Source of the DNA: Enoplolaimus lenunculus
Taxonomy: Eukaryota
Direction of reading: 5' to 3'
Length of the DNA: 64,000 bases
Assembly: GCA_030248215.1 (NCBI GenBank)
Contig: JASANG010000424.1
Coordinates: 124,001 to 188,000 of the forward strand
Position 1 is the first letter of the stretch, and each line of letters begins with the position of its first letter. A model generated the notes under the pieces. That model was given only the letters and a program-made list of their open reading frames with translations. It did no database searches and had not been told where the DNA came from. Positions 1-64,000 of the stretch are shown piece by piece. The translations under genes and the position numbers were made by a program.

Positions 1-155
1 AAGTTGCATACTGAGATTTCACACCATTATTTCGCGTCCCCTCTCGAAATTACGCGTGGTATATGTCCGCTTCATTGCCGCCCTCAGATACCTTCACAAC
101 CGAACAAAGTCCGTCCAAATGTTCACCTGTGCTTGCCCATAACATACGACCCTCG

Positions 156-3100
156 TCATTCAGAAGCCGCACCCTCGTCTTGACACCTACCCCTTGTCGT
201 GATGGCACCCTTTCGACCCGCAGGTCCGCCGTGTTCAGGATCGCCTCCTTTTGATTGATATCGGCCACTTTGATCCAACAGCGAGAAATGTCTAAATTCC
301 AAATCGTTGCCTGCGTTTTCTTGAGGCTTAAACGCAAAGCTTGACGTCATCGCGTTGCTACGTGCGTTTGAACTGCGAACACTAAGTGCAACAACAATTA
401 TAATTGCACATAGAATGACTGCGCTCACAGTAACACTGATAATAATCCAAACGACAGGCGCGGAAGTTTCAAAATTGTCGCCGGACCCGGAATTGTCTGA
501 GTGTTTGAGTGACAGATCCGGCAGGGACACTTTTAATTTGGACCATTTTCGAGGCCGGCGTGTCGTTGTTGTGGGTCCTGAAATGATATTCGATTTTTTA
601 AAGCATAGAGCTTACTATGAACAACGCGCCACAAATTGTAATTTGAGATGAAATAGAAAATATTCATGAAACAAAGGATTCATTTATACAAAGAGTGGAT
701 GATGCATACTTGAACAAGAGTACACAACTGAGTACATTCTGCGTAGAAAAGAGTGTATCTGGCACGCGTTGCGTTTTCGGCCCACCTCTCTTTATTTAGA
801 AGGGTACAACTTGTGCGAACCATGACACTTGATGTATCCGGCAACAAAAATTGCTTCGCTTATAGTTTAAATTATAGCTATTGCATGTGACAGCGACCCA
901 ACTCTAAACAAGGGGGATTCGCTAAAACGCAGTGCCCGGTGGTACATTTTGTACCATGCGGAATCCAAAAACTTGCTCACTCTTGTATCATACACTCTTG
1001 GTTATACTAATGATCCCAGTTCCCTCAAAACGATGATTCCGGCTAAAGGGGGGACAGATATTTATTTGGCCTCCCAGAGGTTACTCCCCTGTGGTTCGGT
1101 TACGGACTGTTATTTATTTTTAACTGACGCTTCGCCACTCTTCGTTACTGATCTATATCCGTTATTGCAATTTTCCGTTGAATTAAACGTTAATGCAAGG
1201 TTATACTTAGGAATGTACATTCAAAACTTAAGTACGCTTTAAAATTTCGAACTCAACTTTATTTGGTCCTAGAGTCATTTATGCGCTACAATTAAGGATA
1301 ATTGACATTTATGAACTATAATTAGTGTTTAATGACTGTATCCGCTTACGGACTCTCACTTGGCATACGGACTCCTATTGACTGAGACTCAAAATGGGGA
1401 CCAACCATCTTATTACCCCCTTATTCGGTTCACTACAGTACGTTTGAAACAAAACAATTTTGATGTTGGTTACCAAAAAACACTTTAAAGTCAACTTTAT
1501 TCAAATAAAATATTTCAAAAAACACCATCATCCTACATTGTGAATTTTGCTAATTTGAAATGGATCAACGGCTTTTGTACACTTTCTTCGCTATTTTGGT
1601 TAGGCTTAGGCTCAGGCTTTGGTTTAGGTTTATGAAAAGGTTGTAGGAATGTTTAAGCCTAAGCATTCTACATTAAAGGAAGTGTGCAAAGGGATGATGC
1701 AGACCTTTCTAAACAAGGGGCCGCATTATACATTATAATAGTGAAAAAAAGCTTGCAAGCGAAGCGAGTAAGAAGCCAAACGCGATTTTAGTAATAAATC
1801 GCATCACAAATTTTCAGTTTTGATCACTGATGGGGGGATGTTGCCTACACTGCAAGAAATAATGAGTCAACTTGAGTCTATCCAAAATATGCTCTACGAG
1901 ACTACACAAACATAGTCAAATTTGACTCCACCAGAGTTAAATTCGACTCACTTAGTCGCATGTTTGACTATGGTGGAGTATCGAATTTGACTCAGTTTGT
2001 GTAATCTCGTAGAGCCTATTTCGGATAGAGTCAATTTGACTCGCTATTTTTGGCAGCGTAGGTGGTATCCTTGGATCCGTTGGATCCGCACGCATATCAA
2101 AATCTAAGTCAACATACCTTGCGAATCTTGTTCTTGTCCCGTGTACTGCAACATTGCACTAACGTTTACACTATGCAACGGGATATCTCGTAATGATTTG
2201 GGTTTATGACACAAAATATCCGCCCTCGATTCGATACGCACTTGACCGACGCCTTGACCGGATGTTACATTTTGATACCATTCAACAAACGGAACTAATT
2301 TTGAATCGCATATAAATGGATTATCTGAAAATGAAATGGTATAAAACCAGAAGGATACCCTTAGCTACTTTCTGAATTTAGGGCAGTTCACCGGTCGAAC
2401 GGATCGTTGTCAGACAGCTTCTTAAGCCTAAACCTAATCATATGCATATTTCTAAATCTAACATTTGTAAGCCTAAGCCTAATAAATGGGCCCATGCAAA
2501 GATAAGGGGTGGAACGTTTTTCTGCGAGAATGCAATTTAGTAAGCTTAAGCTTTAGACTAATTTTTTGCTTAGGCTTAAGTATAACCGCATTGATGCGCT
2601 TAAGCTTAGGAATATGCTCAAACTACAATTACAGCCCTGTTCTATACATTGGCCATATGTCAAGAAAATGACGTCATAATAAACATTTGTATTGCAAGTT
2701 GTCGGGCGACGAATTGTCGTGACACCGTTCGCTGTAATTGTAACGTGACCCCGCATAAAATGGGGGTTTTACCCCCGTGGGCTAATTAAGCTCCTATTTT
2801 ATATTTACTGTTGTATATATATAGACCGTATTTCTAATCCTAAGCCTACGCCTAAGCGTAAGCGAATGAGCTTAAGCCTAAGCCTAAAGCAAAAAATAGC
2901 CTATTAAAGCTTAAGTTTTTATTCTGTTCCAGTTCCACAGAACAACATTCCGCTCCTGATCTTTACTGAAGAAAAAGTTTAATAGCAAAAAATAATATTT
3001 CAAACCAGAAAATGTTAACAAAGAAACAAATTTATGGCTCGCAAGGTATTCTGCTTAATGCTTCAAACTCATTAAAGTCTTAAACGCTCGTTTTAGCTTA

Positions 3101-6100
3101 TTCTATATTTGAATTAAAAACGCCGAAATCGTTATAAATAACAAAAATTTAAGTAAAATGTATCAAATTGAAGGCTTTTCAGACACAAAATGCTACAAAA
3201 TCAAACCTTACCAGCTAATGTAATTTCAGCTAACGCTTCTAACGCACCAAAATCTTCGGCTTCGATCCGCTTTAGTCTCCCGTGGTCCAATTTTAATTTT
3301 CGCAAACTTTTCGGCAACTGGTTAATATCATTTTGAGCAATCGTACCAACGGAAGTTTCACTTAAATCCAACACTCGCAGTGAGTTTGACCGTGTGAATA
3401 CGGCCAGGGATCCGTTTAACGACTTAATTCTAGTTTCAGCTAAAATTAACTGTTCTAAGTTTGCGTCTAAACCTCTAAATGCATGCCGGTCTAAGCGTTT
3501 TAGCGCATACGAGTTGCCAAGTTGCAGTATTCGAACGCTGGGCACCGCAGAGAAAGCGCCTGCAGTTACTGTTTTAATTTCATTTTGACGCAACCCTAAG
3601 TACGTCACGTGGGTCATGTTGCGAAGCCACAGAGGCGACACTTGGGAGATAAAGTTGCCGTCAAGATGTAGTCTTTCGATGCTGGGAGTATCGTCAAATA
3701 CACCAGCGTCTGAAATATGAAGCCCATAACAAGTATAAGGGCCGCTTGACGACGAGACAAGAGAACTGTGAGCGACTGGAAAGCTTAAGCTGAGCATTAG
3801 ACTTAGGATTAGCATTAGGCTTAGGCTTAGGTTAAGGTTTATGCTTAGGGTGCAGGCGCCTATAGTTTACATGGGCCGAAATATGAAGTCATCAACTGTA
3901 TAGACCAGCGGGCCGAGCATAGTCGAAAACTTTGGGCTTACTTCGCCGCTCTCGGCGTCTGGGTACTACACCTCCTAGAATTGCACACTATTAAATTCAC
4001 TGTGTTGATTTTAACTCAAAAAGAGTGAATCACTCAGCCTGAGTTAGTACTATTAGAACTCATAATTTTGAGTTGATTCAATTCATTCTGAGTTAATTAA
4101 CCAACTCACCCAGAGTCAACTCAACTCTGAGTGAGAATCAACTCAACTCAGAGTGAGTTAATGTTTAGTGATATAAATTCAGAAATACCCAACTCGTTAG
4201 CTGAATTGATTAATCAACTTTATTGGAATTTACAGTGCACTTACCTGTATGATTAATTGCGTTCGCTTGTATTGCTAACACTTTGAGCTTCACCAATCCA
4301 AACAGAGATCCAGCTTTAAGTTGAGCGATTTTATTTTGAGATAAATCGAGCAGCGTTAGCTCGTTGAGGCCTCCAAAACTTTCAGTTGGTATTTGTTGAA
4401 TTTGATTTCGAACGAGAGAAAGATTTTTTAAACTGGCCAAATGGCCAATTTCAGCAAAAATTGACTGGTTCAGTTGGTTTGAGGTTAAGATTAACTCGCG
4501 GAGTGAGTTCAGTTGAGCAAGTGTGTCAGGTTCGAACGATGTTATTCGATTTGACGCTAAGTTTAAGTACGTTAGATTTGGTGCGCCCTGAAATTAGCGT
4601 AAGTCTTTTGATTTAATGACATACAAATTTGTTTGAACTGTCTACTCGAAATAGTGACTAGGTTTCTGAAACCCTAATTAAGAAGTACGAGCTACTATTT
4701 TGCCGTCTTGCTCTAATTGAACTTGAAGACTCATGATGCCTCCTAAATATAAAGTAAACCAATGGCTTTCTTGCCATGACAATGGTTCACATTTGACGGT
4801 TATTTGTTTTTGCTCGAAAAGTTAAGTATTTACCGAAATCGACGACTAAAGTTAAGTATAACTTTAGCCAATACTTGAATACGATTTCAGAAACAAAGCC
4901 AGTAATAATATGGTATTGGATGGCTATTGTGACGCGTAAGAACAGTACAAATTTTTCACAGGAAGCTATTTCGTAATCCATCGTTAAGCGTTCAAAATCA
5001 ACCGATATATAAAGGTAAACGCCTTCAATTCAAGATCCACCCGTTCAACTCCAGTTGAAATTTCAGCTGAAATTGAATGGAGATTTTGAACGAAATCGAC
5101 CGATATATAAAGGTAAACACCTTCAATTCAAGATCCACCAGCTCAACTCAAGTTGAAATTTAATTTCAGTTGAAATTGAACGGAGATTTTGAACGAAATC
5201 AACCGATATATAAAGGTAAACGCCTTCAATTCAAAATCCACCAGTTCAACTCAAGTTGAAATTTAATTTCAGTTGAAATTGAATGGAGATTTTGGACGAA
5301 ATCGACCGATATATAAAGGTAAACGCCTTCAATTCAAAATCCACCAGTTCAACTCAAGTTGAAATTTAATTTCAGTTGAAATTGAATGGAGATTTTGGAC
5401 GAAATCGACCGATATATAAAGGTAAACGCCTTCAATTCAAAATCCACCAGTTCAACTCAAGTTGAAATTTAATTTCAGTTGAAATTGAATGGAGATTTTG
5501 GACGAAATCGACCGATATATAAAGGTAAACGCCTTCAATTCAAAATCCACCAGTTCAACTCAAGTTGAAATTTAATTTCAGTTGAAATTGAATGGAGATT
5601 TTGGACGAAATCGACCGATATATAAAAGTAAACACCTTCAATTCAAGATCCACCAGTTCAACTCCAGTTGAAATTTAACTTCCAATAAAATTGAATGGAA
5701 ATTTTGAACGCGTTCTGCTTTGGCCTGTTTTGATGAAACATGAGCCGGTTTGACGACAAGTTGACTGTCAAAATTGAACCCACCTTAAAACTTCCGCTCG
5801 GTATCACCCCTCGTAATCCAGTTTTTGACATAGTAACGGATCGAAGCTGTCTAAAATAGCCTCCATCAAATAGAGCACTCGGCAGCGAATGATTAGCAAA
5901 ATAACACGACGTGAGGGTGAATTTTTTCAATGACGGCTGTAGAGCATCTAGAGCCCCTGGGTCAAATTCTAAAACACCCGACCCCTCACAATTTTCAAAT
6001 TCAATTTCAGAAATGTTCAACGACGAGAATAGTCGTGAGCTGATTCGACTTAAACGCGATGAGTTGTTCGATTGTGGTCGTTGATTGGCTGATAGGCGGA

Positions 6101-7434
6101 TTTTGTTTGCGTACAACTGATGTATTTGATTCCAGTCTGAAAAAAAATTGAAAATTTAAATTTTTAAACATTTTGCATCTGTTGATAGAGGTTACATTTG
6201 AGAGTCGATTAACGATTAGTTAAATTCTGAGTCAAAGTTTTTTTACTCAAAAATTTAATGTAATTTTGACGAAATTTAGTGTTTTCAGCAATTGTAGAAA
6301 TAGTTTCTGAAACCACACGGCCAATGTATAGAACAGGGCCGGAACAGTGGTATAAACGTATTACTAAGCCTAAAGCGTAAGCCTAAAGCTAAGCAAAAAA
6401 TTAGTCTAAGCTTAGTCTATTGCAGTCCAGCAGAAAACGAAGCGCTATTAATGTACACATGAGCATCCCATTGTGAGAACTTCGATTTCATTATTTCTGT
6501 TCCTTAACTTTAGGCTTAAGCAAAAGTTTAACTGTAAACGTAAAGCAAGCGTAAAGGCCAATGCTCTGTAACAGTAGATTAAGCGTAGTCCCAAGCCTAA
6601 GCCTAAGCCTAAGCGTTGCAAAAGCGTATTCCTAAACCTAAGCCTAAGCCTAAGCAAAAAAGTAGTCTAGAATGTAAGCCTACTCTTTTAGAGACCGACC
6701 AGAAACCGGGACGGCACTAAAAGTAACATGGACCAGCATACGGGTAAGACTAGTCTAAGCATAATCCTTTATGCATAAGAAAGATGATAAAGGCTAAGCC
6801 TAAGTTATCGCTATGCCTGTGCCGTTCCAAAATGCTCTTTAAACTAACATAGGCTGCAACTTTTCGGCTTTAGGTTTAGGTTTAAGCTTAAAGAATAATT
6901 GAAAGTCTAAGCATAAGTTTGATAATTTCGTCGAAGCGTAAATCTCTGTCGATGCCCAGTGGGAAAATCAGACCCGATTAAAATTACTTGGGTCGCAGCT
7001 TTCGGTCTTAGGCTTAGGTTTAGGCTTACGATAAATTTTGGTCTCCGGAGGAATTGACTATATAAAAAACCCACCGCATAAACTATTGACTTACTAGCTT
7101 TTCGAATCAAATCTAGTGTCCGGTTCAAATCGTGAAGGGTGGAACCATACAAACACGATACCGTAATCGCTTTAGGAACAACATGAAATTCAGGATCACA
7201 AAAGCACGACGGACCATCGGCAGAGTACTGCGAAGTATCGTAAGACAGTAGCGATTGGCAGCCTGGAATAGGACTCGCTAGCCTTCCGTCAGTGGGCATG
7301 TCCACGGCCGTGGAGGGAGCCTGAGACCGACTGGGCAAAGCGAACACGAGTAGGATTTGGAATGTTGTTACAATGACGTGGAAAAATCTGAACATTCGGG
7401 GTCGGGTCTTGGGTACTAAATGTATAAAAGCCAT
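156..7434 (-). CDS. Leucine-rich repeat single-pass transmembrane protein (signal peptide, Cys-rich N-cap, many LRRs, LRRCT, TM, short cytoplasmic tail), 720 aa. Exons 7434-7095, 6136-5784, 4587-4245, 3709-3212, 2324-2118, 577-156
   Basis: All five introns are GT-AG with TTTCAG acceptors; phases join 1,0,1,1,1 and the total is 2163 nt (721 codons). LRR motifs include LTYLNLASNRI, LKNLSLVRNQI, LTLLDLSQNKI and IERLHLDGNFI. LRRCT DNPFICDSKLVPFVEW...LCHKPKSLRD lies in exon 2324-2118, which the ORF track misses. TM is VVWIIISVTVSAVILCAIIIVVALSV. The start could be the second Met (MFRFF...). Confidence 0.9.
1848..2058. mobile_element. Palindromic MITE family C (~210 bp); further copies at about 38786-38972 and 39125-39443 (the latter internally duplicated)
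   Basis: TA|CACTGCAAGAAATAATGAGTCAA...TTGACTCGCTATTTTTGGCAGCG|TA with nested GAGTCAAATTCGACTC palindromes. Confidence 0.75.
3986..4237. mobile_element. MITE family A copy in intron 3 of the LRR gene
   Basis: Degenerate CACTGTAAATT TIR at left, ATTTACAGTG at right, internal GAGTT/AACTC palindromic repeats. It ends 7 bp from the exon-3 donor. Confidence 0.8.
4988..5711. repeat. Tandem array of a 103-bp unit (~7 copies) bounded by 11-bp inverted ends, in LRR intron 2
   Basis: Unit starts at 5297, 5400, 5503 and 5606; ends are GCGTTCAAAAT / ATTTTGAACGC. Confidence 0.9.
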
Positions 7435-10400
7435 TTTTAATAAGTAAGATAATATTTACGCATTGCTGAGCTGAGTATTTAAATTAATATTCTTGCATTT
7501 TTGAATCTATTGCTAACTTGTGATTGGTGCTACTCTGTAAATTCCAAAGAGTTGATTAATCAATTCAGCTTCCGAATTAGTTATTGTCACCGTCTTGTGT
7601 CGTATATATTTTTTGTTTTTTTTTCAGTCTGTGCAATTTGAATCCTTTGATCTGCGCAGGAGCGTATGGTTATTGGCGTTTGTTTCGTATCAGGGCCTTA
7701 AAATGGTATGAGACCCGGGCGTCAGATGAACAAGAATTCCTATTTCATACGGTTCACAGGTACGGATAGCGCCCTAAACAGCAGTGGGCCCCTTGAATCC
7801 GGTCCTGGCGTGTTATTTCATATATATTTTGTATATATTTTAAAGCGTTGGTTTTTCACATTTTGTAAGTCGTTGTTGTTTTGCGTTTTCGTTTATTTTT
7901 CTGTTTGCTGCAAAATTAAAAAACGCCAGTGTGTTTTTTAAAAACTGGGGTAGTAGTTCAAACACCGGCAAATGTATAAAAGAGGGCGGAACATTTTTCT
8001 GTGTTAGCTTATGCTTTATTAAGACTAATTTTTCTTGCTTGGCTTAGGCTTAGGCAATTTTTCTTGCTTGGCTTAGGGTTAGGTTTAAGCTCGTTCTTGC
8101 GCTTAGGCTTAGGCTTAGGCTTAAAGGAAAATTCTTTATACGGTTCCGCCCCAGTTCTTTGCACAAACATCGTGTATATTCTTTACGCCTACTTTTTCAG
8201 TTTCGCCAAAAGAAGGATGGCCCTAAAAGCCAAAAACATGGACCGGTGCAACACCCAACCAGTCGTAACGGTAGTATAGCATATGCCTAAGCCCAAGCTA
8301 TAAAGCGTAAAGATGAGGCTATTCCTAAACGTAAGCCTAAAGACTATGTCTAGTAGAACGTTAGTCTCAAGCTTAAACTGACTCTATTTTACAGCCTGAC
8401 GGAAAATGTTACGGCCCTATTTTATACATGGGCCGCTTTGGCTATGCTTTTTATATTCTTTCCGCCCCTCTTCTATTGGTTTATTTTGACGGCGTTGCCC
8501 AGATTGTGCCTATATGTTGAGGGCCGCCCCTGCGTTTTGAGAAAACAAACACGAGTGCAGCACCAGACATATATTCCAGCCCTATACGAAAAAATTCGCC
8601 GTGAGGTCGGTTCATTTGGAACGGATGTTTAAAAAATTAAAAAAATTAAAAAAAAACTAAAAAAATCTATTTTTTAAAAACGTACTGTGGCAGTAGTGAT
8701 ATGGCAACTAGACTGCTATATTTCTGAATGCCAGCAACCATCTAAGCCCTAGCTTTAAACTACCCGCATCGCTGTTGGTGTTATAAGCAAAAAGGACAAC
8801 CATCTAAAGGTTCCAAATGAAAAATAGTAGCTGTAAGCGAATGCGATTTTGAAATTTGAGTAGTTGTCTACAGACATGTCTTCGAAATAAAGTGTAGACA
8901 ACTACTTAAAAAATAAAAGACGAAAATTATAACCAAAAACTTTATGTTTAAAAATTTCAAACGTATTGACGGTTGCTGTAAAACTTCTCCTAGGGCAGCT
9001 GCCGTTGAAAAATTAAGGAAGAGCCGGTTGACAGCAGTCGTCAACGGTCGATGAGACATTCCACACCCCGTACCCAAATAACTGTGGACGACGCATAATA
9101 TCAGTAAACATTAACTCACTCTCATTTGAGTTGATTCTCACTCTGAGTTGAGTTGACTCTGTGTTGGTTGATTAATTAGCTCAGAATGAAATGAATCAAC
9201 TCAAAATTCTGAGTTCTGATAGTCCTAACTCAGACTAAGTAATTCGACTCATTCTGAGTTAAAATCATCTCACTGAAATTTACACTGTACATCCATTTGA
9301 GTTTTCACTGGCCTAAATTTCAACCTATCACAAAAGAGCGTAAACAAGCTGAACGAGAGTTTGTATTATAAAAAACACTGTTCTTACAATATTTGGCTCA
9401 TGTATAGGTCATATGAGGACAGCTATTTGGCGCGACTGCAATAGAGTAAACTTAAGTTTTGCTTAGACTTACGCTCACGCATAGGCGTAGGGTCAGGCAT
9501 CAACTAGTAATGGGCCTAGAAAATTGCTTATACTACTACTATTACGACAATCGAAGTAACATTGGCCGTGCGAGTTTAAGCCTTAAACTTTTTTGCTTTA
9601 TTTTACGCTCAGGTTTAGGTTTAGGAATATGCTTATACTACTTTCACGGCCGTGATTTGTACCTTGGTGAAATATATTGAGGTAAGTTTGTTGTAAAAGT
9701 GCTAATAAACCAAAAGTGAGAAAATTGCAAAGTAAAAATATAAAATTCTTAAATTAATTTATGACTCTAAAGTTCGTTGAACATAAATTGAAAAACATTT
9801 AATGTGCGGGTTTCGCTCAACTGTTTTAGGAAAAACAACAAGAGGAACATGCAACAGCAATAGATTCCTCGGACCATGTTACTTTTAGGGGCGTCCAGGT
9901 TTTATGTGAGTCTGTAAAAGAGTAGGTTTAGTTTCCAGATTACATTTTTTCTGCTTAGGTTAAGCTTAGACTTAGAAATACGCTTGATCTACTGGTACGT
10001 CCCTAAAAATAACATTGGCCGACTCCTCAATGAAACATTTGTTTTAAGCCCCATTCACACGTGTAAATTTTTGCTGCAAGAACTCGAAGCAGAAATTTGC
10101 ATTAAATACTTGCAGCTTCAAGTATTTTAAAAGAAACATTCCGATTGACCAATCAAACTGCAGTTGCAAGAAATTCTCAAGCGGCTTGCAACTGTGTTCA
10201 TAGGTGCGAAATAAATTAAATCATATGAATTTCAGTGAATAATTTGCAGCCGTGTGAAATTCAATGCTGCTTTGCGACCAAACTCTTGCACATGCAATTG
10301 CACGTGCAATTTTTGCTGCAAAAACTTGCGCGTGTGAATAGAGCTTTACAATTTCCTTTCCTAAAATTTTGCAGAATAAAGTTGAGAAAACATATATCGT

Positions 10401-12031
10401 ATAAAATTAACTACATATTTTTTTAATATTTTAAGAAATTTTGACAAAAAATTTTTGTAAGTATATGAATTTCACTTCAAATAAAGACAAATTTAGTCAA
10501 AATGGAAACATTCTGTTCGAAATAAAAATCAACGTGAAAAATTATTTTGGGTCAAAATGCATTCTCAAGTATATCTTCAAAATTTGATGTTTTTTTACAT
10601 TTAGATTCCGCTTCGATCGTGTGTCAATTAACACATTGCTGTGTAAATATTTACACAGTTTCTGTGTCAATATTAACACAGAGTGATCTGTTCGGCCACA
10701 AACTTTCGCCTGCAGTCAAAGGAAACAATTTTTTCTCAAAATAAAAACTATTTTTTAATGTTTTCATAAAATCTTTAAACATTACGTTCCTAAAAACGAA
10801 ACTCTAAGTGTTTATAAAAACCTGAATTGTGTGGAATTGAGATGAAATTTTTCAAAAATACTTATTAAAATTAAGACCAAAATATCAAAAATTAAATAGT
10901 TTTTCTGAAATCATTCACAGTGTCAGTGTTTTTGCAAATAAAACACCGATGAAACATGACAGTTAGCACACACGGCCCGTGTAAAGATCAGGGACGGAAC
11001 GTTTTTCTATGGGACTGGAATAGAGTATATATTAAGATTAAGCTTTAGACTAATTTTTGCTTAGATTTAGGCTTAAGCTTAGTAGGTGTAACATCATTTT
11101 TCCCCTTAGGCTACGCCTTAGGCTTATTAATGTGCTTATACTGCTATTCATCCACTGTTCTCAACATTGGCCTTCCTAAGTATCAAGTAGTTAAAGAATT
11201 TATTATGAGTAGCTTAAACGGTGCAGTCTTTAGAAATCGCCTCTGAAATTTCTGTTTTTTCTTAGCATATAGACCACACTGTAAATTACCGTGAGCTGAT
11301 TTTAATTCAGCATGAATTGAAGAAGCCTGAGCTCTGAATTTAGGTTTTTTAGAACTCAGAATTCTGAATTGCCTTAGCTCATTATGAGTTAATTAAGCAA
11401 GTCACCTGGAATTAAATCAGCTTAGAGCGAGTTAATATTTACTGATTTTAACTCAGAAATGACCAAAAATAACTAATTTTCTCTCTGAGCTGATTAAACA
11501 ACTCGCTGTAATCGAACCAGCACACAAACAAAAACGTTTAAGTACCTCGACAAATCCAGCCGAATATTCTGTCAGAATTTTTAGTTCAAATCATTCATTA
11601 AAGAAAGCCACAAATTACGCGTTTAAAAGGCCAAAAATTATTCTTAAAATTGTTCAAAAAAGGAAAAACTTTTTAAAAATTTTGAACAATTTTTATTAAA
11701 TCAAAAACGATATTAAAACTGTACTGATTCAACGCGAAAACCAACCGACAAACAGAGAATATCTTCGACCAATAATGATGTCTTTGTCTAAAAATCTTGA
11801 ACAAAGTTTCTTTGTCACTTTTTTGACGCAAATAAATTACTCTTAAAATATTCTATTTTCGAGTAGAAAAACAAAAAAATGTAACTGAATTTAAATTCAA
11901 AAGCGAATTTCTGTCAAGAAAATATAGTTTCAGTTGAAAACACAGCCGTATTTGTTATAGTTTAAGGTTCAAATTTATCCCACAATAAAGGAATACAGAT
12001 TCTAAGTACTCTCATTAACGTTAACAATTTT

Positions 12032-12258
12032 GGTCCATGTAAAGATCAGGGCGGAACGTTTTTCTGTGGGACTAGAAAAGAGTAAGCTTGAAAGCTTTAG
12101 ACTAGTTTTTTTACTCGGCTTAGCCTTAGGCTTAGGCAAGACTTAGATATATGCTCATTCTTACGCTTAGGCTTAGCATTAGGCGTAGGCTTTACGCTTA
12201 GGCTTAGGCTTAGGAATTTGCGTATAATACTGTTCCGCCCCTGTTATTTACATTGGCC
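12032..12258. mobile_element. MITE family B carrying degenerate (TTAGGC)n, with 8-bp TSD
   Basis: ACAATTTT|GGTCCATGTAAAGATCAGGGCGGAAC...TTCCGCCCCTGTTATTTACATTGGCC|ACAATTTG. Confidence 0.82.
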
Positions 12259-12339
12259 ACAATTTGTGAGTTTTATGCACAGCAAAAAAATTTTCATAAG
12301 CTGTGAGACATCTTGTGCTCAAAGCGTCAAGCATACATA

Positions 12340-13533
12340 CAGGGTGTTTCAGAAGTAACTCCCACGACGATCTCTCCCTGAAAAAATCTGTGTTGTAAAA
12401 CTTTACTATAAATACGGAAATTATGCTGAAGTCTCACGCCAGTGGAAAAATCATTTCAACTCAATCCCTCCTATTCGCAAGACGATGACTGATATTATTT
12501 CCAGATTCGAGGACACTGGTAGTGTAGCGGAACGGCTGAGGCCGGGTCGTCCAAGGTCTGCCACAAGTGGGGAGCAGAAAGCTGCATTAAGCGCTGCGGT
12601 ATTCAGGAGCCCCCAGAAGTCAACTCGAAGGACTTCCCTCCAGCTGGGTATTCTCACACTTCCGTTTTTTGCCTTTACAAGGAGCTTAACTTGAAGCCCT
12701 TTCGACCCCGTCTTACCCATGGAATCTCTGATGATGATTTCGATCGCAGAGCCCAGTTTTGTCAGACATTTATGGACATGGTGGAAAGCAGTGCGTTGGA
12801 CCTTGAACGCATTTTGTGGACCGACGAGGCAGTTTTCAAGCTCAATGGTCATGTTAATCGCCATAATTGTTTATTTGTCTGAAGACTATCCACATGTCAC
12901 GATTAGCAAAGAGGTCAACGCCCCTGAAGTCTGTGTTTGGGCCGGAATTTGTTCACACGGCATCGTTGGTCCATTCTTTTTTGGACGGAAATGTCAATAA
13001 AACCAGCTATTTGGAACTTTTATCTGTGAATGTCTACCCGCAAATCGCAACTGAGGACCTTGTTTTCATGCATGACGGAGCCCCAGCTCACTACGCTACC
13101 GAACTCCGCGCTTGGCTGGACGAAAGGTTCCCGAATCGATGGATCGGCCGCAGAGGTACCATCGAGAGGCCAGCTAGGTTACCAGACTTAACTCCGCCTG
13201 ACTTCTTTCTTTGGGGTGTTGCGAAAGAAGATGTTTATGGAAGTAGGGCGAAGGACCCTCAAGAATTGATGACAGAATAAAATCAGCGTTTTCTAAAATT
13301 CCAGTGGACTTATGCGCCAAAGTTTGCCGATCTGTACCATCCGGACTGGAGAAATGCATTCAGCTTGGCGGTGCACAGACAGAGCTGTTCTGAGATCTCT
13401 CGTCGTAATGTAAAGTAAACTTTTAATACTTTTAATACTTGTTTATAATTATACAAAAAACAGGCGAGCTACCTCTGCCCAGTCAACCGATAGTTAGCAT
13501 CAAACAGTCTGTAGTTACTTCTGAAACACCCGG
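12340..13533 (+). mobile_element. Tc1/mariner transposon, DD41D (rosa/Visitor) family, with 21-bp TIRs and TA target-site duplication
   Basis: TA|CAGGGTGTTTCAGAAGTAACT ... AGTTACTTCTGAAACACCCGG|TA (20/21 match), enclosing transposase homology. Confidence 0.93.
12362..13393 (+). pseudogene. Frameshifted DD41D transposase (N-terminal HTH of the DUF4817 type plus DDD catalytic domain)
   Basis: Pieces lie in different frames: SRFEDTGSV...RPGRPRS; ILWTDEAVFKLNGHVNRHNC; VCVWAGICSHGIVGPFFF; FMHDGAPAH...RWIGRRG...PDLTPPDFFLWG. There are 41 residues between the 2nd and 3rd catalytic Asp. Several frameshifts and no start codon. Confidence 0.88.
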
Positions 13534-15048
13534 TAGTTGAAAAATGAAGTTGAACGAATCGTATATAAGAATTTGACGTTCGAATCCTTGCTTGAAATTA
13601 GATTTCCGATGAAATATATAAAATATGAAAGAGAAAAGGATTCTAAATTCCTTCAAACTTTGAGTTTGATCAACTCACCAGAGCGTTTTCATCAGTATTA
13701 ATGCGGGGTTCACGTTATAACCGGGGCAGGCGGGACACGGTTTGTCCCGTGTTGATTCGATGTCAACGCTAAAGTTCGGGCTCTTATATAGGGTCAACAG
13801 ACAAAACTCGAACGTCATATGACATTTGCTTACAAACCACCGCTCTCAAATGATCAATGTGTACAAATTTTCGAGTTCAACAACTGCAATTGTTTATTAT
13901 TGAGTTTGAAAACCGATTACTAACTGATGATAGTCGATAAACACATTTGAGGAGAATATGAGCGATTGTTTTAACAAAAAACCACAAAAACTAATGTATA
14001 ATACAAAAATACACCTTTTTTTCTACTGCGCCATAAAAATTTACACGTAAGCGAGTGTTATAATTTCAAAATGCTGTCAAAAATCGTGTAAACATTTTGT
14101 TATTAAGTTTTTTAAGTAATTTTTACACGCCACAAAGTAGTTTTAAGTTAGAAAAGAAATAATGCTAACAACACAACATCTAATGCGCATTTTACTAGGC
14201 AAAATATATACAAAGTTTACGAAAATTTTGTATATACTTAAAATGTAGGTGTTTTACATGTAATACTGATGGCAGTGTTGAAAATTTTGCGAATCAAATG
14301 GTTAATCCTAAAGCTTAAAATGTGTTTCATAGCCAAAAAGCCAGGGTTCCATCGGAATTCCGATTCCGGCTAAAATTCCGGCAAAATTTATCTTTCGATT
14401 CCGACTGAGTGCTGCTACGATGCCGGAATTCTGATTGTTCGGTTATTGAGCTTTTAAGCTGATTGAACTTATTGTAAGTATCCGTTGAATAAAACGTTTA
14501 GCGATAATGCAAAGTTATACTTAGGAATGTACTTTCAAAATTCAGTATGTTTCAAAGTTTCGAACTCATCTTTATTTGGTCCTGTAGTCATTTGTACGCT
14601 ACTAATTAGGGTTTAGGAACTCCATCCGCCAGTGACGGATTCAGGATCCGGGGTAACCACCCCCCATGGATCCGCCATTGCCATCCGCTTGCGGACTCTC
14701 ATTGGTGATACGGACTCCTAATGATCGTGACTCAAAATGGGCACCCTTTCTTATTACACCCTCATCTTATTCGGTCACTACAGTATTGGAATGCAGACTA
14801 ATTTTTTATTATTGGTTGTTCTGGTTTGATTGTATTCGGAAGAACTGACTTGCACAGTATTCGTCGTCACTACATTTGCAAACTATAAATTAAAGATGGT
14901 TTATATGGGATGAAGGATTGTAGAGACGCAATTTGATTGGCTAGTCAAAACAACCGAAGTAAAAAACGCATTGTCTATTTCAGCAGCTGTTTAGTCTGTA
15001 TAATCCGCCAATCAAAGTCAGTTTGCGTTCCAGTAGTTGTTTGGTCTC

Positions 15049-15430
15049 TGTCCCGAACAGCAATTATCGTTTGGGACGTTCCAGTTGCCAATTGGAGCAA
15101 ATAGCTGTTTGGGGCACGACATATACACATATATGAGTAGATTTATTTATATTAAGACAAAATATATTAAATGTATTACGTGCCCCGAACAACAATTATC
15201 GTTTGGCACGTTCCAGTTGCCAATTGGAGCAAATAGCTGTTTGGGGCACAACATATACACACATATACAAGTAGATTCATATACATTGAGACAAAATATA
15301 TTAATTAATGCCCCGAACAGAAATTATCGTTTGGGACGTTCCAGTTGCCAATTGGGGCAAATAGCTGTTTGGGGCACGACATATACACACATATAGGTAT
15401 TTACATTGAGACAAAATATATTAAATGTAA
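15049..15430. repeat. Three tandem copies of a ~130-bp unit just downstream of the SPFH stop codon
   Basis: CCCGAACA..AATTATCGTTTGG.ACGTTCCAGTTGCCAATTGG.GCAAATAGCTGTTTGGGGCAC...ATATACAC occurs three times. Confidence 0.88.
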
Positions 15431-15501
15431 GAAAACAATATTTCAAGTATAGAGGTCAACTTAAGTCATGTCTTTGCAAACCAGTTCATTTCAACCGCAA
15501 A

Positions 15502-18500
15502 TTAATCCAGATCTGTTGCATTAACAGTCTCGCGTTGCTCAATTTCTTCTGTCGATTCTGCCGTACTTCCGGGAAACATTTTTGGCAGTACGCCAGCGGC
15601 GATTTTAGTCATCGCTTCCATCGGGCTACCAACGATGTAGACCTTATCGCCAGCGCCGGCATTAAACGCCTGCGCGGCAGCCGAAACACTGCTAAGGAGC
15701 GCAAGTTGACGACCGAGTGCGGTCTCTTCTTGCAACCTAGCAGCGTCTCGTCTGCCTTGGGCGATAATACGCTCACGATCTGCATCGCTTTGAGCGCACG
15801 TTGCAATTGTGTCGCGTTCAATGCATGCAGCATCGTAGGCGTTTTTAGCGTCTCCGAGCTGATTCACCCTGTTGGTTCGCATTTGTTCTTCGGCCACTTG
15901 CCGCTGTGTTTCAGCGACCACCAATGCTGTGTTTCGATCAATTTTTGCTTTCGCTTGCTTGTCAAGCTGAAGCTGGACTTCAGGCATCGGCAGAGCGTTG
16001 TTGATGGTTAATTTTGCCACACGGACGCCGTACTCAACCAAATCAGTGTTCAAACTGTCCAAAAGTGTGTCAGTTTGAGCGTTCAAAAAATTTTGAATAG
16101 CGAAATTCATCGTTACCAACGCTCCAACGCCAGGTTCAAACGGCGCCGCCGGAGATGTCTGGACGTCAAACGGCGTCTCCGACAACGTCGTCGTCTCATC
16201 AGGCGCGCTCGGAGTGAGTCTAGACGCCGCGGCGGCGTCTGGACGACGCTTCGAGCGATCCTGACGAGACGCAAGTTTGTCGCTGAAAAACGCGTCATCG
16301 TCTGTCATACAGACGTGTCCGACGCTTTCAGCGAGACAGGATTTAGCGAAACGTAACACCGTACGACGCAGGTTGTCGATGTTACGCGACGCTGAACTGA
16401 TATGAAAATGTTCGTCCTGTTCTGACGCACTCGTGTCGGCGGTGCGTTTCAGTTCCATGACGTTCATCGCTTTGTGTGCCGCCGCTTCTGTGTCCTGAAT
16501 TCGATTACAGAAAATGATAATTTTGACCCACGTAAAGATCACAGGCGGAACGTTTTTCTGCGCGACTGCAATACTGTAAGTTTAAGCTTTAGACTATTTT
16601 TGCTTAGGCTTAGGCTTAGACTACGATATAAGATCACTCTTACAGGTAGGCCAAGGCCGCTCCCATCCAACGGGGGAGGTGCACTGTAGGGCCACTCCCC
16701 CTCGGCTGGTTCTTCCCAAATAGACTCTGTCAAATAGTAAACCATCTTGAATTGCAATTGCAGTGGAACCCCAAAATTATTCGGTGTCCACCGAATATAG
16801 TTTTCTGCGTATGCACGTGAGTGATGCTAAGGCATAGGATTAGGCTTAGGAATATGCTAAATCTACTATTACGGCCCTTTTTATGCACTGGCCAGAATTT
16901 TCTATAATAACTTGCGTATATACATCATTTCACAATTTTTCATATTTTTCTATATCATCATATAATAGTTGCGAAACTATGCAACCTTGCTCTTTACGCA
17001 CAGTATAACTGCACTGTATATTCTAATGAGTTGATTAATCAATTCAGCTAGCGAGTTGGTTATTTCTGAATTAATATCAATAAACATTAGTTTACTCTGG
17101 AGTTGAGTAGATTCTCTCACTCTGAGTTAAGTTGACTCTGGTCGTATCGATTATTAACTAACTCACAATGAATTGAATCAATTCAACATTCTGAGTTCTC
17201 ACAGTCCTAACTCGTACTGGCAAAAAAATACGGTTTTTAACCTTAACACCAAATAAGCTTACAAAAATTTCCCAAAACAACATCGCATCCAAATAGATTA
17301 CCGCGCCGTCTTTGGTTTTGGTTTGCAAATAAATCGCCGGATCTAAACTGCCTTGAGTGACTTGTGGCAGTTCACCGTGAGCTTTCGTCAAACTTGCAAT
17401 ATATTTCGGTACGTCAGTAACAATTCGATCGGTCAAAATTATTTTAGGAACCAATTTGGCAAATTTAAAATTTTCATGACACAAATGATGCTGCATACCG
17501 CCGTTGAGAACGACCGTACGTCCGTTATCAATTGCGATCCCGTCGTACTGATCCGGGATGGTGATCCATTTTTCAGGACCAACTTTAATGTAGAATTGGT
17601 TTAATTTGATAGTGTCTCGAAACTGCATTGTATCACGGATTAAGTGCAATCCTGGCCCGAATATTTTAAACTGTCCATTGTATTCAAATAACGCGATTGT
17701 TCCTTGGTCAACGGTTATGATCGTTAAATCCAGATTGTGTGGCACCTGAACCAACAATTAACAAGGCAATAACGGGTGTTTATTTTTGTGGCCCATGTAT
17801 AGAACACGGCCGGAACAGTAGTATAAGCATATTCCTAAGCCTAAGACCAAGCCTAAGCCTAAGCGCATGGATGAGCCTATTCCTAAGCCTAAGCCTAAGC
17901 CTAAGCCTAAACCTAAGCCTAAGCCTAAACCTAAGCCTAAGCCTAAGCGCAGGGATGAGCTTATTCCTAAACCTAAGCCTAAACCTAAACCTAAGCAAAA
18001 AATTAGTCTAAAGCTTAAACTGACTCTATTATAGCCCTTCCGGAAAACGATCCGGCCCTGTTCTATACATGGGCCATTTTAGTTATCGGATCAACAATTG
18101 TTTGACCAAAAATGGTTTAATTTTGAAAATTTTACCATATTTAGGCTACGATTGAATAATAGTCTCGTTAGCATTCATGCCACTAGTTTATATTTAATTC
18201 GAGTAACTTTTGAACCAGTGAATAAACTTTTAGACAACTGTGTAGACCATTCTATTTATTGATGCAGTTGTTTCCTTTGCTCGTATTCTCAAATGTGTGT
18301 AGTACCTATCACCAGTTGGCGATAGGTCTTGTAACTTTCGAAATAGTGAATGCTCAGGCAAACAGTTTAGCACATTTTTTGCATTTGATGTGCTCTACTT
18401 CTGTATCAATTTAGGGTTCCGCAACTGCAACATTTAGCGATTTTGATAACCTATTACTAACTGACGATAGTTGCAATACACATTTGAGAATATGGACACT

Positions 18501-20301
18501 CATTTCAAACTAATTTGAAAACTTTCGAAACTTTATTGTGATAGTTGCTATAATCATTTAGAAATTTTATACACTGTTTCTGCACATTTCAAGACTGGGG
18601 TTAGGCTTAGTCTTAGGTTTAAGCAAAAGGCTTAAAGCCTTTTTCGAAACAAAAGATCTGAGTGTAAAATCCTGAGCGTGAAATTTGGGATAAAACTGGC
18701 CAAATTCTGAATTGGAGAACACAAATCCAGTATAAAACTACTCGCCTTTTTCTGAAACGAATGAATTTCTTTCAAGCTTCGATAGACGCCCAAAAAGTGA
18801 TAGCCAGGTCCGTAGATTTTAGTTTCAGGTTTGGCAGTCGAATGATCTTCAACCAGCGCAAAATGATTATTGGGTACGACAAATTTAGCCGAATTTGAGT
18901 AGTACAACAGGCATGGAAATGTGACGACAGCGAACGGACAGCAACAGCCGCAGAGTAGGCGACGGACGTCTAACGCAAATTGGCTCGTGTTACCTGGTAT
19001 CATTTGCATCATTTTTTCAATTTCAGCAATTGGTTTGTCTTCTGGTCGATCACAAATCTAAAAGCATTACTGTCTCAGAGTGCCAGATCCCGAGACTACA
19101 CCTTGCGAACATTCTTCCCTGGTGTCGAACACCAAGAACACCCGTCAGAGGTCAGACTTGTGAGTGGATTCAATTGATTCTTAATTTAAAATCAACTCAG
19201 TGGAATTTTCAGTGAACATTACTCCATACAATGGTGTTCAGACATAGACCAGTTATTTCTAAAATTTTCGCTGAAATAAAATTGAAATCACTAGTTCAAT
19301 GTCACGTTGAATTTGTTTAGCCAAGGTAGAATCGAGTTTAAATGTAATTGATTCAAAAATGAATAAAATTTAACTTGAGCCTAAGGTATACTTTACTATC
19401 AAAGACTTAAATCTAATGTGATATTCCAAGTTCATTTGGAAATGTCTGTTTTGCTATAGGTCAATCTATGGCTCTGAGAGTCTTCCATGAACCAATGAAA
19501 ATATCTCTTTTGCTGTAGGCCAATCTATGGGTCTGAGGGCCTTTCATGAACCAATGAAAATATCTCTTTTGCTATAGGCCAATCTATGGCTCCGTAGGGC
19601 CTCCCATGAACCAATGAAAATATCTCTTTTGCTGTAGGCCAATCTATGGCACTGAGGGCCTTTCATGAACCAATGAAAATATCTCTTTTGCTATAGGCCG
19701 ATCTATTGCTCTGAGAGGCTTCCTTGAACCAAAACAGAGGTATTCCGCCAAAACTCTTGCTCGATGCTTAGTTGGAATTTTAAAAATGGGTCATAAGTTT
19801 TACGGTAGAATTTTGCAGAATTTTGATTGGTCGTGTCATCTTTATTTCGGTCAGGCGGTGTTATTGTACCAAAACTATTTGCCAAACGCGCTGCACGATA
19901 CAATTTTTAAAACCACTTATAAATTCACTATCAAAATTATTAAAACCTCTGACAAAAATACTACCAGAGTCGCCGGTTGATTTTCTGACGGACCCGGAAG
20001 CGGACCTACAGTTGCACCCTGGTTCATGGATCATCTACTGACGTGTCACGGTGGGTCACGGATGACATATCGTCACTTGATATCATCTCAGCCGACAAAT
20101 TTCTGGCTATCCATCCAATTTTACCTTATATTGCATTGTAAGTCGGTGTTCAAATTGCCGATAAGCTTCGGTAATATGAACGTCGCGGTCAGCGGCAGAA
20201 TATCTTGTTGTACTTGTGGTTCCAGGCATTGGGTTTGGTCCATGCGTTGAATCTGAATTGACCATTTGGCCCTTTGAATGCGTAAACATCTTCGCTTCCA
20301 T
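15502..20301 (-). CDS. SPFH/band-7 superfamily protein with Cys-rich hydrophobic N-terminal segment, tandem beta-repeats, SPFH domain and C-terminal coiled coil (vacuolin-like architecture), 654 aa. Exons 20301-20125, 19057-18746, 17745-17263, 16494-15502
   Basis: Four exons, all phase 0 (177+312+483+993 nt). SPFH motifs: YLQTKTKDGAVIYLDAMLFWEIFD, IDNLRRTVLRFAKSCLAESVG and LNTDLVEYGVRVAKLTINNALP, followed by an Ala/Glu/Arg coiled coil. Repeats of the form V..G...L...G..KI[YF]GPG.H. Intron 2 donor is AAG|GCGAGT. Confidence 0.85.
17790..18075. mobile_element. MITE family B with a long (GCCTAA)n tract, in intron 2 of the SPFH gene
   Basis: ATTTTTGT|GGCCCATGTATAGAACACGGCCGGA...TCCGGCCCTGTTCTATACATGGGCC|ATTTTAGT. 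Confidence 0.85.
18283..18494. mobile_element. Small TIR element (family H); half copies at about 13880-13955, 33360-33435 and 37722-37755
   Basis: TATTCTCAAATGTG...ACCTATCACCAGTT at left mirrors AACTGACGATAG...CACATTTGAGAATA at right. Confidence 0.55.
19445..19732. repeat. Minisatellite, ~59-bp unit x5, in SPFH intron 1
   Basis: Repeated TTTTGCT[A/G]TAGGCCAATCTATGG.TCTGAGGGCCTTTCATGAACCAATGAAAATATCTC. Confidence 0.9.
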
Positions 20302-21977
20302 TGGTATGACAATTTTTCAAATTTGATTTGTTATATTTTAATTTTTTAAAATTAATTTTAAATTTATTACTTCTGATACTTTTGGTTCTGTAGACCATGT
20401 ATATATTAAAGATCAGGGGCTGAACGTTTTTTTTCGAAATTGCAATAAAGTATTAAGCTGAAAGCTTTAAATAAACTTTTGCTTAGGCTTAGGTATAAGC
20501 TCAATTTTACGCTTAGGCTTAAGCTTAGGCTTAGGTTTGGAAATATGCTTATATTACTGTAACCGTTCTGTTTTTAATACGTAGGCAGGTTCTGGTTTAT
20601 AAAGGTTTTGCACAATTATGCGTTGTTCAAGTAATTCTGAGATATGGCGAATTATTACTAAGCAAGCTTCCGGAATGATAATATTTAATGTGCAGGTAAA
20701 CACACTCTTATTTACAATCAGGTACGATTTACCAATTTGAAAACCAAATCGTTTTAAGACCCCGGATATACCCGCATGGTAAATTGTTCTGCATTGTAAA
20801 TTGCAGTGAGTTGATCTTATCTCAGAATGAGTTGAAAAACTCAGTCTGAATTTGGACTATCAGAACTCAGAGTGTTGAGTTTATTTAATTCAGTCTGAGT
20901 TAATTAATCCACTCACCTACAGTCAACTCAACTAAGAGTGAGAATCAAATGATGTGAGAGTGAGTTAATGTTTAGTGATTTTAATTCAGAAATATTTAAC
21001 TCGCTAGCTGAAATGATTAATCGACTCATTGGAATTTACATTGTGTACAAATAGTGTTGAGGCGGATTCAGAAATTTCTGAAGGGGGCGGGCTGGCAAAC
21101 GTTATGAAACGCAATTTTTACTGTATGCTATACATGCCATAGGCAGCGAAAAATTGTAAGGTAGGCTTAGGGACCTTATCATTTTATCGCAAAATTTCTG
21201 AGACAAAAAATTGTTTTTCTAGAAAAAATTCTAAGGTAACCTTGAACCCATGAGTTCGTGAAAGTACAACAAGAAACGTTAATTGACACTCTCCGAGGGG
21301 TAATTCAATTGATAGCCGAAATTTTCAATTGAACTAAAAAATTTTACCTTACAAAATCCTTTATATCCGTTCAAATTGCGCTGTAAATTCCAATGAGTTG
21401 ATTAATCAATTCAGCTAGCGAGTTGGTCATTTCTGAATTAATAATAGTAAACATTAACTCTCTGTGTCGAGTTGAGTTGATTCTCACTATGAGTTGAGCT
21501 GACTTTGGGTGAGTTTGTTAATTAACTCAGAATGAATCGAATCGACTCAAAATTAAGAGTTCTGATAGTTCTAACTCAGACTGAGTGATTCAACTCATTA
21601 TGAATTAAAATCAACTCACTGAAATTTACAGTGTGCAGATATTTGCAATGGGGATGAATGAAAGCTTGGACGCGCAGAACAATAGTTGAAACTCATCTAA
21701 ATGCAATCCAAAATAAACCAAAAAAGCGTTCAAGACTACTAAAGTTTTACAGTTTGGCAATAATCACAAATATTAATATTGTAACTTCAGTTAATAATCT
21801 TGCTTTAAATAGCTTTTCGACAGTGTTATCAGTTCAAAATTAATTTGAAGATAACAAAGTGATGCGAATGACGTGTTTTCGAATGAATAAGCGCATGACG
21901 TCATTCTGACAAAATCAAAAGTCCATAACGTCATTATGACACCACAAAAAAGCCACAAATCTTTTGACACAATTTTT

Positions 21978-22132
21978 GACCCAAGTTACTTTAAGGGGCG
22001 TCAAGGTTTCTGGTGGGTCCATAAAAGAGATGGTTTAGACTCTAGATTACATTTCTTGCTTAGGCTTAGACTTTGGCTTAGGCTTAAGAATGTGCTTAAT
22101 CTAGTGTTACGCCCCTTACAGTAACACTGGCC
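21978..22132. mobile_element. MITE family B, TIR variant (GGCC.A.GTTAC...AGGGGCGT); similar copy at 9871-10020
   Basis: Perfect 8-bp TSD CAATTTTT on both sides and internal TTAGGC units. Confidence 0.8.
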
Positions 22133-25100
22133 CAATTTTTCATAAATTTTAAGTAATTTTAAAGCAGTTTCGTTGCTGAATATAGATTTTTTGTCGTTTA
22201 ATGCAAATTTTGAATAGACAATAGGACGTTTATTAATTAGAAGTAATACCGAACCAATTAGTAAAAGAAAGTTTTAGAAAAATACGAAAGTTGGCTGCAA
22301 AATTGTAATCGAATTTGCGAGTCGTTGCACTGTGAACTGTAATTAGTTGATTAATCAGCTGAACTAGTGAGTTAATTGTTTTTGAATTAATATTATTAAA
22401 TATTAACTCAATATGAGTTGAGTTGATTTTTATTCTGAGTTGAGCCGAAATTCGCTGAGTTGATTTATTATCTCAGAATGAGTTGAATTGAATCAGAGCT
22501 CTGATCGATAGAGTTTAAACGCCCTCGATACGTAATTTGAGCATGGTGCTGTCAAATTTTCGTGCATACAACAAGTTACAATGAGTTGATAATCACCGGA
22601 AAGAACGAAATAGTCATTTCTGGATATGTCTGAGTTTTAAGAACAGTAAACATTAACTCAGTCGGAGCTGATTTAATTTCGGGTGAGTTGATCATAATTG
22701 ACTTCAGAATGAGTTCAATGAATTCAGAATTCTGAGGTGTGAAAGGCCTGATTCAGACTTATGACGTTGGAATCACGTTGTCTTGGTTGCAACAGGAGTG
22801 ATGGTTTCAAATCCAGTAAAATTTGTTTGTCATCAGGTTCCTACAGTTTCGGTTGCCGAAGCTTAAAGCCAGAGATGGAACAAAACAGGTAATAAAAGTG
22901 ATGTTGAATTTACAAATTTCAATAGTCTACTGCTTAAAGTTTTGCCAAAAACTTGTTTTTAAGCTTACCTAATTTTTTTGCCAAATTTCGGAAATTAAAA
23001 CATTCCAAACTGTCTTAAAGTTAAAAACAAACTCGACTAATGGGACAGCTTATAGCAACGGAAAATTTTTACTTTGTATATATTTTACCGAATCCTCCGG
23101 CAAAACTTGTATCGGAGCAAAAGCGAAACGTTGATTTTCTGCCGGAGTCGAAGGTTGATTTTCAGTTCACTGTAAATTCTACTGAGTTGATTAATCAATT
23201 TAGAGAGAGAATTAGTTTTTTTTCTGGCTATTTCTGAGTAAATAACAGTAGATATTAACTCACTGCGAGTTGATTTAATTCCGGCTGAGTTGACAAATAA
23301 ACTCAGGATGAGTTAAATCAATTCAGATTCCTGAGTTCTGAAAGACCTAATTCAGAGGTCAGACCTCTGAGTGGATTCAACTCATTCTGAGTTAAAATCA
23401 ACTCACTGGAATTTACAGTGTGATATTGTGAGCTCTGGGGAATATCAGGGGCTGGAACCCTCAACCTGAACATTGGGGGGCAAGTGCCCCCCTGCCTCCC
23501 CCCACCTCCGGCGCCTACGATATAGATGATCGTTCTATATTTTGCGTTATGCGAAACGTATACCCTGTAAATTCAAATGAGTTGATTAATCAATTCAGCT
23601 AGCGAGTTGGTTATTTCTGAATTAATACCAGTAAACGTTAACTCACTCTGAGTTGATGTGATTATCAATCTGAATTGAGTTGATTCTGGGTGAGTTGGTT
23701 AATTAACTCAGAATGAATTGAATCAACTCAAAATTCTGAGTTTTGATAGTCCTAACCCAGACTGAGTGATTCAACTCATTCTGAGTTAAAAAATCAACTC
23801 ACTGAAACTTACAGTGTAGAGAAAATTTTCTAAGCTGCTGGGTGAAGATTAAAGACAGAACATTCTTCTCAGCTTCATAACGTAAAGAAGCTTATAGATG
23901 TCTCTTGTTTTAAGCTGTTCACATGGTTTTGTCACATGTCGTTGTCAGATTATTACAATCCTAACATAACCACAGCAGTAGCTGTGTCTATATCCTTAAA
24001 TGTTAAAATTTTGCATCTAATGACATGTTAGGATTGCGCTGTACTTTTTGATTATTTATTAATGCCGTCCGTGGTTGGTACGATGCCGCACTGTAAATTC
24101 CAATGAGTTGATTAGGCAACGCAGACGAAAAGCTAGTTATTTCTGAAAATAACAGCAAATACTATTAACTTCCTCTGAGCTTCGCTGATTCTTAACGTGA
24201 GATGCGTTGATTCTATCGGAGTTGATTAACGAAATCAGAATGAGTTGCATCAACTCCGAATTATATGAGTTCTGATCTAAACTCAGACTGAATGATTCAA
24301 CTCATTCTGACTTAAAATCAACTCTCTGAAGTTTACAGTACGTCGTCGCCGTCCTGAGAGCAACAAACGTAACTCAGAATTATGAGTTCTAATAATCCTA
24401 ACTCAGACTGAGTGATTCAACATCATTCTGTGTTAAAATCTAGTAACTGAAATTTACAGTGCATACGACACCGTTCGTAACCGGAGTGCAACAAACGTTT
24501 GATATTGGTAAAGTTAGAAATTATCTAATTTAATGAGAATACATTGGTTCTGCAACATAAATTAATTGCTGCTGTGAGAATTTTTCTGCTTGGAAGCCCA
24601 AACATGCAAGTGTTAATGTCGGATGCTTATAAATTTTAAGGCTACGAAACTATTAACATAAAAACTGATGTAGCCGAATGATGATACACGGTAAATTCCA
24701 ATAAGTTAATTAATCAACTCAGACGGAAACTATGTTAATATTTCTTAGTTAATAACAGTAAACTTCAACTCACTCTGAGTTGAGCTGATTCTCACTGTGA
24801 GTTGAGTTGACTCTTGGGAGATAATTACTTAAATCATACTGAGTTGAATCAAGTCAGAATTCTGAATTCTGATAGTTCTAACTCAGACTGAGTGATTCAA
24901 CTCATTCTGAATTAAAATCGACTCACTAAAATTTACAGTGTAGGTCATGTAAGCTTCGAACTACAATACTGAGTTTTAAAGTTTTAGCATAACACGTTTC
25001 ATTAGGTCTATTTGGAAATTATATGAGCCGAACGTTGTCAACTGAAATGAGTTGATTAATAAAAATAGTTACTCACTTCAAGTTGATTTAATTCCGGGTG

Positions 25101-26961
25101 AGCTGTCTAGTTAACTCTGAATAAGTTGAATCAAATCAGAATGCTGAGAAGACTACTTCAAAATTAAGTCTTTCACAACTCACAATTCAGAATGGCGGTT
25201 CAACTCATTCTGAGATAATTCACTCTCTCTCAGAATTGAATCAGCTCAGAGTGAGGTAATATTTACTATTATTGAGTAACAAAGGACAACAAATAACTAC
25301 TTTTCCCACTGAGTTGATTAATCAACTCATTGGAATTTACTGGGAACACTGCAAATTTCAATGATTTGATTACTCAACTCAGCTAGAGAGTTATTTATTT
25401 CAGAGTTAATAACAGTTAGCATTAACTCACTCCCAGTTGAATTGATTATGACTCTGAGATCAGTTTATTAAGGGTAAGTTAAATAATTAAGTCAGACTGA
25501 GTTTTATTGACTCAGAGCTCTGAGTTCTGAAAGCCCTAACTCAGGTTGAACCTCACTGGGATTTACAGTGAACAAGGGGCGGATTGCCGAAACGCCTGTT
25601 GCATCTCAGAGCAATCTATGCTATTCTTATGGTTTGACGTCTTTAATAGACTCTATTTACGACCATATTATTACATCTACTAATAAATGGTACATTGTAC
25701 TCAGAGAGCGGATTAGTCATTTGTGAATGTGTCTAAATTAGCATTGATTTAATTCCGGGTGAGTTGATTTATAAACTCAGAATGAATTCAGTCAAATCTG
25801 AATTCTGAATTCTGAACGACCTTATGCAGAGTTCATACTAATAAATGAATTCGACTCATTTTGAGATAAAAATCAACTCACTGGAATTTACAGTGTATTA
25901 AGAACTGTTGTTAATGTTTCGCTATTTCAAGCTTAACACTGCATATAATTCATTTAAATTTTAGTTTCGTTGGCTTAAATTTACAGGTTTCCGGAAAATA
26001 TTATTGCGCTGAAGATATGAATGATTTTGCAGTTGTTTTTATTTAAGAAGCCGTACTTTTTTTGCAAGCTTTTGCCTCAAAGTTACAAAATTTTACGCAA
26101 AGCTAATTGAAAATGAAATGACGTAACATAAAAATGCGCAACATCAGATAAGAGTTTAGATTTCAAAACAATTCACACATGTTTTTATTTTATGAAACAA
26201 AACGCGGACGTTCATAATCTTTACAGTAACAACCGAGAAACTATAAGTTTAACCCTTTCTCGCATGAATATTTCTTGTTCCATATGAGACGGTATTTCAA
26301 GATAGGATTCGACCCCCAGATACTCGAGTGGGAGGTGTTCGCCATTTCATGTTTAATGGTCCACACATAATGTGTTAATATTTCATTACATAAGCTTGTG
26401 TACGCAGTAGTTTTATATTAAATATTTTACGTTTTTATACTACTGAGATTTTAGCTAAATTTGCTTTTAAGACCGTAACTGTGGATTAAGTATATTTCTA
26501 AGCCTAAGCCTAAGCTTTAGCAAAAAATATACTTTGTCTAAAATCAAACCTACGAAGAAGACGATATTAAGACGACCTCACGTTAGCGTACGAGTGTAAA
26601 ACATTTTGTGGCACCGTTGACAAAATTATTGTGAAATTGCATGGTTTTTATAAATAAAAATCAAAAATAAAATATTAATTAACATTTATGAATTTTGTAT
26701 TAAATGACATTGCGTCAGTACGTTCCGGTTATTGGTTTCTGGTATTTTAAGTAAAAATGTACAGTTAATATGATTTATTGTTCATTTTAAATTTGACCAT
26801 CTTACGATAACGATTCACGTATTATTTAGGAAAAAACGAATTTTAAGCTCTTTCCTAAATTAGATATATTTTTTAAATTTTCCAAACGAAATCACACCGA
26901 CAGATCTAGAATGAACCGAATCTAAGTATTCTTTGTAAACTCTCTGTATTAAAATTTTTAG

Positions 26962-27072
<111 letters not shown>

Positions 27073-29176
27073 TCCACACGAATTAATCTTTACACTATGA
27101 AAAATCTAAATTTCATTCTATAACACTTTCTGATTTAAATTCCAATTAGTTGAATAATTAATTCAGCTAGCGAGTTAGTTGTTTCTAAATTAATATCAAT
27201 AAGCATTCACTCGCTCTGAGTTGAATTGATTTTCGGTCTCAGTTGATTTGATTCCGAGAGAGTTGATCAGTTAACTCAGATTGAGTTAAATCAACTCACA
27301 ATTCTGAGTTCTGATAGTCCTAACTCAGACTAAATAATTTAACTCATTCCGAGTTAAAATTGCGTACGGCAAGCGTTAGAATATTATCAAGCCTAAGCCT
27401 GTGTCAGAACGTAAAAGTTGATTGATCGTAAACGCATTAATGTTGTGCTGCATTGTGAGAAAACGGAACGATCCGAAATGTATTAAAAACGTCTCCTGTC
27501 AGGAGCGGAACAGTATATTAAGCATATTGGTAAGCCTAACCCTAGGCCAAACAAAAACAAGCCTGAAGCTTAAGCTTCCTCTATCCTAGTCCCACAGAAA
27601 AACGATCCGCCCCTGGTCCTTACATGTGACAGAATTTCGAATTGATTGAACTGATTCTGAGTCGGTTAACTCACCCGGAATTTAGACAGCTCAGACTGAG
27701 TGTGTACTGTTATTAGCTCAAAATTAACCAGAAATGACTAATTCGTTCTCTGATTTGATCGTCAACTCACTGCAATTTATAGCGTGCGTAAAATATGATT
27801 GATAAATTTCACCGTTGTAAGTTGAAAACATTCTTCCTTGACGGTAGGCTTTTAGCACACTATAAATTCCAAAGAGTTGAGTAATCAATTCAGCTAGCGA
27901 GTTGGCTATTTCTGAATTAATACTAGTAAACATTAACTCACTGTGAGTTGAGTTGATTTTCTTTCTCAGCTGATTTCATTCCTGGTAAACTGATCAATTA
28001 ACTCACATTCTGTTGAATCAACCTGCAATTCTCAGTTCTGATAGTCCTAACTCAGACTGAGTGATTCAACTCATTCTGAGTTGTAAATTAACTCACTGAA
28101 ATTTACAGTGTACGTTCATAATTTGAGAAACATTATCTTTAAGTTTCTTATTACATTAACAAATGAATTTATTAATGATGGCTTCTATTTAAGTAAATGT
28201 TTTTAATATTTTAATATTTTATAAACTTTTTTAATATTTGCAACTGAAAATCGTAATACAAGGTATCGGTTTGCTGTGGACGACAAATAATGTTTACTTT
28301 TAATTAGCGCAACTTTTCTTTGAGTTTCAGAATCCATTTTTCTAAAATATATGTAGCCTCAAAACGGGTATACTTGTCTACTTAATACCTCACCACAAAA
28401 GTTTCTTCACCCACAGAGTAGTGTGGTACACTGTAAATTTTAGCGAGTTCATTTTAACTCAGAATGAGTTGAATCACTCATTCTGAGTAAGGACTATCAG
28501 AACTCAGAATTTTGAGTTGATTCAATTCATTCGGGGTTAATTAATCAACTCGCCCATAGTCAACTCAACTCTAGAGTAAGAATCCAACTTAACTCAGAGC
28601 GAGTAAATGTTTACTTATATTAATTCAGAAATAACTAACTCGCAAGCTGAATTGATTAATCAACTCATTGGATTTTACAGTGTACGGGCACTTTTTACTT
28701 TACAATCAGTGGCGCAACTGTTGTGTCCCAAACATTTCGCTGATTCAAAGAACCACAAGCACAATGGTGATGCAGCCCTCCAAACGGCCATACTAAGCAA
28801 TTCATTATTTGAACAGTTATCATTGGTAATGAAGTACTTTTGTGTGTTTCGGGAACTCTAAGGAACCGCTGAATGCGGGGTTCCCAATGGCAGCTCCTGT
28901 CCTCTGTAATATGGTTCACTGAAATAGCGGGCGGTTCAGGAGGGAGTCACACCCCGTAGACGTAAATGGAAAGCGCCCATACCAACCTATTCTATGAATG
29001 TAGCAGGGGTGGACGTTTTTCATTTATACCTCAAGGAAATTGGTTGAAGTGGTCATGGACCTCAATTTATCTTCGAAAGCCGCTAAAGTAGATGACATTC
29101 TTTACATTGCAATATTATAAAAATTGTATATTATATACAATGTCAAAATTATCGCACTTGTTTAAAAATGTTTCCA

Positions 29177-29560
29177 TCTTATAGTTAAAACATAAATGCC
29201 CTAAATACGTATTTAGGGCAACGTTGACCAATGTAAAGAACAGCGGCGGAACAGTATTATAAGCATATTTGCTAAGCGTAAGCGTAAGACTAAGCCTGTG
29301 CCTAAGCGTAAGAATGAGTTTATTCCTAAGCCTAAGCCTAAACCAAACAAAAATTAGTCTAAAGCTTCAGCTTACTCTATTCTAGTCCCACTAAAAACGT
29401 TCCGCCGATGTTTCTTTACATGGGCCGCAACTTCCCAGCCTTACTTTGTTTACCATATTTTCTTAGAACAGAAATGTGATTGGTTTGTGGAAAAAATTGC
29501 ATGTATATTGTTGTGGGGTCGCTAACTTGTGCGCGCATTATGCATTGCCTGGCTGGCTAG
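29177..29560 (+). mobile_element. Non-autonomous Helitron-like element (~180 bp without the nested MITE)
   Basis: A|TC 5' end and CTAG|T 3' end, preceded by a GC-rich imperfect hairpin; no TSD; homologous to 35570-35749. Confidence 0.65.
29226..29426. mobile_element. MITE family B nested inside a short Helitron
   Basis: GCAACGTT|GACCAATGTAAAGAAC...TTTACATGGGCC|GCAACTTC. Confidence 0.8.
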
Positions 29561-31075
29561 TATAATAAATGCAAGTTAACCCATAAAACCAATAATAATA
29601 ATAATAATAATAATCGAGTATTTTCATTGCTTAACTGCTCATCACTATAAAGTATGATTAGATAATAGTTTATAAAATTGCAATGCTAAAATTATTCTGG
29701 TTTTTCATTTTTTATATTTATTTCACTAAACTATGATTGTTTTTAATTGTTTTTGTTGAAATTTGAAGTTTGAAAAATTCCAAAAAAACGTTCCTAAAAT
29801 GAAATCAGACCATAATTAATTAGTCAAATTCGCCCCAGTTTCGGCCCATGTACAGAACAGGGGCGGAGAGTTTGTCTGTGGGACGAGAACAGAGTAAGTT
29901 TAAGCTTTAGACTGTTTTTTGCTTGGCTTAGGTTTAGGCTTAGAAATATGCCAATTCATACGCTTATGGTTAGGCTTAGAAATATGCCATTCATACGCTT
30001 AGGTTTAGGCTTAGGCGGCTTAGGAATATGCTTATAAAATACTGTTCCATCCTGTTCTTTACATTGGCCCGAGATTTGAACAGGCGGAAAAATCAAAAGC
30101 CGCGTTGCCTGGAAGCAGCCACAAAAAGTAGATTAATGTTTTCTAGGTTCATTTTTTAATTTCTGATAGTTTTTGACATTTTTAAATTGTCATCGCAATA
30201 ACATTTAAGTCATCTCTGCTCAAGGTGATTAAAAATCACCGCGGTTGCTTTCGGTATGCCATGCAAATGGTAGGGGGCTTGTTACATTTAAGGGTCGCCC
30301 CCAACGCAAAATTCAAAAATATGGATTTTTTTCACGTCAACTTTATTTAATTGTTTCGTATATTTGAGAATACAGACACGCAGATTCTGTGATGCACAGA
30401 ATAAAATGGCGAAAGTACGGAATATGCCTAGTTTTGAAATTATTGAAAATACTGTACTTTAAAAGTATTCGATGCGCGGAATTCAACGGTACCATTTTTA
30501 TGGCTGTATAAGCATCGGTTCAAAAGTTATGACCGTTTAAATTTTTATTTTTTTACTACGTAAATTAAGTTCAGAAAATAAACCTGATAAAACTTTATAT
30601 TTTATGGTAACATACGACTGATAGATAGGTATTTCTTGTTCAAATCTGTGCGTGCTTGCACTATAATTTCGAGGGTCGTTGCTTGGCTTAGGCTTAGGCT
30701 TAAGCTTAGGAATATGCTGATTTTTACGCTTAGCTTTAAGGCTTAGGCTTACGGTTATGAATATGCTTATAATACTGTTCCGCCCCTGTTCGTTACATTG
30801 GCCAAAATATTTTCAATTTTGTAGCAACGTAGAAGTTTATACTTTTTGCAACTTTCATGAACAATAATACTAATCATGCATTTACTACAATAGATATGTT
30901 ACGCTTGTTTTTTTATATTTTGAAAGTAACTGAATGTGAAAATACGTAGATTTGATACTGGCTTAGGTGTCTCAGAATGCTGAACGTTTTCCTAAATCGT
31001 AAGCCTAAGTTTTTTGTTTGATATGTTTATATATTAAAAAATACACAATGCATGGTGTTTTATACGATCTTCATA

Positions 31076-31509
31076 CTGTATTGACCCGAATAAGGGGGGT
31101 AATAAGAGGGGGTCCCATCTTGAGCCGAATCAATTGGAGTCCGTATCCCTAATAAGAGCCCGTAAGCCGATAGAGTCCCTAAACCCTAATTAGAATCCGT
31201 AAATGTCAATTTACCCTAGTTCTAGCACATAAATGAATCCATGACCAAATAATTTGAGGTCGAAACTTTAAAGCGTACTTAAATTTTGAAAGTACATTCC
31301 TAAGTATGACCTTGTATTATCGCTCAAGCTATTGACCAAGACAAATACACGTTTAATTGAACGGATAATACATTACCGCAAATATATCAGTAACGAAGGG
31401 CGGCGGAGCGTGGGTTAAAAATAAATAACAGTCCGTAACCGAATAACAAGGAGGTACCCTCTGAAGAGGCCAAATAAATATCACCCCTCTCTTATTCGGG
31501 TCACTACAG
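31076..31509. mobile_element. TA-flanked TIR element family E (~430 bp, Tc1/mariner-type MITE); partial copies at about 1045-1438 and 14480-14783
   Basis: TA|CTGTATTGACCCGAATAAGGGGGG...CTCTCTTATTCGGGTCACTACAG|TA. The internal sequence is the reverse complement of 1050-1438. Confidence 0.75.
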
Positions 31510-31682
31510 TACGTGTTTGCTCGCTCAAAACTGAAATAATAGTCATGTGTTAATTGTAAACGTTTTTCCCTACGGAGCATAGAGTTCTACTCGTTGGCTT
31601 AGGCTTAGGAATACGCTTGTACGCCGTTGGCTCTCATCTATAGCTTGGCTCCCACAGTTGAGGGCACAGTAAAATATCAGTT

Positions 31683-31958
31683 AAACCCTATTCACACGTG
31701 CAAGCTTTTGCTGCGAAATCTTGCAGCTGCAACTTGCACTTACAAGTTTTGTCCAAAATCCCGTTCGAAAACTTTGCAGCTGCAAATAATTCATTAACCA
31801 TGATAGCTCGGTATTTAGTTCACATTTGTGGATAACCATACAAGTTCATAGAATTTATTGCAGTCACTTTTTCATAAGCTGATGAAAAAATGCAAGTTTT
31901 GCGTGCAATTTGCAGCTCCATGTTTTCGCAGCAAAAACGTGCATGTGTGAATAGGGCT
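31683..31958. mobile_element. PIF/Harbinger (Tourist)-like MITE family D; other copies at about 10047-10348 and 55125-55373
   Basis: TIR CCCTATTCACACGTGCA...TGCATGTGTGAATAGGG with TAA/TTA flanks and internal TGCAGC/TGCAAG repeats. Confidence 0.68.
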
Positions 31959-32378
31959 TATTAAAAGGGCCGGAACAATAGTATAAGCATATTCTCATGC
32001 CTAAGCCTAAGGCTAAAGCCTAAGCCTAAGCGTAAAGATGAGCCTATTTCGAAGCTTAAGCCTAAAGCAAAAAATTAATAGTTTAATGCTTAAACTGACT
32101 CTATTACAGACCCGCCGGAAAACAATTCCGGCCCTGTTGTATACATGGGCCTGATTCGTTATGCAGGACTATTTTGCAAGCCGGTGGTGTGACCCTCAAG
32201 AAAGAACCTCAATTTTTGTTCAGTTAATAAATAAACACTTGTGCATTTTTACTTAAATTTTTCATCTTATTCTTTTTTCAAGAAATGATTTATTACAAAC
32301 ATTAAATTACAGGGCAAAAACAAATGATTATGCTATTGTTTAAGTGATTGATTCGCAAAAATTTGCATAAGCAAGTCG

Positions 32379-32622
32379 GGCCCATGTAAAGATCAGGGAC
32401 GGAACGTTTTTCTGCGGGACTGCAATAGAGTAAGCTTAAGGTTCAGACTAATTTTTTGCTTGGCTTCGGTTTAGACTTAGGCATGAGAATATGCTCATTT
32501 TTACGCTTGCGCTTAGGCTTAGACTTAGGCTTAGGCTTAGGAATATGCTCATTCTTACGCTTAGGCTTAGGCTCAGGAATATGCTTATAATACTGTTTTA
32601 CGCCCTGTTCTTTACATTGGCC
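32379..32622. mobile_element. MITE family B with TTAGGC tracts; other copies near 2489-2654, 10974-11173, 29843-30069, 45340-45683 and 47999-48211
   Basis: GCAAGTCG|GGCCCATGTAAAGATCAGGG...CCCTGTTCTTTACATTGGCC|GCAAATCG. Confidence 0.85.
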
Positions 32623-33562
32623 GCAAATCGAATACTGAAGAATGTAAATGTTGAGGGTTCAGCATCAGAAATAAAACGACCAAAATATTGAACCCTGAGA
32701 TTGATTTGGACCCCCTTATTATAACGATAGTTCAACAGTGCACTATCTTAACCTCCAGCAACGAATATGGACTAGAATGTCGCCCCTCATCAAAGGCCCG
32801 CAGCCCTAAGTTAAGAAAACGGAAAAAAATGCCAGACAAAATAATGGTTTGTTATCAAAAGTTAAACCATATTTAACAAAGCAAACGAGACAGCGTAATA
32901 TTTTGACTAATATTCTCAACAGTGTGTACCACCTATTATCAGTTGTCGTTAGATGGTCGTTTTCAAATACGTCATCAAGTCTGTTTGAAACCCTACCGGC
33001 TATTGGTGATCGAACCGAAGCCGTCGGTAAAAATTTTAACGGGGACCCCACCAAACTTTAGGGAGAGATGTGATGGTTTGGCAATATTTACACACAGAAC
33101 ATGATGAGTTGAATTAAAGATGACACACAGCAGATGTTAAAACTGTTCTACGATGCGAAGCGTTTGTCCGAGTCACCTGAGCCTATGTGATACGTTCTAC
33201 TGTCCACAAACCTGAGCCCGTATTCTCAACTATGTCTAGCACCTATTTACCAGCTTGTAATAGATATTGTAAACATTCGGACCAAGAAATGGTGAGATTT
33301 GAAATTCAGTACATTTGTTGCATGCCATTTATTCTACTCCTGTACAAAGTTTGATATCTGCAATTGCAGCAGTCAGTTCGTTAGTTTGAAAACCTATTAC
33401 TAACTGGTGATAGGTGCTATATGCATTTGACAATGTGGGCCCATAAGCATAACAATACAATAGCTATGTCTTCGTCTGCGTTTAAAGAATTTAGGAAAAT
33501 TTCTTCATCATTACAGCTTATTATGGGAACTAATAATAGCTGGAGCTTGATTTCTGTAAAGA

Positions 33563-33566
<4 letters not shown>

Positions 33567-33639
<73 letters not shown>
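33567..33639. repeat. (TA)n microsatellite
   Basis: Directly visible. Confidence 0.95.
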
Positions 33640-33645
<6 letters not shown>

Positions 33646-35077
33646 TTTAAATTAGATTAGGAGCTATGGAAATACAAATGTTAGCGACCGTAATTCCGTT
33701 GATTCGCCATTGCAAGACCAAACAATTCACTCCGGGAATAAAAGTATGCAACTGGTTCCCTTCTGTGTATAATGGAATGTATCCAGACTTGAGTTAGTGG
33801 CTTATAAATTGGCATAAGCAAAATTTAGTAAGTACTTAAGTAAGATTTCAGAAGTTTGGCCTGCATGTATGACGTAATTCGTGTTTTCGACGGTATCTTC
33901 CGCCCAACGAAACGAGGGGGGTAGCCCAACCACTTGGGTACAAGGGGTGCCTGGGATATCGATCGAGTTCACGGGAAACCCGCAGGTGGAGGCTTACTCT
34001 GGCTGCGCTTCAGTTTGACACCTCTTGAAAAAATTCGTTCCGCGCCCTTGGGTAGGAACGGAAATGAAACACACACCGTACATCCTGTAATCTATATATG
34101 CGAATTTAAGCAAAGTATCATGTGTCTGTAAGTATAAAATGTCATTATCGACTTTTAGTTGAACCAAAGACGCATATTTGTTATATATGGACTCCAATCC
34201 CGAGGGAAGGTTGGGGTCACTGACCCCCACTTTTTAAGTATAAGATTTGGTAGGCGTTTTTGACCACCCACTTTTGAAAAAAGACAGAAAACTTGACGGG
34301 CTTATATTAGTACCCAAAATGTCTGACAGAAAGTTTTTGTCAAGGTGAAGTCGAAATTATTAAGCTATATGTAGACACTGTTTTTGCATAATTTACTGTT
34401 CACATTTAAGCTTTAATCATGTTTAATAGGTTTGTATTGTTCGCTTTAACAAATTGTGGTGTAATGAACGAACCATCGCTTCTTTGGAAAGTGTGAACAT
34501 GTCTAAGTTACTGAATTGACCCCCCATTTTTGATAAATTAGCTAAGTTGCAGAGATACGATTTTTAAACAGTCCTACGCAGTGAAACAGACACTGTTACA
34601 AGAGTCAACTTTTACTAAAATTTAAAAAATTTAATACAAAGCTGCATGAATTCTGTCGTAAACCAAACGTAACTTTGATGTCAGCGAAGTTGGATTCTCT
34701 ATCAGAGTCACCGGATAACGTCACTCACATCAAAGTTAAACTTATGTCAGTTTTTAACTGTAATTAAAGTCTGTTTTGAGTCAAGTTAGTCAAACACACT
34801 GTGTGAAGTTTATACTGTGACTCTGAGAGAGTCCAACTTCACTCGCTTCAGAGTTAAACTTGATTCAAGAGAGTATGCATTTTGTCTTGAATCAAATTTA
34901 ACTATGGTGCAAATGAGGTTAGACTCTCTCAGCGTAATAGGATAACTTCGTTCTATTAACTTGATTCAAAACAGATTTGAATTCCGTAAAACTGAGATAA
35001 ATTTGACTCTCGGAAAACTAAAGATTTGACATTCATGGTAAATACAGCATGCCTGTTTTGGGTAATATTTTGCCGTT

Positions 35078-35304
35078 ATAACTGCCCAAATGACAATTGC
35101 CAAAATTCGATGATTGCCCAAACGACAATTGTGCAAATACGACAACTGCACCAAAACAATTGCCCAAATGCGTCTATTTCCCAAATGCGACAGTTGATAA
35201 ACCGACAATTGCGGAAATGTCGGAATATCTAACACGCGTTTGGACAATTGTCGCGGTTAGGCAATTGTCTTTCGGGCAATTGTCGTTTGAGCAATCGTTG
35301 TAGA
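35078..35304. repeat. 15-bp GACAATTGCCCAAAC-type tandem units with inverted copies at the right end (minisatellite-armed TIR element)
   Basis: GACAATTGCCCAAA repeats, followed by GGGCAATTGTCGTTTGAGCAATCG. Confidence 0.7.
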
Positions 35305-35569
35305 TTATTATAATTTAACTTATCATTTTTTGCAAGTGTGATATATATTTAGGAATCACTATAGTTTGATGAACCATGTACATACTGTGTGATTACAAAT
35401 TAGTACGATGGCATTATAAAGATGAGTTTTTTATACTACTGTCGTGGTATTCTTAGGAAAAGTCTAAATTACATTTAGCTGGTGTAATAGATTTACCGTT
35501 CACGTTATGGAGTGACGCAGAAATGTTCGTATATAAATAGCAGAACCCAGTTTACTCGTATTATATTAA

Positions 35570-35749
35570 CAAGTTAGCCAGGTTTGCTCAATGCGCAAAA
35601 GTTAACGAATGTACAACAACCCTGCGTGCAAAGTTTCTTTATACACAGAACAATCACGTTTTTGTTCTAAGAAAATATTGTAAACAAAGTAATGCTGGAA
35701 GTTTGCCCAAATTACGTTTGTGGGGCATTCTTGCTTTTATATAAATAGA
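35570..35749 (-). mobile_element. Non-autonomous Helitron-like element, second copy
   Basis: Minus strand reads A|TCTATTTATATAAAAGCAAGAATGCCCC...CCTGGCTAACTTG|T and shares TTACTTTGTTTAC.ATATTTTCTTAGAACA with the 29177 copy. Confidence 0.6.
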
Positions 35750-35910
35750 TTTTTTAATTGTGAGTTAATTGGTCATCTCATCCAGAATCAACTAACTCGC
35801 TAGCTGAATGGATTAATTAACTCATTCAAATTTGCAGTGTGGGATATAGCTTCAAATACCGCAATCTTATTACTACAGTCACGACCTTGGTAATAATGGT
35901 GTATTTCAGT

Positions 35911-36163
35911 CACTGTAAATTTCCGTGAGTTGATTTTAACTCAGAATGAATTGTATCCACTCAAAGGTCTGAGCTCTGAATTAGGTCTTTCAGAGCTCAG
36001 AAGTCTGAATTGATTTAACTCATCCTGAGTTAATTTGTCAACTCACACGGAATTAAAAATCAATTCAGAGTGACTTAATATCTACTGTTATTAACTCAGA
36101 AATAGCCAGAAATAACACATTCTATCTCTGAGTTGATTATTGAACTCATTGGAATTTACAGTG
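35911..36163. mobile_element. MITE family A (subfamily with internal TCTGAGCTCTGAATTAGGTCTTTCAG); related copies at 11277-11515, 36652-36891, 48920-49106, 50788-51038 and 51356-51607
   Basis: Same TIRs as family A with a distinct internal segment. Confidence 0.85.
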
Positions 36164-37155
36164 AATGCTAGCTTAACATGCAAATGTAGACCCTCCACGT
36201 ATTTAGAAGACGATAAAAAGTTTAAGAGAGAACACATCTGTTTTTGATAGATCGACTACGAGATACAAGCGTGTTTTAGAACATTTTCACGAAGTCACAA
36301 AATTTTCCAGGGTAGTTGAACTCGCCTGTGGGGCGTTTTGCTATTAATTCATAAGGGTCGACACAAACTCAGGCAACACTCGCGTAGACTAAAACTTATT
36401 TTAAGCTCGTAAACAAGCGAAATTTTGTTAAGCAATAGATGATATTTGACGTTATAAATTAAATTAATTGGAGAAATGTGGTTTCATTGACTTCCTCGAA
36501 TAGAAAGCGTGCCTCAAAACCATACATCCGAAATGTCTCAGTGGTGATGATTCTGGGCAGGGTTGTCCCCACGGGGGGCATTGTGGGGCCGTGCGCCCCC
36601 CCCCCTTAATAGTCTCGGTCTAAAAGTAAACAAACTTAAATTGAAATTGTGCACTGTAAATTCCAGCTAGTTTGAGTTAAATCCATTCAGAGGTTTGAGC
36701 TCTGAATTATGTGTTTCAGAACTCAGAATTATGAACTGATTGAACTCAATCTGAGTTAATTCAATCAACTAACCCAGAATCAAATCAGCTCAGAGTGACT
36801 TTAATATTTACTGTTATTAACTCAGAAATGACCAAATATAACTAATTCTCTATCTGGGTCGATTAATCAACTCACTGGAATTTATACAGTGTACATGCCC
36901 TCCAAATTTATTCGGTTCTTCCCAAATTGCGGACTCCCCTGATTCCAGGGTGGCGAGCATCGACCGAGGGCACATTTTTAATTCTTGCAAAAAATTTCGC
37001 ATTATTTTTCACGGGATCTTGCGAGACAGGAAAGTAAAAAACCTTAAATATACTGAATACACCAATCAAATGCATGTATATTTTTAAGAAATTAAATTTA
37101 TAAGTTATAATAGCATAAACTAATAAATTTTAACATATTTAATACAAATTTAAGA

Positions 37156-40100
37156 ATGCTACGACTTGTGCTAGGCGTTCCGGTAGCTGTGACCATTATG
37201 CTACTTATGTTAACCGAGCCAGCCTCGTGCGGTAAGGCTTTTATTCTTTTAGACTGTAAATTTCACTGAGATGATTTTAACTCAGAATGAGTTGAATCAA
37301 TCAGCCTGAGTTAGTACTATCAGAACTCAGAACTTTGAGTTGATTCAATTCGTTCTGAGTTAATTAATCAACTCACCCTGAGTCAACTCAACTCAGAGTG
37401 AGTTAATGCTTACTGATATTAATTCAGAAATAACTAACTCGCTAGCTGAAATGATTAATCAACTCATTGAAATTTACAGTGTAGGTACCAGGAAATGCAT
37501 TAATATATTGAAGCACTTCATTTTGTTATTCAAACGTTATATATATTTATGTATATATGTATATATGTATATACATGCCAAAATGTGGCCCCAAGGATCG
37601 GGTCCCCTAAGTGATGATTTTGGGGTCCGCTTTCTTCGTGGTCCGCGAAACAATTTTTTAACTTCGGCCTAAAGTTTCAAAGTTTTATTACCAAAAATAC
37701 TGATAGTTGGAAAATCTTATTTGAAAACCTACTACTAACTGGTGATAAAGTGCTATTTTTATATTTCTTTTTGAATTTTTTTGTTTAAATTTCAGCGTTT
37801 AGAATGAAGCGATTCTTGTTGCCTCACAGAATTGCTCGTACACAACGGTTAGGATTGCCTGGAAGTCGTAAGAATTTGTTAAAATAATTATTTCGCATAT
37901 GCGCAGTACAAAATCTCTACAATACCGTTTAAGGAGCATTCGTTTGTTCACTCGGCAGGCGCTGCTATAATGTTTCATTGGTCATTTTCGACTCTAAACC
38001 GACGTTTGAGTACAAATTGAAATATATGTAATTTGATTCGAGAATGGGTAAAAAATAGAATTTTTAAGAAAACACGCCCGTAGCCAGCTTAGTTTGCTAG
38101 GGAAACTGATCATTTTTCAGAAGGGGAATACAAGTGTTTCCGGCGACTTAAATACTATCAACGTTAAAAATTTTCTGGGGAGGGCATGGCATGCAAAGTT
38201 CCAAGAAGGGGGGCTGAGCCTTACAAGCCCGCACCCCTGGCTACTGGCACGTAAGAAAGTTTAAGGTAAACTATTTCAAATTACTGTCTGTCTTTCAGTG
38301 CCAATGCATTTATACGACAAACGGTTTTTGTTGCCGCACAGAATAGAACGCAAGTCAACTATTGCGGTGTTTGATGGTAAGTGCGTTTTGCCGTTGCCAA
38401 TGGTTCGTCAGATGGGCTCAATCCCCTTGGATAAATTTCGGTGCTCATTAAAAATTAGACCCCATTTGTTAATCACGTAGGCCCATGTATAGAACAGGGC
38501 CGGATTGCTTTCCGGACGGGCTATAATAGAGTCAGTTTAAGCTTTAGACTAATTTTTTTGCTTAGGCTTACGTTTAGGCTTATGAATATGCTTATACTAC
38601 TATTGCGGCCCTGTTCTATACATGGGCCATCATATAAAATCGCCAAATGCGCCGCACGAAATATTCTGCTTCCCTAACCCTAGAAAATTTAGTTGGATAC
38701 GGTGAGGACAAAGGGCATAAGCGAACGATATTGGCTTAGTTGTATAATTCTATGTGATGTTATTGTTAGAATTTATGTTTGATTACACTGAAAAAATGGT
38801 GAATCAAATTGACTCCCTTCGAAATAGGCTCCATGGGACAACATATACTGAGTCAAATTAGACTCGGCCAGAGTCAAACGTGCGACTAAGTGAGTCGAAT
38901 TTGACGCAGTTTGTGTAGTCTCGTAGAGCCCATTTCGGAGAGAATCAATTTGACTCACCATTTTTTGCAGTGTATTTTTTAACAGTAAACTTTTTGCGTC
39001 CATAACCTACGTTTTTCAGCTCGTATCACTCACTTCAAAGTTGAACTTTGCTCAGATCCTGAATTAAATTTGCTTAAAAGTTCAATTAAACTCAACTGCA
39101 AGCTAAATTTTAACACCCAATATTACACTGCGAAACATGGTGAGTCAAATTGACTCTCCGAAATAGGCTTTTACGGACTACACAAATTGAGTCAAATTCG
39201 ACTCTGCGAGAGTCAAATTCGACTCACCAGGAGTCGCTCAGTGAGTCGAACTTGACTCTGGCGGTGTCGAATTTAACTCAGTGTTTGTAGTTCCGAAAAG
39301 CCTATTTAGAGTCAAATTCGACTCACCAGGAGTCGCTCAGCGAGTCGAACTTGACTCTGGCGGAGTCGAATTTAACTCAGTGTTTGTAGTCCCGAAAAGC
39401 CTATTTCCGAGAGAGACTATTTGACTCACCGTTTTTTGCAGCACACAAGCATTTCAGTTCATATTTGTTCTTTTTACACCACATTCCGAGCTAAATCTGA
39501 ACGTGAGTTCAACTTAACTCGACAAAATTGACACTGATAATGTTTCAACCGGGATGTCAGTCATTACAGATGAACCGCACCTGTTGGACAGCGGAACGCC
39601 TCCTCGTAAACGGTTTTTGATCCCTCATCGAATGGAGAAAAAACCGATGATTGTGCGAATTGTGCGCCGAGCGACTGTTCCTACTGAAATTTGGCCGGAA
39701 TACTGTAAGGATAGCCCAATGCTTTTGGACGACGTCCGTCACCGTCCGTCACTATGCGGTATCGTACGCGAATTCGCTCACGTACGATACCATATGGTGA
39801 CGACTGATGACGTAGCAAGTCATATGACATGCTTGGGTGCCTGCCTTGAAAGGTTTTGCCGTTCTAGTATAAGGTCGTGGGTACAGGCCTGCGCAGCATG
39901 GCGGTTAATGATGTGGCGTGGGCGAACTGCACTGCAAATGTCAGTGAGTTGAATTTAACTCAGAATGAGTTAAATCACTCAGCCTGATTTAGGACTGTCA
40001 GAACTCAGAATTTTGAGTTGATTCAACTCATTCTGAGTTAATTAATCAACTCGCTCATAGTCAACTCAACTCAGAATGCGAATCAGCACAACTCAGTGTG

Positions 40101-41780
40101 AGTTAATGTTTACTGATATCAATTCAGAAATAACCAAACTCGTTAGCTGAATTGATTAATCAACTCATTGGAATTTACTGTGTGTGGACAAAGGAAAGGT
40201 TCTGGACATATGTAAATGATATGCAAAACACTAGCAACAGAAAACGATTGTGTATTTGGAGGGATTGGGTCGTTTTGGAAGCGCTTTGATGTAGTTTGGT
40301 TATAATTTTGGTTTGGCTTCAGTAACGCCTTCTGATCAGAGTTAAGTTTTATATATTTTAAACGTCAAACAAAACATTGTTTTTCAACGATGGCGCTATA
40401 CTTTTTGGACGATAATAATCTGGTGCTGTCTGCTGTGGTCGGATGCCGTCTTCTGCCGTTTCGTACCATTTGGTATTATCCGGTGCCATCCGGTGCGCTC
40501 CGGTGCGGTACGGCATCGTATAAACACGAAATGCCGCACGTCTCAGAATGATAACTTCGCAGCAACTGCAACGTCACCCTGACCATTAAAAAATTGTGGA
40601 TATTTAAAATTTAGTGAAATGATAAATTGTCGAAATTTTGTTTTTTAATAATAAAAAATTTGGGTGAAATATTTTTCTTATTTTAAACGCGTTTCGCAAT
40701 TGCAAACGCGCCTATATTTCAACGTGAGTTTTCTGCAATTAGACAAAGTTTAAAATTTTAATCGCTAGTGTAAACAAAACACAATTTTTTTAGTGTCAAA
40801 AATGTGAATTATACCATATGTGGCGACGGTTTTGTAAAAATGTTAAAAGCGTTTGGTATTTTGACAAGATTTTTTAAAAAATTGGTGCCTATTTACACAG
40901 TAAATTTCAGTGAGTTGATTTTAACTGAGAATGAGTTGAATTACTCAGTCTGAGTTAGGACTATCAGAAATCACAATTTTGAGTTGATTCAAATCATTAT
41001 GAGTTAATTAATCAACTCAGCCAGAGTCAACACAACTCAGACTGAGAATCAACTCAACTCAGAGTGAGTTAACCCCTTCTCACACTGAGTTGCCTGTAGG
41101 CAACTCAGCGCAGTGTATATACGTTAAATAGTATATATCGCACCGTGTTTAACAATTGCAACCCGTATACATAGTACTAAATCACCACAAGACGTGAGAG
41201 CCCCCTCTGGCTCGAGCGTCAAGCTCCTATAGCTGAGTGGTGATGGTATTCGCCTCCCACTCCAGTCATTGGAGTTCGAATCCTAGGATAAAAGTAGGTC
41301 TCACGGAAAATAAAAAATATTCATGTGAGAATGGGTCAAAGTTTGCTGTTATTAACTCAGAAATAACCAACTAGCTTTTTGAATTGATTAAATCAACTCA
41401 TTGCAATTTACAGTGTAGGTATTTGAAAATAGGAACGTTGGCGAAACCATGATTTTGCAAAAAAGGTGATAATTTCAAAAAAGTTTCTTTTAATTCAAAC
41501 TTAAAAAGTATCTAAGAAATTATTTTTAAAAATCCCAAATCTTTGGCCGCTAGACTCGCTCTGGGTAGTGGGAAGGTGTACTTACTGTGGACAGGTACTC
41601 CATAATGGTATTTAATTATTTTTAGCAATTATCGGCGGAAGTTATTCCGCTCCACGAAGCTTTTTCGGTGCCAAACCGGCTATTGGATACATCCGGCGGC
41701 CTCAACAGCATTATTCAGGCTTGGAAGATCCAGAAGATACAAACTTTTTTCCATCACTTGAATCGAGTCGCTTCGGATGA
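37156..41780 (+). CDS. Putative neuropeptide precursor, 171 aa (signal peptide; three FL[L/I]PHR[I/M] peptides flanked by basic residues; C-terminal RFamide). Exons 37156-37231, 37796-37867, 38299-38376, 39570-39704, 41626-41780
   Basis: All donors are GTAAG and all four introns are phase 1; 516 nt total. Translation: MLRLVLGVPVAVTIMLLMLTEPASCAFRMKRFLLPHRIARTQRLGLPGSLPMHLYDKRFLLPHRIERKSTIAVFDDEPHLLDSGTPPRKRFLIPHRMEKKPMIVRIVRRATVPTEIWPEYSIIGGSYSAPRSFFGAKPAIGYIRRPQQHYSGLEDPEDTNFFPSLESSRFG*. Exon 4 could instead start at 39561 (same frame). Confidence 0.8.
37252..37481. mobile_element. MITE family A copy in intron 1 of the neuropeptide-like gene
   Basis: GACTGTAAATTTCAC...GAAATTTACAGTG with TA flanks. 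Confidence 0.85.
38480..38628. mobile_element. MITE family B in intron 3 of the neuropeptide-like gene
   Basis: TIR GGCCCATGTATAGAACAGGGCC on both ends; flanks ATCACGTA / ATCATATA. Confidence 0.82.
39929..40182. mobile_element. MITE family A copy in intron 4 of the neuropeptide-like gene
   Basis: CACTGCAAATGTCAGTGAGTTG...GGAATTTACTGTG. Confidence 0.85.
41073..41335. mobile_element. piggyBac-like non-autonomous element (TTAA target, CCC termini) carrying a tRNA-like segment
   Basis: TTAA|CCCCTTCTCACA...TGTGAGAATGGG|TCAA (11/12 TIR match) with a subterminal palindrome GAGTTGCCTGTAGGCAACTC. Related ends occur at about 26253 and 54384. Confidence 0.75.
41223..41290 (+). pseudogene. tRNA-derived sequence (Gly-CCC-like) with Pol III A and B boxes, probably not a functional tRNA
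   Basis: TAGCTGAGTGG (A box), TCGCCTCCCAC (tRNA-Gly-like anticodon arm) and GGAGTTCGAATCC (B box). The acceptor and anticodon stems do not pair properly. Confidence 0.55.
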
Positions 41781-41809
41781 AACACAAAAAAAATATTGAG
41801 ATATTTTGA

Positions 41810-42094
41810 AATTTACTTAAATTTACATTTTATAAAATATATGTAATTTTTGAAAAGTTTACCCGAAAATTACAGGTGTAAAAAAATATATTCCAAAAGT
41901 TTTGGTTTTTTATGTTAAAATTGGTAAAAAGTGTCAATCACAAAGATAAAAATTTACTTAAATTTACATTTAATAAAATTTAAGTAATTTTTCAAAAAAT
42001 TACCTGAAAATTCGGCTGTAAAAAATACATTTTGAAAGTTTTGGTTTTTTCATGATAAAATTGGGATTAAAACGTGTCAATCACAAAGGTAAAA
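41810..42094. repeat. Two diverged tandem copies of a ~140-bp AT-rich unit immediately 3' of the neuropeptide-like stop codon
   Basis: AAATTTACTTAAATTTACATTT...AAAGTTTTGGTTTTTT...GTGTCAATCACAAAG.TAAAA occurs twice. Confidence 0.8.
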
Positions 42095-42696
42095 CTGTTA
42101 ATTTATCTCTACTGGCAACTGTGTGGCTCCAAACTGCCATTTGCTGTTCAGTAAAAAGTTAGAACAGCAATTATTACATGGCAAACTTAATTTGATTGGA
42201 TCATATGAAAATAAAACAGGGTTTTATTGAATATTATTGGCTTAAGGTTTATTTCATTTCGGTACGTTTTTTAACCTTTCCTGATCAAAAATAGTGTTTG
42301 TGACGAACCAGTCATCAACAGCAGCAAATATATATGTATATGTATATGCAGGAATCGGAACAGGAACAGGAACCGAAATTTGAAATGATTTTCATCACCA
42401 AATTACTGTTGAACTTTTTGTAAAACTTGCCAAAAATTACTTAAGAGAATTTTAAGCTATTTCATCAGTAAGTTTTGCGGAAACACATCATGAACAATTT
42501 TAGTATCAAAATTGAAATAGGTAGAAAAACACTAATTTTGACATAAAAATTTTTCAAAGACAAAGTTTCCAGTATTTAAAATTTTTGCAGGAATTCCCGT
42601 TGAACCCTGATATATACGTATACATAAATTATATAACACTATATATTGATATATATATATATCAATATCACCATAAATCCATTTAAAGCGACCCCC

Positions 42697-42768
<72 letters not shown>
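42697..42768. repeat. (TA)n microsatellite
   Basis: Directly visible. Confidence 0.95.
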
Positions 42769-42772
<4 letters not shown>

Positions 42773-42935
42773 AGCTAAAATAAAACGGTTAATTTCACAT
42801 TGTCCGCTTTCCGTTTTGTATTTATTAATTCAAAAATTATCCGTACACTGTAAACTCCAATGAATTAATCAAGTCAGGAAGTGAATTAGTCATTTCTGGT
42901 TACTTCTGAGTTAACAACAGTAAAATCAAATATGC

Positions 42936-43222
42936 TCTCTAAACACTTAAACCAATTTGATTTCAGCTTATCAGCATTAAGCTAACTTTTTAATTTAATT
43001 AAATTACCAAATAGGTTCACGCCTTAAACGCATTTAATGTCTTACACATTTTTGGCTTTAACTAAACTTAATGAATTCTTAGATGCACGAAAATTTTTGG
43101 CTACACGTGTTAAACCAAAAATAAAGTTTAACTACAACTAGCGTTAAATCTAATAAATATGTTAGTCTAAGTTAAATTAAACGATTTAAGCTTAAATCAA
43201 ATTGGTTTAACCTTTTAGAGAG
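42936..43222. mobile_element. AT-rich palindromic MITE (family G); degenerate relative at about 48330-48640
   Basis: CTCTCTAAACACTTAAACCAATTTGATTTCAGCTTA...TAAGCTTAAATCAAATTGGTTTAACCTTTTAGAGAG. Confidence 0.65.
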
Positions 43223-43723
43223 AATATTTGCTTCAAAGTAGGAAAACGAAATTTTATAGAAGGGTCAACCACTTAGACTTCCTATTCGCGCTGTAGAATG
43301 TTGTCTAAAACCAGAGGTAGTGAATATTAAGTAGATTTATGTTTCAAGGAAAAGATTGCTTTTTTCGGCGAAGGGAAACTCCACTCGCAAGTTTGAAGCT
43401 TAACGAAGCGTTTTATGTTTAAAGTGGATGTCCGACCTTATATCCGTTCGTAAGGCTCTCAATTCGACGAGAATCTCAGGAACCAGTGCTCGGAGTTTGA
43501 TAAACTTTTTTGTTTGAATGCTTATTATTCTGGGATGTACAGCGCACATTAGAGTTTCCAAAATTTAAGCCGATTATTAGCTATAAGCTAATATAATTAA
43601 TTGATTAAACCTAATTTTTTACATATTCCACTTATTAGGTACTAATTAGTGTTACAACCTATTTGTCTCTAGGATCAAAGGGTTTTGGAGCCCCAGCAAT
43701 CTGAATAGATTGTTTCTAGCTAT

Positions 43724-43892
43724 AGCCCATGTAAAGATCAGGAGCGGAACATTTTTCTGTGGGATTGCAATAGCGTAAGCATACGCTTTTTAAACTATTG
43801 CTTTTGCTTGGCTTAGGTTTTAGGCTTTGGCTTAGGCTAGGGCTTAGGAATGTGCTTATAATACTGTTCCGCCTTTGTTCTATACATTGGCC
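43724..43892. mobile_element. MITE family B with perfect 8-bp TSD CTAGCTAT
   Basis: CTAGCTAT|AGCCCATGTAAAGATCAGG...CTATACATTGGCC|CTAGCTAT. Confidence 0.85.
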
Positions 43893-44163
43893 CTAGCTAT
43901 TAACTAATTTGCATTCAGCAATGCAAGCTATGACAGTTGAGCTGACGAATATATCATTTTAATAAGCGTTTATGGATGTGGACCATAAGGTATTTGAGCA
44001 TAGAGAATGTAAATATTGCTGTGATTAAAAATTTTCATTCTTGCAAATTACTGAGCTACTTCATAATAAGGATTTATAATTTGTAATATTCAACATACAG
44101 AAATCAATTTACTCGCCGATAATGGCGTATAGTCGTGGACAAATTGACAAACTGAAGCCTTCA

Positions 44164-47095
44164 CACTGTAAATTTCGATGAGTTGATTAATCAATTAAGA
44201 AAGCAAATTAGTTATTTCTGGTTATATCTGACTTAATAACAGTAAATGTTAACGCGCTCTGTGTTGATTTAATTGCGGGTGAGTTGTTTTAGCAGAATTC
44301 AGAATTATGAAAGACCAAATCCATAAGTTAGGTTTTTCAGAACTCTGAATTTTTAGTTAATCTATCACATTCGGAGTTAATTAAACAACTTATCAGGTAT
44401 TAAATTAACTCAGTGGGTTAATGGTTACTGTTATAAACTCAAAAATGACCAGAAATAAATAAATTTCTCTCTGAGTTGATTAATCAACTCATTGGACTTA
44501 ACAGTGACACATTTTGATACTTTCAAATTATATGCTTTATTTGGTAACGAATATATTTAAAAACCGTTTGGCAGTCGTCGAATATTTTTTTAATTTGTCC
44601 AAAATATCAGTGTTAACAACAAGTATCACTGTAAATTTCAGTGAATTGATTTTAATTCAGAATGAGTTGAATTACTATGTTTGAGGTAGGACTATCAGAA
44701 CTCAGAATTTTGAGTTGATTGACAATTCATTCAGAGTTAATTAATCGACTCACCCCGAGTCAACTCAACTCAGAGCGAAAATCAACTCAACTCAGAGTGA
44801 TCATCCACTCTTGCTGATATTAATTCAGAAATAACCAACTCGCTAGCTGAATTGATTAATCAACTCATTGCAATTTACAGTGATGGTGATGTTTTTAGTA
44901 TACTTTTTCAAAAATATTGAACCGACACCTATTATAATATATACTATATATCATTAAAAACAGAACTGTGAGTTCCAAATCGGTAAATTATTCAATTTTG
45001 CTTACAATCTGCGCTGTCAAAGAGTATACGAAACTGGCAAACTACCAATAATATTGCTTTGATATTAGAAACCAGACTGCAGAATTAAAGAAAAATATCA
45101 CAGACGAAACAGAGGCCACAAATAGTAATACAACACCTAGAAATAGGTTAGATGAAATAATTTACAAAGTTCAAATCTAAATTATAACCTAAGTTAGGTT
45201 TAAGCCTAAAATTAAAGCGCTGTGGTACACCCAGAACTTGATGGCTATCATGATAACGAATCTTTATAGGCTGTACGTTGTAAATTAGGCTAATGTTACT
45301 TTTAGGACCGTATTGGAAGATTAAGATCATTCCTACGCCGGCCAATGTAAAGAACAGGGGCGGAACAGCATTATGAGCATATATACTCCTAAGCTTAAGC
45401 CTAAACCCAAGCGCAAGAATGAGGATATTTCTAAGCCTAAAGCCTAAGCCTAAGCCTAAGCGTAAGAATGAGCATATTCCTACGCCTAAAGCCTAAGCCT
45501 AAGCCTAAGCGTAAGAATGAGCATATTCCTACGCCTAAAGCCTAAGCCTAAGCCTAAGCGTAAGAATGAGCATATTCCTAAGCCTAAGCCTACGTCTAAA
45601 CCAAGCAAAAAAATTGTCTAAAGCTTAGTCTTCGTCTATTCTAGTCCCGCAAAAAACTTTCCGCTCTGATCTTTACATGGGATCCTAACCCTAATAATCA
45701 TAAGCCTAAGCCTAAGCCAAGCAAAAAATTAGTCTAAAGCGCAAGCTTACTCTACTGCTGTCCCACACAAAAACTTTCCGCCCCTAATTTTTACATGGGC
45801 CCCTAAACATAAGCCTAAGTCTAGCCAAAAAAATATAGTCTAAAACGTCAGCGTAACTATTTTGGAATCACACCAGGAAACAGAACTGTCGTAAAATAGC
45901 ACAGGCCGTAAATTATATAGAACAGTACATCTGTCTTATCCTGTGAGAAGTTTGACCTTTATCTGTAGGTTATGCCGCAAATTCTTTCAGGTCTGTAGCC
46001 AGAGTACGCTCAGTTGCAAAAGGAAAAATCTTGGCCTAAACCCGGAAAAGTTTTAGTGTCGTTTCTAAGCTTGTATGTCAACCACATCCCCCTTGCACCT
46101 AACATTGTTTTGTTTCTCGAACAGGATGAGCAGGCTACACTGTAAATTCCAATGAGTTGATTAAAAAATTCAGCGAGCGAGTTGGTTATTTCTGAATTAA
46201 TATCAGTAGGCATTAACGCACCCTGAGTTGAGTTGTTACTTTGAGTTAAGTTGACTCTAGATAAGGTGATCAATTAACTCAGAGTGAATTGAATTAACTC
46301 AAAATTCTGAGTTCTGATAGTCCTAACTCAGACTGAGTGATTCAATTTATTATGAATTAAATCAACTCACTGAAATTTACAGTGTACAATCCTAAACTCC
46401 TTGCTGCCATTATAAAGGTCAGCTTAGAAAAACCCATATCCATCGTCGAAACTCACTGTTTGGCGACGCGGAGTTGGAATTTCAAAATTGAAAAAATGAA
46501 ACTGAAAATAGCTTGCAACATGTGGACAGGGCTTTTATACACAACTTTCATAAAATACAATTTTGAAAATGTACGCAGTAGGAGACGTGGCATACGTCAT
46601 TTCGAAATATTTATAACAGATATAAAATTTCTCAATTTGACTCTCCATTTTTTTGCAGTGTTCGTACGCCTTCACTGTAAATTCCAATGAGTTATAGTTA
46701 ATCAACTCAGACGGAAAGTTAGTTAATTCTGAGTTAATAACAGTAAACTTTAATTCATTCTGAGTTAACTTGATTCTCACTGTGAGTTGAGTTGACTCCG
46801 TGTGAATTGTTAAACTAAATCATAATGAGTTGAATCAACTCAGAATTGTGAGTTCTGATAGTCCTAACTCAGACTGAGTGATTCAACTCATTTTGAGTTA
46901 AAATCAACTCACTGGAATTTACAGTGTTTGCGCATCATTGGATTCTCACTGTGAGTTGAGTTGACTCCGTGTGAATTGTTAAACTAAATCATAATGAGTT
47001 GAATCAACTCAGAATTGTGAGTTCTGATAGTCCTAACTCAGACTGAGTGATTCAACTCATTTTGAGTTAAAATCAACTCACTGGAATTTACAGTG
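44164..47095. mobile_element. MITE family A copies at about 44164-44506, 44627-44882, 46138-46384 and 46673-46926, plus a duplicated half copy at 46941-47095
   Basis: Family A TIRs and internal repeats. Confidence 0.82.
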
Positions 47096-47127
47096 TTTGC
47101 GCATCATTCAATGCTGATTTCGGCAAG

Positions 47128-50100
47128 TTAGAAATCTTTGTATCCCAAATCTGCATCGGGACTCGATACTGCGATAACATTTGGCTCGTAATGTACCAAG
47201 TCACCTTTCTTGTACAACACATACGCGCCCCATAACGCAATTATCAACAACAGTACGACTGTAATAACAATATGTAATTAACATTTGATGTCGATTGGTT
47301 AAAGTTAAACTACACTCAAAATAATATTTCTGATATTTAAGAAAAAATTTCTTACATTTAAGAAATATAATTACCAAGGTGCACTTGAAAAATATTTGTG
47401 TTATAACAGGAAATTTTTCTAAAAAGTTTTGAAATAAAGTCTGAAAATAAACGGTTTCCAGTTATTTTCAAAAAAATTGTCTTAAATATCAGAAAAACGT
47501 TTCAGATTTGCCACAGAAAATACGTTTCTGAATAAATTCAGAAATACTTTTTTGTGTATAGGACAATGGCTGGGTTACTGAAATCTTGAACCACTATTAT
47601 AACAAGAAAACCATATGTTTTGCTGTATATTACCGACACATTACGAGTCTACAATTTCAATTAAACCAAAGTTAGTATGCGTTGACTGTTAATCAGTATT
47701 AAATTTCGTCAGTGATTTCAGTATTTACTTTAACGTAAACTATGCTTTTAAAAAAAGCAAAATGGTTAAGTAATTGCTTGATACATGCGTTAAGTACTAA
47801 GTCGTACATAAACAGGGTTCACAAACGCAGCCAATGTGTGTTTAGTTTAGCTTTTTTAGTGTTTGCAGACGTTATGCACAAAAGAAAGTTTGACGAGCGA
47901 ACGGGCAATGTTTTTAATTTGTGAGCTCTGAAAGGTTATTTCTAAAAGGTTATTTTGAAACCTATAACAGTGTTCTTTACTCGTTTCTTACAAATATCGG
48001 CCAATGTAAAGAACGGGGGCGGAACAGTATTATAAGCATATTTTCTAATCCTAAGCCTAAGCCAAAACCTTACCTAAGCGTAAGAATCAGCATATTCCTA
48101 AGCCTTAGCCAAAGCCTAAGCCTAGGCCAAACAAAAAATAGTCTAAAGCTTAGGCTTATGCTATTGCAGTCCCACAGAAAAACGTTCCGCCCCTGATCTT
48201 TACACGGGGCCAAATATCGAGAAGCATGTGGCTTCTACCCCGCCCGTTCAGAGAAATTAATTTATGTATGACAAATTTGATTGTTAGCCAAATGACATGT
48301 GGGTCGAGCGAGAGTACGCGTGAAATATTAAAAAAGCTTAAATTTAAACTATAGCTTAATTAAACTTTATAAATAAAACTTAAATAGCTGGACGCTTAAA
48401 CTAAACTAGAATTGTAACTTTAAATTAGACTAGCATGGTTTTAAAATTAAAACGAGTTAAAGTTTAACTTGTTTTTGGTTTGAGTAACGAGTGCAGCCTA
48501 GAATTTATGTGTATTTAAGAACTTATTAAGTTTAGCTTAAACTGAAAATGTGTATGTTTTAAATGAGTTTAAGCGTAACCTTTTGGTTATTCTAGAAAAT
48601 TAATTTATTCCTGCTGAATTAGCTTAAGCTTTAATTATGTTACTATAAGCTTTTAGAAAGTATACATTTTAGTATATCCAAAACTATGTTGCTCAAAAAC
48701 TGCAATTTAGCTAAACGCTTACTGCAAACCCATGCGATGTAAAACCCGTAGTCAAACTTATAACCATCATGCTCGCTCATTTCTGCAATCCAAATAATTG
48801 CAGCTATCAGTAGTAGCAAAGCTGCAATTAACGCGCATGCAACTAGAATCATAGCAGGCGTACGAGTTCTAAAAAATTGCAATAATTAAGTTACGTCTAA
48901 AATGTATATTAATATCGCACACTGTAAATTCCAGTGAGTTGATTTTAACTCAGAACGAGTTGCATCAGCTCAGAAGTCTGAGCTCTGAATTATGTCTTTC
49001 AGAATTCAGAATTCTGAATTGAATGAACTTATTCTGCGTTAAATAATTAACTCTCCCAGAATTAAATTAACTCAGAGCGAGGTAATACTCATCGGAATGT
49101 ACAGTGCAAATTTTTCTCGTTGAAATAATGTATCATTCGGGTTATATGCGCTCGCCAATGTCAAAAATGTCCCAACTTTTTAATACCTAGCTAATTTGCG
49201 AACACTCTCTAAAAATAATGTCCAAAGTTTTAGGTAGCTTTACAAATGTAAAAAACACCAATTTTTGAAATACAGTGTAAGGTTTAAATCTTTCATTTTT
49301 TCAAATTTTGGGGGGAAATTCTAATTTTGGCGGGGAAATTAAATTTTGGTGTCAAATACAAATTTTAGCGCGAAGTTCGATTTTGGCGGGAAATTCAACT
49401 TTTGGCGGGAAAATTCAAATGTTGGCGAGAAAATTCAAATTTTGGCGGGACAATTCCAATTTTGGCGAGAAAGTTTAAATTTTGTCGCAAAAATTAAAAT
49501 TTGGCCTGAAAATTCAATGTTAAGCGTTTAATCCAAATTTTTCCGTAAATTCTGTATTTGCCGCAAGAAAAAATACGTTGTCAAAATACCCTGCCATTTT
49601 TCGAACATGTACTAAGAATAGGCTGCAAAAACAACATACTAGCTAAATAGTTTGAAAATAATTACATGGTGCAAGAAATAGCTGTTATTTTATTGCTACT
49701 TTCCAATAATAACATGGACATTTCTTGACATTGGCGAGAGCAACCTGAATGTTGCATAACAACAAAATTAAAAATATGCGCAAAAATAACAAAAATACTG
49801 AATAAAATAAATACAGTATGTTACAATAGTCGCTGTAAAGAACAGTGGTGAATAATTTTGATGCAAAATTAGTTGAATTACTTAATCTGAATCAGGACCT
49901 TTAGAACTCAAAATACTAAGTTGGTTCAACTCATTCTGGGTTAATTATATAACTTACCCAGAAATAACTTAACTCAGCGTGAGTTAACGTTTATTGATAT
50001 TTTAACTCAGAAAGAACTAATTCGCTAGCTTAGTTGACTAATCGTTTCGTATTGAAATTCATAATGCAGTGAAAAATAGCAATGAATTATCCTTTTTATA

Positions 50101-53100
50101 TGCTAAAATAACAAATCTGTCCCGAAATAAACCGTATGGTACTCGCTTTTCGCGTTTCAAACTCTAACGTTGAAAAAATAGCAAAATAAATGCCACTTGA
50201 CGCTTTCAAATGAACACATTTTAGAATTTTTATTATATACTGTAAATTCCATGATGAGTTGAGTAGTCAACTCAGCTAGCGAGTAAATTATTCATGAGCT
50301 ATTAACGACGGTAAAAAGTATTAACTCACTCTGAACTAAAAGATGGTTATCACTCTCTGTCGATTTTATTCCGAATCAGTTAATCAATTAACTCAGTATG
50401 AGTTCAATCAAATCAAAATTTATGAGTTCTGATTATCCTGACTCTGACTGAGCTATAGAACTTATTCTAAGTTAAAATCAACTCACCGTAATTTTACAGT
50501 GTACTAGTTTCAAAGAAAATTATATGCTTACACGGTAGCGAAGAAGAAGTGTGAAAAAATAACAATAGAAGCATACTGGCGTATGCAAACAATACCTGCA
50601 ACAACTACAGCATATACCGCACGATGCGATTAATGCAATTAATAATGCGATCCATCCGAGTGACATCAGAACCACAACTGCAACCCTCCATGCTGGTGGG
50701 CTGTTGTTCTGAAACGCAATTATTTCGTTGCTAACACAAAATTTGCTTTGTTTTGTGTCAGTGTTACAAATCGCAGAGTTTTAACTCACTGTAAATCCCA
50801 GTAAGTTAATTTTAACTCAGAATGAATTGAACCCACTCAGAAGTCTGAGCTCTGAGTTAGGTCTTTCAGAACTCAGAATTGTGAACTGTTTCAACTTATT
50901 CTGAGTTAATTAATCAACTCATCCGGAATTCAAACAACACAGCGTGAGATAAAATTTACTATTATTAATTCAGAAATAACCATAAATGATTAATTCTTTC
51001 TTTGATTGAATTAAATCAACTCATCGAATTTTACAGTGTAGTAATCCGTAATTGCACACATATGCAACTCTCCAAATCTATTGCGTTTTGGTATACATTC
51101 CAAAGTATTATTTGTTTTTAAACAAGCCTTGCCTAAGCTTTCAGATTTGAAAGTAGGATTGAAGGCATTCCATCTTTCGCCTTTCAGCACATACGGTAGA
51201 AGCCGTAATTTCACTTTTGCAAAGTGCGTTCACTTGCGGTTGAAAAACAGCAAGCCTTGTGTAAAATTAAGGCAGATCGAGATATTACTAGGTTATACTG
51301 TGTTTCAAAACGGTATGCACTTAGATACGTACATCTAAAAGTTAATCATAACATGCACTGTAAATTCCGATGAGTTGATTAATCAACTCAAATAGCGAAT
51401 TACTCATTTCTGGTTTATTTCTGAGTTAAAAACAGTAAACGTTAACTCGCTCTGAGTTGGTTTAATTCCGGGAAAGTTAATTAATTAACTCAGAATGAGT
51501 TAATTTAATTCCACAATTTGAGTTATGATAGACCTAATTCAGAGCTCACATTTCTGAGTGGATTCAACTGATTCTGAGTTAAAATCAACTCACTTGAATT
51601 TATAGTGTGCTAGAGAATATCGTGGTGAACGAAGGAAGTTAATACAGTGATCTAATTTTCTGACAGTACAGAATTTACACTATTTTTCTATAAAATATGA
51701 CTAACAAGTTTGCAGAATCACACGGAGTAAGGTCTCCTATTTAAGGGCGGGAAGCGCTCTCAACACTGTAAATTCCAATGAGTTGATTAATCAATTCAGC
51801 TAGCAGGTTCGTTATTCCTGAATTAATAACAGTAAACATTAACTCACCCTGATTTGAGTTGATTCTCACGCTGAGTTGCGTTGACTCTGGATGAGTTGAT
51901 GAATTACCCAGAATGAATTGAATCAACTCAATATTCTGAGTCCCGATAGTACTAACTCAGACTGACTGATTCAATTCATTATGAGTTAAAATCAACTCAC
52001 TGAAATTTACAGTGCGTTTATAGAACAAAATATACAACATTTATTGTTCTATGAAAATGGAAACAGTTTTCCACCGGTGAAATCTTCTATTTAATTTCCA
52101 TACGTTGCGTAAACATATGAATCTGCTGGAACGTTGCCCAAAATACGTATGTGAATCGTTTCAGCTTTAATAAATCTGAGCTGTGTATGCAATATGCGCT
52201 TTATATTCAATTTATCTAAACTTGAGAACAAGCGTCGAGCATTAAATAATGCAAATTCTAGAGAAATATGCATCAGTTTTCTAACTGAATTTTGAAATCG
52301 ATTTAAGTCAAAGGTTTTACTCGTTAAGTTTTTAATATTTACCGAATAAGGATTGCGCTATACTTTAGTGTGCCAGACATTGCGGAACGGCGCCGGGCGC
52401 CACTATGCGTTAATAACAAAAATATAAGCAAAATCTGTTTGATGCCGTGCGACAATTTTTTATAATTTTTCTTCTGTAAGTTGTAATATATGCAAAAGTT
52501 GATCAATTTTAATTATATGACCATATTAGTTGATAAAGCATATTTTTAAGGATAAGCTTAAACCTAAGTGTTGAAAACTAAAGGGTAACGCTATATATCC
52601 TTTTGAGGACGTCCAGTGCTGTCCGTCATCCGTACGGCGCCGTCCGATGACACCACCAAAAACCTAAGCAAAAAACTAGTCTAAGCTTATGCTTTAATGC
52701 CCTGCTGCAATGCCACTGAAACACAGGACGCATCTGAAGAATATGGGCCAATTTTGAAATATGAAATCTTCAAGTTAAAACATTTGGCCAAAGTTTTTCA
52801 TAAAACCTCAATACAGGATGATATAAGAGAGTTAACACTGTTAATATAGTAATGTCCAAGGCCATATAGTGATATTGATATATTTTTCGGTTTTTGGTAC
52901 CCCAAGCCACTGTTTGCCTAAAATAGTTCAACAGATAATTTTTGCATATTTGAGCTTCTCGCGACTTCTCCTGATCATTCATTCGTCAGTCTTGGTCTTT
53001 TTTAAAAGTTAGATTTTATATTTCAAAAAGATCAACAGTATAATGTTTGCCACTTTTCCTACGATTTGAATACAGCAAATCAGTTATTCCACTAAAATAA

Positions 53101-54272
53101 GTTAATTTGTTGCCTAGTCGCAGAATATCTATGATAAAATGGTTCGATCCAGCTATGAAAGTTGAACGGAACAATTTCTAAAATTTTTTGAAATGTTGGC
53201 CAATGTATTCAACAGGGGCGGAACCGTATTATAAGCATCTTAAAAAAATAGTCCAGCGCTTAAGCTTACTCTTTTCTAGTGCCATAGAAAAATGTTCCGC
53301 CCCTGATCTTTACATGGGCCGAAATTTTTAAGAAAAATTTTTTCCCACTATGAAATTTTAAAAGTTAAAATTTAGAAATGAAAAACTCAGCACTGGCCAC
53401 TCGAAGTTGAAATCTGCAAAAAGGGTTGCAAAATCGAACCATTTCGTGGCAAACTCCGGTTGAGAAGATTGAAGTAATCGTTCAGACGCAATTTTTACAG
53501 TACTGTGAGCACTATTACACTGTAAATTCCAATGAGTTGATTATTCTGTTCAGCTAGCGTGTGGGTTATTTCTGGATTAATATCAGTAAACATTTAACTC
53601 ACTCTCAGTTGAGTTAATTCTCACTCCGAGTTGAGTTACCTTGGGTGAATTGAGTATATAATTAATTCAGAATGATTGAGTAATTAATTCAGAATGAATT
53701 TAATTGACTCAAAATTCTGAGTTCTGATAGTCCTAACTTGGACTGAGTGATTCAACTCATTATGAGTGAAAATAAACTCACTGAAGCTTACAGTGTTCAC
53801 TGTAAATTTCAGTGAGTTGATTTTAACTCAGAATGAGTTGAATCACTCAGTATGAGTTAGGACTTTCAGAACTCAGAAATTTGAGTTGATTCAATTCATT
53901 ATGAGTTAATTAATCAACTCACCCAGCGTCAACTCAACTCAGAGTGAGAATCAAATCAACTCAGAGTAAGCTAATGTATACTGATATTAATTCAGAAATA
54001 ACCAACTCGCTAGCTGAATTGATTAATCAACTGATTGGAATTTACAGTGTATACGGAGTTAAAGCATTTACCATTGCAGACGAGCAACTAAACTTCTCTG
54101 CGGTGCCAACTTTAACATGGGTACACGATCCTGTAATCCCGATCCATGTTGTCATCAATTCGTTTGATTTGGTTTTAGACCACGACGCATAGCCTAAACC
54201 GCAATCAGCAATGAAAGCGATAATTAGCAATGCTAACAGTATACCAAATACAGTCGAACAAGTACAACCCAT
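47128..54272 (-). CDS. Claudin-like (Clc / PMP-22-claudin superfamily) four-TM protein, 196 aa. Exons 54272-54072, 50708-50596, 48868-48723, 47258-47128
   Basis: Phases 0,2,1 join; 591 nt. TM1 is followed by a W...W.GI...C...C extracellular loop, then PAWRVAVVVLMSLGW, a Cys cluster (GICCSCCR) after TM2, and GYKFDYGFYIAW before TM4. This is the layout of nematode clc-type claudins. Confidence 0.82.
49300..49520. repeat. ~19-20-bp tandem repeat AAATTCAAATTTTGGCGGG (~10 degenerate units), in claudin intron 2
   Basis: Directly visible. Confidence 0.85.
51764..52014. mobile_element. MITE family A copy in claudin intron 1 (a degenerate copy at 50238-50501 lies in intron 2)
   Basis: CACTGTAAATTCCAATGAG...GAAATTTACAGTG. 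Confidence 0.85.
53198..53320. mobile_element. Short MITE family B copy lacking the TTAGGC tract
   Basis: GAAATGTT|GGCCAATG...TACATGGGCC|GAAATTTT, about 123 bp. Confidence 0.8.
53518..54049. mobile_element. Two abutting, oppositely oriented MITE family A copies (53518-53795 and 53798-54049)
   Basis: Junction ...GCTTACAGTG-TT-CACTGTAAATTTCAG...; outer flanks are TA. Confidence 0.88.
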
Positions 54273-54383
54273 TGTTTAATACTTGGTTTCTGTTGTTAAT
54301 ATGTTTTATTTTTATTTATTAATTTTTTAAAGAATATTTCTTTTGTTAAAGATAGTAAAAAACTGAAATATTTTTTGATTTAA

Positions 54384-54826
54384 CCCTTTCTCACATGAAT
54401 ATTTTGTATATCGTCTGATTATTGTTGATTTCACGCCAGAAATCAATGAAAACGGCTATCGTTACACGTTTAGCGCAGTAAAACTGTGTTTTCAATAACC
54501 GTTTCCGTCATGAATACTTTAGGATATGCTATGCAACGCACTTCCTATATGCACAAATTCTAATTTAGAACGATTTCTAGAAATATCGGGGCATACGTTT
54601 GCAATAGCTAATAAATATACTGTACTGTCAGACTTTAGTGTTCTTCTGCGCTAGAACACTGCCCAGTAAACGTATGTGGAGCGTTCCAGTTTTAATAATG
54701 CAGATATACCCTTGAATTTTGCGTGTTCACGTTTTTTGACAAAACGTGGTGAATGTATTAAATTTACGCCTCCGACAAAGCACTCGTATACAAGTTAAAC
54801 GAAAGATTGTTCGAAGGCTTGAAGGG
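54384..54826. mobile_element. piggyBac-like MITE immediately upstream of the claudin-like gene
   Basis: TTAA|CCCTTTCTCACATGAATATT ... TTGAAGGG|TTAA; the left end matches the 41073 and 26253 family. Confidence 0.55.
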
Positions 54827-56399
54827 TTAATTAGTGGAATTATAGATGCAACTCTGGGGCATAACATTGGAATTTATGCCAATTAATGATAGATGACAAA
54901 TTAATCTGTCTGATTTTCGTAATCAGATCTTTGTCTGCTGACATAAAAACGATACATGTGACCAAAATCAGGAATAATATAGAATTTATGCAACTTTATT
55001 CAAAACAACGCACAAAGTTTCAATATTCAAAATAAATGCAAACTCTGTTAGCTATATGATTTCTGACGAGCCAATTTAATTTGTTCGAGGAAAACTTTAG
55101 GCCGCGGTGACAGATAATGTTTAAGGCTAACGTGCAAGTTTTTGCTGCGACAACTTACAGTTGCAAATTGTACGAAGAACTTGTATTTTTTCATCAGCCA
55201 ATGAGAAAACGGCTTCAATAAATTCAGTGAACTTGCATATGGTTATTCGAACATGTGAACTAAATTTTAAGCTATCATTTTTTAATGAATTATTTGCAGC
55301 TGCAAAACTTGCAAGTGCAAGTTGTAGCTGCAAGTTCTCGCAGCAACAACTTGCACGTGTAAATATAGGGCTTTAGTGGAGTATTAGATTTAAAAGTTTT
55401 TGCAATATTTTGATCCCATAAAGTTCACAATCTGAGAAAAAAAATGTAAATTTTGCGTCATTGTAACTTATGATTGTTATGGTTTCTTAGGTTTTTCAAG
55501 ACGAATATATGACTGCCATAAGTAAGTTTTCAATGCTTAAAAATAAACTATTCTAAAGAATCAACTCACTTCTAATAATTTGGCATGTATATAACATCTT
55601 TTCTCGTGGGACAGCTACTGTACTGTTGTTTTCGTGAGACTCCATTCCCATTCAATGAATTGAATCAAATCAAAATTTTGAGTTCTGATAGTCCAAACTC
55701 AGATTGAGTGATTCAACTCATTCTGAGTTAAACTCAAATCACTGAAATTTACAGTGAGAGGGCTTTCAAGTATTGAAAGGTATTTTTTTCATGGTACATT
55801 TATAAAAACGACTTGGCAAACACTGCATTGATTGCACGGCGTGCTCGCAATATTCATTTAGTTGCTCATAGTATACTCTTGTGCGGCGAAAGGTTAATAT
55901 TTAATAAAAATTGGAGCTTTCAAACATATCAGCCAATCACCGGCTAAAATGATGCTTTAAACGAACTGTCTTTAGATAAATTAGAATGAACAGAAAAAAA
56001 AAACAAATACAAAATAAAATGTAGCATAGCAACGGGTACAATTCAAAGAATACAACGTATCTTAGTTACATTATTGTATTCTAAACACTACCTGCAATAA
56101 CCATAAACCTGTGACTGACAATCAGGGCCGGAGCAGCCACTTCCCATACTCCCATTTGGGGGTGTCCCTACTCCTAAAGAGGCCCCCACCCTAAGCGGTT
56201 GAAACAAAAACCGCCGAAGTTATAAAATGCGTCTGGCTTCTTACTCGCTTTGCTCGCGAGTTTGGAAGACCCCACCCTGGAGTTTGGGGGGTGCCCTCAT
56301 TTATGTCTTCTCAGGCACTGCGGACAGTACACTGAAATCTGGTGTAAACATGACAAAGTACGTACTTAGACGCGATATGTGCTGCCTGCTTTAAGATCA

Positions 56400-58110
56400 T
56401 GTCGGTTTCGCTGTTGGTGTTTTACCAAAAATAAATTTAGGCTTTCGAATCGGAATGCCAAAATTCGGCTTTGCGATATTTCTCTTGTTTTGGTTGGTCT
56501 GGCTGGAACATTGGCATGTCTGCTTCGGTTCGAAAAATGGGAAAAGTGGAAAATTCAAGCCTAGGCATATGATTCTTTTTGGTTGGTAGGAAAAATTCAA
56601 AATGCATAGGTTTTCAATGGCTCAGGCAGGGAAAATATGGACCAAAGGTTTTGTTTGGAAAAGGGGAAAAGTCGAATATTTAGACATATAGGTTTTTCTT
56701 GGTCAGGCAGAAAAATTCTGAAGCGTTCGTTTTGTTAATAAAACGGGAAAAGTAGAAAATTTAAACGCCTAAGTGTTCCCAGCCAAAATTATGCATGTAA
56801 TTTATTCTACAAACGTGCGGAATTCCTTGCCGTCATACAGGAGTGGCTACGCTTCAGATTTTCCCTACCAAACCATGAAAAATTTGGGTTTTCATTTTCT
56901 GCTTTTCCGTTCTGCAAACAAATTTTACGCTTCAAATTTTCCCCACAAGACCTGATAATAGGGATACTAAGCAAGCAGGATGGAGGCGTCCCCTAAGCCC
57001 CCTGCGCTGAGCATTTATTATTAAAGCCGCTAAAATGACTGAAATAGTTTTGAACAGTTTGGTGGTCATCCTGCTTATAGTCTCATTTCAAGTCGCCCGG
57101 GGGTTTCAGTATTAGTCTAATAATCGCGAAAGATTGTGGTGAGGGGTAGTTTTTCATTGTGAGATAAAGAAGAAGCGGCAGCTCCCCACCCTGCTTTACT
57201 ATCCCTTCAAATCGCAGAGGGGTCCCGCAATTTGTGTATACGTGAAAGATTGTGGCGGGGGGGGGTATTTTCCGTTGTGGGGGAACTAAAAAATGTCTGA
57301 ATTAAATACGTCTTTAATTTTTAATGTGTCATCCACGTTAAAATGCACGCGCCGATGTAATAAATGGTCCACCCCCCATTTGGAACAGTATCGAAATACA
57401 CATCCTAGCTGGAAGCAAGGTACAGTTTCATAGCTGTACTTAGATAGTGGTGATTGTCTAAACTCTGTCGGCAGGGACTCTGGATGAAACATGTTGTCTG
57501 TAGTGCACAAATATTCACGCACATCATTCAACACAAAAAACTGAGTCCCTTCCGAGGGACTATGTATAATAACAGTTCCTGATAAAGATGTCAGGACAAG
57601 TAAATATTTATACCTAGAGCATATTCATTGTCTAAAACTTCAGACAATGACATACTGACATCTCACACAGTGTATAAAGAGAGTGGGTAGGGACAACGCA
57701 GGCACCCAAAAGAGAGGGACATTTTTTTACATATGTGCGTGCATTTTAACGTGTATGACCCATAACATTTGCCCTTTTCCAAACAAAACCTTTCGTTCAG
57801 CTTTTCCATACGAACCCAGGAAAAATCATCGGAGTTTAAAATTTACACTTTTCCCGTTTTTCAAATTTTCCATTTTCAGTGTTTCAAGCAAAACCTATGC
57901 TTCAGATTTTCCTATCAACTCAAAAATAATCTAAACGTTTAGGTTTTCCACTTTTCCCAGTTTCCAAACAAGGTTTTTAGAATAATCTAACGTTTAGATT
58001 TTACAGTTTTCGCGTTTCCAAGCAAAGTTTTACACTACAGATTTCCCTACCGAACCAGAGAATATCCAGGCTAATGTATTTTCCGCTTTTCCGTGTTTCC
58101 AAACAAGCTT
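56400..58110. repeat. Degenerate foldback-like element: subrepeat arms in opposite orientation (56400-56775 versus 56845-56950 and 57770-58110) with ~0.8 kb of intervening sequence
   Basis: AAAGGTTTTGTTTGGAAAAGGG (~56644) is the reverse complement of CCCTTTTCCAAACAAAACCTTT (~57772); both arms are built from similar subrepeats. Confidence 0.55.
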
Positions 58111-59149
58111 TATGTTTGTGGCGTATTTGTGGTGGAGTTTGCTGCATTTTAGTGAATTGTCATTAAATACATTTTGACAACAGGTCATTTAACACATTCT
58201 AAAATTTGTGAGTTTTCCGTTCGAGTTCGCGTTGGCTATCTACTCGTATTGGTGTTCGGTTTTGAAGTAGAGGTTGTGGAATTTTAACCATGGTCAATTT
58301 TAGTTGCTTTTTATATACACTGAACCTATAGTAAAATAAATCATTCATTCGTCTTTAACAACATGGCTAGTAGTATTATGTGAGAAATTTAATATTTTTG
58401 AACACAGGGAAGAAAACATATATCAAAACAAAACCGGGGGCTTGTTGTGTTTCAGTAAAGCGTTTTTCAATGTAAACACGGAAGGGAAGCAAGTATTACA
58501 TTTTGAAAGAATATTTTTGTTCTGCGTATAGTTGCAAGAATCTTTTTGATCTGCGTATAGTTGCTTGTGGCACTTTTACTAAGTGGCCAACTGGGGTTAC
58601 TTTAGGTTGTCGAGTGTAATCATGTCAGACATGCTTGTCCTGCTGCATATGCAATATATACAATGCACATAGCGTAGTATGCTTGTCGGCAGCCTACGGT
58701 TGACACATAATTTACAAAATTTACAAAATATACACGACGATACAAGCAGTTAGTAAGGCGGGTTGCGTGATGCAGGGGTAACTGCGTCTTGCTGACCCAC
58801 GGGTCTAAAATCACGGATCCTACCTAGTCTGACATCGGTATTGCACGCTGGAGTGAATATCCCATTATATTACAGATAGCGCACACATAAAAAAGTCACC
58901 ACGTAATACACATTGAATAGTAGCTACGAAGTACACAGCGTAGCACACTAGTAAAACAGCGCATATGAAGGCATTTCATATGCATCAGTATTTTAACCAA
59001 TGTGCAGCATCAGCATGAGACTTGTTTTTAACGGCTTCGCGAACGCACGAGGAAATCTAAATCTGTTTGCATCCTGTAAGCAAAAAGTTTAAATGAAGTA
59101 TTTTTTATTTCAGGCTTCAGTATAGCACATAACTTTTCACTATTAAGAC

Positions 59150-62100
59150 ATGAGTCGTAAAACACAGCGGAAACCATTGCTCACAGAGGAGAACAAAAGC
59201 TCGGATGAGGAGGAGCTCGAGACCTCTGGAAATGATGTTTGTTTTCAATCGCCTTCAGGAGGAAAATTTAGGAGACTTCAGCCTTTGAGTCCGGATAATG
59301 AATTTGGTACTAGTAAACGAACTGGAAGAAGTTCTAAGGGAGCGGTAAGTACGTGTTTTACAGCTTAACGTTTGTTCTGCTTTTATCTATGTCATTTAAT
59401 TCTTTGAGACAACTTTATGCATCTTATTATTGATGTATTATTTAACACGCGGATATGGTGTATGGATTCTGATGCTATGCTCGTGGATATGTTTTCGGAA
59501 GCAATATATAGGTGGGCGTTAGACTCATGCGTCAAATGGGCTTAATGCGCAGCTTATAACTTGGAGTATCTTAGTAATTGTGATTGCTGCATTCAGTATA
59601 TACATCAATTTATTAATTCGATAAGTGATATTTATTAGTGTTTTTGGTCTTTAAGGATCACCAGTCGAGAAATTTTAACGTATCAGCTCAGGAAATTCAA
59701 GTCGATCCCACCAAATTATCCCCAGAAGCACAACAGTGCACACAATCAACCATTGAAGATGCGGTTTGTGCTGTGATTGCTAATACACAACACGTTTTAT
59801 TGCAGCACGAATCTGATATGCATGACCATGTTGGGTCGTTTTCATCAGAAAAACCAGCTTTTACTGCAGGGTCAGAAACATACATCGCGAATGGAACTTC
59901 TCATTCGGTAAAGACCGAAGTGATTGCAGCATCAGTAGTAGATAATGTGGCGGGTTTAGCCAACAGTATATCGAGAACTGATAACCAGGTTGACAGAAGT
60001 GCGGGTAGTTTGCGGCAAGCTATTCGTGCTAGCCGTATAGAGATGCGGGAATCGGATATACCAAACCAAGGAGCGGATACTAGAAATTTGCATGAGACAA
60101 ATGGTGAATCGTATTCAGCTTTTCCGGATACATCTGTCACTAACAGTGAGACTGATGTAGTCGACTCAAAAGGTACTGATACAAGCTTAAAAAGTAAGAA
60201 GGCACGCAACACGGGCAGGAACAGGCTGCGGTCAAGCGCGACCAAAACGACAATGGTGTCCGGAGTTGGAAAAACTGACGTCACTGGTGTTGGCGGTAGC
60301 AAGTTGTCTGACGGTGTAATAGTGGACGTGGGAAAAGACCCTCCTGTTATACCTGAGGGGTCTGAGTTAGAACCAATAAAGCCGAGAAATTTTAAGGATG
60401 CTGTACGTAGTTTCGTGGACGAGCACTCGCGAAATGGCGGAGTGTCACACTCAGGATCAACGTCTTCCTCTGATACTGAGGTCATCACTGAGACGTGGAG
60501 TTTTGAGGATAAATTGCAGTTGTTGAGAACGATGGAAAAGTAAGTTGTGTAATACGTCAAGATTATAAATTTGAAAGTTTACTATGTTGACTAACGACCT
60601 GAACAATCCCGCATTAGCGATATCGGATCAATTTTCATGCTTGGTTAAGGTGTAATGGTTATGGGCAGGACAACACTGTCTTACAAGATGGGCCTCACAA
60701 TTAGATGTCCGAAAAATCATTCGTTTTTAGCAAAGTCTGAGCATAAAGAGTATTTCACAGTAATTATTTGTGGAACAGTGACTGTAGGGTAATAGTAATG
60801 GACCTATGTATGTAGTCTCTTAAGTGGCACAGATGGGTCGAAGTCTTGAAATCGTAGCGAAACATTTAAAAGTTTAAAATATGTAACTGTGGATCAAGAC
60901 TGGCAACCGTCGAATGGCAAAACAAGGTACATTGTGCAACTTGTTGGAAAAATGAATTGTAAAAGAAAATAAAACTTTGCTGTAATTTTAGAATGATTCC
61001 TCTTATACTTAATGAATTATTGTTCTATTGTTAATTTCAGCAAATACTATCCGAAACATCATGCACTTGCGTTGAAAAAATGTGTGGATACAAAAACTAC
61101 AAAACAGGTTAGGATGTTTTAAGAGGGGTTTGGTGTTCGACATAATAAGTGGGTAATCGCATGCTACCATTTTTTGATGAAGGGAACGATGAAACAAAAA
61201 AACCAGATCCATTTTGTTAGACTTTCAGCCGAATGCTTGTTGTTTACTGGAAGAATTTAGTTAGTTTTATTTGTTACATTTTGTTTCTTAATTTATGGTG
61301 TTATCAAATAATCGAAATGGATTCGACATCGGGCTGTGTTTTAAGCGCATGAGCCTTTGAAATTTGGTTTTTAAAGTTTTGTTGTGTTATACAAATTAAT
61401 TTGATGTACGAGAATAAATTCGTGTTTTGATGTTGCCAAAAATAATTTGCCGCCGATTGATTTCGTTTAGTGAATATTTAAATGTTTCTCAATGAAGAAA
61501 ATCGGCGATGACATAGATTAAACGCAGTTTTTTTGTTGTAGGTTTCTGATTATTTTGACAAACTGGTGTCTACAATTCCGTTGATTTCGAAAGGTAAATT
61601 TAAAGATGGGATGTATAAACCACTGTAATGATGCAATATGGAGTTTTGTTATACTTTTCAGCAATAAATATGCAGCTATATAGAATACGTACCAGCGCTG
61701 AGCCGGAGCTGGACATCCGATTGAACCCTGCTACATACCCCACCCATGTTCGCAATTAGACTGTTTATTTTCTATACGTTGTCCAATTTTTGGTTATTTA
61801 TAGTTAACAAATACAGCAATACAAGGTGTGTTGTTGCGAACGCATACCTACCACTAGTAGCAGTAAGTGATACTGAAAATATAGATTCAGGGCTAAATTA
61901 CTACATGAAGCAAAGCTGAATTTAATACTGTCGAAAAGTATGAATATTTTCAGTAAACAAAATATTTCCTGGTGACGAGCGAACATTCGTAACTGAAGAA
62001 CAAGATAACAACAATCTGATGAAAGCAATTAATGTAAATATTTATATATAGTTTGATTTTTGTAAAACTGAGAGATGTATGCATTGAGCTTACTATGTGT

Positions 62101-63564
62101 CACCATCTAGCTTAAAATAAGAATTTGAAGATTAGGGTAGATAAACTTACAAAACGATGATCGAAACTATCGTAACACAAAGTAGATTATGTAGGCGCTT
62201 GCAGTAAACGTACAAAATGGGTTTGTCTAAGTTTCTTCTATTGCATTTGGTTGATAATGAAACTTAAGTCATGAAATTACCTGTTCTTTTAATTCTGAAA
62301 ATGTTATGGAATTTGGTATACAGACTTGGGTCAATGAACATAAAATTTCTCGTTTCATTCATCTTGGAACAGATAGGTAGATAAGTATTATTATCAATAA
62401 TCCGCCTAATAGGCGTTCGCGAAGAAAAGTGTAGGGGAAGCTAATAATGGGTTACAGCTACTGTTTACAGACATTTTCGTCGATAGCGTCAAAAACGTTA
62501 GCTGGGCGACCGGATTATTCTTACGTTCTTGCTGATGCGTACGCAGTAATTGGCCGGTCACTTGGGCATGCGGAAAGATCTCAAGCACAAGTGATTGGTC
62601 CAACTGCACAACGGCCTTCAGAAGTTGAACAAACAGCACAAGGTGATCGTATTGCTATTGGTGGACGTCATTATGCCATCAGCTATGGACGGTTGTATAC
62701 GTATATAGCTGGATTGCTGCGTGGAATGCCTAACAATGTTGTTGTCCTTAATTCGTTGGGTAAGTGCGTTTTATCTTGAGAAAAGGTGTGCACTAATTGC
62801 TTGGGGAAAGATGGAAATTTGGGCAGGAGTAGGATAGTTCGAGGACAGGTTGAATAAATATTGGTGAGATGGAATATTTTCTGGAAAGGTGGGGTGCAAC
62901 ACTTAGCTGGGTATTTCAGGGAATACTTTGACGGATGTGTCATGTATTATGCACTTCTTTCTTTTGGCTTTTAAGATTTTTTTATTTTAGAGATGTTTAT
63001 TTTATTGGATTTGTTGGAAGAACTTGCTGAAGAAGTACGGTCACTTCCTGATGACAGTGATCGCACGAAGTATATCACGCAGTTGCTGGAAGCTAACGCA
63101 ACCGGTTCATTGAAACCAGGTAAGTACAGCATTGCGCTTTACACATGTTCGAAAACGATTACTTCTTCACTCAGTTGAGTATTCGGCTCATGACACATAT
63201 CAACCTGTTATCCCCGGAAAGCATGGAATTTTTCAAAATCATTTAAGACTGTTTGCAAAAGTAATTAATTTAACAGATTTTGCATTTGCCGGTAATGATT
63301 TTGTTCTGCATACAGTTGAGAATATTGAATAAAAGCAATGTAGTTTATTTTCTTCGGAAGACAATGATTATGGACTGTTTTATTGTTTTATTTGTGCTTG
63401 TAGTGATCTTTAAGTTGATTGCAGCACCTCGCCAAGTCACTACGCTCAGTTCAACTACAGAACAAGGCAAGCTATTTTTGGCGGAAGTCGATCTGACAAG
63501 TCTGAATCCGTTGAATATTCCTGTGAAATTATTGAAATTAACTGAAAGAACAAAATCGAAATGA
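59150..63564 (+). CDS. SNAPC2: Probable snRNA-activating protein complex subunit 2 (SNAPC2/SNAP45)-like protein with a long low-complexity N-terminus, 604 aa. Exons 59150-59344, 59656-60539, 61041-61107, 61542-61593, 61804-61862, 62471-62759, 62991-63119, 63425-63564
   Basis: Seven GT-AG introns with consistent phases (1815 nt). Myb/SANT-like block WSFEDKLQLLRTME...KTTKQVSDYFDKL, central block ISYGRLYTYIAGLLRG...LNSLEMFILLDLLEELAEEV and C-terminal SLNPLNIPVKLL. These match, in order, the conserved blocks I recall from vertebrate SNAP45 (WS..EK.QLL; DFEKIYKYLS...ESAVVLDLL..LPEEL; PLNPFLVPLELL). The gene model is firmer than the orthology call. Confidence 0.72.
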
Positions 63565-64000
63565 TTAGTAGCTTTAATTTTATCCTTTTCTACCGCGAAC
63601 ACTTTCAATTATTTTTAAGCTGAGATTTGAACTAGGGATTATAGGATAGAAGCTGTGTATCATAACCGCTTGGCCATACTGGCTCGCGTGAGTTCTTTGC
63701 CTGGCCCGCGTGAGTTCTTTGCATCCTTCCTAGATTTTCCATTGAGCTCATGAGTAATTATTGTAAATAGGCGACTATTTCATATACTGGGTTTATACAG
63801 TTATATATATCGTTGTTTTATATAAGGAAAACGCAAAATGTCCATTTGTTTTAAAATGTTCAAAATGTAGTGTCTTCTAGCAACTAGCAACTCTAATGAA
63901 ATCCGTTCACTGATTGATTAAAGTAAAATTTTTGATTGTGTTGTTGCTTAACGATCATAATAGAAAGCGTTGAGCGGTTTAGGGGTGTTGAAGTTATATA

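Follow-up and report, generated by a model that had tools for sequence, protein, structure and literature searches.

The minus strand of the 64-kb stretch of DNA analysed here (the window) carries an intact gene of four exons for a divergent SPFH protein. The tandem beta modules, the core, which is stomatin-like, and the long helix of this protein match the inner half of MVP (major vault protein) in structural models of its relatives, and it is predicted to form a ring or dome, attached through acylated cysteines, on the cytosolic side of a membrane. A probability of about 0.6 is assigned to this reading as a whole.

The gene runs from 20301 to 15502, and its exons, encoding 59, 104, 161 and 330 amino acids, provide 654 open codons (Table 1). 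All three junctions are crossed without interruption by transcript-like relatives: P0003 at that of exons 1 and 2, P0003 and P0001 at that of exons 2 and 3, and seven proteins at that of exons 3 and 4. Exon 3 is 73% identical to P0001 over 99% of the exon, and the N-termini of P0003 and P0010 are similar in length to exon 1 and show the same ...YK|I/V.D.PE junction. The exact protein of 654 residues depends on the splicing of intron 2 from a GC donor. A GT donor for this intron (GGC|GTCTAT) was rejected, because 14 residues which align gap-free to P0003 and P0001 are lost by its use; similarly, a start of exon 4 at KNVPP... (16557) was discarded, since the relatives continue ...FW.I|.DT... straight through.

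A preliminary description of this DNA had proposed a model of 654 residues, including a Cys-rich hydrophobic segment, three tandem beta repeats, an SPFH domain and a long coiled coil. The same length was obtained by joining the four exons, with no internal stop, all the peptides quoted there were found in minus-strand frames where it had put them, and the observation was confirmed, as reported below and in Table 1.

Table 1. Features of the gene and of its introns, in window coordinates.
Feature	Position	Strand	Details
Exon 1	20125..20301	-	aa 1-59; start ATG at 20301; donor AAG|GTAAAA
Intron 1	19058..20124	-	1067 nt, GT-AG
Tandem array, intron 1	19440..19732		59-nt unit, 4.9 copies
Dispersed element, intron 1	19145..19214		about 70 nt
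Exon 2	18746..19057	-	aa 60-163; encodes a GNTS motif, the Cys-rich hydrophobic anchor and R1
Cys-rich hydrophobic anchor, LLCGCCCPFAVVTFPCLLY	18902..18958	-	aa 93-111; 5 Cys; hydropathy maximum of the protein
Beta module R1, FVVPNNHFALVED...IYGPGYHFL...	18746..18883	-	aa 118-163; ends near the junction of exons 2 and 3
Intron 2	17746..18745	-	1000 nt, GC-AG: AAG|GCGAGT ... TTCAG|G
MITE-like element, intron 2	17789..17814 and 18051..18076 (inverted ends); 17834..17996 (array)		26-nt inverted ends; CCTAAG/GCCTAA-type hexamer array
Exon 3	17263..17745	-	aa 164-324; R2, R3 and SPFH core (first half); donor TTT|GTAAGC
Beta module R2, ITVDQGTIALFEYNGQFKIFGPGLHLI...	17584..17736	-	about aa 167-217
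Beta module R3, ITIPDQYDGIAIDNGRTVVLNGGMQHHL...	17425..17583	-	about aa 218-270; N-terminal strands of the SPFH/Band_7 domain
Intron 3	16495..17262	-	768 nt, GT-AG
Dispersed element, intron 3	17012..17219		about 200 nt
Exon 4, coding part	15505..16494	-	330 aa; stop TAA 15502..15504
Rest of SPFH core	15976..16494	-	exon 4, about aa 325-497; low-complexity loop about aa 395-444
Long helix	15676..15975	-	exon 4, about aa 498-597; coiled-coil or cap-helix-like, predicted to mediate oligomerisation
C-terminal tail and stop TAA	15502..15675	-	aa 598-654; conserved GDKVYIVGSP motif

Membership of the family in the SPFH superfamily was shown by profile comparisons. When the window exons were scanned singly against Pfam Band_7 (PF01145; curated cut-off 23.6 bits), exon 3 scored 12.6 bits (profile positions 2-70) and exon 4 scored 15.6 bits (116-175); the cut-off is exceeded by the relatives P0003 (29.4 bits), P0001 (25.8), P0002 (45.8) and P0010 (64.7). 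Of 40 relatives, 39 match Band_7 at E<=0.01, as do 39 of 42 family members at E<=1, and a family profile in turn matches QmcA (8z5g) with an E of 6.8e-5. The core is followed by a helix of about 100 residues, seen in the P0001 model as helices 345-431 and 433-452; it is identical to P0001 at 59 of 100 residues, and aligns with the MVP cap helix and with the coiled coils of SPFH proteins. The equivalents, in relatives, of the low-complexity loop were modelled with low confidence, as was the C-terminal tail of P0001.

The three beta modules were cut from the alignment of 42 family proteins and compared profile against profile. They are homologous to one another, above chance, with values of 98.2% for R1 and R2 (E 5.9e-14), 98.4% for R2 and R3 (E 4.8e-15) and 92.8% for R1 and R3 (E 4e-7). 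In relatives, the Band_7 match starting from profile position 2 begins at R3 (residue 227 in P0010, 200 in P0022). At the level of sequence profiles, the extra modules R1 and R2 are demonstrably duplicates of the first strands of the SPFH domain itself. R1 is folded as five strands in the P0003 model, at residues 106-149.

Structures were predicted for two relatives, P0003 and P0001 (45-60% identity), standing in for the chain encoded in the window. The P0003 model (45% identical to the window) has a pLDDT of 86 and a pTM of 0.74. Its Foldseek matches are headed by MVP (6bp7, E 9.6e-10, 493 columns), followed by stomatin, flotillin, erlin, prohibitin and HflK/C; the P0001 model gave the same picture, with MVP as top match (E 3.0e-9). 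By using VIA-align, residues 106/107..519 of P0003 were superposed on residues 322/323..705 of MVP (Z 9.4-9.7, 277-288 residues). The core alone is best fitted by stomatin, either from mouse (4fvg; Z 12.8, rmsd 1.9, 109 residues) or from P. horikoshii (8gn9; Z 12.7). For chains of stomatin, flotillin, erlin and prohibitin, the alignable part begins only at about model residue 195-220; of the solved chains listed, those of MVP alone extend over the modules as well. For flotillin, the alignments start at model residue 216-218 (Z 10.8-11.2), and the Pfam family Flot (PF15975) is matched by 2 of 42 members, with a best E of 0.33. As far as the models go, a fold match to MVP and stomatin is shown for both close relatives. 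An architecture unlike that of animal SPFH proteins had been suggested in the preliminary description, and holds for those with solved structures, which align from about residue 195-220 as opposed to 106/107 for MVP; the likeness to MVP, there called loose, proved to be stronger, MVP being the top Foldseek match of two models.

Tandem beta modules of about 50 residues, an SPFH-like alpha/beta domain and a very long helix are also found in MVP (rat 4v60, human 9bw5 and 9r86). Judging from the models, repeats, shoulder and cap helix correspond in fold and order, in a match covering only the last three MVP repeats. However, the present family has three modules, whereas MVP has nine repeat modules, the sequence identity is only 10-17%, and an N-terminal Cys-rich hydrophobic anchor and a core recognized by sequence as Band_7 set the present protein apart. 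With stomatin (mouse 4fvg, human 9oh9 and 9z7u) and other SPFH cage formers (flotillin 9bq2 and 9l3g, erlin, prohibitin, HflK/C, QmcA 8z5g) it shares a Pro/Cys hydrophobic segment before the domain and helices after it; unlike them, it has two extra modules between anchor and core, and an N-terminal tail which is structured and about 90 residues long. A palmitoylated hairpin is reported for stomatin (PMC5456319), and domed oligomers are reported for SPFH proteins (PMC12624060).

No cluster named as a vacuolin was found among the look-alikes retrieved by a language model. Tandem repeats before the SPFH domain of vacuolins are mentioned by the preliminary description. The layout of the Dictyostelium vacuolins A, B and C, compared by description only, is similar to that of the present protein: a central PHB domain with two cysteines, oligomerising C-terminal coiled coils and tight membrane association are reported for them (10.1101/582049). 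Bacterial MVP-like proteins from Bacteroidetes and Myxococcales, which are long and were found by BLAST with human MVP, retain a Band 7 domain, according to the preprint describing them (10.1101/872010). They share with the present family the combination of vault-type N-terminal parts with a coiled coil and a true Band 7 domain; the present family differs in having only three modules plus the anchor, and no confirmed prokaryote member in pattern scans.

The N-terminal tail encoded by exon 1 contains a conserved ...ITEAYRQF...YK motif. A Tyr-x-x-hydrophobic motif at residues 47-50 is conserved in 24 of 33 members; since it lies inside a confidently folded model helix, its role may be structural instead of that of a sorting signal. 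At least two cysteines are located within the 40 residues preceding R1 in 27 of the 33 family members having an N-terminus, and the P0003 model places two short helices (73-86 and 92-104) at the position of the Cys-rich segment. This is predicted to be a re-entrant or monotopic, S-acylated membrane anchor; alternatively, the hydrophobic stretch of 20 residues could be a true transmembrane helix.

In the proposed assembly, the anchor would sit in the membrane as a re-entrant, S-acylated hairpin, which would leave the N-terminal tail and the body of the protein on the same side. The space between the membrane and the SPFH ring would be taken up by R1 and R2, stacked on each other, making the enclosure taller than ordinary SPFH cages, and the long helices would lie alongside one another in a bundle, like those of stomatin, flotillin, HflK/C and the vault caps. 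The result would be a half-vault seated on the membrane, fencing off a patch of it.

The same structural match could be produced by a cut-down MVP, i.e. by a family derived from MVP through the loss of repeats 1-6 and forming a soluble vault-like particle, with no membrane scaffold. MVP indeed gives the best structural match over the whole chain, no other solved protein listed extends over modules, core and helix together, and Vault_3 or MVP_shoulder occurs on some of the look-alike clusters, to be taken as leads only. Such a derivation is nevertheless improbable: neither Vault nor MVP_shoulder is found among the 25 Pfam families listed for the 42 members (8 further families match at most one member each), or at E<=0.01 in 40 relatives, while Band_7 is found in 39 of the 42. 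In addition, the fit of the core to stomatin (Z 12.8, rmsd 1.9) is better than that of the whole chain to MVP (Z 9.7, rmsd about 9.4), the Band_7 domain itself begins with the third module, and the modules are preceded by a conserved Cys-rich hydrophobic segment of a kind not known from MVP.

Comparison of the family profile with 1.84e9 representatives revealed 260 matches at E<=1e-3, 87 at E<=1e-10 and 10 at E<=1e-30, a small number indicating that ordinary SPFH proteins mostly do not score against it. A further homologue search, performed with the 42-row alignment, returned only 5 proteins, all already known. The members carrying an organism name are all from protists (the diplonemids Diplonema papillatum and Namystynia karyoxenos, and MMETSP/EukProt marine transcripts); the nearest relatives are 45-60% identical, and none of the 22 close relatives looked up has an organism name attached. 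No named animal protein was found in word-indexed searches of 5.8e9 clusters, including NCBI nr and UniRef, or among these 22 relatives. The language-model look-alike clusters, which represent leads only, are mostly from Bacillariophyta, Haptophyta and Cercozoa. Pattern scans use two peptide patterns only, and provide weak evidence of absence: in prokaryotes (185,579 species), 52 matches to the close-clade pattern and 8 to that of a protist sub-group were obtained, none confirmed, as were 157 in viral contigs, again none confirmed. The 205 matches in metagenome contigs include one confirmed case (L001), a transcript-like contig of 1152 nt from the P0002 group, with an AATAAA-rich end. A resemblance of the repeat pattern to proteins of stramenopiles, amoebae and some bacteria had previously been suggested; the named members are indeed protists, but the bacterial part is not supported, with 0 matches confirmed by the two pattern scans of 185,579 prokaryote species. 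No such family is described in the titles, abstract openings and passages searched.

In the tree, the window sequence groups with P0001 and P0008 (91/83), then with P0003 and P0047 (95/78), and all these together are sister to the P0002 group (97/94). Some 50 representatives make up the close clade; they fall into several sub-groups, with identities of 45-80%, and introns are present in several of them. Six relatives are exon-like ORFs reading into non-homologous sequence, which points to introns there too. P0019, a member of the P0002 group, starts within one residue of the junction of exons 3 and 4 in the window, defining one common intron position; most of the intron positions found in relatives differ from those in the window.

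The gene is single-copy within the window, and the dispersed repeats contained in its introns have many copies elsewhere in the 64 kb; for the element in intron 3, at least 15 further full or near-full-length copies were counted, in addition to partial matches. The MITE-like element of intron 2 reaches a word depth of up to about 1e6 in sequencing runs. Word depth in X1 is 20-35 over the unique parts of the exons and 37.8 in unique flanking sequence, against 1e5-1e6 over intron repeats. GC3 ranges between 0.37 and 0.52 in the exons, versus 0.40-0.50 in neighbouring ORFs. Run contigs from two samples cross from exon into intron at exons 2, 3 and 4; none from three runs extends over 20062..20320 (exon 1), a gap to which no weight is given. 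The window and the run contigs differ at four sites of exon 4, three of them synonymous and one producing A412V in the loop. Rfam and tRNA scans of the window gave no matches, and none of the RNA runs listed contained the locus. The host is called nematode-like on the basis of TTAGGC, the telomere repeat of nematodes.

A location among high-copy repeats of the host, together with a host-like composition, makes contamination very unlikely; the preliminary description had reached this view from introns filled with elements of the host, and both the recurrence of the intron repeats across the window and the contigs joining exons to introns agree with it. That the DNA is a contaminant, the assembly chimeric or the gene dead could be suspected from 18 in-frame bases which are present in run contigs and absent from the window. 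Any of the three is extremely improbable, given that the intron elements recur across the 64 kb, that contigs from two samples link exons to repeat-bearing introns at flank-like depth, that 654 codons are open, and that three of the four exon 4 differences are synonymous.

As to the origin of the gene, old eukaryotic ancestry followed by patchy retention in an intron-rich lineage that has been poorly sampled, and not recent acquisition, is held to be just on the probable side, although most intron positions of the relatives differ from those of the window and all organism-named members are protists. The latter point would be expected if an ancestor of this nematode-like lineage had taken the gene from a protist, and spliceosomal introns, repeats of the host and a composition like that of the host had been gained later; the predominance of Bacillariophyta, Haptophyta and Cercozoa among the look-alike clusters (leads only) and the lack of named animal proteins in the 5.8e9 clusters and among the 22 close relatives looked up point in the same direction, and the model nematode is not known to have such a gene. 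The absence of named animal proteins fits transfer and loss equally. A transfer is nonetheless fairly unlikely, in view of the host-like composition, the three introns, one of which is GC-AG, the close clade of about 50 varied and partly intron-bearing representatives, and the intron position common to the window and the P0002 group. All these features imply that any transfer must be old.

Only lately has it been recognized that the vault has a building plan in common with the SPFH cages of stomatin, flotillin, prohibitin, erlin and HflK/C. We tentatively suggest that the family may stand, as a living intermediate, between the vault and membrane SPFH cages, i.e. be a membrane-anchored half-vault whose wall grew by duplication of the first SPFH beta module, old in eukaryotes and retained by scattered protists and by a single neglected lineage of invertebrates; at present this is a possibility on the unlikely side. 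With repeats copied from the first SPFH strands, a stomatin-like core and a retained anchor, the passage from membrane cage to tall barrel becomes testable. If true, the intermediate would show how the repeat barrel of MVP arose, and would represent a third architectural class of SPFH enclosure. The family itself is a well-folded eukaryotic one of about 260 representatives, overlooked by annotation, and it includes an animal-type, intron-bearing copy.

Four open stretches on the minus strand, extending from 20301 to 15502, contain all the peptides quoted in the preliminary description of the locus. Joined at splice sites read from the sequence, they encode 59+104+161+330 = 654 residues with no stop inside, which is exactly the length originally reported. 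The exons are listed in the table below, along with the repeats found in and next to the gene. Introns 1 and 3 are of the GT-AG type; for intron 2 the gene model, as read from the sequence, needs a GC rather than a GT donor (AAG/GCGAGT, first bases at 18744..18745), supported by homology across the junction. The exon junctions are well founded, because relatives, i.e. homologous proteins collected by database searches, run unbroken across them: P0003 is continuous through junctions 1/2 and 2/3, P0001 through 2/3, and seven relatives through 3/4. Two alternatives were rejected, namely a GT donor within exon 2, 42 nt further upstream, and an exon 4 acceptor placed earlier, since relatives align through the residues removed by the former and through the place where the latter would add residues.

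Exons of the SPFH gene and repeated elements within its introns and 3' flank
Feature	Position	Strand	Location	Description
Exon 1	20301..20125	minus		59 residues
Exon 2	19057..18746	minus		104 residues
Exon 3	17745..17263	minus		161 residues
Exon 4	16494..15505	minus		330 residues
Tandem array, 59-nt unit	19440..19732		intron 1	4.9 copies, 88% matches
MITE-like element	17789..18076		intron 2	CCTAAG/GCCTAA-type hexamer array (27 copies, 73% matches) between 26-nt inverted ends
Dispersed element, about 200 nt	17012..17219		intron 3	
Tandem array, 128-nt unit	15048..15395		just beyond stop codon	2.7 copies, 89% matches

Contigs from public sequencing runs contain, at 17730/17731 within exon 3, 18 extra bases that the window lacks (depth 22/22 in run X1 and 6.87/6.87 in run X3). 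On the coding strand these bases encode six in-frame residues, IQAPLG, exactly where the window protein runs six residues short of P0001 (..NLIQSTLGDL..) and P0003. A 660-residue form therefore exists, and the shorter copy of the window represents an allele or else a slip in the assembly. In exon 4, window and run contigs differ at four positions, three of them synonymous and the fourth resulting in A412V, within a low-complexity loop.

The gene belongs to the host genome. In public sequencing data from two samples (three runs), contigs join exons 2, 3 and 4 to their own introns, a result to be taken as consistency and not as independent proof, as the runs may include the source sample of the window. 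Word depth in run X1 is 20-35 for unique exon parts and 37.8 for unique flank, against 1e5-1e6 for repeats; GC3 is 0.37-0.52 in the exons and 0.40-0.50 in neighbouring ORFs, two overlapping ranges, and the gene is single-copy within the window. TTAGGC-type repeats and the splice sites suggest that the host is a nematode. The earlier statement that the introns are filled with the host's own elements holds, each of them containing dispersed elements which recur across the 64 kb. The element of intron 3 has at least 15 other full or near-full-length copies in the window, at 73-87% identity and on both strands, with partial matches also among those listed. For the MITE-like element of intron 2, dozens of partial copies are present (look-alikes are found, for example, at 45416..45681, 32379..32588 and 38480..38582), and its word depth is about 1e6 in the runs; intron 1 includes a dispersed element of about 70 nt, repeated many times across the window. 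Elsewhere in the window, leucine-rich repeats (LRR_8, E 1.7e-27) are encoded by a neighbouring minus-strand ORF at 3204..3866. No Pfam match at E≤0.01 was obtained for six further long ORFs; one of these, at 12867..13277, looks transposase-like by eye.

When scanned one at a time, the exons produce only sub-threshold matches to Band_7, the Pfam model of the SPFH domain, distributed over both halves of the profile; the SPFH identity of the protein was therefore read from its relatives. P0003, P0001 and P0002 pass the Pfam cut-off, 39 of a wider set of 40 relatives have a Band_7 match at E≤0.01, and the family profile matches E. coli QmcA in PDB (E 6.8e-5). The family has strikingly few members: when 1.84 billion representatives were searched with a profile, E≤1e-3 was reached by 260 proteins, 1e-10 by 87 and 1e-30 by 10, so few that ordinary stomatins and HflK/C must mostly fail to score. 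P0001, the best relative, shares 59.6% identity with the window protein over 515 residues, followed by P0008 (54.7%), P0002 (50.1%), P0003 (45.3%), P0010 (36.6%) and P0012 (30.2%).

Three beta modules, R1 (aa 118-163), R2 (about 167-217) and R3 (about 218-270), were taken from an alignment of 42 proteins and compared profile against profile. The resulting values (98.2% for R1-R2, 98.4% for R2-R3 and 92.8% for R1-R3) show that all three are homologous. As the Band_7 match of the relatives starts at R3, the repeats consist of the first strands of the SPFH domain itself and of two extra copies ahead of it. The non-animal-looking SPFH architecture originally proposed is supported. In the AlphaFold models of P0003 (pLDDT 86, pTM 0.74) and P0001 (pLDDT 82.8) alike, an alpha/beta core is preceded by three beta modules, each about 50 residues long, and followed by a helix some 100 residues in length. 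Foldseek searches with either model placed major vault protein (MVP) at the top, followed by stomatin, erlin, flotillin, prohibitin, HflK/C and QmcA. The likeness to MVP, initially described as loose, thus stands and is sharper than that word conveyed. For the modelled core, the best superposition is with mouse stomatin (Z 12.8, rmsd 1.9, 109 residues). MVP chains are the only ones, among those listed, whose alignment extends back over the beta modules, model residues 106/107..519 being aligned with MVP 322/323..705 (Z 9.4-9.7, 277-288 residues). Neither Vault nor MVP_shoulder is among the families listed for the 42 members; in sequence terms, this is not an MVP family.

In a careful tree, the window protein clusters first with P0001 and P0008 (91/83) and next with P0003 and P0047 (95/78); the P0002 group, five soil-type sequences, is the sister of all these (97/94), and P0010, the P0011 group, P0012 and P0018 lie further out. 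A quick tree of 60 rows agrees. The close clade comprises about 50 representatives. Six of these (P0016, P0019, P0020, P0025, P0036, P0065) are short ORFs whose region of homology is bordered by unrelated residues, as exons appear to a prokaryote gene caller, and must therefore have introns too. Their exon edges mostly fall at places other than the introns of the window, which fits fast intron turnover within the close clade; P0019 begins at most one residue from the exon 3/4 junction.

A resemblance to proteins of some bacteria, previously suggested, found no support, as pattern scans of 185,579 prokaryote species confirmed no member; a scan of viral contigs likewise confirmed none. Members labelled by organism are all distant: Diplonema papillatum KAJ9445228.1, Namystynia karyoxenos, and MMETSP and EukProt transcripts. 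Horizontal acquisition, as originally considered, by transfer of the gene from a protist may have occurred but is the less likely reading. The diversified intron-bearing clade, the shared intron place and the host-like composition argue for long residence, and old ancestry with patchy retention is favoured over such a transfer, with a probability of roughly 0.55.

Residues 93-111, the most hydrophobic stretch of the window protein, include five Cys and two Pro. The sequence of this region varies across the family but the Cys cluster is kept, at least two Cys being found within 40 residues ahead of R1 in 27 of the 33 members having an N-terminus. The model has two short helices here, and the N-terminal tail is packed with confidence. 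A monotopic anchor carrying S-acylation is predicted here, which would leave tail and body on the same side of the membrane; the same hydrophobic stretch could instead form a single-pass helix. Within the tail, a Tyr-x-x-hydrophobic motif (YRQF, aa 47-50, region of 20161..20163) occupies one aligned column in 24 of these 33 members in the family alignment, frequently as S-P-A-Y-x-x-L; it looks like a sorting signal, yet lies within a helix predicted to be confidently folded. About 15 residues ahead of the Cys cluster there is a recurrent Asn-Ser/Thr-Ser/Thr motif, represented by GNTS in the window.

SPFH proteins are reported to assemble on membranes into rings, which close up as domes (PMC12624060). 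In the present protein, a putative monotopic anchor is followed by R1, R2, the SPFH domain and the helix; in this order, the SPFH ring would be set off from the membrane by two additional beta layers, and a bundle of the long helices would form the roof. Such an assembly would have the geometry of a half-vault sitting on the membrane.

What the first reader, a model, noticed from the sequence alone, without database searches (positions are those of the whole stretch)
37156..41780. Hidden neuropeptide precursor encoding a peptide family I do not recognise: KR-FL[L/I]PHR[I/M]x-R/RK/KK, three copies
Seen: five small exons (76, 72, 78, 135, 155 nt) scattered among MITEs splice in frame into a 171-aa protein. 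It has a hydrophobic signal peptide ending PASC|A and three motif copies: KR-FLLPHRIA-R, KR-FLLPHRIE-RK and RKR-FLIPHRME-KK. The copies differ mostly at synonymous positions (AAG CGA TTC TTG TTG CCT CAC AGA ATT / AAA CGG TTT TTG TTG CCG CAC AGA ATA / AAA CGG TTT TTG ATC CCT CAT CGA ATG), which suggests protein-level constraint. Established: a signal peptide plus repeated short motifs between basic sites is the prohormone-convertase (PC2/EGL-3) and carboxypeptidase E (EGL-21) substrate layout. Inference: it yields non-amidated octapeptides FLLPHRIA, FLLPHRIE and FLIPHRME, which match no FLP/NLP family I recall, so this may be an undescribed peptide signalling system with an unknown receptor.
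Basis: partly seen in the sequence, partly recalled or inferred. Interest (0 to 1): 0.88.

Follow-up and report, generated by a model that had tools for sequence, protein, structure and literature searches.

The report
Orphan three-copy neuropeptide precursor, likely nematode
A small gene hidden among repeats, seen partly spliced in one public sequencing run and likely from a roundworm, encodes a predicted secreted protein that would be cut into three near-identical short peptides matching no family we found, so it is likely a new but lineage-limited signalling peptide.

Summary
The five exons (76/72/78/135/155 nt) splice through four GT-AG, phase-1 introns into a 171-aa frame with a signal-peptide-like start and three KR-FL[L/I]PHR[I/M]x copies, one per exon. 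A 325-nt contig in run X3 is spliced: it shows junctions 2|3 (9-nt overhang) and 3|4 directly, and 4|5 by exact length and depth arithmetic. Junction 1|2 was not seen. Copies 1 and 2 differ at 5 synonymous and 0 replacement sites. No homologue was found in 1.84 and 5.8 billion-protein searches, Pfam, PDB, metagenomes, or the nematode NLP lists searched. Best reading: a neuropeptide-type precursor, likely from a nematode, cut by PC2/carboxypeptidase E into non-amidated octapeptides and possibly one long RFamide. Processing, neuronal expression and receptor are untested. The layout is ordinary and species-limited NLPs are common, so this is a new member of a known kind with an apparently undescribed motif.

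The parts
37149..37154 (+). acceptor-like TTTAAG one base before the start codon (possible trans-splice or 5'UTR intron acceptor; untested)
   Evidence: sequence
37156..37231 (+). exon 1: start codon and predicted signal peptide (aa 1-25), phase-1 GTAAG donor
   Evidence: 11-residue hydropathy up to 2.59; GC 0.53 against 0.12 upstream; junction to exon 2 not seen in X3
37232..37795 (+). intron 1, holds a high-copy inverted-repeat element
37796..37867 (+). exon 2 (72 nt, phase 1/1) with copy 1
   Evidence: its last 9 nt are joined to exon 3 in the X3 contig
37807..37839 (+). copy 1: KR-FLLPHRIA-R (predicted peptide 37813-37836; RxxR site behind it)
38299..38376 (+). exon 3 (78 nt, phase 1/1) with copy 2
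   Evidence: X3 contig lies exactly on 38299-38376 with 0 differences
38319..38354 (+). copy 2: KR-FLLPHRIE-RK (predicted peptide 38325-38348)
39570..39704 (+). exon 4 (135 nt, phase 1/1) with copy 3
   Evidence: table 8 (record 20 ends at the donor); (loose end equals the first 30 nt of exon 4, checked)
39605..39643 (+). copy 3: RKR-FLIPHRME-KK, followed by Pro (predicted peptide 39614-39637; C-terminal cut uncertain)
41626..41780 (+). exon 5, terminal coding exon
   Evidence: the remaining 79 nt of the X3 contig give the observed depth 3.78 in this bin
41769..41780 (+). Arg-Phe-Gly-stop: predicted C-terminal RFamide signature
   Evidence: 1 of 2079 stop-ended frames in the window ends so, and it is this exon
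41972..41977 (+). first downstream AATAAA, candidate poly(A) signal (untested)

Best explanation
This is a transcribed, spliced, single-copy gene, likely of a nematode, whose product is predicted to be a secreted neuropeptide-type precursor that would be cut into short FL[L/I]PHR[I/M]x peptides acting on an unknown, likely G-protein-coupled, receptor. SHOWN: the gene structure, splicing of exons 2-3-4 (and of 4-5 by arithmetic), one motif copy per phase-1 exon, and protein-level constraint on the motif. INFERRED from established pathway knowledge (recalled): the signal peptide sends the protein into secretory vesicles. A PC2/EGL-3-type convertase cuts after KR31, RxxR40, KR58, RK68, RKR90 and RR109, and carboxypeptidase E/EGL-21 trims the basic residues. 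This gives FLLPHRIA and FLLPHRIE. Copy 3 gives either FLIPHRME or a form extended to the RR at 108-109, because Lys-Lys-Pro is a poor site. The internal Arg is followed by Ile, Ile or Met in all three copies, which would protect it from monobasic cleavage. The terminal Gly would be converted to an amide, giving an RFamide-ending product of 25 aa (if RR145-Pro is cut) or 61 aa. The copy number likely grew by duplication of a phase-1/phase-1 exon.
For: Spliced contig in X3 (33+78+135+79 = 325 nt; predicted bin depths 3.686/5.505/3.782 against observed 3.69/5.51/3.78). Motif 3 hits against 0 in shuffles. All three copies have a phase-1 acceptor and a GTAAG donor in an open frame, against 0.33% of 70,528 background stretches. 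Copies 1 vs 2: 5 synonymous and 0 replacement changes, P about 5e-4 under neutrality. KR precedes all three copies and identity falls off outside the motif. Hydrophobic first exon. Terminal RFG-stop. A signal peptide plus flanking dibasic sites is the working definition used to call nematode neuropeptide precursors (PMC9881375, passages). TTAGGC arrays in the window's repeats match the usual nematode telomere repeat (PMC9071541, passages).
Against: No homologue was found, so conservation between species is not shown. The junction that attaches the signal peptide was not seen, and the X3 contig starts inside exon 2. The splicing evidence is one contig from one run whose kind is listed as 'DNA?'; its adapter-like 5' end was recognised from memory. 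Copies 1 and 3 lack clean dibasic C-terminal sites, and both KK100 and RR145 are followed by Pro. Motif-based cleavage prediction has a high false-positive rate (PMC10764246, passages). The synonymous-site test is biased, because the copies were picked by protein likeness. The organism is inferred, not identified (one search gave only distant LRR hits of 23-36% identity, and none of the named ones is a nematode).
Confidence: 0.75

Rival explanations
1. Same processing, but the peptides are made in glands or epidermis and act outside the nervous system (pheromone, antimicrobial, or host-directed peptides).
For: The layout alone does not tell the tissue. The mature region is basic (pI about 10.6). 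The lack of homologues fits a fast-evolving gland product.
Against: Single-copy gene, short copies under strong constraint and a terminal RFG are more typical of neuropeptide genes (recalled).
Confidence: 0.12
2. It is a precursor, but the active products are the pentapeptides FL[L/I]PH, released by a monobasic cut at the Arg of PHR. They would end like the LGPH stretch conserved in nematode NLP-36.
For: That Arg has a basic residue at P8 in all three copies. This reading needs no cut at Lys-Lys-Pro. Many NLP-36 sequences carry R[LMV]GPH, often followed by Arg.
Against: The residue after the Arg is Ile, Ile or Met, which disfavours cleavage (recalled rule). Likeness among copies continues past the Arg. 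NLP-36 has one copy, a conserved Gly, and no KR-F start.
Confidence: 0.1
3. The main transcript starts at the exon-2 acceptor (for example by trans-splicing) and uses Met29, giving an intracellular protein in which KRFL[L/I]PHR is a repeated short binding motif.
For: A TTTCAG acceptor lies 8 nt before an in-frame ATG at 37804. Junction 1|2 was not seen.
Against: Exon 1 is a GC-rich, repeat-free, in-frame ATG-to-GTAAG exon with a hydrophobic core 564 nt upstream. Only 5 of 42 such ATG-donor candidates in the window are hydrophobic, and it is the only one on the + strand within 29 kb upstream. The RFG end would have no use in the cytosol.
Confidence: 0.05
4. It is a strongly diverged member of a described family (FLP/NPF-like RFamide precursors, or NLP-19/NLP-41-like peptides), which would remove the novelty of the family.
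For: Terminal RFG. C. elegans NLP-41 has F-x-L-P-x-R-x-x-R. NLP-19 has three non-amidated LP-core copies between basic sites.
Against: The invariant residues of those families are missing. NLP-41 is reported absent from all nine parasites examined. No Pfam or PDB match.
Confidence: 0.12

Closest known systems
Nematode neuropeptide-like protein (NLP) precursors as a class (McKay et al., PMC8764417; Cockx et al., PMC9881375)
   Same: Signal peptide, repeated short peptides between mono- or dibasic sites, and low-identity spacers
   Different: The FL[L/I]PHR motif is absent from the 74 C. elegans rows read and from the supplements searched; here each copy sits in its own exon
C. elegans NLP-19 (R-[IMF]G[LM]RLPN motif)
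   Same: Three non-amidated copies after KR/RR with a Leu-Pro core; the last copy ends in Glu-Lys-Lys
   Different: The conserved G-x-R-L-P-N residues are missing; the peptides are longer
C. elegans NLP-41
   Same: F-x-L-P-x-R-x-x-R spacing matches copy 1
   Different: One copy, directly after the signal peptide, with no KR in front; reported absent from nine parasites
NLP-36 (R[LMV]GPH stretch)
   Same: L-x-P-H-R-hydrophobic in some members
   Different: One copy, conserved Gly, different architecture; the Ascaris peptides tested as bioactive do not contain that stretch
FLP / long RFamide precursors
   Same: C-terminal Arg-Phe-Gly before the stop
   Different: Only one RF-Gly, with Ser-Ser in front and a Pro-blocked upstream site; the repeated peptides are not RFamides. 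FLP sequences were not compared from a source here (recalled only)

Membership tests
Neuropeptide precursor (class) | Transcribed, spliced open reading frame | tested here: met
   junction 1|2 not seen
Neuropeptide precursor (class) | N-terminal signal peptide | tested here: inconclusive
   Hydropathy and the -3/-1 pattern fit; no SignalP available; junction 1|2 not observed
Neuropeptide precursor (class) | Repeated short motif flanked by basic cleavage sites | tested here: met
   KR before 3 of 3 copies; behind them RxxR, RK and KK-Pro
Neuropeptide precursor (class) | Motif conserved in related species | tested here: inconclusive
   No homologue found; close relatives may be missing from the collections
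Neuropeptide precursor (class) | Mature peptides detected, neuronal expression, receptor activation | not testable with these tools
   needs peptidomics, in situ data and a receptor assay
NLP-19 | [IMF]G[LM]RLPN core | tested here: not met
   compared by eye
NLP-41 | Single APGLFELPSR-type peptide directly after the signal peptide | tested here: not met
   compared by eye
NLP-36 | Conserved GPH stretch in a one-copy small protein | tested here: not met
NLP-8/14/15 type | [AS][FL]D-x-[LFM] ... FG repeats | tested here: not met
   Exon 5 shares only FFGAK with NLP-8; the N-terminal motif is absent
FLP (RFamide) precursors | Peptide ending in RF-Gly at a processing site | tested here: met
   One copy at the C-terminus
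FLP (RFamide) precursors | Match to a described FLP motif upstream of RF | not tested

The most novel reading that the evidence does not exclude
FL[L/I]PHR peptides are an old nematode peptide family, kept in poorly sampled lineages and lost or unrecognisable in C. elegans. They come from a hybrid precursor that also releases an RFamide, and they are the missing ligands of one of the nematode-wide orphan receptors that have no orthologue outside the phylum (four such are named in PMC11462694).
Probability: 0.1. Interest if true: 0.72.

Novelty: new member of a known kind. Interest (0 to 1): 0.42.

Why it matters
Nematode peptide catalogues are built mostly by searching with C. elegans sequences, and their authors say divergent genes are missed (PMC8764417). 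This gene gives two or three exact, cheap-to-synthesise candidate ligands with a motif not found in the lists searched, for use in receptor screens. It is also a clean example of peptide copy number growing one phase-1 exon at a time. Its importance is limited until the motif is found in a second species.

Tried and rejected
No whole genome is held for this window, so paralogues and receptors could not be searched. The run finder listed no RNA holder; this is no evidence either way, and X3 later showed a spliced contig. Three-copy profile against 78-2000-aa proteins: 0 of 27 candidates at E<=10. Exon 5: 0 of 11. Profile against 1.84 billion representatives: 4 hits at E<=0.001, all rejected; three are translations of a short bacterial-type repeat array (CRISPR-like, recalled) and one is a leafhopper tandem repeat. 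Metagenome pattern scan: 65 loci, each with a single match; none showed a second copy in six frames (my stricter regex re-found the match in only part of the loci, so this check is loose). Pfam: 0 of 5 exons at E<=10. PDB: 5 chance-level hits, E 0.67-1.1. Rfam and ARAGORN: nothing in the window. The Atlas gave no answer. A neighbour LRR search did not identify the organism. Read-through of exon 4 into intron 4 as the true C-terminus was rejected: X3 leaves the genome at the donor and the read-through overlaps a repeat. No extra exon with a phase-1 donor was found in introns 1-4, but my acceptor filter (score 4.5) would have missed exon 4's own acceptor (4.0), so weak exons are not excluded. 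The C. elegans NLP-42 spacer resembles the motif but is not conserved in the five other species aligned. Paper searches: FLLPHR 0 papers; LPHRI/FLIPHR/FLLPH/LPHRM 59 papers, 40 listed, none a neuropeptide-family paper by title; motif names 1 unrelated paper. No source for the cleavage rules could be opened, so they are recalled.
Full report
1. Observation. The five exons lie at 37156-37231, 37796-37867, 38299-38376, 39570-39704 and 41626-41780. They join to 516 nt, which is 171 codons and a stop. Every donor is GTAAG, every acceptor ends in YAG, and all four introns are phase 1 (my first attempt had exon 2 off by one base). The motif pattern occurs 3 times in 64 kb and in none of 100 shuffles. 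Each copy has an open phase-1 acceptor within 60 nt upstream and a GTAAG donor within 90 nt downstream, which holds for 0.33% of 70,528 open background stretches (the criteria were set after seeing the exons, so this is optimistic). The exons are free of repeats, while 34% of the window is repeated. They are GC-richer than the window mean of 0.37 (0.42-0.53). In runs X1-X3 they have single-copy depth, while intron elements reach 1e5-1e6.

2. Splicing is shown in part. The three holders are listed as 'DNA?'. In one search one 325-nt X3 contig lay on 39569-39704 only, ending at the predicted donor. Laying X3 and X1 on 37760-38470 showed the same contig on exactly exon 3. Its loose 3' end equals the first 30 nt of exon 4, and its loose 5' end finishes with the last 9 nt of exon 2 (checked). 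The rest of the 5' end looks like a cDNA template-switch adapter (recalled, from no call), which would make the + strand the transcript. The lengths add up: 33+78+135+79 = 325. The remaining 79 nt predict a depth of 3.782 in the exon-5 bin, and 3.78 was observed; the same arithmetic reproduces the exon-3 and exon-4 bins. X1 spans the stretch unspliced. So junctions 2|3 (9-nt overhang only) and 3|4 are seen, 4|5 is inferred, and 1|2 is not seen. This is one contig from one run; X3 also holds an unspliced contig across the exon-2 donor.

3. Constraint. Over the 9 core codons, copies 1 and 2 differ at 5 synonymous and 0 replacement sites (P about 5e-4 if neutral). Copy 3 differs from them by 5/3 and 3/3. 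Seven alignment columns are invariant (K, R, F, L, P, H, R) and the flanks are unlike. Choosing copies by protein likeness biases this test. One copy per phase-1/phase-1 exon suggests growth by exon duplication (inference).

4. Organism. Not identified. The window's repeats hold 128 TTAGGC/GCCTAA hexamers, against 29 of TTAGGG/CCCTAA, with six arrays of three or more units. TTAGGC is the telomere repeat of most nematodes (PMC9071541, passages). TTTCAG-type acceptors fit a nematode (recalled). A neighbour search gave only distant LRR proteins. 'Nematode' is therefore likely, not shown.

5. Mechanism. Residues 4-19 form a hydrophobic core, with cleavage possible after Cys25 or Ala26 (recalled rule). 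KR precedes each copy. Copy 1 is followed by an RxxR site, copy 2 by RK, and copy 3 by KK-Pro. By recalled convertase rules (no source could be opened), Pro or an aliphatic residue after the basic site disfavours cutting. This predicts that the internal Arg, always followed by Ile or Met, stays in the peptide, so FLLPHRIA and FLLPHRIE are the best-supported products. Copy 3 may be extended to the RR at 108-109. The frame ends in Arg-Phe-Gly-stop; 1 of 2079 stop-ended frames of 20 aa or more in the window ends so, and it is this exon (57 end in Gly). A GPCR target is an inference from the class. Motif-based prediction over-calls cleavage (PMC10764246, passages).

6. Relatives. None found: 0 of 27 candidates for the three-copy profile, 0 of 11 for exon 5, 4 rejected repeat-derived hits among 1.84 billion proteins, 65 single-match metagenome loci, 0 of 5 exons in Pfam, and chance-level PDB hits only. 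These collections are mostly prokaryotic and the queries were single exons or a 26-position profile. The blank is therefore weak evidence against relatives in other worms.

7. Literature. PMC8764417: abstract, parts 2-3 of the main section, supplements 4 and 8 whole, part 6 of 16 of supplement 1, and keyword searches of all 8 supplements. It has no FLLP, FLIP or LPHR. Partial look-alikes are NLP-19, NLP-41, NLP-36, the NLP-42 spacer and the FFGAK end of NLP-8; each lacks defining residues or the architecture. PMC11462694: passages and 9 supplements searched for 6 motifs, no hit. PMC9881375: passages and supplements searched, no hit, but file 6 (68 scanned pages) was unreadable and may show further precursors. 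That paper reports 19 new Steinernema precursors without C. elegans orthologues, so lineage-limited peptide genes are common. PMC8153747: main text only, PHR 0. Full-text searches found no paper with the motif. Subscription journals, bioRxiv supplements and FLP lists were not seen, so 'undescribed' holds only for these searches.

8. Verdict. The gene is real, spliced and constrained. It most likely works like a nematode NLP precursor (0.75), and it fails membership in each described family I could compare. It is a new member of a known kind with an apparently new motif, and interest is 0.42. It would deserve about 0.7 if the motif proves conserved across nematode lineages and activates an orphan receptor.

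Noticed in passing
run X3: Listed as 'DNA?' but holds a spliced contig with an adapter-like end, so it likely contains cDNA and could test splicing of other genes in this genome.
   Followed up: partly
window 50-7455, - strand: Multi-exon leucine-rich-repeat gene (Pfam LRR_8) with a signal-peptide-like start and a hydrophobic, membrane-like stretch near its end; best hits only 23-36% identical.
   Followed up: partly
window 15502-19057, - strand: Gene with few, long exons and a coiled-coil-like end that reads to me like a band-7/SPFH protein (recalled), yet has no Pfam hit; a possible divergent or transferred gene.
   Followed up: no
window 12359-13280, + strand: Broken transposase with a DUF4817 helix-turn-helix, Tc1/mariner-like by recall.
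   Followed up: partly
window 41076-41330: The highest-depth repeat in the gene (up to 1.6 million summed depth in X1), with a B-box-like stretch; possibly a tRNA-derived SINE. No ARAGORN or Rfam hit.
   Followed up: partly
window 38479-38635, 17758-18078, 45340-45800 and others: Inverted-repeat element family whose interior is built of TTAGGC-like telomere units.
   Followed up: partly
window 63274-63564 (+) and a start at 48852 (-): Two further frames with hydrophobic, signal-peptide-like starts and no Pfam hit for the first.
   Followed up: no
P0001, P0003, P0004: Spurious proteins translated from a short repeat array (CRISPR-like) score against this motif; a trap for short-profile searches.
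   Followed up: yes
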